Of a stretch of DNA of 23,612 nt, positions 1 through 23,612 are shown one piece after another. This DNA is from a virus (taxonomy: Duplodnaviria > Heunggongvirae > Uroviricota > Caudoviricetes). Location: the IMG/VR virus record IMGVR_UViG_2648501338_000019. One strand, written 5' to 3'. A model generated the notes under the pieces. The model was not told the origin of the DNA and searched no databases. It saw nothing but the letters and a program-made list of their open reading frames with translations. The translations under genes were made by a program, and so were the position numbers. The first letter of the stretch is position 1; every line of letters starts with the position of its first letter.

Positions 1-351
1 ATGCGAGAGACAGTCGAAATTATGCGTTATCCCGTCACTCTTACACCCGCGCCGGAAGGCGGTTATATGGTTTCTTTTGTGGATATCCCTGAAGCGTTGA
101 CCCAGGGCGAAACTGTCGCTGAAGCGATGGAAGCGGCAAAAGATGCTTTACTGACCGCATTTGATTTTTATTTTGAAGATAACGAGCTTATCCCGTTACC
201 TTCGCCATTAAATAGTCACGATCATTTTATTGAAGTACCTTTGAGCGTCGCCTCTAAGGTATTGCTGTTAAATGCTTTTTTACAGTCAGAAATCACTCAG
301 CAAGAGTTAGCCAGGCGAATTGGCAACCCGAATGTAGTCAACCCCAAATAA
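1..351 (+). CDS. hicB: HicB-family antitoxin, N-terminal (HicA-binding) domain only; C-terminal DNA-binding domain absent. Likely true start is the ATG at 22 (MRYPVTL...)
   Basis: Translation MRYPVTLTPAPEGGYMVSFVDIPEALTQGETVAEAMEAAKDALLTAFDFYFEDNELIPLPSPLNSHDHFIEVPLSVASKVLLLNAFLQSEITQQELARRIG matches my recollection of E. coli HicB nearly residue for residue; it then diverges (NPNVVNPK, stop) at about nt 322-330 where a full HicB would continue into its DNA-binding domain. Confidence 0.7.
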   Translation: MRETVEIMRYPVTLTPAPEGGYMVSFVDIPEALTQGETVAEAMEAAKDALLTAFDFYFEDNELIPLPSPLNSHDHFIEVPLSVASKVLLLNAFLQSEITQQELARRIGNPNVVNPK

Positions 352-574
352 CTAAAAATTTTGCAATAAAAAGCCCCATCACAAGGACAAGGCTTAGAAA
401 TCAACTAATTAACATAGTTTCCAGATCAAAAGGGTTATAATGAAATCCATAAAAGGTGATCTGTTAGCTGGGTGCTGTATATCTAAAATGTTACTTAATT
501 AATATCGTTCTGGTGGTTAGCTTTCATCGCATCCCACCAATCTTTTGTGATCTTCATGTTATTGAATTTCATAA

Positions 575-1342
575 TTATTTGCACCCGTACTGGTCAATGT
601 ATGTTCTTGAATATTTTTTATGTACTTCTAAGCGAATCATATCTTGATTATCACGCCACACATAATATTTTTTGTTATCCACTTGGCCTTCATATTGCAT
701 TGCGCCATTCTGATGCGTCACTGTTTTTGTCTTTGCTTTATGCGCGTCATAATTATCACGATACACAAATTCAATAATTTCCCCGTCTTTTACTTTAAGT
801 TTAAGTTCACCAGAGTTATAACGAGGATAGCCAATGTCTTTAACTGCTTTTGTTTCTACCCCGTCTTGGATTTCCCAGCTATAGTGAACATCGCATTGCA
901 ATGTCATGTCTCCGGTAAATCCTTTTGGTTTATCTTCAACCTTCGGTTCTTCCACCACTTTTTCTTCCTGTTTCGGTTGTTCTTCTTCAACCTTCGCAGA
1001 AGTCTCTGAAACGCTCCCTGACGCGGTTTCTTCTTTAGATAATACATTCATCAAGTTTTGGATTTGAGCGTTGTATACAGCCTCCAGTGGCTGAATCTGC
1101 CCGATATTGATCATTGTGTCACGAACAGTTTTATTCCAGTTACGTTGCTCTTGTTTAAGAGACGGATTAATCTTAACAGCCTTAACATATACTTCATGAA
1201 GTTTAGAATCCAGTGCGGAGATTGACTCATTAGCACAAATAAACTTCTCTGATTTGGTAGTAGCCTTAGTGCAATCAAAGGACGCAGCATCAGCACCGAA
1301 AGCAGTAGCAGAAAGCATGATAGCAGCGATAATGTTTTTCAT
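575..1342 (-). CDS. secreted protein with N-terminal signal peptide and LprI/DUF1311-like domain, E/K/P-rich linker and a C-terminal beta-rich domain
   Basis: ORF of 255 aa; N-terminus MKNIIAAIMLSATAFGADAAS resembles a Sec signal peptide; FDCTKATTKSEKFICANESISALDSKLHEVY...QRNWNKTVRD resembles the DUF1311/LprI fold; SD AAGAGGT upstream of the ATG on the minus strand. Confidence 0.55.
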   Translation of the reverse strand: MKNIIAAIMLSATAFGADAASFDCTKATTKSEKFICANESISALDSKLHEVYVKAVKINPSLKQEQRNWNKTVRDTMINIGQIQPLEAVYNAQIQNLMNVLSKEETASGSVSETSAKVEEEQPKQEEKVVEEPKVEDKPKGFTGDMTLQCDVHYSWEIQDGVETKAVKDIGYPRYNSGELKLKVKDGEIIEFVYRDNYDAHKAKTKTVTHQNGAMQYEGQVDNKKYYVWRDNQDMIRLEVHKKYSRTYIDQYGCK

Positions 1343-1563
1343 TTTATACCTCTTTTGGTATGGACTGACTTTTAGATGCTTACTTTATTGATTTTTGATA
1401 TTTTTTCAATTATTGGGGTGAGATTTAGTAATTAAATTAAGAAATTAATACTTGACAAATTAAAAAGGTACTGTTCCATGGATGAAATAAAGGGAGTTTT
1501 CGGCACCCTGGTATTTGATGTGCGTGTGAGATTCTAAAACGTGATCACTTCACTTATGGCGCG

Positions 1564-1576
1564 GTCGCTACGCGAC
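1564..1576. other. GC-rich inverted repeat (GTCGC-TAC-GCGAC) in an AT-rich leader about 125 bp upstream of the small terminase gene; candidate packaging (cos/pac) site
   Basis: Seen directly; position relative to terS is analogous to lambda cos upstream of Nu1. Flanked by TTAGA-n-GCG direct repeats and a TGCGTAA / TTACGCA inverted pair at about 1650-1690 that could be terminase-binding elements. Confidence 0.2.
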
Positions 1577-1700
1577 TATTAACCCACTTCCTAACCCTTA
1601 CCATTACTGGATCTTTCCCTTCGTTAGAATGCGATTTAGGCGCTTAGATTGTGCGTAAAACCAATAAATAAAATTACGCAAATTTAATGGAGGATAACCA

Positions 1701-2255
1701 ATGAAAGAAGAATTAACCCTTACAGAAATTTCCCGTTTATATGGCTATACATTGAATGGTGGCGGTAAGCGATGGTTAGAAAGGGGATTGCCATTTAACA
1801 CCAATACCCGCCGCGTGCCAGCCAAAGAAGGAACAGAATGGGTCTTGAAAAATATTATCAACCCGCTTAAACAAACTTCTATCAAAGAACAAATCGACGT
1901 AGAGAAATTACGCCGTGAACGTGCTTTGGCAGATGCAGCCGAACGAGAGAACCAGGAAAAAATGAATCTCCTGATTCCTGTCGGTTATGTAGAACAGGAA
2001 CTAGCGGAATACTGCGGGAAAGTGAAACAGACTATTTTGCAGATTTGTACGATCGATGCCCTAGAAATTTTAGAATCCGCCACTGATCAGAAAACATTGA
2101 AGAATAAGCTAAGGGAGATCATCGAACGTCGTTTAAATGAAGTAGGGGACTTGTTCGAAAATGCAGATTTGGGAGAAGACGAGGAAGAAGAATTAGCATT
2201 AATGGATGAACCGGAACAAGAACCAGAAGAAGACGATGAATTTGATGTGTCTTAA
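1701..2255 (+). CDS. terminase small subunit, lambda Nu1-like
   Basis: 184 aa; N-terminal winged-HTH-like segment with the GGGK motif (LNGGGKRWLERGLPF) and a following KLRRERA coiled segment resemble lambda Nu1; acidic C-terminal tail; SD GGAGGA 7 nt upstream of the ATG. Confidence 0.7.
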   Translation: MKEELTLTEISRLYGYTLNGGGKRWLERGLPFNTNTRRVPAKEGTEWVLKNIINPLKQTSIKEQIDVEKLRRERALADAAERENQEKMNLLIPVGYVEQELAEYCGKVKQTILQICTIDALEILESATDQKTLKNKLREIIERRLNEVGDLFENADLGEDEEEELALMDEPEQEPEEDDEFDVS

Positions 2256-2306
2256 AAATTAGATACTAAACATATACGTGAAGGATGTTGAGCTGGTCAA
2301 CGTCTA

Positions 2307-2339
2307 CGGGGGAGAACATCCCCCGCTAACCTTTTTCTT
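2307..2339 (+). terminator. stem-loop CGGGGGA-GAACA-TCCCCCG followed by a T-rich run; probable terminator/attenuator after terS
   Basis: 7-bp G/C stem seen in sequence; the T-run is separated from the stem by about 6 nt, so termination efficiency is uncertain. Confidence 0.45.
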
Positions 2340-2355
2340 ATTTGAGGATTTACCT

Positions 2356-2457
2356 ATGGTTGAATTTTTGATTTATCTGGCTGTAGGATTAACTATCGTA
2401 TATTCACTTGCTCACATTGGCATTTCTACTGTGTGTAACGCTTTCAAGTATCATTAA
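2356..2457 (+). CDS. small hydrophobic peptide (33 aa), one predicted TM segment
   Basis: ATG preceded by GAGGAT SD (TTTGAGGATTTACCTATG); product MVEFLIYLAVGLTIVYSLAHIGISTVCNAFKYH is almost entirely hydrophobic. Confidence 0.3.
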   Translation: MVEFLIYLAVGLTIVYSLAHIGISTVCNAFKYH

Positions 2458-2510
2458 TTAAATCGATGAATTGAACTATAGATGATGGTCGTTTTCAAAG
2501 AGGATTATCT

Positions 2511-2684
2511 ATGGATCTTTTTGTCTACTTTGCTACTCTGCTGTTTTTGACTATCGTCGCTGGCATTAAATTGATTTTTATATCGCTGGTGGTGTTTTTC
2601 AAATTTCTAATCGGTACGCCTTACGGCTGGGTATGCTTAATCCTGTTTATTCTTTTTAGTTGCTGTAAAAAGGATACTAAATAA
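2511..2684 (+). CDS. small membrane protein (57 aa), two predicted TM helices, lysine-rich C-terminus
   Basis: ATG preceded by AGAGGAT SD; product MDLFVYFATLLFLTIVAGIKLIFISLVVFFKFLIGTPYGWVCLILFILFSCCKKDTK. Confidence 0.4.
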   Translation: MDLFVYFATLLFLTIVAGIKLIFISLVVFFKFLIGTPYGWVCLILFILFSCCKKDTK

Positions 2685-2842
2685 TAGTGTAATCTGCCTT
2701 TTCTCCTTATGGTTATTAACAGGGGATCTTCTTTGAGGATTCCCGATTAAAAGCCATAAAACACACTCCAGTACAGTGTTTTCATAGTCAGTGATCTATA
2801 CAACACAAAAACATAACAAGTATAGATTGAGTATTAATCCTC

Positions 2843-2868
2843 CCGCCCTTCGGGGCGGTTATTTTTCT
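2843..2868 (+). terminator. rho-independent terminator (CCGCCC-TTCG-GGGCGG followed by TTATTTTT)
   Basis: Perfect G/C stem with a UUCG-type loop immediately followed by a T-run. Confidence 0.6.
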
Positions 2869-2942
2869 GGCTTTAAAGAATAATGTAGCATTATGTTCAT
2901 TATAACCTCATCTTTGTTGTGCAAACCTAACCTAAACTTACT

Positions 2943-2967
2943 AGGGACTCTTCGGAGTCCCTTTTTT
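2943..2967 (+). terminator. rho-independent terminator (GGGACTC-TTCG-GAGTCCC + T6); overlaps the stop codon of the convergent minus-strand gene
   Basis: 7-bp perfect stem, UUCG loop, six T residues; sits at the convergence point of plus and minus transcription units. Confidence 0.6.
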
Positions 2968-3208
2968 ATGCAACAATTCGAAGTGTAGGTTTCTTATGTT
3001 GTGTAGGTTTAGTTTCATTTCGCCACTCAGGAAACACCTGATCCATCATAACCGCATTAGTCTCATCAATCAGTTTTAAGGACTTTCTCAACGCCTTATT
3101 ATCAGCTTTAAGAGTTTTAATCTCTGATTCCATCGCTACCATTCTTTCTTTCATTTTGGTAATTTCTAACATCAGATTACCAAGAAATTCTTTGTTTTGA
3201 TTAATCAT
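2966..3208 (-). CDS. hypothetical coiled-coil protein (80 aa)
   Basis: ORF immediately downstream of the 347-aa gene on the minus strand; heptad-like ITKMKERMVAMESEIKTLKADNKALRKSLKL. Confidence 0.5.
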   Translation of the reverse strand: MINQNKEFLGNLMLEITKMKERMVAMESEIKTLKADNKALRKSLKLIDETNAVMMDQVFPEWRNETKPTQHKKPTLRIVA

Positions 3209-3223
3209 AGAATTACCTCTCTA

Positions 3224-4267
3224 TTAAGCTGCGTAGGCGTAGGCGTAGGCGTAGGCGTAGGCGTAGGCGTAGGCGTAGGCGTAGGCGCTGTAGTTGGTGT
3301 CATAGATAGCGTCATGCAGTGCCATCTGTGCTTCGCGGATCTCGTCTTCGTTTACTTCAATCTCTTCTTGTTCTTCTTCGGTATCTTCCCAAGTGGTTTT
3401 GAATTTAGCCATAAAGTTATTGCGCAGGGATTCAAAGTTAGTAACAGGTGCGGATTTTTCTTCAACCGGAACTACTACCGGATCAGCTTCTTTCTGTTCT
3501 TCCTGTCCTACTTTTTCACCGTTACCCCAGCGATAGTTAAGGAGTTCTTCCAGTTCTTCATCAATGGATTTTTCTTCAACTGCTTCAACTTCAACCGCTG
3601 CTACTTCGAAAGTGGTTTCCTGCGCTGCCAGTTCAGCTTTCAGAGATGCGTTTTCAGCTTCCAGTTCAGCAATGCGTGCTTTCAGTGCTTCAACTTCGGA
3701 AGATTCAACCACTGCAACTTCTTCTTTAACTTCTTCAACTACTACCGGAGCAACTTCTTTCTGTGCTTCTTTTTTGCAGAAGAAGGAGGAAGTAACCTGT
3801 AATGCGTGGTTGTAGAAGGAACCGCCTTTAGCGGTGTTAACAGTACCAGAAACATCCTTTACAGTGGATTCAGTAGCAACAGTACGGAAGCGTTTTGCAA
3901 CTTCCTGGGTCTCTACGCCGTATTCGTTACGCTTGCTCTTGTGATGCATTACAGCACGGAAGCCGGAAGCAGTTTTAATAACAGCGAGATAGTAAGTTTC
4001 ATCGGCTTTAACAGCACGAGCGAAGCAATAAACGGATTCACCTTCTACCAGTGTAGGTTTAACGTGACGTTTGTCGAAACGGTTAGTGATCTGCCATTCA
4101 GCACCGTCTTTGATGCCAGCATTCTGACGCATTTCGGTCAGAGTCTTACCGGATACTACTTCAAAGGATTTGTCTTGTTTGCTTGCTTTACCTTCCATAA
4201 CGGTAATGTTCAGTTTGCCGTTGGATTTGATGAATAGGTTGAAGGTGATGCGCTTAGAATTTTTCAT
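3224..4267 (-). CDS. hypothetical protein (347 aa): N-terminal globular domain, acidic linker, leucine-zipper-like coiled coil, acidic region and a C-terminal (Ala-Tyr)9 dipeptide repeat
   Basis: Good SD (AGGAG) 11 nt upstream of the ATG on the minus strand; sensible amino-acid composition, whereas the overlapping plus-strand ORF 3197-3802 is a Phe-rich low-complexity antisense artefact; coiled coil EALKARIAELEAENASLKAELAAQ. Confidence 0.6.
   Translation of the reverse strand: MKNSKRITFNLFIKSNGKLNITVMEGKASKQDKSFEVVSGKTLTEMRQNAGIKDGAEWQITNRFDKRHVKPTLVEGESVYCFARAVKADETYYLAVIKTASGFRAVMHHKSKRNEYGVETQEVAKRFRTVATESTVKDVSGTVNTAKGGSFYNHALQVTSSFFCKKEAQKEVAPVVVEEVKEEVAVVESSEVEALKARIAELEAENASLKAELAAQETTFEVAAVEVEAVEEKSIDEELEELLNYRWGNGEKVGQEEQKEADPVVVPVEEKSAPVTNFESLRNNFMAKFKTTWEDTEEEQEEIEVNEDEIREAQMALHDAIYDTNYSAYAYAYAYAYAYAYAYAYAA
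3231..3284. repeat. perfect hexanucleotide microsatellite (GCGTAG)9, which encodes (Ala-Tyr)9 at the 3' end of the minus-strand gene
   Basis: Nine uninterrupted GCGTAG units read directly from the sequence, followed by a degenerate unit GCGCTG. Confidence 0.95.
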
Positions 4268-4383
4268 TTATAAATACTCCTGAATGCTGTGTTAGTTTTA
4301 ATTGTTCATTTCAAGTCTCCTTTGCTGCAACAAGGGAGGCTTTTTATTTTTAAAGCCATCATATAATTCTCAGTGAAAGTGGA

Positions 4384-4563
4384 TTAACAAACTTGAACGT
4401 TAATCTTTACCTGAATTTCGTATTTCTTCATTAGCTTATAGAATCCGCTTCTATCAATCCCTTCCTTCTTAAAGAAGTTTTCCCCGCCTCGCTCAGTGTC
4501 GCTGTAAAACCGTTTAGCAATATCAACAATCATTTCACGAGTAAATTTAACAGGTCTAGCCAT
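4384..4563 (-). CDS. small HTH DNA-binding protein (59 aa from the ATG at 4563; the ORF track extends it to a GTG at 4578)
   Basis: MARPVKFTREMIVDIAKRFYSD...GIDRSGFYKLMKKYEI has a resolvase/transposase-type HTH signature; SD GAGGAA 9 nt upstream of the ATG at 4563. Confidence 0.5.
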   Translation of the reverse strand: MARPVKFTREMIVDIAKRFYSDTERGGENFFKKEGIDRSGFYKLMKKYEIQVKINVQVC

Positions 4564-4905
4564 AAATCGATTCCTCACATGTGGATTAATAATTCCTTAA
4601 AAAAGAGCTTTTCGCTCTGAACAATTCTATTTATAAAAATGATTTTCAAAAACTCTGTAAAACAACTGTATATCCGATCAGTGGGAGCACGAATTGCTAA
4701 AGAGAAGATTAATAATTAATCAATTCGTACAATATTCGACCGAAAAAGCACTGCATATCTAACCAGTGCTGTATGAATTAACAGTTAGTCAAGGGATTTT
4801 CAGAAGTGAACAATCATTTTTCATGCATTGTATTTATACACGAAAAATCATGCTTATCATCTATATGGGGATTGTTTGGAAAATTTCAACCCCTACCAAG
4901 GATAA

Positions 4906-4936
4906 AAAGTATAAAATAGTTCTTGACACATGTCAA
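4906..4936 (-). promoter_or_regulatory. candidate sigma70 promoter firing leftward (-35 TTGACA, 17-bp spacer, -10 TATACT); the -35 lies inside the inverted repeat TTGACA-CA-TGTCAA
   Basis: Hexamers and spacing read on the minus strand; the inverted repeat places a second TTGACA on the plus strand, which suggests an operator or divergent promoter. Confidence 0.4.
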
Positions 4937-4964
4937 CATTCATGATCTAAGCGAGAAAGGTGTA

Positions 4965-5133
4965 TCAAAATTTTTGTTTGAAAATGGCAAATAATGATTA
5001 TCAACCTTTTAAACCTTATATGGCACGGAGATCTTTTGAAAATTTCTTTTAAATCATGAATTTACATCTATTTTTGGTGGTTTTTTGGTTGAATAATATA
5101 CAAGAATTTTTTGTCAAAATTTTTGATTGAAAA
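4965..5133. repeat. AT-rich region with two copies of the 20-bp direct repeat TCAAAATTTTTG(T/A)TTGAAAA (4965-4984 and 5114-5133) and related A/T tracts
   Basis: Seen directly; lies immediately upstream of the iteron array. Confidence 0.5.
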
Positions 5134-5252
5134 CCTACACTACACACCTACCCTTTAAAGGGATTGGCCTACACTACACTAGCCAGTAAACCTACACTAT
5201 AACACCCTCAAACCTACACTATGAAACCTACACACCTACACTAACCCTACAC
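5134..5252 (+). repeat. iteron-like array: 7 perfect plus 1 variant copy of CCTACAC (4 as the 10-mer AAACCTACAC) in about 120 bp, three of them at 22-bp spacing
   Basis: Copies at 5134, 5169, 5191, 5213, 5227, 5235, 5246, with variant CCTACCC at 5147; counted directly. Confidence 0.8.
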
Positions 5253-5597
5253 TTCAATCACGTAAGTGTATGACCTTGAAAGGTATTATACCCCACAGAC
5301 CATAGAATATAAAATTCGAACTAACGTTCTCCTTTTTGCTCGCTTTCTCTCACTACGTTCAAGAAAGATCTCGCAAAAAGAATACGGCGTAGCCGTGCGC
5401 GTAGCGCCCACCAACACCTTCTAAGACCTGCAAGCAGGATTCGAAAGGGATTGATAGTTCGCTTCGCTCACGTTCACGCCTACGGCGTTCACTCACTTTT
5501 AAAAGGATTTTCTTAGAAAGGGATTTAATACTAGTTACTAACTGATTCTAGTAAACGAACGAAGTGAGTAACAATCAATTTCTAGAAAGGTATTGGT

Positions 5598-5626
5598 ATC
5601 CCTTCGGGATTGCAACCTTCGGTTGC
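5598..5626 (+). other. two adjacent UUCG-loop hairpins (ATCCC-TTCG-GGGAT and GCAACC-TTCG-GTTGC) in non-coding DNA; possible RNA 3' end or processing/stability element
   Basis: Perfect stems seen in sequence; no overlapping ORF; not followed by a clean T-run. Confidence 0.35.
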
Positions 5627-5867
5627 TAAATTGCTTCCTGATTATTATTTCTTCAAAAGAAAGATTCTTATATTCTAAAGATACTTCTTCGTTTTGATGA
5701 TGATTTAATCAAATCTATGAAGGGGGGCTTTAGCCCGACTGAATCCAATCATCTTTCAAGTACAGACCAGTTTTGGACTCTACCAGATCACTCTTTTCAT
5801 AATAACAAGAATTTTCTCTTTATAAATAATATTAGATTGATTCGCTTTCTTTTAGAGGATTTCCACT

Positions 5868-6335
5868 ATGAACCATAAAATGACTACCACTACTCCTTTC
5901 ATCCTGTTAGGTTTTGATGCTGATAGCTTCCACAATGACAAGTTAATGAAGATCTTTGTTGAACGTGGTTACAACATTCTTTTCAACTCTGATGAATCTC
6001 ATTTCTCTAGTGTATGGTATGCGTTTTGCCGTAATAAGAAGCCGACCATTGTTGTTAACGTCTTCACCGATGAAGGCCGCTTAAAGTACCAGAATATTCC
6101 AGCGATCATCGTTAGCGAATACCTTCCTTTCGAAGTCCGTTCCGGTGATGTTGATCTGGGTAGCTTCTTTACTCTTCAAGAACTGGATGAAGCAATGTTT
6201 AACTACGGCAAAGAAACCGCTCAGAAAGCACCAGAACGCGATGAAGAAGACGAAGATGATGATGACTACGCACCAATCGCTTTTTCTTCTCACGGTGGCT
6301 TCTACGGTTACGATGAAGGCTTAGATATGCTGTAA
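5868..6335 (+). CDS. hypothetical protein (155 aa) with a strongly acidic C-terminal segment (ERDEEDEDDDDY)
   Basis: ATG preceded by AGAGGAT SD; no family recognised from sequence. Confidence 0.55.
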   Translation: MNHKMTTTTPFILLGFDADSFHNDKLMKIFVERGYNILFNSDESHFSSVWYAFCRNKKPTIVVNVFTDEGRLKYQNIPAIIVSEYLPFEVRSGDVDLGSFFTLQELDEAMFNYGKETAQKAPERDEEDEDDDDYAPIAFSSHGGFYGYDEGLDML

Positions 6336-6457
6336 GTTAGGTCAACCCTTTGGCATCTTGTCAAGGGGTATTGGCAAAATTTTCAGACTTTTTTATGATT
6401 ATCGCACTTGACAACTTTGAACTGATTTGACCTAGGTTTGTAAAGAGGATGTGAACT

Positions 6458-6610
6458 ATGAATACTACTAAGAAAATTGATGGACGTAAAAACCCGAACC
6501 GCAAGCCGTGGACACCAAACCTGAATTTCTCGATGGTTGATTACCACGAACGCCAGCGCCAGATTCAAGAAGAAATTGATCGCTGCCTGGCTGAATACAA
6601 AACGAGATAA
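6458..6610 (+). CDS. small basic protein (50 aa)
   Basis: Not in the ORF track (under 60 aa) but has a strong AGAGGAT SD 7 nt upstream of the ATG; product MNTTKKIDGRKNPNRKPWTPNLNFSMVDYHERQRQIQEEIDRCLAEYKTR. Confidence 0.35.
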   Translation: MNTTKKIDGRKNPNRKPWTPNLNFSMVDYHERQRQIQEEIDRCLAEYKTR

Positions 6611-6694
6611 AACTTCTTATAAATAAAATTGTTCCGGTGGTGATGCCGGAACAGGGAGGATTAAATCACTAAACCGTTAAGGGGGATTTTTACT

Positions 6695-7492
6695 ATGAAT
6701 ACTGCTGTTAAAACTGCTTCCGTGTCTCTGGTTGTTGATAACACCAAACCACTGACCATGTCTTCTCGTCAGATCGCTGAATTTACCGGAAAAGAACACA
6801 AAAACGTTAAAGCTGATATTGTTAAGATGTTTAAAGCACTTGAATTAGATGCGCTGAAATCTCAGCGTATCTATTTTGACCAATATGGACGCGAACAAAC
6901 CGAATATCACCTTGACGAAGAAATGACGCTGACTCTTGTTACTGGTTACGATGTTAAACGTCGAATGATTGTTATTCAGGAATGGAAACGACTGAAAGAA
7001 GAAAATGAAAAACTGCGTCAGGAACGTTTAGCCGTTAACCCGTATGCAGACTTTGAAGAAACCGACTGGATCGAACTGGCGTTAAAGAAAACTCGCGAGA
7101 ACAAGCAACTGATTACTCTACATCATCGCAAATCCGTAGATAGCCATTCAATGACGCGTCTGTTAGGTGCTAAAAAGGGCGCTACGAAGGTTAAAGAAGC
7201 ACTGACGGCCTTACGTACTGCCGGATACATTGAGCGCGTCTATGATGAAAATAACAAGCCGTGTGGGTATGTTGCTAATGATTCCGCGATACCGTTTTGC
7301 AGCATGAACGCTCACTATCAACTTTCTTTCACTGTTGATGTGCTTCCGGTGCTGGTTGAATTGGGTGTTCTTGAAGAAGAACAAAAAGCAGCTTTGACAC
7401 TGCCTAAACCGAATAACACGATCATGATTCAGAATAAAGCGACTATCATGATTCGTCAGAATGTTGGATCGCTAGAACACTTCGGACTGTAA
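6695..7492 (+). CDS. phage regulatory protein, Rha family (antirepressor-like N-terminal domain)
   Basis: N-terminal LTMSSRQIAEFTGKEHKNVKADIVKMF matches the Rha/pRha signature as I recall it; followed by a strong terminator. Confidence 0.6.
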   Translation: MNTAVKTASVSLVVDNTKPLTMSSRQIAEFTGKEHKNVKADIVKMFKALELDALKSQRIYFDQYGREQTEYHLDEEMTLTLVTGYDVKRRMIVIQEWKRLKEENEKLRQERLAVNPYADFEETDWIELALKKTRENKQLITLHHRKSVDSHSMTRLLGAKKGATKVKEALTALRTAGYIERVYDENNKPCGYVANDSAIPFCSMNAHYQLSFTVDVLPVLVELGVLEEEQKAALTLPKPNNTIMIQNKATIMIRQNVGSLEHFGL

Positions 7493-7500
7493 TAATTTTT

Positions 7501-7527
7501 GCCCCTGAATTTCAGGGGCTTTTTTGT
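7501..7527 (+). terminator. rho-independent terminator (GCCCCTGAA-T-TTCAGGGGC + T7)
   Basis: 9-bp perfect stem followed directly by TTTTTTG. Confidence 0.75.
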
Positions 7528-7538
7528 ATCTGTAGGTA

Positions 7539-7566
7539 TAAAAAAAGCCAACCCCGAAGGATTGGC
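7539..7566 (-). terminator. minus-strand terminator (on minus: GCCAATCC-TTCG-GGGTTGGC + T8) downstream of the 76-aa gene
   Basis: Imperfect stem with a U-run when read on the minus strand. Confidence 0.5.
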
Positions 7567-7574
7567 CTAGAGAA

Positions 7575-7805
7575 TCAATTTCCTGTTGCTTCTACCATTT
7601 CACCGTCAACCTGAACAAAGAATTTCAAATCAACTTTATGTAGGGATTTGTATAGCTGGGCTATAGATAAGCCATGCTCATTTAATACCCGTTCTTTGTT
7701 CTCTTTACCTTTCGGTGCTTGATAGTACGCTTTTACAATCTCTGCCAGTTGTTCACGATTAAAACGGGCAGGACGACCGCGAGTAGCTTTAGTAGTCATA
7801 GTCAT
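7575..7805 (-). CDS. small HTH DNA-binding protein (76 aa; an alternative ATG at 7799 has better SD spacing); paralog of the 4384-4563 product
   Basis: TRGRPARFNREQLAEIVKAYY...GLSIAQLYKSL shares the R-P-x-x-F-x-R-E...I-x-K-x-Y-Y pattern with the 59-aa protein; the only early-region gene with a TGA stop. Confidence 0.5.
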   Translation of the reverse strand: MTMTTKATRGRPARFNREQLAEIVKAYYQAPKGKENKERVLNEHGLSIAQLYKSLHKVDLKFFVQVDGEMVEATGN

Positions 7806-7833
7806 TTCTCCAAATTAAAGTGAATGTTCACCT

Positions 7834-8439
7834 TTATTTAGAGGACTTACATTTTATCGGAAAAAGTTCTCCATCGTCAACTGACATAAAAAACTCTGCC
7901 TTAATCCCGTACTTCTTCAACCGTGAATAGTATGTACCCCGACTTATATCAACCTTGCGCAGCACTTCGAAGAACTCTTTAGGATTCCTGTAATAATGGC
8001 TATATCGCACGTTAGCGAGTTCTACAAACAATTCCCTTGTATCACCATAGCCTTTCTTGAAAGCCACGTTACGATAGCGTGTAATGGCATGATTCAATCT
8101 CTTCTGTTTAAGCACTTCCCTGATCGGCTTCCACTGCAACCGATAGATTGGACCGTCATCCACTCGATAATAACGCTTGATATCAAAATCAAACCATTCA
8201 CGGACTCGCTGAAACTCTGTCTGTGATGTTCGGTGCTTCTTAAAGAAGTTATGGATATCTGTATACCCATGATCGCGATACAACTCGATTAAAATTTGCT
8301 TCGCTTCTTCGCGACTAAAACCGGATGTAGTGTAATCAGTCTTCTTGTGATGGTGCTTAACTGGCAAACGATATTCATGATCGGTACAACAAGACAAGGC
8401 TAATTCTAATTCATCTCTTTCTTGCTGATTAATTAGCAT
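7834..8439 (-). CDS. hypothetical protein (201 aa) whose C-terminus carries the same HTH motif (DISRGTYYSRLKKYGI)
   Basis: ORF with the HTH motif shared with the two small HTH proteins; transcribed divergently from the large terminase gene. Confidence 0.5.
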   Translation of the reverse strand: MLINQQERDELELALSCCTDHEYRLPVKHHHKKTDYTTSGFSREEAKQILIELYRDHGYTDIHNFFKKHRTSQTEFQRVREWFDFDIKRYYRVDDGPIYRLQWKPIREVLKQKRLNHAITRYRNVAFKKGYGDTRELFVELANVRYSHYYRNPKEFFEVLRKVDISRGTYYSRLKKYGIKAEFFMSVDDGELFPIKCKSSK

Positions 8440-8526
8440 ACACCCCCCTTAAATCTTAATACCCGTATTTATCAAAATATCAACAATTTAATAAATACCT
8501 TCATATTTCGTAATGAGGGTAATTAC

Positions 8527-10431
8527 ATGAAACTGATTTCTAATAAGGCCAAATTAAAAAAGATTCTTAAAAATATCTCTGCGGCAATTCGCCCACCTAA
8601 AACGATGAAACCTAGCGAATGGGTAGAGGCTAATGTAGTTGCAACCGATGGTGTTAAAGCCGGATCTCTAATTAAGTTGCATCCCTTCCAACGTGGAATG
8701 ATGGACGCGATCACCGAAGATAGGCGAAAAATTGTGCTAAAGTGCTCGGCACAGTTGGGTAAAACTCTTGTGCTAAACGGTATTATCTTTCACAGGATCG
8801 CCAGTAACCCTACTAATATCGGTGTTTTGCAAGCGAACGTTCGAGAATTGAACTCATGGATTGCGGGTAAGGTGAAGCCAGTATTAGAGGCAACCCCAGA
8901 ATTAAAGGCGATGATCACCGACAAATCAGATCGCAATGCCGTTAACAACTCATCGATTATTCAGCTTCGTAACGGATCATTCATGTATTTCATGTCGCTG
9001 AACAGTCCATCACACTTGCGCGGTAAGACACTGCCTTTGATTATTCTGGATGAAGTTGATGCGGCTGATGAGTCAGACGAAGGGAACCCGATCCAGCTAG
9101 CGGAACAACGCGCAACCACTTTCGGTGATGATGCAAGGATCGTAATTGCTTCTACTCCAACTTCGCGGGATGGGGCGATAAACCAACAATGGGAACTCTC
9201 GGATAAAAGAAAATACCACGTCGTTTGCCAGCATTGCGGACACAAACACGTAATGGAATGGAGTAGAGTATTCTTTGATTGGCATGTAATCAATGGTAAA
9301 TCACTGCCGAATCCAGACACAGCCGTTTACCGTTGCCCGTCATGTGAAACTGATTGGTCAGAACCAGATCGCCTCCGTGCTGTTGCTCAGGGAGAATGGG
9401 TCGCCACCGAACCAAATGCGGAAGTAATCGGTTTTCATGCTAACCGCCTTATGTCTCCGTTTAGTTCTATCCGTGCGTGTGTGGTGGACTTTGCTGATAG
9501 CTACGCGAATATGTCACTGGCAACGTTCTATAATGTGGTGCTCGGTGAAACCTTCGATGATCTTAACGAAGACCGCACAGCCGACGAACTGGAAACGCTG
9601 AAAACTGACATTAGCTTAGATAATATTCCTGATGATGTTCTGGCTCTGGTAGGTGGAGTTGACCAGCAAAAAGACCGTCTGGAATCTACCTTGCTGGGTA
9701 TCTCTCGTAAGGGGATATGCGTAGTTGATCACCGATCATTCTATGATGTGAACTGCGAACGCCACGAATCGCCAGCATATGACCAGCTTTACAACTTCCT
9801 GAAAGCTAAATTCTATACCCGATCAGGTCAACGAATCCCGATGCTATCTGCTTTCGTGGACTCATCGAACGGACGAGCTACAAACGTGATCTATCGCTTC
9901 TGCACTAGGTGGCAAAACCTATGCGCCATTAAAGGGGCAAGCAATGTTGATGCTCCAATCCTTCCGGTCAAGGACACAAGAACGGGTGGTTTTACTCTTA
10001 AAATTCTGGGCGTAAACAACCTTAAGACGATGATCCGTGAAATGATTAACCGGAACTTGAGAGACAGCGATCCTCATACGGTCTTCCAGATTGGTGACGT
10101 TCCTGATGACTACTGCGAACAATTGTTATCTGAACAGTTGAAACGGCAGGGTAATACCACACGTTGGGTAAAAGTTGGTCAGCAACGAAACGAGGCTCTC
10201 GACTGCCTGGCTTATTCCTATGCTGCTTCTCGCCATGTACTCAATAAAATGTCATGGGAAAAACTCGAAGCCATCAAAGATAGTTTGAACCGCGAACCAG
10301 AAGAACCCGTAGAAGCTCCTAAATCGCAATCTGACGAGCAAATCGAAGAAAATAAGCCAATCACACGACCACAACGTAAAAACATCGCCAGACGCCCAAA
10401 TAGAGGCCGTAGCTGGGTAACATCGTTCTAA
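8527..10431 (+). CDS. terminase large subunit, lambda GpA family
   Basis: 634 aa; Walker A-like KCSAQLGKT, Walker B-like LIILDEVD, and overall length and layout like lambda gpA (N-terminal ATPase, C-terminal nuclease); strong SD. Confidence 0.9.
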   Translation: MKLISNKAKLKKILKNISAAIRPPKTMKPSEWVEANVVATDGVKAGSLIKLHPFQRGMMDAITEDRRKIVLKCSAQLGKTLVLNGIIFHRIASNPTNIGVLQANVRELNSWIAGKVKPVLEATPELKAMITDKSDRNAVNNSSIIQLRNGSFMYFMSLNSPSHLRGKTLPLIILDEVDAADESDEGNPIQLAEQRATTFGDDARIVIASTPTSRDGAINQQWELSDKRKYHVVCQHCGHKHVMEWSRVFFDWHVINGKSLPNPDTAVYRCPSCETDWSEPDRLRAVAQGEWVATEPNAEVIGFHANRLMSPFSSIRACVVDFADSYANMSLATFYNVVLGETFDDLNEDRTADELETLKTDISLDNIPDDVLALVGGVDQQKDRLESTLLGISRKGICVVDHRSFYDVNCERHESPAYDQLYNFLKAKFYTRSGQRIPMLSAFVDSSNGRATNVIYRFCTRWQNLCAIKGASNVDAPILPVKDTRTGGFTLKILGVNNLKTMIREMINRNLRDSDPHTVFQIGDVPDDYCEQLLSEQLKRQGNTTRWVKVGQQRNEALDCLAYSYAASRHVLNKMSWEKLEAIKDSLNREPEEPVEAPKSQSDEQIEENKPITRPQRKNIARRPNRGRSWVTSF

Positions 10432-10503
10432 TAACTCGCCGTCCTTCGGGGCGGCTTACTCCTAAATATTGTTAATCCAATAACAATTAAATAAGGGGTA
10501 ATT

Positions 10504-10998
10504 ATGAGTTTAGAACTAATTCCCTTAGTAATTCGTAAAGGCGAAAAAGTCACGCTGGCGAATGAAGAGGGTGTAACAATTCAGGTAGGAAATAATAAAG
10601 GTATTATCTATCAGGTTGATGATTCTCCGGCTAATCATGAGATTAAAACCTTAGATTTTGCCGAAGGTAAATATACCATCGTAATAACTTTGGAAGAAGA
10701 ACTGGTATCAATGCAGGAATTAACTGTTTTGCCAGTATTCGCCAAACAATCCAAAAAAGAATATCTGCGGGAAACTATCGCCTTAATCGAGCAAGTTATT
10801 TTCGCCCGTTTATCTGGGGACGAAGCCGCATTATCTCAAATGACAGTGAAAGGGAATACTTTCGCCTATGAGTCATTGGCTGTTCTCCAGCAATTAAAGA
10901 CTGATTATGAACGTCAGTTATCTAAATTAATTCAAGCCGAACGACGTAAACAGGGAATTAGTCCGATTAAAAATATCAAATTACGTCTTACGCGATAA
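10504..10998 (+). CDS. hypothetical head-module protein (164 aa) in the position lambda gpW occupies between terminase and portal
   Basis: Synteny only; conserved TAAGGGGTAAT initiation motif upstream. Confidence 0.45.
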   Translation: MSLELIPLVIRKGEKVTLANEEGVTIQVGNNKGIIYQVDDSPANHEIKTLDFAEGKYTIVITLEEELVSMQELTVLPVFAKQSKKEYLRETIALIEQVIFARLSGDEAALSQMTVKGNTFAYESLAVLQQLKTDYERQLSKLIQAERRKQGISPIKNIKLRLTR

Positions 10999-11008
10999 GG
11001 GGTAAATC

Positions 11009-12520
11009 ATGTTTAATCTTTTTCGACGCAAAAAGGCGGTAGAAACTCCAGTTAAAACTAATCACCGCCAGCAACAACAAAAAATCTTTATCGACAAACA
11101 AGTAGAAAAATTCCAGAAATCTCTGGCTACTCGAAGTTTAGGTCTGGTTGGTGATCGCATTGATGGATCGCTTCAACAAGATACTATCACAGGAACCTTC
11201 AATAAGGCTCTCAAATCGAATGGTAAGCGCCTTTATGATCAGGGTCGTACTCTGGCCTTAAACACCTCCGTAGGCAGTCGCTACACGCAATACATCACCG
11301 ATATGGTGGTAGGTACTGGCCTAGATCCGAAGCCGTCAGTTGTTAAATCAAATGGAAAACTTGATAGCGCACTGAATAAGCAGATCGAGAATGCTTTCTG
11401 GAAGTGGGCGCAGAATGCTAAACGCTTCTCTCGTAACGGTCGCTTTAACTTCCGTGAATTGCTGGTAATGGCTGAACGTGAGCGCGTTATGGGTGGTGAG
11501 TGCTTCATAGTTTTAACCAAAGAAAACAATGAGTTAAATGTTTCTATCCTGTCTGCTGATAAGTGCGACTGGACGCTCAACCGTGAAGTAAGCAAAGAAC
11601 GCGCTATCTATCAGGGGATCGAGTATGACGTAGAAACAATGCGCCCTGTTGCATTTTGGTTTCGTAAAATCAACCTACTGACTCAGACTTACACAGGTGA
11701 TAACTATCGCGTAGATGCTTCGCAAGTATGTCATTATTATCAACCACTTGCGGCTGAATCTCTGCGTGGTGTGACTGACTTCCTGCCAGTGATTAAGGAT
11801 ATCGCACATCAAGACGCATTCCGCGAAGCTGTACTGGTACATAAACGAATTTCAAGTTGTAGCATGGCGTTCATCGAGCGTCCGAAAGATTCTGGTGACG
11901 ATTTTGATACTGGTGAAGATGATGAACAATATCAAGCGCCGGAAGTTATTCACGATTTCGCGCCAGGTACTATTCAGGAATTACCGGAAGGGGCAACGAT
12001 CAAGAGTATTCAATCCACGCAAAGCGGCGATGACTTTAACAGCTTCAATGATGGAATGTTCACGAGTATAGCGATGGGTCTTGGCGTGTTCAATCAGGGC
12101 TTAACTGGCGATACTAGCCAAATAAATTACAGCGCCGCACGCTACGGCGAATTACTTCAAAGAACGCGCGTTAAAGCACTGCAAAACAAATTGATTGAAA
12201 CAGTGGTATTGCCAATTTTTGAAGCATATCTACGCCATTATTCTGCGCGTGGTATTGTTCCGATTCGTATTACTGCAATTCCGCATATTATCGAGAACAC
12301 TACTATTATTCGTCCTCGTTTTGAATCCGTCGATCCATTTAAAGACGTAAGCGCCGAGATTGCTTTAATTGATAACGGACTTAAATCACGTACTGCCGTT
12401 ATATTAGAACGTGGTGATGATCCTGAAAAAGTATTCTCAGAGATTCAAGCCGAAAAGAGCGCACTAAATATTATCGTTGATGGTGAGAGCAAGGATAACC
12501 CTTCTCAAACCGATCCCTAA
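11009..12520 (+). CDS. portal protein, lambda gpB-like
   Basis: 503 aa directly after the terminase; segments such as FNSFNDGMFTSIAMGLGVFNQGL resemble the lambda gpB core; acidic C-terminal tail. Confidence 0.85.
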   Translation: MFNLFRRKKAVETPVKTNHRQQQQKIFIDKQVEKFQKSLATRSLGLVGDRIDGSLQQDTITGTFNKALKSNGKRLYDQGRTLALNTSVGSRYTQYITDMVVGTGLDPKPSVVKSNGKLDSALNKQIENAFWKWAQNAKRFSRNGRFNFRELLVMAERERVMGGECFIVLTKENNELNVSILSADKCDWTLNREVSKERAIYQGIEYDVETMRPVAFWFRKINLLTQTYTGDNYRVDASQVCHYYQPLAAESLRGVTDFLPVIKDIAHQDAFREAVLVHKRISSCSMAFIERPKDSGDDFDTGEDDEQYQAPEVIHDFAPGTIQELPEGATIKSIQSTQSGDDFNSFNDGMFTSIAMGLGVFNQGLTGDTSQINYSAARYGELLQRTRVKALQNKLIETVVLPIFEAYLRHYSARGIVPIRITAIPHIIENTTIIRPRFESVDPFKDVSAEIALIDNGLKSRTAVILERGDDPEKVFSEIQAEKSALNIIVDGESKDNPSQTDP

Positions 12521-12565
12521 TAACCAACGGGGGCGCAATGCCCCCAATTAATTAAAGGTGATTAA

Positions 12566-14572
12566 ATGCTTAAATTTCGCCGCGATCTTAACGGTTACGG
12601 TGGAGTTATTAACGAAGGGCAGAATGATCAATACGAATTTGAAATTGCTTTCTCCAGTGAACAGCCTTATCAGCGCCAATTCTGGGATGAGCAAAATCAA
12701 GAAATGGTGGTATTAGATGAAATTCTGGTACATACACCGGAAGCGGTTGATCTGTCTCGTCTGAATAATAACGCTCCGTTGCTGTTCAATCATAATTTCG
12801 ATAATCATATTGGTGTCGTTTGTAACGCTCGAATCGATGCGGATAACGTAGGTCGTGCTCTGGTTAAATTCTCTAAGCATGGCACTTTGGCTAATGATAT
12901 TCGTAATAAAGTCATTGAAGGTACGATGGAAAAAATTTCTGTCGGTTATGACATTAAAGAATATCACATCGACTACACCAAAGGACAATTGATTGTTACT
13001 AAATGGATTCCTCACGAGGTTTCATGGGTGTCTGTTCCCGCAGACGACACCGTGGGTCTGAATCGCTCTCTAAATACTATCACAGTTAATTTGGAGGCTA
13101 AACGCGATATGACTAAAGAACAAATCGAAGAAATCAAAGAAGAACAAGAACCCGCTCAGGTTGAAGAAACTCCGGTAGAAGAAAATAAAGAACCGGAAGT
13201 AGAAGAAACTCAAGAGCGCCAAGTTGAAGAGAATAAAGAAGATGAAAATCTCGAAGACGGAAAAGACGCTAAACATCCTGAAAGTGTTGATGATGATAGT
13301 TCAACTGTTCGGGAAACAGAAGAAGTAAAAGAAGAACGTGAAGCCGCTCCGGTTGAAGAAGAAAAAATCGAAGAAGTGGCTGAACGTTCCGAAGAAGACG
13401 AAGAAGAAATCCGAGCAATCGCTCGTGAGTTAAATATTAACGACGAAGAATTAGAACGCGCATTGGCAGTTAAAGATATGACGCCGGAAGCATTCCGCAC
13501 TAAGGCACTAAATAACATTACCAATGCTCAACGTAATAACGAACAAATTAATAAGGAACAAATCATGGAAAAAACTTTCGATCTTAATAACGTAATCCGC
13601 TCCCTGGTAGATGGCGACGTGCTCGGCGCTAACGAAGCTGAATATTCCGCTATGGCTGCTGGTGCTGCAATGCAGCGTGGTCGTGCTGCTCGCGGTGGCT
13701 CTGTATTCGTTCCGGCTGCTGCTCTGCGTGCTGCTTCCGAAGGTAACACCAAAGCTACTCTGACCGCTGTAACCGACGAAAAACTGCTGACCGAATCCTA
13801 TGTAGAAATGCTGCTTCCACAGTCTGTTCTGGGTCGTCTGGGTGTGACTGTTCTGTCTGGTCTGAATAGCCCGATTGCAGTACCAAAAATGACTGCTTCC
13901 AGCGTCGAAGCCTTTGGTTTTGTTGATGAAAATGGAAGTGCCCCCGAATCGAAGGCTAGCTTTGAAAACGTGAAAATGGCTCCGAAAACTTTTGCTGGTG
14001 GCAACCCGATCAGCCGTCAGTCTCTGAAAACTGTTCCGAATATTGCTACCCTGATCACTGATCACATTAACAAATCTGTTCGGATCAAACTGGAACAACT
14101 GATTCTGTCTGACAAAGACAACGAGCGCGGTCCGAAAGGTCTGGTTAAGCAACTGGTAGACGGTGGTCGCGTTACTAAGAAAGCCGCTTTTAGCTACAAA
14201 GACTTCCTGAAAGAAATTGCAGCACTGACCGACGCTGGCGTTCCGGCACAGTCCATCAAGTTTGCAATGAGCGGTGCAACTGCTGCTGAACTGGAATCTA
14301 CCCTGAAAGATAACGGCGTTTCCGGTTATATCATCGAAAACGGCAAACTGGCTGGTTACGATGTAGTTACTTCTGGCGTTATTCCGGCAGACCACATCGT
14401 TCTGGGTGACTTCTCCGGTATCATGATCGGTGAATGGGGTGGTCTGGAACTGGATATGGACGACACCACTTACCGCGCACAGTCTGCTATCGTTCCGCGT
14501 ATCTGGGTAGACCTGGACTTCACCGTAGTTCAGCCGGAAGCTCTGAAAGTTCTTCACATCTCCGCTGAATGA
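12566..14572 (+). CDS. prohead protease - acidic scaffold-like linker - HK97-fold major capsid protein fusion (668 aa); TGA stop
   Basis: N-terminal region resembles HK97-family prohead protease, the middle about 130 aa is E/K-rich (scaffold/delta-like), the C-terminal about 330 aa resembles HK97-type major capsid proteins; lies between portal and neck genes. Confidence 0.8.
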   Translation: MLKFRRDLNGYGGVINEGQNDQYEFEIAFSSEQPYQRQFWDEQNQEMVVLDEILVHTPEAVDLSRLNNNAPLLFNHNFDNHIGVVCNARIDADNVGRALVKFSKHGTLANDIRNKVIEGTMEKISVGYDIKEYHIDYTKGQLIVTKWIPHEVSWVSVPADDTVGLNRSLNTITVNLEAKRDMTKEQIEEIKEEQEPAQVEETPVEENKEPEVEETQERQVEENKEDENLEDGKDAKHPESVDDDSSTVRETEEVKEEREAAPVEEEKIEEVAERSEEDEEEIRAIARELNINDEELERALAVKDMTPEAFRTKALNNITNAQRNNEQINKEQIMEKTFDLNNVIRSLVDGDVLGANEAEYSAMAAGAAMQRGRAARGGSVFVPAAALRAASEGNTKATLTAVTDEKLLTESYVEMLLPQSVLGRLGVTVLSGLNSPIAVPKMTASSVEAFGFVDENGSAPESKASFENVKMAPKTFAGGNPISRQSLKTVPNIATLITDHINKSVRIKLEQLILSDKDNERGPKGLVKQLVDGGRVTKKAAFSYKDFLKEIAALTDAGVPAQSIKFAMSGATAAELESTLKDNGVSGYIIENGKLAGYDVVTSGVIPADHIVLGDFSGIMIGEWGGLELDMDDTTYRAQSAIVPRIWVDLDFTVVQPEALKVLHISAE

Positions 14573-14701
14573 ACTAACGTAGAACCATCTGAACCTTCCC
14601 CCGATTTGGGGGAAGAAAATCTGATTCCATCTCAGGAAGAAGAATCTCAGACGGTTACGGCGAAAGCCACAGTTAAAAAACAACGTAAAACTAAAGAATA
14701 A
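14573..14701 (+). CDS. in-frame 42-codon extension after the capsid gene TGA (TNVEPSEPSPDLGEENLIPSQEEESQTVTAKATVKKQRKTKE, then TAA TAA); candidate readthrough product
   Basis: Frame checked codon by codon; no start codon with an SD inside; homologous to the extension after the major tail gene. Confidence 0.4.
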   Translation, partial: TNVEPSEPSPDLGEENLIPSQEEESQTVTAKATVKKQRKTKE

Positions 14702-14706
14702 TAATT

Positions 14707-14734
14707 AGCCCTGCCTAACGGTGGGGCTTTTTTG
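14707..14734 (+). terminator. rho-independent terminator (AGCCCTGCC-TAAC-GGTGGGGCT + T6)
   Basis: 9-bp stem with two G-U pairs followed by TTTTTTG; near-identical copy after the major tail gene. Confidence 0.8.
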
Positions 14735-14763
14735 TATGTAAATACTCCATAAAGGGGGTAACT

Positions 14764-15054
14764 ATGTTCAAATTATCAGAATCACAATTAAATCGAATGT
14801 TTAAAAGTGCTCCTGTATTTTCGGTGGAAGGTGGTAAATCAATTCGTGCTTACCATGAAATTACTACTACCGACGAATCAGGTGTAATGACAGAAACCGA
14901 ATTTCTATTCTGTCGTGAGGGAGACTTAAAGCAAGGTGATATTGTCACAGTAGAAAACCAGCGTTTCAAAGTTCAATACGTTAAGCGCAATGGTGACAAT
15001 ACTTGTGATTGCTTTATCACTTTAGCAGGGGGTACACATGCTCGCTACCGTTAA
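14764..15054 (+). CDS. putative head-tail adaptor / head completion protein (96 aa)
   Basis: Size and position immediately after the capsid gene; conserved AAAGGGGGTAAC initiation motif. Confidence 0.45.
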   Translation: MFKLSESQLNRMFKSAPVFSVEGGKSIRAYHEITTTDESGVMTETEFLFCREGDLKQGDIVTVENQRFKVQYVKRNGDNTCDCFITLAGGTHARYR

Positions 15055-15460
15055 TAATATGCCGAGACTGAAAATCAAACGCGCCTTGCAAGATATTATC
15101 GAACAAGATTTAGGTCTGGCTTTAAACGTAGAACAAACTCAGCAAGGCTTTAGTGATGACGTGGTTTGTTGGATTACTGGCATGAATGAAACTTATACGC
15201 GTGTTCGTGGTGGTAATGCAATGCAAGCTGAATGCGTTATCGAAATGCAATTATATTCTCAGATTCATGAAACAAAAATCCATGAGGGTATTTGCCAGAT
15301 AATCCAGATTCAGCCGGATAACCCACGATTTAAAGATTTGGGCTTCTCTATTTCAGATATCACTCCAGTAGCTTCTAATACCGATTATGACGATGATTCT
15401 AGTGATGGGGGTATCGTTGGGACACTTAGCCTTAAATTTTCTTATCTAGCGCGTTTTTAA
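15038..15460 (+). CDS. putative neck / tail completion protein (140 aa); overlaps the upstream gene by 17 nt
   Basis: Synteny; SD AGGGGG 6 nt upstream of the ATG; overlap suggests translational coupling. Confidence 0.45.
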   Translation: MLATVNNMPRLKIKRALQDIIEQDLGLALNVEQTQQGFSDDVVCWITGMNETYTRVRGGNAMQAECVIEMQLYSQIHETKIHEGICQIIQIQPDNPRFKDLGFSISDITPVASNTDYDDDSSDGGIVGTLSLKFSYLARF

Positions 15461-15469
15461 GGGGTAATA

Positions 15470-16303
15470 ATGAATATTACACAAGATAACTTAGATATTT
15501 TCACTGGATCACATGTTGAAGTGTCGATCTCTAACCAGATAGACAATCAGGTCGACTTTTTCGATCCTAGCTTTAGTTCTATGGAGAACATCGCAGCATT
15601 CCCTACGCTAACCGAATCCACAGAGATAGAAACTCTGGAAGAGTACGATCAGGACGCTACGGGGAAACTTGCTGGTTATCGTAGACTGGAACCGACAACA
15701 CTCACATTAAACCGTGTTCTTGACGATGAACATCAAGCAATGTTGATGAAAGCGGTAGAGGATAAAACACCTTTACGCTTCCGTATGTTCTATGTTGTGA
15801 ACTCTGGCTATAGTGCTGCTAACACAGGGTACTTTTGTATATTCGATGCTTACGTCACATCACATAAAACCCGTGGTAGTGATAACAAAGCTGTAACACT
15901 GGAATTTAAACTTGAACCAGATGGCGGGATTTTGGCAAGGGGTATTGCTACCGAAGGCCGGATCTTACGTCAGGGTGATTTTGGTTTGGGTGCTGGTGTA
16001 AATCCATTCACGGGTCCGATTGACAGCGAGGCATTAGCCGGAAACCGTTTCGTAACTTACAAGGGAACTGCTAGCGGTAATCCATATTCAACCGACACAG
16101 CATTAATTCACCTTCAAGCTAATGAGCATGGCGCATGGCAATTAACCTGTAATACTTCTGGCGCACCGCGTTTACGTGTCCGAAATATTCAGGAAAACGG
16201 TCGTTCTGAATGGATCAAGGTATATTCCACCAATGAGAAACCGACACCTAGCGAAATTGGCGCAGTGGCTAAGACTGACCGGATCGATTTCGGCGAATAC
16301 TAA
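15470..16303 (+). CDS. hypothetical structural protein (277 aa), candidate collar or fibre-anchoring protein; C-terminus shares the KPTPxE(I/L)G motif with the fibre
   Basis: Located between neck genes and the fibre gene; C-terminal NEKPTPSEIGAVAKTD parallels GDKPTPTELGVYSKAEVD and KKPTPEQLSQGEIA in the fibre. Confidence 0.5.
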   Translation: MNITQDNLDIFTGSHVEVSISNQIDNQVDFFDPSFSSMENIAAFPTLTESTEIETLEEYDQDATGKLAGYRRLEPTTLTLNRVLDDEHQAMLMKAVEDKTPLRFRMFYVVNSGYSAANTGYFCIFDAYVTSHKTRGSDNKAVTLEFKLEPDGGILARGIATEGRILRQGDFGLGAGVNPFTGPIDSEALAGNRFVTYKGTASGNPYSTDTALIHLQANEHGAWQLTCNTSGAPRLRVRNIQENGRSEWIKVYSTNEKPTPSEIGAVAKTDRIDFGEY

Positions 16304-16335
16304 GGATTCTCCTACCTAAATAAAACATGAACGTT

Positions 16336-16368
16336 GGGAGGTTAACGCCTCCCTTATTCCTGTTTTAT
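16336..16368 (+). terminator. stem-loop GGGAGG-TTAACG-CCTCCC followed by a T-rich tract; candidate terminator/attenuator before the fibre gene
   Basis: Perfect 6-bp stem; the downstream TTATTCCTGTTTTA is only moderately U-rich. Confidence 0.4.
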
Positions 16369-16384
16369 AGTGAGGTGATTCTAG

Positions 16385-19300
16385 ATGCAATCAATCCAAT
16401 TTAAACGCACACAGACGGCGGGTAAAAAACCAACGCCGGAACAATTATCACAGGGTGAAATCGCCTTACAGTTGGCGGATCATGTGATTTACACCAAAGA
16501 CAAAAATAATAACGTAGTCCAAATTAGTGTTTCTCCAGAAAAACACGCTGAACTGAATACGAAAGTAGACAATAACAAAACTAGCACTGACCGTGTTATT
16601 GCTTCCAACAAACAAGAAGCCGCTAATAATCTGGCTAGTGCTAAAGCTGAACTGAATCAGACTATCACTTCTACCCGTGATGCTCTCAATGCTTCAATCA
16701 CTGCTGGCGACACCGCAGCCAACAAACGAATTGATGCTTTGACTACCACAGTAGGTAACAATAAAACCGAAGCGGCTAACGCTCTGGCGGCTGCTAAGAC
16801 TGAACTGAATCAGACTATTACTTCAACCCGCGATACTATCAACGCAACAATTAACAAGAACAAGACAGATATTAATGCACGAGTTGATCAGACTAATACC
16901 AACGTTACTAACTTAACGAATACTGTCTCAGCAAATAAATCAGCCATAGAAACGACCGTAGCAAATAATAAACGCGATGCCGACACGAAGATCACCAATC
17001 TTACGGGGACAGTTAATAGCAACCATACAGCAATTAACAACAAGGTAGACCAGAATAAATCTTCTACTGATGCCGCAATTGCCGCAGCTAACCAGCGAAT
17101 TGATTCTATTGAAGGTAGTGCCGATGCTGCTTACATCAAGAAGAATACCAACACTTACCATCACGGCTATCTGTTAACCAAAACAGCTAACTATTTTGAT
17201 GATGCTGGTGCTCGTAACCTTGATTATTTTGGTGCATTCCGTCCAAACAATGCCGAAGGTTGGGGTAACTTAATCCTTAACATTCCTCATTCTGGCGGTA
17301 AAGCACACGGTCGCGGTTTTGAGTTCCACTATGGGTCTAGCTCATCTCAAGTTAAAACCTATGGCTTTGATAAAGATGGTAATAAGCGATTCAGCTACCG
17401 CATGTATCACGAAGGTGATAAGCCGACTCCGACTGAATTGGGTGTGTATAGTAAAGCCGAAGTTGATCAGATGTTCATCAAGAACGTTAGAATGACCGTT
17501 CCTTCTGGTGATGCTACTCGTGGATACTTCAAGATCGCAACCGCTACGATCCCACAGAATGGTCGAATGGTAATGCTTCGTATCTTCGGTGGTAATGGTT
17601 ATAACGTTAACTCTTATGATCAGGTTGACTTTGTAGAAATTGTCATCCGTTCCGGTAACAATAACCCGAAAGGCGTTAGTATTGCTGCTTATCGTCGAAA
17701 TGCTCTGAACGTTCATCAAGTATTTGCGGTTAATACTTCCGGTGATAACTACGATATCTACGTTAACTACGGTCGTTACACCGATAACGTTATTGTCGAA
17801 TACGGTAAAACTGATGGCGTTACTCTGACAGTACATGATGTTCCTGAATTAACTCTCGTTAAACCTTCTGTTGGTGTTACCGATGCTCGTGTTATTACGA
17901 TGTTCAACACCGAAAACAAAGCCGGAACGTTGATGTTTGATAATAACTCACAAGCAACCTATGATATTGTGAGCCTTAATAACGTACCAGACAACAATAA
18001 AAAATATATGCGTAAATTCCGCAGTCGTGCGGCGGAAACAATATGGCATGAAACTGTTCAAGGTGATGTGTATCGTTTGGCTACTGGTTCCACCGACCAA
18101 AAAGAAGTATTAAAAATTGTTGGTAGTGATGGTTTATTTGTCGATAGACTTCATCTGCAAGGCAATAACGCGATTCGTATGTGGCGTCCTACTGGTCGTA
18201 GTAACTATTTTGAATATATGGATCAGCGAGACGGGGCTAATAAACGTCAAGGCTGGTTTGGTTTTGGTTCTACAGATACTAACGATTTTCAATGGTATAG
18301 TGACGAAGGTAAAAACTTTGTTAAATTAGAAGCAAGTGGTCAAGTATCTTTAAGCACAGGTGCTACCAAAATTGTATACACCAATGGTCAATATGTAGCT
18401 GCTAACAGTGATGCATTCCGTATGATTTACGGTAACTATGGTGCATTCTGGCGTAATGATGGTCAAAACGTATATCTTCTGTCTACTGCCGAAAATGATA
18501 AATTTGGTGGTTGGAACGGCTATCGTCCATTCATTTACAATCTGGGTAGCGGTAATGTTACTTTGGGTGGTGATGGTAACGAAGGTGCATTAGTCTTAGA
18601 ACGTGCAAGTCGTGCTGCTCGTTTTGCTGGAAACACATACATTAAAGGCCAATATTTAACATTTGATGCTGGTGCTGGACAATCCCGCGACTATTTCCGT
18701 TTGAGTCATTGGGGCGATAGCAATAACGCTCGTGATAACGTTATACAGCTTGAAGATAGTAAAGGTGCTCACTTCACCACTGAACGTACTTTAGCAACTG
18801 GTGCGATTAAAACTAAATTCTTCGGTGATTTGGAATCTGCTGGTCTGATTCGCTGGGGTAAGGGTACAGCTACTTCTAGTTTCAATATTCGTGCATGGGG
18901 CGCTGATGCTCGTAAACAAGTATTTGAATGTGCTGATGAAAGCGGTTGGCATTGGTATACCCAACGTCCGGGCGGTCCGGGTACTACGGCAATTGAGTTT
19001 GCCATCAACGGTACTGTTAAGCCTCAAGCAATTCACACTGGCGGTAATATCACGCTTAACGGTGCTGATATTGAATTTAAGCGCACTGGTAATAAGCATT
19101 TGTGGTTTAGAGATCCGAATGGCTTAGAACTAGGTTTGATGTATTCCGATGATGCTGGTGTTATTCGCTTCCGTGGTCAGAAACAAGCCCAGACGTGGAA
19201 ACTTGCGGATAAGATGATCCAGTTGGAATCTGGTACTGTAACCGGTGGCGGTAATGGCCTGATTCGTGGTGAAGTTGCTGGCGGTAGTTGGGCTAGCTGG

Positions 19301-19885
19301 CGTGACCGTGCTGCTGGTCTTATGGTTGGGTGTCCTCAATCCACCAACTCGGCACATAACGTATGGAAAGCGACGCATTGGGGTAAATATCACATTGCAG
19401 CAATGGGTGTGCACGTTCCTGACGGTACTATCGGTAACGCTCTTGTTCGTCTCCATGTTCATGATACTAACTTTGACTTTAACGCTGCTGGTGACTTTAC
19501 CGCAGGTCGTAACGGTTCGTTTAACGATGTTTACATTCGCTCTGACTCCCGTTTGAAGATTAACAAGGAAGAATTACAGGACGGCGCATTAGAGAAAGTA
19601 AACTCACTGAAAGTCTACACCTACGATAAAGTTAAATCTCTTAAAGACCGTAGTGTGATTAAACGCGAAGTAGGTATTATTGCTCAGGATCTGGAAGAAG
19701 TATTGCCGGAAGCAGTAGGTATTCAATCCACCGAAGATCCAGAAAATCCAGAAGCAATCAAGACTATTTCTAACTCTGCTGTCAATGCTTTAATCATCAA
19801 AGCTATGCAGGAAATGGACGCCAAATATAAAGCCCAGATCGAAGCATTACAGAAAGAAATTGCCGAACTGAAAGCAACTAAATAA
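16385..19885 (+). CDS. long fibre protein (1166 aa) with a tandemly duplicated N-terminal rod segment and a C-terminal intramolecular chaperone (peptidase S74-like) domain
   Basis: C-terminus RSDSRLKINKEEL...VYTYDKVK...GIIAQDLEEVLPEAV matches the autoproteolytic chaperone domain of phage fibres and tailspikes; N/T/S-rich beta-type sequence in the middle. Confidence 0.85.
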   Translation: MQSIQFKRTQTAGKKPTPEQLSQGEIALQLADHVIYTKDKNNNVVQISVSPEKHAELNTKVDNNKTSTDRVIASNKQEAANNLASAKAELNQTITSTRDALNASITAGDTAANKRIDALTTTVGNNKTEAANALAAAKTELNQTITSTRDTINATINKNKTDINARVDQTNTNVTNLTNTVSANKSAIETTVANNKRDADTKITNLTGTVNSNHTAINNKVDQNKSSTDAAIAAANQRIDSIEGSADAAYIKKNTNTYHHGYLLTKTANYFDDAGARNLDYFGAFRPNNAEGWGNLILNIPHSGGKAHGRGFEFHYGSSSSQVKTYGFDKDGNKRFSYRMYHEGDKPTPTELGVYSKAEVDQMFIKNVRMTVPSGDATRGYFKIATATIPQNGRMVMLRIFGGNGYNVNSYDQVDFVEIVIRSGNNNPKGVSIAAYRRNALNVHQVFAVNTSGDNYDIYVNYGRYTDNVIVEYGKTDGVTLTVHDVPELTLVKPSVGVTDARVITMFNTENKAGTLMFDNNSQATYDIVSLNNVPDNNKKYMRKFRSRAAETIWHETVQGDVYRLATGSTDQKEVLKIVGSDGLFVDRLHLQGNNAIRMWRPTGRSNYFEYMDQRDGANKRQGWFGFGSTDTNDFQWYSDEGKNFVKLEASGQVSLSTGATKIVYTNGQYVAANSDAFRMIYGNYGAFWRNDGQNVYLLSTAENDKFGGWNGYRPFIYNLGSGNVTLGGDGNEGALVLERASRAARFAGNTYIKGQYLTFDAGAGQSRDYFRLSHWGDSNNARDNVIQLEDSKGAHFTTERTLATGAIKTKFFGDLESAGLIRWGKGTATSSFNIRAWGADARKQVFECADESGWHWYTQRPGGPGTTAIEFAINGTVKPQAIHTGGNITLNGADIEFKRTGNKHLWFRDPNGLELGLMYSDDAGVIRFRGQKQAQTWKLADKMIQLESGTVTGGGNGLIRGEVAGGSWASWRDRAAGLMVGCPQSTNSAHNVWKATHWGKYHIAAMGVHVPDGTIGNALVRLHVHDTNFDFNAAGDFTAGRNGSFNDVYIRSDSRLKINKEELQDGALEKVNSLKVYTYDKVKSLKDRSVIKREVGIIAQDLEEVLPEAVGIQSTEDPENPEAIKTISNSAVNALIIKAMQEMDAKYKAQIEALQKEIAELKATK

Positions 19886-19941
19886 TAAAAGTCGGGGGAC
19901 TAGTTCCCCCGTAATAACAATTTTAATTAAGGGGTAATTCT

Positions 19942-20415
19942 ATGTCTCAGCAATTCAAAGATATTTTTACTGGTGGTCTGGTAAGTCTGTTCTATCACGC
20001 GGACACCACTAATACCGCTCTCGACCACGAAAGCTACGAAGAAATTAAAGAGTGTGCTGGTTTTCCTGAAACTGGTATCGAGCGCGGTACTGTAGAAGTT
20101 AAATCCTTCTCTTCTCAGTATAACCGTAAACTGGTAGGGAAGCTGAACGTTCCTGATCTGACTCTGACCGTTAACTACATCCCAGGCGATGCGGTACATG
20201 AAAAACTGATCAAAGCTGCCGAAGACGGTACTCGTATTCAGATTAAAGTAGAATATTACGTTGACGCAGCAAAACAGACTGGTATTCGCACCGCTTTCAA
20301 CGGCTTCATTTCTAAAGTTGCTATGAACGGTGGCGATGAAGAAGTTGTAACCAAAGAGTTTACCTTCGCGGTGGATGGTGCTCCGCTGAAACAGCAAATC
20401 TTCACTGCCGGATGA
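19942..20415 (+). CDS. major tail (tube) protein (157 aa); TGA stop
   Basis: Size, composition and position immediately upstream of the chaperone and tape-measure genes; conserved TTAAGGGGTAAT initiation motif. Confidence 0.7.
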   Translation: MSQQFKDIFTGGLVSLFYHADTTNTALDHESYEEIKECAGFPETGIERGTVEVKSFSSQYNRKLVGKLNVPDLTLTVNYIPGDAVHEKLIKAAEDGTRIQIKVEYYVDAAKQTGIRTAFNGFISKVAMNGGDEEVVTKEFTFAVDGAPLKQQIFTAG

Positions 20416-20535
20416 ACTAACGAAGAACTTCCCGAACCGGAACCACAGCCGGAACATGAAGCGGTGGTGATTCCAGAAGTAGAAGAAGTTACGGCGAAAG
20501 CCACAGCTAAACGAAGCCGCAAGGCTAAAGATTAA
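20416..20535 (+). CDS. in-frame 39-codon extension after the major tail gene TGA (TNEELPEPEPQPEHEAVVIPEVEEVTAKATAKRSRKAKD, then TAA); candidate readthrough product
   Basis: Frame checked codon by codon; shares the opening TGA ACT AAC G and the closing VTAKAT-x-K...RK-x-K motif with the capsid extension. Confidence 0.4.
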   Translation, partial: TNEELPEPEPQPEHEAVVIPEVEEVTAKATAKRSRKAKD

Positions 20536-20540
20536 TTATA

Positions 20541-20570
20541 AGCCCTGCCTTAATGGTGGGGCTTTTTTAT
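20541..20570 (+). terminator. rho-independent terminator (AGCCCTGCC-TTAAT-GGTGGGGCT + T6), homolog of the one at 14707
   Basis: Same stem sequence as the capsid terminator; loop differs by one inserted base. Confidence 0.8.
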
Positions 20571-20583
20571 TGGAGTAATCAAA

Positions 20584-21090
20584 ATGGCGAATGTCGTTAA
20601 TAAGCCTGGCTGGGTCGGGTCATCTGCTGTTTCTGTAACTGGTCAACGATGGATGAGCGCAGCAATGAACGCATTAAAGGTTAGTCGCCCAGCTAACATG
20701 AGTGCGATGTGTGGTCGTGGTATGGATACGGTTGTAGCTACTGCTGCGTGGTCTACTTCATTGGGTAATAACTGGGGTGTAACTGCTTCAAACTATCCAG
20801 TAACTGACATGCGCGGTAAAGGATCTATGGAGAACCCCGAAAACGTGGGCGTAGGGCGTCTGATTGGCGTTATCGTTGGTCAATTCAATGGCGGTACTCC
20901 TACTATGGCTGTATATCTCCAGAACGGTAGAGCGGGGAATATAACCGTTAATTTGGGTGGTGCTGCTGTCACTGTTCCTTATAACAGTATGCAAAGCGGT
21001 TTTCATTACTATTGGTTAAGCAATCCTCCGGCTGCTTTACTCAATAACATTAAGAAGACTGGCACTAAGCAGACTTTGAAAATCTCTTAA
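20584..21090 (+). CDS. hypothetical protein (168 aa), G/S/T/N-rich beta-type; likely minor structural protein or moron between the tail tube and chaperone genes
   Basis: ORF with SD GGAG; no family recognised. Confidence 0.45.
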   Translation: MANVVNKPGWVGSSAVSVTGQRWMSAAMNALKVSRPANMSAMCGRGMDTVVATAAWSTSLGNNWGVTASNYPVTDMRGKGSMENPENVGVGRLIGVIVGQFNGGTPTMAVYLQNGRAGNITVNLGGAAVTVPYNSMQSGFHYYWLSNPPAALLNNIKKTGTKQTLKIS

Positions 21091-21135
21091 ATTCTAAATA
21101 AATACAGCGTAATCACTATTAATGAGGAAACAATA

Positions 21136-21444
21136 ATGAATCTGAATGAAATGCTGAAAGCTCTTTCTCCGAAACGTGAATCTTTAACCCTCGGAGGATT
21201 TACGTTCTATGCTCGCCCTATGTCGGTACAAGAATTTAATGAACATGTTTTCAATACTGATAAAAAAGACCGTGATGAACGCTCTATTCTTCGTTGTATT
21301 GAAGATGAAGACGGTAAGCCAGTATTTGAATCTATTGAACAAGTTAAGGCATTGTATACTAGCGTCCGCAGCGAATTAATCGGCTTAGTTGCTCAAGCAT
21401 CATTGATGAAAGATGCGGCGGTAATTGAAAACGAGGTAAAGTAA
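21136..21444 (+). CDS. tail assembly chaperone (lambda gpG-like position)
   Basis: 102-aa ORF directly upstream of the tape measure gene, with an overlapping ORF in the -1 frame, which is the canonical G/GT arrangement. Confidence 0.6.
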   Translation: MNLNEMLKALSPKRESLTLGGFTFYARPMSVQEFNEHVFNTDKKDRDERSILRCIEDEDGKPVFESIEQVKALYTSVRSELIGLVAQASLMKDAAVIENEVK

Positions 21445-21452
21445 ACCCGCTC

Positions 21453-21827
21453 TTGAATTTTTATTTTCGGCAAATGATGCGTCGGGGCTTGAGTAAAGAT
21501 GAGATGGATAATATGCCAATTACGCTATTTTGGGCGTTGCATATATTCGATACATATCTTGAACCACAAAGCCCCCTGTTTCAAGATGCGCGACATGCAC
21601 AGTCGATGTATTACATGCACGTTACATCTCCTAACATGACTCGTGAATGGTTGAATAAAATCAATGTTAACCAATTCCGAATGATTAAGGACGACAAGCA
21701 ATTTAAAACGCAAGAAGAAATAAAAGAAATTGCTCGTAAGAAAGAGGAAGAACGTAACGCTGCTTTGGTTGATAGTTTTTTCGACGCTTCATTATTACAA
21801 AAGCTCAAGAGCGGACAATTGGGGTAA
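21453..21827 (+). CDS. T-like ORF in the -1 frame relative to the chaperone gene; probably expressed only as a G-T fusion via programmed -1 frameshift
   Basis: The -1 frame opens at 21429, 16 nt before the G stop; the track's start at 21453 is a TTG with no SD; ends 3 nt before the tape measure ATG. Confidence 0.5.
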   Translation: MNFYFRQMMRRGLSKDEMDNMPITLFWALHIFDTYLEPQSPLFQDARHAQSMYYMHVTSPNMTREWLNKINVNQFRMIKDDKQFKTQEEIKEIARKKEEERNAALVDSFFDASLLQKLKSGQLG

Positions 21828-21830
21828 TTT

Positions 21831-23612
21831 ATGACAAGACATATAGTAACAATAGAAGGAGATAATGACGGTCTAAGGAGAAGTACCAATCAGGCGATAG
21901 AGATGCTTGATAACCTTTCAGAAAGGGCAATGAATCTTGATTTGTCTGGTGGTTTATCTAGTTTAAGTGGAACCCTTCGCGGAACTGGTGGATCGCTTGC
22001 TTTGGCTGCTGGTGGTTTTGTTGGTTTGGCTGCTGGCGCTATTTCTGCTGCAAATGCCATCGGTGATTATGTAAAGGAATACAGCGAAGTTTCAAAAGCA
22101 ACTGGTTTAACCGTCGAAACACTCCAGAAATTAGAGAAGCAATTCTCCGGTACTGGCTTAACCGTTGAGAAATTTGGTGATATTAACAAAGACACCTTAG
22201 ATAAGCTGGCTGATGCATGGCGTAACGGTGGCGGTATTGAAGACGACCTAGAAAGTGTAGGTTTGAAGATTAAAGATTATGCCGAGTTTATGAACGATCC
22301 ACAAGGCGGGATGAAAGCGGCGATCAAGGTCTTCTATGATATGCGCAAGGCTGGTGCGTCTATCGCTGATGTTAAGTTTATGATGGAATCGTTAGCCAGT
22401 GATTCAAGTCATATGGCTGATGAATTGCAGAAATACGGATCTTATCAGGAAGCTGTAAACGCCATTAATCAGCAAACTGTTAAAATCACCAATGACACAG
22501 CCGAAGAATATAATAAATTCTCTAAAAATATGGATACCCTTACCGATAACTTAAAGGGTATGGCTGCAAATGCACTAAATCCAGTTGTTGAAGGGATGAA
22601 TAATCTTTACAACTGGTTTGATAAAGATTGGGAAAAGACCGCTTTATTCAACGCATTAAAGACTTTTAATGAAAGGTTTGAAAAAGCTCGCCAGAATATG
22701 GCTATGGCTAACGGTGGTTTTATTAACAAGCATGGTTATAGTTCTACTGGTCTAGCGGGTGGACAAGCCAGCTTCAACAATAAACCAAATTATCCTGATC
22801 GTTGGGTGGATAGTGAAGGCGTTACCCGTGATAAAAACGGTGATCCGGTAATTACTATCACTGGAAATAAATCGGATACCGGATTTACCCCAACGGGTCA
22901 AGGTGGAGGCGTCACCGGACCATCGAAAAAAGAACAAGAAGAAGCCAAGAAGAAAGCGGAAGAGGCAGCTAAAAAGGCTAAGGAAGCCGCAGAAAAAGCA
23001 CAGAAAGCACGCGAGGATGCAATCAAGCGACTGAATGCTCTTGATGTTAAATTGCAAGGACAGACAGCCGCGTCTATTGCTTCTCAAAACAAGCAGTTAG
23101 AAGCCAGCTTGAAAGATTTAGACACTGCTTTAGATATGGGCTTAATCTCTCAGCAAGACGCAGCCGCTAAACGTCAGCAACTGTTAGATCAGAACGCAGA
23201 AAACATCTATAAAATGATGTTGGGTGCTGATCCGATTGATGCTCTGAATGCCTTAACAGTTTTGCAACAAATCAGGGACAACGAGCTAGAAAGCCATAAA
23301 CGGTTACTTGATGGTAAAGCTATCTCCTACGAAGAATATATGCGTCGTGTGAATGATACCGAGCAAAACTATTCTCAGATTGATAGTCAGTTACAGGGAA
23401 TGGATGGTTTTAAAACCAATCAATTGACTAATAGCTTAGACTATCAGGATTCAAATAACCCGTTTGCTAAATTTAATGCAATCGATCAAGAGAAATCGGA
23501 AGCTGAACAAGATTATGTGAACCGCCCCGGGTTTCCTGGAGAGTGTTTTATCTGTGAACTCAGGCTGCCAGATCATCGTTTCCGATGGAAGCATAATAAG
23601 CTTTTTCTGCTT
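21831..23612 (+). CDS. tail tape measure protein, 5' portion (open to the end of the window)
   Basis: Open frame of 594 codons with no stop; N-terminal glycine/alanine-rich hydrophobic segment (GGSLALAAGGFVGLAAGAISAANAIG) and a lysine/glutamate-rich coiled coil (KKEQEEAKKKAEEAAKKAKEAAEKAQKARE); canonical position after G/GT. Confidence 0.75.
   Translation, partial: MTRHIVTIEGDNDGLRRSTNQAIEMLDNLSERAMNLDLSGGLSSLSGTLRGTGGSLALAAGGFVGLAAGAISAANAIGDYVKEYSEVSKATGLTVETLQKLEKQFSGTGLTVEKFGDINKDTLDKLADAWRNGGGIEDDLESVGLKIKDYAEFMNDPQGGMKAAIKVFYDMRKAGASIADVKFMMESLASDSSHMADELQKYGSYQEAVNAINQQTVKITNDTAEEYNKFSKNMDTLTDNLKGMAANALNPVVEGMNNLYNWFDKDWEKTALFNALKTFNERFEKARQNMAMANGGFINKHGYSSTGLAGGQASFNNKPNYPDRWVDSEGVTRDKNGDPVITITGNKSDTGFTPTGQGGGVTGPSKKEQEEAKKKAEEAAKKAKEAAEKAQKAREDAIKRLNALDVKLQGQTAASIASQNKQLEASLKDLDTALDMGLISQQDAAAKRQQLLDQNAENIYKMMLGADPIDALNALTVLQQIRDNELESHKRLLDGKAISYEEYMRRVNDTEQNYSQIDSQLQGMDGFKTNQLTNSLDYQDSNNPFAKFNAIDQEKSEAEQDYVNRPGFPGECFICELRLPDHRFRWKHNKLFLL

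Follow-up and report, generated by a model that had tools for sequence, protein, structure and literature searches.

A ring of tube-protein paralogs probably anchors a jointed side fibre in the tail of an Escherichia coli prophage

The fibre module described here comes from an E. coli prophage of a temperate siphophage whose long tail is non-contractile, and it probably encodes a jointed side fibre that a ring of paralogs of the tube protein anchors in the tail. The window (the whole stretch of DNA analysed, 23,612 nt, IMG/VR record IMGVR_UViG_2648501338_000019) contains, both on the + strand, an ORF of 277 aa at 15470-16303 and one of 1166 aa at 16385-19885. In the mechanism we propose, the 277-aa protein would be the anchor, made of a tube-paralog N-terminal part and a gp36-type C-terminal end on which the N-terminal domain of the 1166-aa fibre would dock end-to-end, in the way that gp37 joins gp36 in T4-like phages. 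Some ~210 aa of coiled coil would give the fibre extra reach, the C-terminal S74 domain would fold the fibre trimer and then be cut off, and a 168-aa gp38-type adhesin would cap the fibre tip and bind the receptor. Three anchor chains would trimerise via their gp36-like ends, the three tube-fold domains making half of a hexameric tube ring, with two fibres filling one ring. We did not find fibre mounting via a duplicated tail-tube protein described in the literature.

Results

The features of the module and its surroundings are listed below by their positions in the window.

15038..15460, + strand: tail terminator, 140 aa, adjoining the fibre module upstream
15470..15949, + strand: anchor domain (277-aa protein, aa 1-160), tail-tube-fold paralog of the 157-aa tube protein
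15950..16303, + strand: gp36-type connector end (277-aa protein, aa 161-277), match to the RB49 gp36 C-terminus
16238-16261, + strand: EKPTPSEIG repeat-boundary motif of the 277-aa protein
16271-16300, + strand: putative terminal docking tail KTDRIDFGEY of the 277-aa protein
16385..16537, + strand: putative fibre N-terminal docking domain (aa 1-51), MQSIQFKRTQTAGKKPTPEQLSQGEIALQLADHVIYTKD..., match to the RB49 gp37 N-terminus
16538..17167, + strand: variable, coiled-coil-like spacer of ~210 aa (fibre aa 52-261), absent from RB49 gp37
17168..19885, + strand: gp37-type shaft and tip with C-terminal S74 intramolecular chaperone (fibre aa 262-1166)
17420-17443, + strand: DKPTPTELG internal motif of the fibre
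19942..20415, + strand: major tail tube protein, 157 aa (phrog_158, Phage_TTP_11)
20416..20564, + strand: in-frame 39-codon extension past the tube-gene TGA, and terminator hairpin
20584..21090, + strand: gp38-type tail fibre adhesin, 168 aa (Gp38_N, phrog_1121)
21136..21827, + strand: tail assembly chaperone pair, 102 aa and 124 aa (context; phrog_344 for the first)
21831..23516, + strand: tape measure gene, truncated in this copy
23517..23612, no strand assigned: end of IS629 (IS3 family), inserted in the tape measure gene

Residues 1-160 of the 277-aa protein are a diverged duplicate of the phage's own tail tube protein (TTP). The two are collinear (BLASTP, 30% identity, E 1e-14, gaps of at most 3 residues), the alignment keeps the N-arm, the loop and the long hairpin, and the N-arm motif DIFxG is common to both paralog families. 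The anchor domain also matches phrog_158 'major tail protein' (E 1.3e-8). In the AF2 model of the 277-aa protein residues 15-160 are confident, and their best Foldseek matches are the tube proteins of lambda (gpV), 80alpha, YDC107 and monocin, with Hcp among the fold matches.

As the anchor retains every tube-forming element along with the N-arm motif of the TTP, pre-formed fibre trimers might simply co-polymerise with the 157-aa protein anywhere in the tube, giving few fibres at random heights. Such an arrangement would parallel the extended tube proteins gp17.1* of SPP1, Tsh-L of Listeria PSA and the lactococcal TpeX, and decorated and plain tube subunits do mix in SPP1, PSA and p2. The two forms in these precedents, however, have an identical tube domain, as against 30% identity here. 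Moreover, prophages with a TTP allele of only 58% identity still have an anchor that is ~85% identical; no tight anchor-TTP co-evolution is therefore seen, which is a poor fit for a subunit contacting the TTP all round, and we regard insertion at random heights as improbable.

The C-terminal domain of the 277-aa protein is modelled with low confidence in the AF2 monomer (pLDDT <50), and the trimerisation proposed for it follows from homology alone. Residues ~180-277 match the last 100 aa of RB49 gp36 (31% identity, E 1e-5) and are a C-terminal end of the T-even gp36 connector type. RB49 gp36 terminates in ...KPTPADVGAVPLNAVIDFGTF and the 277-aa protein in ...IDFGEY, a shared pattern ...IDFG(T/E)(F/Y); T4 gp36 terminates in ...SVQDFGYY. 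This docking tail is kept in all 'stub-type' relatives. The relative P0084 matches Pfam Phage_T4_gp36 and phrog_1425 'distal connector'.

The 1166-aa fibre is in turn a gp37 homologue, being 72% identical in amino acids to RB49 gp37 over 911 columns and encoded by a gene with ~80% DNA identity to Krischvirus gp37 genes. It matches phrog_1699 (E 7e-137), contains a Gp34_trimer domain (aa 608-718) and ends with the S74-type chaperone already recognised in the preliminary description of this DNA (Peptidase_S74, aa 1053-1111, E 8.5e-14). Its N-terminus (aa 1-51) is 37% identical to that of RB49 gp37 (E 4e-9), carries the motif also present in T4 gp37 (IQFKR...GEIA) and recurs in all two-gene relatives, in the fibre encoded downstream. 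The order of the T4 fibre proteins is gp34-gp35-gp36-gp37 (PMC5537660). The 277-aa protein, with its gp36-type C-terminal tail (...AVAKTDRIDFGEY), and the fibre, with its gp37-type N-terminus (MQSIQFKRT...GEIALQLAD), would form a complementary pair.

Fibre residues 52-261 fall in an alignment gap of RB49 gp37; the sequence pattern suggests a coiled coil, and aa 69-222 give a weak Apolipoprotein-like helical repeat match. This spacer varies between 46% and 100% identity among close prophages, and the fibre length changes too. The 168-aa adhesin, overlooked in the preliminary description, matches Gp38_N (E 1.9e-15, 57 bits vs a cut-off of 25) and phrog_1121 'tail fiber adhesin' (E 3.3e-33). Its N-terminal 42 aa are 71% identical to RB49 gp38, and over its full length it shares 44% identity with Stx-phage adhesins. 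In the relatives L042-L047 the gp38 homologue lies directly 3' of the fibre gene.

It had been suggested earlier that the 277-aa protein and the fibre form a common attachment module on the grounds of three shared copies of KPTPxE(I/L)G. A common attachment system is what we find as well, but the motif is not its basis, because KPTPxE(I/L)G is a generic repeat-boundary motif of T-even long tail fibres and not a docking element. Four copies occur in RB49 gp36, and RB49 gp37 carries a single one in the homologous position. Only two copies in our pair are exact, at aa 257 of the 277-aa protein (nt 16238) and at aa 346 of the fibre (nt 17420); the third (fibre aa 15, KKPTPEQLSQGE) has KPTP only. 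Occurrence of KPTP in both proteins was seen in 0 of 20000 composition-preserving shuffles, so its sharing is not due to chance, and in profile comparison the similarity between the two proteins is confined to ~31 residues round the motif.

The fibre gene lies, as originally described, upstream of the tail tube gene (19942-20415) and not past the tape measure gene, which starts at 21831, and we agree that this position is unusual for a siphophage fibre. The further description of the module as flanked by head-completion genes on one side and the tail tube gene on the other is not accurate, the identities of its neighbours (terminator, tube paralog with gp36 end, gp38-type adhesin) having been overlooked. 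Both genes directly 5' of the fibre are tail genes, as follows from the terminator fold of the 140-aa protein and the tube-fold start of the 277-aa protein. The 140-aa model (AF2, pLDDT 78) has tail terminators as its best Foldseek PDB matches (NF5 neck, T5 p142 and lambda gpU, 3fzb; E ~1e-6), and we take the protein to be the tail terminator. Together with a 164-aa protein in the adaptor position and an FII-like 96-aa protein it makes a neck set that is complete without the fibre module.

The 157-aa tube protein matches phrog_158 (E 3.1e-21) and falls just below the cut-off for Phage_TTP_11 (28.3 vs 28.4 bits). It is considered the abundant tube protein because its gene, like that of the capsid protein, has a strong terminator hairpin behind it. 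The first protein of the chaperone pair matches phrog_344 (E 1.8e-7), and the pair occupies the conserved position ahead of the tape measure gene. A separate ordinary Dit (186 aa) is present in the phage, with a DTP-pb9_B-dom match in relatives.

Candidate TGA readthrough extensions were noticed on the capsid and tube proteins. The tube extension runs from 20416 to 20532, its stop codon is at 20533-20535 and an intrinsic terminator hairpin follows at 20540-20564. The tube-gene stop ahead of it is always TGA then A, the frame is kept in all length variants (36, 39 and 41 codons), and a homologous cassette lies 3' of the capsid gene.

Over its final ~96 bases the window shares 99-100% identity with Stx-phage copies of IS629, which are annotated there as IS3 family IS629. 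The otherwise identical locus L003, from which the window diverges at ~23517, has an intact tape measure ORF of 785 aa. With its tape measure gene broken by IS629 this copy is unlikely to produce tails; L001 and L003 are intact members of the family.

The disrupted state of this copy, and the fact that the 277-aa protein reaches no Pfam threshold and has no NCBIfam match, could suggest a non-functional relic, in which a decayed tube-gene duplicate was accidentally fused to a fibre fragment. This explanation has a negligible probability and is in practice refuted by the conservation data. The length (275-281 aa) and sequence of the protein are kept across E. coli, Shigella, Salmonella, Providencia, Edwardsiella and Proteus, the order terminator, anchor::fibre, TTP is found in every sampled locus, and more than 100 protein clusters at 50% identity share the architecture, with the anchor fused to fibres of 560-1563 aa. 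With dN/dS of 0.13 in each half, the anchor and the gp36-type end, the 277-aa protein is under purifying selection.

Close relatives (275-1209 aa) all end in the docking tail. A separate fibre follows in the fetched loci of this kind (close E. coli prophages, L002, L040-L049 and L059), and its N-terminus, compared in the close E. coli prophages, L002 and L040-L049, is of the gp37 type. In distant relatives (560-1563 aa) the same N-terminal anchor is fused to a complete fibre, the tip being of the S74, pyocin-knob or Collar type in those scanned against Pfam, and the one-gene-form loci examined have no separate fibre gene. The anchor family was found in no clearly genuine cultured-phage record and not in the PDB; the sole phage-database match, DCP80, looks chimeric.

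Discussion

If the anchor is a ring of tube paralogs, its place in the tail has to be considered. Three tube domains per trimeric fibre do not fit a six-fold ring in a simple way, and the tube-fold domain may lie outside the tube, as an external adaptor on the tube, terminator or Dit, or act in assembly only. The low sequence identity to the TTP also counts for this, as do the side fibres of Ur-lambda, T5 and F-pyocin, which use external small-domain rings around tube-fold rings (PMC13455828). The anchor, however, keeps the full TTP fold, with an N-arm and a long hairpin that only make sense as ring or stack contacts, and the strong purifying selection extends to this domain, so that we hold an external position to be quite improbable.

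Gene order in siphophage structural modules often mirrors position, and the order terminator, anchor, fibre, TTP would then point to the neck. The anchor ring would be the last tube ring under the terminator and the fibres would be whisker-like structures at the head-tail junction. With a total of ~1440 aa, including the 210-aa coiled coil, the fibre would measure ~90-100 nm (an estimate from residues per nm), comparable to the ~118 nm tail set by a 785-aa tape measure (the same kind of estimate). Nevertheless, the anchor is a duplicate of the adjacent tube gene, and tandem duplication alone accounts for the gene position, so that the order is no evidence for the neck. Total fibre length ranges from 672 to ~1700 aa across relatives whose tape measures have 726-804 aa, and relatives of the same tape measure length have fibres down to 672 aa that would be unable to reach the tip. 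The neck set is already complete and, in Pfam and PHROG scans and the terminator Foldseek search, we found no homology of the module to known collar or whisker (fibritin-type) proteins. Nor are we aware of any mechanism by which a tube paralog would be added only as polymerisation ends, which also counts against a neck position, and we consider that position rather unlikely.

We tentatively favour a distal location, in which the paralogs would form the first ring on the distal tail protein, like a second Dit with the fibre as its peripheral domain; this is possible but far from assured. The shortness of many fibres relative to the neck-to-tip distance lends weak support to the distal over the neck ring.

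The module resembles the T-even gp36-gp37-gp38 system (RB49/T2/S16 type) in its gp37 shaft with Gp34_trimer-like domain, S74 and docking motif, in the gp36-like end of the 277-aa protein and in a gp38-type adhesin with a Gp38_N attachment domain. Unlike the T-even system, it has no gp34 proximal half-fibre, gp35 hinge or baseplate, and a tail-tube-fold domain is instead fused to the gp36-type end. In addition, a coiled coil of ~210 aa is inserted in the fibre, the gp38 homologue is short (168 aa) with a Stx-phage-adhesin-like C-terminal part, the tube gene sits between the fibre and gp38 genes, and the module is carried by a temperate siphophage rather than a myophage.

A tube fold with an outward C-terminal extension is also known from lambda gpV with its Ig domain, SPP1 gp17.1*, PSA Tsh-L and TpeX, and these extensions are thought to aid adsorption. 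Our anchor shares this layout and its fold matches gpV. In the decorated proteins, however, the extension is a small monomeric Ig/FN3 domain on the major TTP itself or on a frameshift variant whose tube domain is identical, whereas here a separate paralog gene (30% identity) bears a segment of a trimeric fibre, or an entire fibre of up to ~1400 aa. In type VI secretion, specialised Hcp proteins are tube paralogs with a C-terminal effector, a plain paralog building most of the tube; that machine is different, and the extension there is a toxin that travels with the tube rather than a fibre for receptor binding.

Axial rings serve as platforms for lateral fibres in Dit and in the T5 p140 tube-fold ring with the p132 collar (PMC13455828). 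Our anchor would likewise be a tube-fold ring in the tail axis, but in Dit and T5 attachment is non-covalent, via a galectin-domain loop, an Ig-domain ring or a collar, while here one polypeptide contains both the tube fold and the fibre, or the fibre's first segment. T4 fibritin, the lactococcal neck passage structure and the neck fibres of Anabaena phage A-1(L) are similarly accessory fibres encoded away from the tip genes. Those fibres anchor on neck or connector proteins, in contrast to the tube-protein paralog seen here. A fibre anchor derived from a tube-protein paralog, joined in one chain to fibres of 560-1563 aa or, as in our prophage, probably carrying a separate jointed one, is common in enterobacterial prophages.

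Gene order of the late operon

The late operon of this E. coli prophage runs on the + strand from 8.5 kb onward, and its genes lie as listed below.

Genes of the late operon (coordinates in the window, strand, product)
8527-10431, + strand, large terminase
10504-10998, + strand, 164-aa head-tail joining protein
11009-12520, + strand, portal
12566-14572, + strand, protease-capsid fusion
14764-15054, + strand, 96-aa FII-like protein (Phage_attach 24.4 bits, slightly below the cut-off)
15038-15460, + strand, 140-aa tail terminator, called from an AF2 model and PDB fold matches
15470-16303, + strand, 277-aa protein, the proposed anchor
16385-19885, + strand, 1166-aa fibre
19942-20415, + strand, 157-aa tail tube protein
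20584-21090, + strand, 168-aa gp38-type adhesin
21136-21827, + strand, two tail assembly chaperones
from 21831, + strand, tape measure gene

The 140-aa protein is identified as the tail terminator from its AF2 model (pLDDT 78), the best PDB matches of which are the terminators of NF5, T5 (p142) and lambda (gpU); together with the 164-aa and 96-aa proteins it makes the connector set complete. The abundant subunit of the tube is the 157-aa protein. Intact relatives have, after the tape measure gene, a 186-aa Dit, which lies at 25635-26195 in L001 (strain GN4741), DUF2163 and DUF6950 proteins and a tail tip protein of ~1260 aa. The segment 14700-17200 was present in 54 of the 5426 complete E. coli genomes, every time in the chromosome, and the prophage of strain GN4741 adjoins tRNA-Ser, ghrA and ycdX.

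Two further features of the operon deserve mention. The capsid gene codes for a 668-aa fusion in which an acidic linker connects a prohead protease (Peptidase_S78, aa 40-162) to the major capsid protein (Phage_capsid, aa 410-664), and its identity to the closest cultured relatives, phiHAP-1, R4C and RcCronus, is only ~30%. The last ~96 bases of the window (23517-23612) are the end of an IS629 element (IS3 family), 99-100% identical to the copies in Stx phages, which interrupts the tape measure gene after about its codon 562 (junction ~23517); an otherwise identical locus (L003) has an intact gene of 785 aa. Because of this insertion the prophage copy described here is probably defective and unable to build tails.

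A predicted tube-protein fold in the 277-aa protein

Residues 1-160 of the 277-aa protein are predicted to have the fold of siphophage major tail tube proteins (TTPs), of the lambda gpV kind. The protein aligns with the phage's own 157-aa TTP at 30% identity over 163 columns (E 1e-14), the alignment being collinear, with no gap longer than 3 residues and with the N-terminal arm, the loop and the hairpin all kept, and it matches phrog_158, 'major tail protein' (E 1.3e-8). The best-conserved element common to the anchor and TTP paralog families is DIFxG, a motif of the N-terminal arm. Residues 15-160 were confidently modelled by AF2 as a tube-protein fold (beta-sandwich, flanking helix and long hairpin), and the top Foldseek matches of this fold in the PDB were lambda gpV (7t4f/8k36), followed by the TTPs of 80alpha, YDC107 and the monocin, with E values of ~1e-7. 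Among the Foldseek matches in BFVD many were unnamed, and every one that carried a source name was a major tail or tube protein. Searches at the sequence level found no Pfam or NCBIfam match at all for the 277-aa protein, no match in an NCBIfam scan of all proteins of the module and of two distant relatives, and no PDB entry matching the profile of the 277-aa family.

The possibility that the gene is a pseudogene or a relic is ruled out by its conservation and by a dN/dS of 0.13, obtained among close prophages in each half of the gene.

T-even type fibre and adhesin

The preliminary description of a fibre with a C-terminal S74 domain encoded upstream of the tube gene was borne out, both for the two open reading frames and for their position. 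Pfam PF13884 (Peptidase_S74) matches the fibre at aa 1053-1111 with 52 bits against a cut-off of 22 (E 8.5e-14); the domain lies near the C-terminus with a coiled coil after it, as expected of an S74 chaperone, and autocleavage is predicted. By homology extending over its full length, the N-terminal gp36-docking motif included, the fibre can be assigned to the T-even gp37 proteins of the RB49/T2 type. Its residues 262-1163 are 72% identical to RB49 gp37 over 911 columns, the match to phrog_1699 has an E value of 7e-137, and aa 1-51 are 37% identical (E 4e-9) to the N-terminus of RB49 gp37 (LSRIQFKRTSTKGRRPDAGTMNPGELAINLAD); the N-terminus of T4 gp37 carries the same docking motif. The intervening aa 52-261 form a helical-repeat region with no counterpart in RB49 gp37. 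At the DNA level, ~2.5 kb of the fibre gene (17219-19816) show ~80% identity to gp37 of virulent Krischvirus (RB49-like) myophages, which indicates that a virulent T-even lineage and a temperate siphophage exchanged fibre DNA fairly recently.

The 168-aa protein appears to be a gp38-type adhesin of the T2/S16 type with the N-terminal gp37-attachment domain present: it matches Gp38_N with 57 bits (cut-off 25) and phrog_1121 with E 3e-33, and over the first 42 residues it reaches 71% identity to the N-terminus of RB49 gp38. The closest full-length relatives of the whole protein, at 44% identity, are 'tail fibre adhesins' of Stx phages. It is shorter than the gp38 adhesins of S16 and T2, which have about 250-260 aa and a C-terminal receptor-binding head in which glycine-rich motifs and hypervariable segments occur.

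The gp38 gene stands after the TTP gene in the clade of the window and directly after the fibre gene in the more distant loci L042-L047 (~12530-13740), where it codes for 256-293 aa; this points to a local rearrangement by which the fibre-adhesin pair was split. Another arrangement is seen in a sister clade, L025 (12357-13263) and the L028-L039 clade, in which three tandem paralogous reading frames of ~100 aa with a W..FDIPNGW motif lie between the fibre and tube genes and replace gp38.

The probable joint between anchor and fibre

The chains of the T4 long tail fibre are parallel, and the C-terminus of gp36 adjoins the N-terminus of gp37. The order of the parts in that fibre is gp34, gp35, the gp36 trimer and gp37 (PMC5537660). 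Residues 180-277 of the 277-aa protein are 31% identical to the last 100 residues of RB49 gp36 over 105 columns (E 1e-5). RB49 gp36 ends in ...YHEGNKPTPADVGAVPLNAVIDFGTF and the 277-aa protein in ...STNEKPTPSEIGAVAKTDRIDFGEY, with IDFGEY aligned with IDFGTF, and the end of T4 gp36 is ...SVQDFGYY; both the gp36 C-terminal domain and the terminal ...DFGxY/F tail are present in aa ~180-277 of the 277-aa protein. The AF2 monomer model of this C-terminal domain has a pLDDT below 50 from residue 163, too low to be of use.

The gp36 N-terminal domain (Pfam PF03903) found no match in the 277-aa protein, being recognised only in its longer relative P0084, and no gp35-like hinge product turned up among the reading frames scanned with Pfam and PHROG. 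On these grounds we consider that the 277-aa protein is not a gp36 orthologue and carries only the gp36 C-terminal end.

The preliminary description had also counted three copies of KPTPxE(I/L)G shared by the 277-aa protein and the fibre and had taken them to suggest a common attachment module. The sharing as such is beyond chance, as 0 of 20000 shuffles reproduced it. The motif is exact at two sites only, starting at residue 257 in the 277-aa protein and at residue 346 in the fibre; the third site, aa 15 of the fibre, shares KPTP alone. Four copies of KPTPxE(I/L)G occur in RB49 gp36 and one in RB49 gp37 at the homologous place, and the motif is best read from these sequences as an ordinary repeat-boundary motif of T-even long tail fibres. 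A domain common to the 277-aa family and fibre aa 240-372 was considered and rejected, since profile comparison matched only 31 residues around the motif, with a probability of 17%. The reading of the motif as an attachment module is judged wrong. The broader idea, that the 277-aa protein and the fibre belong to one attachment system, is retained; the likely joint is formed by their complementary gp36-type and gp37-type ends (...IDFGEY / IQFKR...GE), not by the KPTP motif.

Distribution of the anchor

The 277-aa protein has close homologues, of 275-281 aa and with 49-97% identity, in E. coli, Shigella, Salmonella, Providencia, Edwardsiella and Proteus. Of 1.84 billion cluster representatives searched with a profile, 275 matched, 20 of them with E <1e-30 and 142 with E <1e-10. 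Every member of the closest group (275-1209 aa) has the tail ...[IVL]D[FLA]G[ET][YF]. Some 120 more distant representatives of 560-1563 aa, from Serratia, Rouxiella, Kluyvera, Leclercia and others, bear the same anchor and shoulder domain at the extreme N-terminus and are complete fibres; the tips of those long fusions that were scanned with Pfam are S74, pyocin-knob (Phage_tail_C_2) or Collar domains. The anchor of the long fusions (the first ~250 residues) is covered by no Pfam, NCBIfam or PHROG family. Clustered at 50% identity, the proteins with the anchor make up more than 100 clusters, and they are encoded by prophages of E. coli, Shigella, Salmonella, Serratia, Leclercia, Kluyvera, Proteus and others. 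The gene order of terminator, anchor::fibre (the tube-fold anchor and fibre in one polypeptide), separate distal fibre and tip accessory where these exist, tube protein, chaperones and tape measure was seen in all 49 viral-contig loci and in all five sampled distant loci.

When the 277-aa protein and a distant anchor domain were compared by tblastn with 50,697 phage records in a search for cultured relatives, the only record found was PQ671644. This record (PQ671644.1, 'Escherichia phage DCP80') is 141 kb long and filed as a T4-like Gaprivervirus, and its first ~22 kb (1-21560) are the siphophage module of the prophage family studied here, with a 699-aa anchor::fibre, a 745-aa distal fibre and a 164-aa tube protein. 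Because a T4-like record opens with a siphophage structural module, it is probably a chimeric assembly. Among the records compared, no clearly genuine one of a cultured phage contains the anchor, and the architecture is widespread and structurally unexplored.

A proposed tube-paralog ring and its position in the tail

We read the arrangement as a distal fibre set of the T-even kind, fastened to a siphophage via a tube-protein paralog, and it relates to decorated tube proteins, to fibre platforms of the Dit type and to the jointed fibres of the T-even phages. The anchors of side fibres known so far are a galectin loop of Dit (monocin), an Ig-domain ring around Dit (Ur-lambda), a tube-fold ring with an Ig collar (T5) and the shaft of the central fibre (F-pyocin) (PMC13455828). 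None of the anchors in that account joins a fibre and a tube-fold domain covalently, as the anchor::fibre proteins do, and our full-text literature search of open-access papers and bioRxiv found no description of such a fusion.

The part identities, the conserved gene order, the selection and the distribution are observed, and the assembly is pictured as follows. The gp36-like end of the anchor would trimerise and the gp37-like fibre would dock onto it end-to-end; the S74 domain would fold the fibre and then be cleaved off, and gp38 would cap the tip. Each fibre would have three tube-fold domains at its base, and these would fill half of a hexameric tube ring. On balance we lean towards the view that these widespread uncultured enterobacterial temperate siphophages have tails with a dedicated, built-in ring of tail-tube paralogs, in which the fibre, or its first segment, would be the same polypeptide as the tube subunit and the fibres would be held covalently in the tube wall.

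The placing of the fibre at the neck, proposed earlier from the position of its gene, is unsupported, and the observation behind it was real but mis-described. Gene order is uninformative on the position of the ring, as a tandem duplication accounts for it. As regards a collar or neck-whisker module, the anchor belongs to the tube paralogs, the connector set is already complete, and no protein of the module matched a collar or whisker family in Pfam or PHROG. An attempt to locate the ring by co-variation of the anchor alleles with those of the terminator and of the TTP was uninformative across mosaic prophages, such as locus L020, with a 47% identical terminator and a 95% identical anchor, and the L025 clade, with a 58% identical TTP and an 85% identical anchor. 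Fibre length spans ~2.5-fold (672 to ~1700 aa) while the tape measure is constant at 726-804 aa, and this is a weak pointer in favour of a distal (tip-proximal) ring over a fibre that reaches the tip from the neck.

Candidate stop-codon readthrough and hairpins

In the capsid gene and the tube gene alike the stop is TGA with ACTAAC after it, and the frame stays open beyond this stop for 42 codons in the former (14570-14706, stop and extension) and 39 in the latter (20413-20535). The extensions are acidic and proline-rich, and both finish in a basic ...TAKATxK(K/R)xRK(T/A)K(E/D) tail right before a terminator hairpin. Across ~37 related loci the stop that bears an extension was TGA followed by A every time, and alleles ending in TAA had no extension, among them the 58%-identity tube allele of the L025/L028-L039 clade; the length variants (28, 33 and 42-45 codons for capsid; 36, 39 and 41 for tube) are all in frame. 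We regard programmed stop-codon readthrough, yielding extended capsid and tube proteins, as a candidate mechanism, for which the peptides spanning the TGA, with W at the stop, would be for example ...IFTAG-W-TNEELPEPEPQPEH and ...HISAE-W-TNVEPSEPSPD.

Strong, near-identical terminator-like hairpins (AGCCCTGCC..GGTGGGGCT, then a T run) follow the capsid gene at 14707-14728 and the tube gene at 20540-20564, and the cassette of extension and hairpin is homologous between the two sites at the DNA level. G+C-rich hairpins also occur after the 277-aa gene (16336-16353) and after the fibre gene (19891-19911), and in both cases the next gene has a good ribosome-binding site behind the hairpin; as attenuators or RNA-stability elements, these hairpins could determine in what ratio anchor, fibre and tube protein are made.

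Implications

Only for a handful of phages is it known how a non-contractile tail carries its side fibres, and every new structure so far has revealed a different solution. A further solution, with a tube-protein paralog as covalent anchor, is suggested here from sequence alone. For annotation the results offer a rule by which 'hypothetical' and 'tail fiber' proteins can be divided into the anchor, the gp36-type joint and the gp37-type fibre. The joint ...IDFGEY / IQFKR...GE is a possible graft point for T-even receptor-binding fibres on a siphophage or tailocin chassis, and the exchange of fibre DNA between Krischvirus and prophages (~80% identity) bears on the prediction of host range.

If the proposed anchoring is true, it would add a fifth to the modes by which side fibres attach, beside the Dit loop, the Ig ring, the T5 collar and the central-fibre shaft, and it would pose a new problem of symmetry, that of three tube domains per fibre against a six-fold ring. 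It would also mean that whole T-even distal sets, comprising the gp36 end, gp37 and gp38, may be exchanged between virulent myophages and prophages.

Follow-up and report, generated by a model that had tools for sequence, protein, structure and literature searches.

In phage Qbeta, the site UGA ACU is read through at 3-5%, presumably by tRNA-Trp, and a minor subunit of the virion with a C-terminal extension results (PMC13517186). In T7 and T3, recoding at the capsid gene's end (10A/10B) gives about 10% of an extended minor capsid protein (PMC1635266, PMC5009743). In the Listeria phages PSA, A118 and A500 and in Lactobacillus phage A2, the major capsid and major tail genes are both recoded to give a C-terminally longer second product, and the route has been reviewed as indifferent, whether +1, -1 or in frame (PMC5009743). 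The C-terminal add-on of lambda gpV and of SPP1 gp17.1* projects outside the tail tube; that of gp17.1* arises by frameshift at a sub-stoichiometric ratio (3:1) and can be dispensed with (PMC8718954). UGA readthrough in E. coli amounts to about 2-4%, occurs through tRNA-Trp and varies with cAMP, tRNA-Trp level and temperature (PMC10570021). No earlier description of programmed stop-codon readthrough in structural genes of tailed DNA phages was found in the literature.

The window analysed here (the whole stretch of 23,612 nucleotides) represents the late (virion) region of a ~35-kb temperate E. coli siphovirus, a near-identical prophage copy of which adjoins a truncated ycdX gene in strain UTAK-14. 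Both its capsid gene and its tail tube gene end in UGA-A followed by a related in-frame tag, and a small share of both proteins is therefore probably longer. We consider programmed UGA readthrough, which would give minor, C-terminally extended capsid and tube subunits, to be the best explanation and a probable one; UGA-A, the stop signal taken to be the leakiest, is probably read through in the head gene and in the tail gene. The tail tube gene and its 3' cassette comprise the following features.

19942..20412, + strand: coding sequence of the major tail tube protein, 157 aa (ORF list, PHROG 158, PF16460, AF2/Foldseek).
20413..20415, + strand: UGA at which the tube gene stops, putatively leaky and proposed as the readthrough site; sequence context GGA UGA ACU AAC G.
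20416..20532, + strand: tail extension of 39 in-frame codons, translation TNEELPEPEPQPEHEAVVIPEVEEVTAKATAKRSRKAKD.
20488..20506, + strand: 19-nt core GTTACGGCGAAAGCCACAG, encoding VTAKAT, with an exact copy in the capsid cassette.
20533..20535, + strand: TAA closing the tail extension, a TAA in every relative of the tail cassette.
20540..20570, + strand: predicted intrinsic terminator, a 10-bp G+C-rich hairpin (20540-20564 in the terminator scan) followed by a T-run.

The tube ORF was delimited by the ORF list and translation at 19942-20415, including the TGA. Its product matched PHROG 158 ('major tail protein') with E 3e-21 and scored 28.3 bits against Pfam Phage_TTP_11 (PF16460), 0.1 bit under the cut-off of 28.4. 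The AF2 model had a core pLDDT of 80-94, and its best Foldseek matches were the lambda tail tube chains 8k36_A and 7t4f_A (E about 5e-7, 4.6e-7; probability 1.0). By sequence and by modelled fold, the protein is the equivalent of the N-terminal tube domain of lambda gpV, and in the Foldseek alignment its C-terminal end coincided with the end of gpV residues 1-156. The extension was predicted by AF2 to be disordered (pLDDT <50 over residues 159-198, without secondary structure) and consists of an acidic and Pro-rich linker (TNEELPEPEPQPEHEAVVIPEVEE) leading into a basic tip (VTAKATAKRSRKAKD). No Ig-like, FN3 or Big domain was found in the extensions by Pfam search or in the AF2 model of the tail one, their length being merely 25-45 residues. 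The corresponding features of the capsid gene are listed below.

12566..14569, + strand: prohead protease-scaffold-major capsid fusion gene, 668 aa (Pfam, PHROG 617).
14570..14572, + strand: proposed leaky UGA stop of the capsid gene, in the context GAA UGA ACU AAC G.
14573..14698, + strand: capsid extension of 42 in-frame codons, translation TNVEPSEPSPDLGEENLIPSQEEESQTVTAKATVKKQRKTKE, terminal part TVTAKATVKKQRKTKE.
14595..14615, + strand: 8-bp hairpin CTTCCCCC-GATTT-GGGGGAAG, 22 nt 3' of the capsid UGA.
14699..14704, + strand: tandem TAA TAA closing the capsid extension.
14707..14733, + strand: predicted intrinsic terminator downstream of the capsid cassette, a hairpin (14707-14728) followed by a T-run.

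The product of the capsid gene (ORF with stop, 12566-14572) is an HK97-fold major capsid protein with a fused S78 prohead protease, since PF04586 (Peptidase_S78, E 9.7e-10) and PF05065 (Phage_capsid, E 4.1e-26) were both found in the single polypeptide; it also matched PHROG 617 (E 1.7e-94) and the capsid chain 8gta_A (E 2.9e-28). The hairpin behind its UGA may stimulate readthrough and cannot be essential, because the tail cassette and the short capsid variants of relatives are without it. The two hairpins at 20540-20564 and 14707-14728 were the two top-ranked sites of the terminator scan of the window.

The initial annotation had described the 157-aa tube gene as ending in TGA, followed by 39 in-frame codons and TAA, and had claimed that this cassette is homologous to that of the capsid gene. 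All elements were found in place, and the two cassettes aligned with near-identical terminators and a sole internal gap of 9 nt, which is therefore frame-preserving. The sequence said to be identical at the two stops, TGAACTAACG, was exact at each; as a lone 10-mer it lies within chance expectation. The second shared block, the 19-nt core, occurred in exactly two copies in the window against 0 expected from shuffles, and was kept in nearly all relatives. Both peptide ends fitted the proposed pattern VTAKAT-x-K-[KR]-x-RK-x-K-[ED].

These best-conserved parts (10-mer at each stop, 19-mer and terminator) are nucleotide blocks, and they fit a quite different reading, by which an untranslated 3' UTR/terminator cassette was duplicated or gene-converted from one highly expressed gene's end to another's and its open frame is incidental; its role would then lie in the RNA, as terminator, mRNA-stabilising 3' end or 3'-UTR-derived small RNA. 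This reading is further favoured by a GGC-GAAA-GCC mini-hairpin within the 19-mer, by a compensatory-looking change in the GRPP variant (GGTGG-GACGT-CCACC to GGCGG...CCGCC) and by the resemblance of capsid and tube terminators to each other within each relative too. The fold of the long capsid cassette also speaks for it (z = -4.5 against shuffles), whereas that of the tail cassette was unconvincing (z = -1.8) and the Rfam scan of the window gave no family at gathering score. The signature of coding between the two stops, set out next, makes such an RNA cassette unlikely.

In relatives, the capsid extensions were 25, 28, 42, 43, 44 or 45 codons long and the tail extensions 36, 39, 40 or 41 codons, every one in frame. 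In the alignment of relatives, indels between the two stops were always multiples of three, and 1-2-nt indels started directly past the TAA, in the terminator loop and spacer, which argues against an untranslated cassette. The frame-0 codon-usage score was 0.61 bits/codon for the tail and 0.69 for the capsid extension versus 0.62+-0.25 for real genes, and off-frame scores were -0.95 and -1.10 for the tail, with an overall range from -0.8 to -1.1. By codon-usage likelihood, frame 0 was the best-scoring frame in 29/29 unique variants. Gene-like codon usage confined to frame 0 is likewise difficult to reconcile with an incidental frame.

Variable sites showed a weak third-position excess (32/32/41 by codon position), and pN/pS with frame-shifted controls was therefore used together with the codon-usage likelihood. 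A bias to synonymous positions in frame 0, whose absence the initial annotation had named as refuting its claim, was seen and was modest. In frame 0 the tail extension had a pN/pS of 0.43 (0.36 among same-length pairs), and its shifted frames had 1.02 and 1.00; the frame-0 value of the capsid extension was 0.20-0.67, with 0.67 for the long form. Values <1 were thus confined to frame 0, against the RNA reading, the pairwise counts being non-independent and given without a formal P-value because recombination makes mosaics of the close relatives. The linker is under weak purifying selection. The basic tips vary in DNA yet remain basic (KKQRKTKE, KKERKTKAK, KKVGRPPKAK, KRSRKAKD, KRGRKAKN, KRRKSK), and it is difficult to see why an untranslated element would keep the tip basic with unrelated codons. 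The earlier argument that two copies keeping frame with the upstream gene imply selection on the translated product is upheld by more than 50 related cassettes, by their indels and by codon usage.

Stop-codon choice in the window also runs against the untranslated cassette. Among the stops of the 15 + strand ORFs taken as genes, 13 were TAA, and TGA, each time as TGA-A, was confined to the capsid and tube genes. Past the stops of the other genes the frame stayed open for 20 codons at most, with runs entering the next gene excluded. TGA-A with an open in-frame extension was found at the capsid gene in 34/34 close loci (the window and 33 IMG/VR relatives), at the tube gene in all 16 type-A loci, the window among them, and in 16/16 true metagenome matches (10 capsid and 6 tube contigs). 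A Providencia prophage with a capsid merely 44% identical still had TGA-A and an extension, the site being TGAACTAACGAAGA, and the same TGA-A was found on different capsid 3' alleles (..HISAE, ..KMGEE and ..QKKGE). The tail copy is not universal: 12/28 close relatives with a typable tube gene carried another allele, without extension and ending in TAA-T and the terminator, and the tail extension is thus dispensable in nature. In UTAK-14 (NZ_CP168998) the capsid cassette is 100% identical to that of the window and the tube allele has no extension; IMG/VR UViG 2648501730_000022 has both cassettes identical to those of the window.

Both sites in the window read UGA ACU, i.e. the Qbeta hexanucleotide. 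Engelberg-Kulka, as cited in PMC10570021, reportedly described in 1981 that a 3' A affects UGA suppression. RF2 is more active in natural E. coli isolates than in K-12, and readthrough could therefore fall to <1%. No slippery heptamer was seen in the last codons ahead of either stop of the window, and neither folding nor alignment revealed a downstream RNA structure that all cassettes share. Decoding of the window extensions by a -1 or +1 frameshift was rejected because both alternative frames are closed by stops.

Among relatives, the capsid tail was fused in frame in L071, L074, L076, L077, L081, L085 and the Salmonella locus L119. In L082, L078, L079, DCP80 and E. tarda it lay in the -1 frame, preceded by an A_AAR Lys codon 3-4 codons ahead of the stop. 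The predicted -1 site of L082 is A_AAA_AAG, the dnaX heptamer, and that of E. tarda is GTA_AAG_CAA_GGG_TGA. The E. tarda capsid tail, VIPTGREEVSVKSGRKPKTDN, resembles the E. coli one, and the E. tarda tube protein has a fused tail, ...NVIPEAVAAKEK. Relatives thus appear, by their sequences, to reach a comparable basic capsid tail by fusion, by -1 frameshift or by readthrough, and the direct fusion of such tails to capsid or tube protein is a further point against an untranslated element.

The same fused tails allow the cassettes to be read as decaying relics, ancestral fused tails having been cut short when a sense codon mutated to TGA, with the codons behind it left to drift. A nonsense event of this kind was seen in a prophage of a Hafniaceae relative, in which GAA->TAA falls inside such a tail (PAGV-TAA-AKSKD vs PAGAEAKSKA), and the weak constraint on the linker and the common tube allele without extension would agree with decay. 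An identical TGA-A is, however, shared by E. coli and Providencia in spite of the divergence of their capsids, and stands on different 3' alleles; across more than 50 cassettes it has neither reverted to sense nor switched to TAA or TAG. The downstream frame has never gained a stop or a frameshift despite many indels, and one phage has the same arrangement in two genes. Decay is on these grounds very unlikely.

A profile of the tag run against 5.8 billion proteins gave no sense-codon fusion. A search for a fused protein gave a lone match of 198 aa (P0001), with W at the stop, which was rejected as an artefact of code-4 gene calling, the DNA having TGA. The profile matched only a 33-aa gene-caller ORF, MGEENLIPPQEEESQTVKAKATAKKVGRPPKAK, which starts at an internal TTG. 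This public gene call, together with an in-frame GTG GTG at 20467-20472, would suit micro-ORFs initiated independently at the TTG of the capsid extension or at the GTG GTG of the tail extension. Neither candidate start has an upstream Shine-Dalgarno sequence, the TTG falls within the 8-bp hairpin, the 28-codon capsid variants and the Providencia cassette are without candidate starts, and the conserved stretch opens right at the TGA (TGAACTAACG). Independent initiation is most improbable and was rejected for want of a Shine-Dalgarno sequence and of a conserved start.

In a near-identity search of 50,697 phage genomes, only the tail-fibre gene was matched (in RB49-like myoviruses), and this phage type was absent from the same genomes except for the distant DCP80. 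A scan of GTDB species representatives with the capsid alignment gave only three distant loci, all without the tail.

Programmed readthrough, the reading preferred here, would operate as follows. The two most abundant structural genes, capsid and tube, would each carry a deliberately weak UGA-A stop, at which the majority of ribosomes would terminate to give the normal subunit. A few per cent of ribosomes would insert an amino acid at UGA, most likely Trp via near-cognate tRNA-Trp, read a further 39 (tube) or 42 (capsid) codons and halt at the strong TAA before the terminator. The junction of the tube product would be QQIFTAG-W-TNEELPEPEPQPEHEAVVIPEVEEVTAK if Trp is inserted, and that of the capsid product VLHISAE-X-TNVEPSEPSPDLGEENLIPSQEEESQTVTAK, X being the inserted residue. 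The extended products would exceed the mature capsid and tube proteins by about 4.5 kDa. Decoding of the UGA as selenocysteine, or by a phage-borne suppressor tRNA, might be considered since UGA can specify Sec and the UGA of the capsid gene has a hairpin behind it. Such decoding is barely conceivable here: the Rfam scan gave no SECIS, a tRNA scan of the window found none, and the tail cassette and short capsid variants are without the hairpin. In the complete UTAK-14 prophage, ARAGORN reported one atypical 91-nt 'tRNA-Gln(ttg)' within a coding gene, which was taken as a false positive; nothing was found at the corresponding place of the window, and its anticodon would not read UGA.

With readthrough at a low level, a handful of tagged capsid and tube subunits per virion would be expected. 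The tag is predicted to be flexible and disordered, with an acidic Pro-rich linker and a Lys/Arg-rich tip (VTAKAT-x-K-[KR]-x-RK-x-K). It is probably exposed on the virion surface and would be displayed at low copy outside head and tail, because the C-termini of lambda-type tubes and T7-type capsids point outward. The initial suggestion of a shared partner or of surface display for the tag is consistent with the modelled tube fold. The polycationic tip would most plausibly let the virion stick weakly and non-specifically to anionic surfaces (such as LPS, capsule, mucus or DNA), in analogy to the Ig-like domains that other phages add through frameshifting.

A broader and doubtful proposal is that of a portable recoding cassette (leaky UGA-A, tag, TAA and terminator) that spreads by recombination, the state of the host setting the dose. 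The cassette would pass from the 3' end of one structural gene to that of another, and across phages of different genera, placing a few copies of a polycationic tag, AT-hook-like in some variants, on head and tail. Since UGA readthrough depends on the host, the state of the host at lysis would set the surface chemistry of the progeny and thereby adhesion or host range. To adjust the amount of tag, the lineage would change freely among constitutive fusion, readthrough and -1 frameshift.

If programmed readthrough is correct, this would be, to our knowledge, the first tailed dsDNA phage with natural programmed stop-codon readthrough in its structural genes, with the UGA ACU signal of Qbeta used twice by one phage and with one shared tag. 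The three apparent routes of the relatives (fusion, -1 at A_AAR and readthrough) form a natural experiment in the evolution of recoding, and the dosage logic of minor virion subunits is therefore directly testable. Annotation pipelines overlook such products: PGAP halts at TGA, and the one public protein is the code-4 artefact described above. The site would also be a ready-made, naturally tolerated, low-copy display position on the head and tail of a coliphage.

Some capsid variants of relatives end in ...AKKVGRPPKAK, similar to an AT-hook (a GRP core flanked by Lys/Arg); the GRPPKAK variants scored 14.2-14.7 bits, below the Pfam cut-off of 17.4, and the AT-hook was rejected. The tags of the window differ from it in having no GRP core (KKQRKTKE, KRSRKAKD) and gave no match. 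The canonical -1 frameshift of the lambda G/GT chaperone gene has its counterpart in the window phage, where GTA_AAG_TAA at 21436-21444 is followed by an ORF (21453-21827) in the chaperone gene's -1 frame. An A_AAG or A_AAA Lys codon is common to this site and to the -1-frame capsid tails of the relatives. G/GT differs from the cassettes in concerning another gene and in using frameshift instead of readthrough, and the G/GT frameshift product is not known to be part of the virion.

SPP1 gp17.1* and the Ig-like domain of lambda gpV resemble the tail cassette in being add-ons at the C-terminus of a lambda-type tube domain; the window extension differs in having no folded Ig or FN3 domain and in its proposed decoding by readthrough. 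PSA, A118, A500 and A2 use +1 or -1 frameshifts, which add Ig-like domains where characterised, whereas the window phage is proposed to use readthrough in both genes and to add short, charged tags predicted to be disordered, and its two extensions are homologous to each other, forming one cassette including the terminator. The extension of T7 is likewise no Ig domain, and fusion to it displays a protein on the capsid; relatives of the window prophage apparently shift by -1 at the position used in T7 10B. The window differs from T7 10B in its proposed in-frame UGA readthrough in place of -1 and in its siphovirus capsid, which is fused to protease and scaffold.

Qbeta is an ssRNA levivirus, and its A1 extension is a folded domain of 196 aa that is essential for infectivity. 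The window phage, by contrast, is a dsDNA temperate siphovirus with a proposed extension of 25-45 residues, predicted to be disordered, on two structural proteins, and with a tail copy, at least, that nature can dispense with. Common to Qbeta coat/A1 and the window are the coat gene of an E. coli phage and, at its end, the hexanucleotide UGA ACU (PMC13517186).

Two virion genes of the window, a temperate siphovirus of E. coli, are each followed by a cassette of in-frame extension and terminator. The features were as follows.

12566-14572, + strand, capsid ORF, 668 aa, with Peptidase_S78 and Phage_capsid domains
14570-14572, + strand, TGA stop of the capsid gene (sequence)
14707-14733, + strand, terminator of the capsid cassette (sequence scan)
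19942-20415, + strand, tail tube ORF, 157 aa, ending in TGA at 20413-20415
20533-20535, + strand, TAA ending the tube extension (in-frame translation)
20540-20570, + strand, strong terminator-like hairpin and T-run of the tube cassette (sequence scan)

The 668-aa product is a protease-scaffold-capsid fusion; its scaffold-like middle (13122-13360) contains three diverged direct repeats of ~47 nt, the translation of which gives Glu-rich segments (EEIKEEQEPAQVEE and similar). The 157-aa product is, by profile and predicted fold, a lambda-type tail tube protein: it matched PHROG 158 'major tail protein' (E 3e-21), scored 28.3 bits with Pfam Phage_TTP_11 (0.1 bit below the cut-off), and gave a confident AF2 core (pLDDT 80-94) with the lambda gpV tube domain (8k36_A, 7t4f_A) as top PDB matches (E ~5e-7). 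The capsid TGA is followed by 42 open codons (...TVTAKATVKKQRKTKE) and TAA TAA, and the tube TGA by 39 (TNEELPEPEPQPEHEAVVIPEVEEVTAKATAKRSRKAKD). The two 3' regions were alignable over their full extent with a single internal gap of 9 nt; TGAACTAACG at the stop is the same in both, the 19-mer GTTACGGCGAAAGCCACAG is exact in both (0 chance matches expected), and the terminators are near-identical. The initial annotation had described this TGA, 39-codon extension and TAA after the tube gene, and its homology to the capsid cassette; with the anatomy and alignment of both cassettes confirmed, all elements of that observation were correct.

Stop codons were tallied for the 15 + strand ORFs in the window taken as genes. 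TAA was used in 13, often as TAA-T or tandem TAA, and TGA only in the capsid and tube genes, with A next in both. These encode the highest-copy proteins, for which one would expect a strong stop. In Qbeta, readthrough takes place at the hexanucleotide UGA ACU, with coat UGA readthrough reported at 3-5% (review PMC13517186), and exactly this hexanucleotide is present at both window stops. An E. coli UGA reporter gave ~2-4% readthrough, arising from competition between Trp-tRNA-Trp and RF2 (PMC10570021).

Codon usage in the extensions was scored as log-likelihood (bits per codon), trained on the window's own genes minus the extensions.

Codon-usage score and pN/pS (same-length pairs) by reading frame
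Codon usage, capsid extension: frame 0, 0.69; +1, -0.84; +2, -1.10
Codon usage, tail extension: frame 0, 0.61; +1, -0.95; +2, -1.10
Codon usage, real genes in 40-codon windows: frame 0, 0.62 +- 0.25; +1, -0.77; +2, -1.18
pN/pS, tail extension: frame 0, 0.36; +1, 1.02; +2, 1.00
pN/pS, capsid extension: frame 0, 0.56; +1, 0.76; +2, 1.04

Frame 0 scored best by codon usage in all 29 unique variants. The initial annotation had argued for selection on the translated product, and a synonymous bias in frame 0 was indeed present (tail pN/pS 0.36 against 1.02 and 1.00 in the shifted frames); pN/pS is given without a P-value because the pairs are not independent. All-pairs values were 0.43 for the tail extension and 0.67 and 0.20 for the long and short capsid extensions. 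Constraint is thus real but relaxed, since pN/pS is below 1 yet above that of the final 100 codons of the two genes proper (tube 0.11, capsid 0.27), and by plain count variable sites are weakly skewed over codon positions (32/32/41). This pattern would be expected of a disordered linker that contains a short conserved motif.

All 33 IMG/VR contigs with capsids 82-100% identical to the window capsid had TGA-A and an open in-frame extension after the capsid gene, despite differing last capsid codons (..HISAE, ..HISE, ..KMGEE, ..QIGE). Their extensions were of 28, 42, 43, 44 or 45 codons, with varying basic endings (KKQRKTKE, KKERKTKAK, KK[VA]GRPPKAK(E)). The window-type tube allele (at least 90% identity) was found in 15 of the 33, each time with TGA-A and an extension of 36, 39 or 41 codons. 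Another tube allele, ~59% identical, occupied 12 of 28 typed loci (window included) and ends TAA-T immediately 5' of the terminator. A gp38 gene came next in 16/16 loci with the extension-bearing allele (window included) and in 0/12 with the other. When the shared 19-mer was used to scan metagenome contigs, 16 further cassettes came up, every one with TGA-A and an open frame, adding a capsid 3' allele (..VVQKKGE) and a 40-codon tail variant; one capsid cassette had the tail-type ending AKRGRKPKE, demonstrating exchange between the two cassettes. In the DNA alignment, indels between the first and second stop were without exception multiples of three, and indels of 1-2 nt began directly 3' of the second stop, in terminator loop and spacer. 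A cassette acting solely as RNA, with the extension untranslated, would account for the conserved nucleotide blocks but leaves the frame-0 codon usage, in-frame indels, frame-specific pN/pS and fused versions in relatives unexplained, and is unlikely. An RNA structure common to all cassettes was not found: the window's capsid cassette has an 8-bp hairpin at 14595-14615 (z = -4.5), which neither the short capsid variants nor the tail cassette (z = -1.8) share.

The capsid cassette region was matched in 54 of 5,426 complete E. coli genomes, every time chromosomal. The UTAK-14 prophage (~35 kb) adjoins a truncated ycdX gene, with its other end near a serine-recombinase-type gene, and its capsid gene was terminated at TGA in the PGAP annotation. 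Among sequenced phage isolates there was no close relative, the sole match being the fibre gene, to RB49-like myoviruses; the nearest tube protein there was that of phage DCP80 (43% identical).

A Providencia prophage with a capsid 44% identical reads ...NSLPA-TGA-ACTAACGAAGAG... and continues for 25 in-frame codons (TNEELPEEEPLPVATEKSTKRRKSK) to TAG and a terminator, so the recoding site is far better conserved than the upstream gene. Some relatives' capsids run stop-free, in frame, into a short Ala/Lys-rich tail: GTPAEAKAAKQ, GEAEAGETRKAK and GTPAEVKAAQKASA on ...DDRLFLYEK core ends, ...AEAKSKA and ...QAKAPASK (loci L071, L074) on different core ends, and ...VEASKAK in a Salmonella relative. 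In the Hafniaceae metagenome contig L122 (5671 region) the capsid tail reads PAGV-TAA-AKSKD-stop against PAGAEAKSKA-stop (GAA) in L071, apparently a fused tail cut short by a simple nonsense mutation. With that precedent, decaying relics of a nonsense mutation are a real possibility in principle for the window also, but they cannot account for TGA-A and an open frame lasting from E. coli to Providencia, and we give this explanation little credence. Other relatives have an A_AAR Lys codon at the capsid end and a 0-frame stop 2-3 codons on, the -1 frame being open for 18-33 codons with a basic end just 5' of the terminator.

Capsid-end sites and -1-frame tails in relatives
L082: GA A_AAA_AAG; tail ...DGSLTDTGAQAAPVRKPRALKVTK
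L078: GT A_AAA
L079 (L079/L084): GA A_AAA; tail ...AKAKAKAKAETAE
Phage DCP80 (L001): GA A_AAG
Edwardsiella tarda (L037/L038/L073): GT A_AAG CAA GGG TGA; tail ARVIPTGREEVSVKSGRKPKTDN

A_AAA_AAG at L082 is the dnaX-type heptamer; a hairpin ~17 nt downstream is common to L082 and L078, with a compensatory change. The E. tarda tail is similar to the E. coli peptide ...LIPSQEEESQTVTAKATVKKQRKTKE. Capsids examined at 40% identity or less had no tail. The E. tarda tube protein carries a fused extension (...PDAPLATYHMNVIPEAVAAKEK), those of Salmonella and Providencia are fused to a short basic stretch (..GLRK, ..SARK), and those of more distant relatives have an acidic end and no extension. From these sequences, three decoding routes to a basic C-terminal capsid tail appear to exist within this phage family, in agreement with the account given of extensions that other phages make by frameshifting, namely 'indifference' as to whether decoding is +1, -1 or in frame (PMC5009743).

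The window's tail-assembly-chaperone gene (21136-21444) ends GTA_AAG_TAA at 21436-21444, a site of the same kind as the A_AAR sites of relatives' capsid genes, with ORF 21453-21827 in its -1 frame. If tRNA-Lys slipped by -1 at A_AAG, adjoining the stop, a G-T-like fusion would result, and the window would hold three recoding events. A gp38-type adhesin gene (20584-21090) lies 3' of the tube gene, which with its cassette is thus flanked by gp37 and gp38 homologues: the 1166-aa fibre (16385-19885; Gp34_trimer and Peptidase_S74 domains) is 77-87% identical in DNA to an RB49-like T-even distal long-tail-fibre gene (gp37). Immediately 5' of the fibre gene, and kept in all relatives, a 277-aa protein (15470-16303) is tube-like over its N-terminal 150 residues (PHROG 158, E 1.3e-8), 30% identical to the 157-aa tube protein and longer by ~120 C-terminal residues; a possible role is that of a tube-like ring to which the side fibre is anchored. 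Elsewhere, a 12-nt tandem repeat (GCGTAG)n (3219-3296) within minus-strand ORF 3224-4267 encodes the C-terminal ...YSAYAYAYAYAYAYAYAYAYAA-stop, eleven Tyr-Ala pairs with the interrupted first one included; the 347-aa protein had zero Pfam matches.

The tag behind a sense codon was absent among 5.8 billion annotated proteins. A 198-aa 'tube protein' with W at the stop was rejected as a true fusion, since the DNA of its 842-nt contig reads TGA and the gene had been called with code 4. Ten tag variants combined into a profile had as sole protein match a 33-aa gene-caller ORF from an internal TTG. Public artefact calls of the cassette (L036, ENA ERZ27280761 k141_243218, and protein P0048) comprise the code-4 198-aa protein and the 33-aa 'hypothetical protein' from the capsid-extension TTG. 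Internal initiation within the extension was without support and is highly improbable. The window had zero tRNAs and zero Rfam matches, and hence no suppressor tRNA or SECIS; decoding of UGA as selenocysteine, likewise without support, can practically be dismissed. A 91-nt tRNA-Gln(ttg) called by ARAGORN inside the 140-aa head-tail gene of UTAK-14 (L035, 20926-21016, minus strand; no call in the window counterpart) is probably a false positive.

UGA readthrough on both head and tail genes is a sequence-based prediction that is well supported computationally. The mechanism is most likely that UGA is decoded by the near-cognate tRNA-Trp, which is the case in the E. coli reporter and presumed for Qbeta. 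Readthrough of this kind would have a frequency around one to a few per cent, with termination then at the tight TAA. Typical copy numbers are ~415 for the capsid protein in a T=7 head and some 200 for the tube protein, which at this frequency would give a few to ~twenty tags per head and a few per tail. The tag was predicted to be disordered (AF2, pLDDT <50, residues 159-198), and the tube protein end coincides with the end of the gpV tube domain (1-156). The tags are expected by analogy to be displayed externally, because in lambda, T5, YSD1 and SPP1 the C-terminal add-ons of the tube protein stick out from the outer face of the tube (PMC8718954) and fusions to the T7 capsid gene end are displayed on the capsid (PMC1635266). 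Their likeliest function, tentatively and as the least secure part of this account, may be to let the Lys/Arg tip adhere weakly, through its charge, to anionic surfaces. AT-hook-like capsid endings (KKVGRPPKAK; Pfam 14.2-14.7 bits, cut-off 17.4) occur in some relatives and are absent from the window's own two tags.

An earlier description of such a readthrough arrangement was not found in the literature searched, of which coverage was incomplete, and earlier work may exist. Recoded, C-terminally extended minor capsid or tail proteins are known from T7/T3 (10B; in T7 ~10% through -1 frameshift, PMC1635266), A2, PSA, A118, A500 and SPP1 (gp17.1*), and UGA readthrough of a phage coat gene from Qbeta. 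New here are the predicted readthrough in a tailed dsDNA phage, on head and tail genes alike; the single homologous cassette, terminator included, that serves both; the addition of what is modelled as a short charged tag, as against a folded domain; and fused and -1 frameshift solutions that also appear, from sequence comparison, within the same family.

Follow-up and report, generated by a model that had tools for sequence, protein, structure and literature searches.

The closest described counterpart of the locus reported here is the G/GT pair of tail assembly chaperones in phage lambda, whose slippery heptamer we take to be G_GGA_AAG, a motif of the canonical kind. Listings of E. coli slip motifs rank it as highly shift-prone, and the lambda frameshift sets a ratio of ~30:1 between G and GT (PMC5009743). 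The G-T frameshift is described as conserved in dsDNA tailed phages (Levin et al. 1993; Xu, Hendrix & Duda 2004, both as cited in PMC5009743), and non-canonical motifs in tail chaperone frameshifts have already been recognised (PMC10885494).

The window examined here, that is, the whole stretch of DNA analysed, comprises 23,612 nucleotides of a Caudoviricetes record (IMGVR_UViG_2648501338_000019). Its G-T locus shares with lambda two overlapping ORFs located just 5' of the tape measure gene, the second in the -1 frame and lacking a start of its own, together with a predicted shift near the 3' end of G, an A-site change from AAG to AAA and no evident RNA stimulator. The heptamer found here, G_GTA_AAG, is one base different from that of lambda, and P-site re-pairing is therefore imperfect. 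The locus also departs from lambda in having a stop codon directly after the site, a gp38-like adhesin gene between the tail tube gene and G, and a T segment without a Pfam match.

Shorter slip sites are also known. Among tetramers, A_AAG is the one most prone to shifting in E. coli (Sharma et al. 2014, PMC4066793), and NNA_AAG hexanucleotide sites are at work in B. subtilis cdd (A_CGA_AAG) and in IS1222 (G_CGA_AAG) (PMC5009743). The efficiency of such hexanucleotides is stated to depend on how easily the tRNA on the 5' codon frees the third-position A (Licznar et al. 2003, as cited in PMC5009743). With the cdd and IS1222 class, the present site shares cognate re-pairing for the A-site tRNA-Lys only (AAG to AAA), a third-base A of the 5' codon that must be freed, and a single host tRNA-Lys. 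The 5' codon is GUA here and GAA in relatives, whereas it is CGA in cdd and IS1222; moreover, IS1222 and the reporter sites need a pseudoknot or other structure, and none is conserved here.

The dnaX gene of E. coli (A_AAA_AAG) uses the same slippery Lys codon, and two of the relatives described below (L002 and L063) carry exactly this heptamer at the homologous position. In dnaX, however, an upstream Shine-Dalgarno (SD) sequence and a downstream hairpin are present, the efficiency is about 50% and the shifted product is the shorter one, whereas here there are no stimulators and the shifted product is the longer one. So-called shifty stop frameshifting, reportedly described by Weiss et al. in 1987 and said to include the +1 events of prfB and antizyme, offers a further comparison. 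Like those systems, the present site has a stop directly 3' of the shift codon, which could slow A-site decoding; unlike prfB and antizyme, the direction is -1 and, judging by the relatives, the stop is not required. By its sequence, the slip site falls within the established hexanucleotide/tetranucleotide class, and its predicted function and its position are those of the conserved G/GT frameshift, with no new mechanism.

Locus and gene order

The genes around the overlap run in the order tail tube, gp38-like adhesin, G, T in the -1 frame and tape measure (Table 1), and genes for a terminase, a portal, a probable protease-capsid fusion and a T4 gp37-like fibre lie farther upstream in the window. 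The tape measure gene, which starts with an ATG at 21831, is the next gene after the T-frame stop. The G/T pair thus sits at the G / T / tape-measure position of siphovirus tail modules. G matches PHROG 344 ('tail assembly chaperone', E 1.8e-7) and, below the 28.8-bit cutoff, Pfam PF16459 Phage_TAC_13 (22.4 bits, E 1.6e-4), and a profile search of G against the PDB returned insignificant EncB matches only. Its start is preceded by an SD sequence, GAGGA, with a duplex energy of -6.3 kcal/mol. The T segment was assigned to no family in Pfam or PHROG.

Table 1. Coordinates of the G-T region and of neighbouring tail genes in the window
Feature	Position	Strand	Details
Major tail (tube) protein gene, lambda-like, upstream of G	19942..20415	+	PHROG 158, E 3.1e-21; Pfam Phage_TTP_11
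gp38-like adhesin gene	20584-21090		Between tail tube gene and G
G, putative tail assembly chaperone ORF	21136..21444	+	102 aa, stop TAA 21442-21444; ORF list, translation
TGA of the -1 frame	21426..21428	+	5' limit for a productive shift; sequence, script check
Proposed shift site G_GTA_AAG	21435..21441	+	Non-canonical heptamer; GUA_AAG hexanucleotide or A_AAG tetramer 21438-21441
T segment, -1 frame	21441..21827	+	128 codons, GTA 21441 to TAA 21825-21827; translation
TAA stop of G	21442..21444	+	Directly 3' of the shift codon; possible 'shifty stop' enhancer
Tape measure gene, 5' part, runs off the window	21831..23612	+	PHROG 13674 'tail length tape measure protein', E 7.9e-35

The tail tube gene is flanked by genes for a T4 gp37-like long tail fibre distal subunit (1166 aa, 16385-19885) and for the gp38-like adhesin, and a T-even-type fibre/adhesin pair within a siphovirus tail-shaft module is an unusual placement; among relatives, the position of gp38 relative to the tube gene varies, being either before or after it. 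Just 5' of the fibre gene, a 277-aa protein (15470-16303) has an N-terminal domain that also matches the major tail protein PHROG 158. The 668-aa ORF at 12566-14572 matches PHROGs named 'major head protein' and 'major head and protease protein', which suggests that it is a protease-capsid fusion gene.

The overlap between G and T

The 3' codons of G, read from the sequence and checked by script, are AAC (21430), GAG (21433), GTA (21436), AAG (21439) and the stop TAA (21442-21444). In the -1 frame, a TGA at 21426-21428 is followed by a frame that is open from 21429 to the TAA at 21825-21827 (132 codons). A sequence-only reading of this DNA had placed a T-like ORF in the -1 frame opening at 21429, and both the sequence and the script bear this out. 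It had put the opening 16 nt before the G stop, a distance that is right if counted to the last base of the stop codon and becomes 13 nt if counted to its first base. The same reading had confined the shift to AAC GAG GTA AAG TAA, and we agree, as the A-site codon must be AAC, GAG, GTA or AAG. Its remark that no canonical heptamer is present also holds: no X_XXY_YYZ heptamer occurs in the 16-nt overlap (21426-21441), where the four possible heptamers are T_GAA_AAC, A_AAC_GAG, C_GAG_GTA and G_GTA_AAG, and none fits.

The last of these includes the tetramer A_AAG at 21438-21441 and conforms to the NNA_AAG and Z_ZZN motifs. In-frame A_AAG occurs at 12 of 4665 codons in the window's own genes, which gives an expectation of ~0.01 per four codons. 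The longest homopolymer at the shift site is AAA.

Relatives of the locus

A megablast search of positions 20500-22500 against 50,697 phage records gave no match, and tblastn against phage records found a sole match, Escherichia phage DCP80, with 30-40% protein identity. G homologues numbered 33, mostly of 102 aa, in prophages of E. coli, Salmonella, Proteus and Edwardsiella, and the locus is carried by 55 of 5426 complete E. coli genomes; in E. coli 39EVA (NZ_CP138416) it shows 95% identity. Scanning genome contigs with a single protein yielded nothing that could be confirmed; the same scan with an alignment yielded two loci only. In total, 74 loci were gathered from E. coli, Salmonella, Proteus, Edwardsiella and Buttiauxella prophages, IMG/VR contigs and phage DCP80, and these were reduced to 65 distinct G..T sequences and 35 distinct junction peptides. 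T lies in the -1 frame relative to G in all 65 distinct sequences, which cover the first 24 loci and every usable IMG/VR locus, and the 16-nt overlap is common to most of the E. coli, Proteus and metagenome relatives.

Some of these records merit comment in their own right. The DCP80 record (L001, PQ671644.1; 140,978 bp) is classified as Straboviridae/Tevenvirinae/Gaprivervirus and holds a siphovirus-type G/T/tape-measure module in which every gene is labelled hypothetical; its taxonomy or assembly may deserve a check. In E. coli KSC64 (L013, NZ_CP018840.1), an insertion of an IS4-like ISVsa5 transposase breaks G, and this prophage copy is probably defective. One IMG/VR locus (L043, IMGVR_UViG_2778260996_000020) has a 3-nt insertion at the junction, giving GTA AAG TAG TAA ACC and a TAG stop for G; the predicted GT gains one Val (K-V-V-N-P), and A_AAG and the -1 relation are retained. 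The T frame of L039 is cut to 96 codons and the G proteins of L058 and L071 are truncated to 74 and 84 aa, so that decayed prophages or contig problems are likely in these three. The prophage-like contig L003, from a metagenome-assembled genome named 'Sphingobacterium yanglingense' (JBEBQJ010000175.1), has a junction identical to that of the IMG/VR loci L064 and L065 and 56% identity to enterobacterial G; its assignment to Bacteroidota is doubtful and may be a binning artefact.

Conservation of the slip site

An in-frame A_AAG inside the overlap is present in all 65 distinct sequences, many of which have an overlap of only 16 nt; this and the following counts are phylogenetically non-independent and span G identities of 30%-100% and T identities of 28%-68%. 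The codon 5' of AAG is GTA in 50 of these sequences, GAA in 10, AAA in 2 and TTA in 1, and canonical heptamers stand at the homologous position in three relatives: A_AAA_AAG in L002, from Buttiauxella, and in L063, and an unannotated T_TTA_AAG in the G-T overlap of DCP80. Because the base preceding GTA is either G or A, re-pairing in the P site is not conserved.

Column variation was assessed in 30 distinct 129-nt segments of the group that has GTA_AAG_TAA at the junction. The ten bases GTAAAGTAAA are unchanged in all 30, and 46 of 54 upstream columns of G are variable. Codon choice shows a similar pattern. At the site, Lys is encoded by AAG in every one of the 65 sequences, compared with 321 AAA to 87 AAG (~4:1) elsewhere in G, and GTA makes up 37% of the other Val codons (162/442). 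These comparisons point to selection on the nucleotide sequence of the putative slip site itself.

Comparative evidence for -1-frame translation

In the 33 nt after the first -1 codon, the variable columns among the 30 segments number 4, 2 and 11 of 11 at positions 1, 2 and 3 of the -1 frame, respectively. Read in either of the other two frames, the fully variable position would be codon position 1 or 2, which is a non-coding pattern. The conserved junction peptide is K|(V/E)NP(L/F)LxFYxRQMMRRGLSKxEMDNMP, which becomes (N/D)W(A/V)KxFxYRxxxR(R/K)GL in the deeper branches and always starts no more than 3 residues from AAG. An alignment of 18 diverse T members (28-68% identity) likewise begins no more than 3 residues from the junction and well before any ATG. 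The T ORF is therefore a shifted frame that is coding from the overlap on, without a conserved start or ribosome-binding site of its own; the candidate starts either lack an SD sequence or are not conserved.

In four relatives (L014, L063, L072 and DCP80), the conserved part of T begins inside G, sharing 12-33 nt with its 3' end, and is therefore unreachable by reinitiation after the G stop. Termination-reinitiation was set aside, there being no conserved start codon near the stop. For the window, the predicted Glu-C junction peptide of GT is VKVNPLLNFYFRQMMRRGLSKDE, and the tryptic peptide VNPLLNFYFR is encoded 5' of every T-frame ATG. At the level of sequence, these data demonstrate that the -1 frame is translated from the junction.

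Stimulatory elements and the adjacent stop codon

No conserved RNA structure was found downstream of the site: for 16 diverse relatives, from the site to +100, the RNAalifold consensus had an energy of -0.3 kcal/mol and a trivial 3-bp helix, and the window's own 89 nt folded no better than shuffled sequences (z = +0.68). A search upstream for a conserved, suitably spaced SD-like stimulator was also negative. SD-like sequences are reported to stimulate -1 shifts from 6-17 nt upstream (PMC4066793). The GAGG at 21433-21436 was rejected for this role, with a spacing of 0-1 nt and with GAAG, TCGG, GCGG or TCAG in relatives, and an AAGGT or GAGGT at about -12 occurs only in some Salmonella-type relatives.

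The sole recurrent neighbour of the site is the stop codon, which directly follows AAG in 24 of the 35 junction types; a further 7 types have it one codon on, and the other 4 have it at a distance of 4-11 codons. In the 11 types with a sense codon after AAG, that codon is AAA, AAC, GAA, TCC or CCG. Close relatives are among them, as TAA is replaced by AAA in L014, L017 and L018 (Edwardsiella and Salmonella variants). The frequency of the stop and its invariance in the window's lineage suggest that it helps. Nonetheless, because the relatives with a sense codon after AAG keep A_AAG, the stop is probably not essential to the family; the slip on A_AAG would be the core event, and the adjacent stop is probably a local enhancer at most rather than a family-wide requirement.

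Proposed mechanism

Enterobacteria have a single tRNA-Lys, with a UUU-type anticodon. Most ribosomes would translate G (102 aa) and terminate at the TAA at 21442, and in a minority the tRNA-Lys on AAG 21439-21441 would re-pair with AAA 21438-21440, one base back. The next codon would then be GUA 21441-21443, leading to a 230-aa GT fusion, and the T segment would be produced only as the C-terminal part of this protein. The tRNA-Val on GUA in the P site would keep partial pairing only, on GGU. The slip could occur in two ways: the tRNA-Lys may slip in the A site or while translocating together with tRNA-Val (the hexanucleotide mode), or peptidyl-tRNA-Lys alone may slip in the P site while UAA awaits release factor (the shifty stop mode). 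Both modes predict the same protein and are inseparable by sequence.

In our view, a -1 shift at 21438-21441 is the likely source of GT. The sequence-only reading had proposed a G-T tail-chaperone shift by lysyl-tRNA slipping from AAG to AAA, and the conserved A_AAG, the invariable choice of AAG, and the -1-frame coding signature and conserved protein sequence from AAG on all back it strongly. It had also placed TAA in the A site during the slip; here the change from AAG to AAA stands, but the 11 of 35 junction types argue against a requirement for TAA, in which a sense codon comes next. Comparison among the relatives establishes the location and direction of the predicted shift as well as -1-frame translation from the junction; the event itself is presumably ribosomal and low-level. 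By analogy with lambda gpGT, the G part of GT would act on the tape measure and the T part would recruit the tail tube protein.

In E. coli reporters, tetramers without a stimulator shifted at 0.147% against a background of 0.112%, and A_AAG needed the IS3 pseudoknot to reach 5.6% (PMC4066793). Because stimulator-free tetramers barely exceed background in such reporters, the efficiency here may be very low, well under the ~1:30 of lambda, or the stop or an unrecognised stimulator may compensate. One reading of the family is that it represents a natural stimulator-free -1 system in which a stop directly after a minimal A_AAG replaces an RNA structure or SD sequence; we hold this tentatively and consider it, on the whole, unlikely. 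The associated proposal that the P-site codon has drifted among GUA, GAA, AAA and UUA with function kept is similarly doubtful.

No natural in-frame G-T fusion was found in an exhaustive HMMER search with the T part against 1.84 billion protein representatives. The 18 best matches were all 62-130 aa long. Two long proteins (1364 and 1164 aa) matched weakly (E 3e-4 and 1e-3), in interior pieces only.

Alternative explanations

The alternative closest to the A_AAG slip is a pure shifty stop, in which the P-site slip of peptidyl-tRNA-Lys from AAG to AAA depends entirely on the slow decoding of UAA, so that the stop is essential. Slow A-site codons, stops included, are known to promote P-site slippage (PMC5009743). 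The stop adjoins AAG in the window and in the 24 junction types counted above and is no more than one codon away in another 7, and the search for other stimulators was negative. Moreover, all 30 distinct close segments have TAA, although a change to TGA would leave the T-frame Val unaltered (GTG = Val). On the other hand, GTA_AAG, GAA_AAG or AAA_AAG variants exist in which a sense codon comes next and the stop is 1 to 11 codons away, and the stop would seem dispensable in the family because such variants, including L014, L017 and L018, keep the site. An essential stop is possible, if somewhat against the balance of probability. The A_AAG slip might also be replaced by independent translation of T from an internal start (ATG 21474 or 21477, the choice of gene callers, or TTG 21453) with no fusion made. 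In favour of this, PGAP and other callers annotate separate T genes, all representatives of the T family in the large protein library begin near the methionines of Q-M-M-R, and the ATG of that motif is present in most close relatives, so that some independent initiation may occur alongside the shift. The annotated T starts, however, differ among near-identical relatives, DCP80 has Leu-Ile-Leu in place of the methionines, and anti-SD pairing at ATG 21474 and 21477 (-1.1 and -1.7 kcal/mol) is at background level (median -1.5), that is, no SD is present. TTG 21453 does have a GAGGT upstream, with a duplex energy of -6.9 kcal/mol, but the distance is 15 nt and the codon is CTG, TTA or CTT in relatives. 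The 11 codons 5' of ATG 21474 carry a clear -1-frame coding signature, and the conserved (V/E)NP(L/F)LxFYxRQ begins right at the junction. We regard independent translation as the sole source of T as improbable.

Two further possibilities concern where and at which level the shift takes place. An earlier slip on T_GAA_AAC (21426-21432), with tRNA-Asn moving from AAC to AAA, would give the junction ...VIEN-RGKVNPLL...; A_AAC qualifies as a Z_ZZN tetramer and, in the window's own E. coli lineage, falls within the part of the overlap where a shift is permitted. This motif is not conserved, however, since TCC, CAA or GAA takes the place of this codon in relatives whose overlap is likewise 16 nt, and A_AAC is not among the shift-prone tetramers of E. 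coli, for which the hierarchy is A_AAG >> U_UUC > U_UUU > C_CCY > A_AAA (PMC4066793). A slip at this point is very improbable. Transcriptional slippage, in which realignment of RNA polymerase yields a subpopulation of -1 mRNA, might be entertained for L002 and L063, which have a run of seven A at the site, near the length where slippage is possible; known cases require homopolymers of about eight or more (PMC3711429), and only AAA is present at the site (GTAAAGTAAA) in the window and in 60 of 65 relatives. As an account of this locus, it is scarcely credible. A +4 hop of tRNA-Lys to AAA 21443-21445 was rejected, as it lands in the +1 frame, which is closed after 18 codons.

Annotation and significance

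In public annotations, G and T are always separate genes, and a GT fusion or frameshift appears in no record. PGAP calls T in the E. coli RefSeq genomes (L004-L012) as a separate hypothetical protein of 100-116 aa with a varying start: where G ends at locus position 1942, the T call starts at 2011 in L005-L007, and it begins 33 nt after the G stop in L004 and 45 nt after it in L012. Most G homologues (P0002-P0028) are named 'cytochrome' in NCBI and UniRef, with no support from Pfam or PHROG, and this looks like a propagated misannotation.

For an enterobacterial prophage family that is widespread (E. coli, Salmonella, Proteus, Edwardsiella and Buttiauxella), the analysis puts the annotation right; it leaves the understanding of frameshifting and of tail assembly unchanged. 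It would also provide a comparative example suggesting that a minimal NNA_AAG site, without an RNA stimulator, is enough for a tail-chaperone frameshift; where such minimal sites are usable, programs requiring X_XXY_YYZ will therefore miss the frameshift. The natural variants of the site, with GUA, GAA, AAA or UUA as the 5' codon and a stop or sense codon 3', suit reporter work. If the stimulator-free reading is true, the family would form an evolutionary series for how P-site pairing and a stop or sense context in the A site set low-level ratios.
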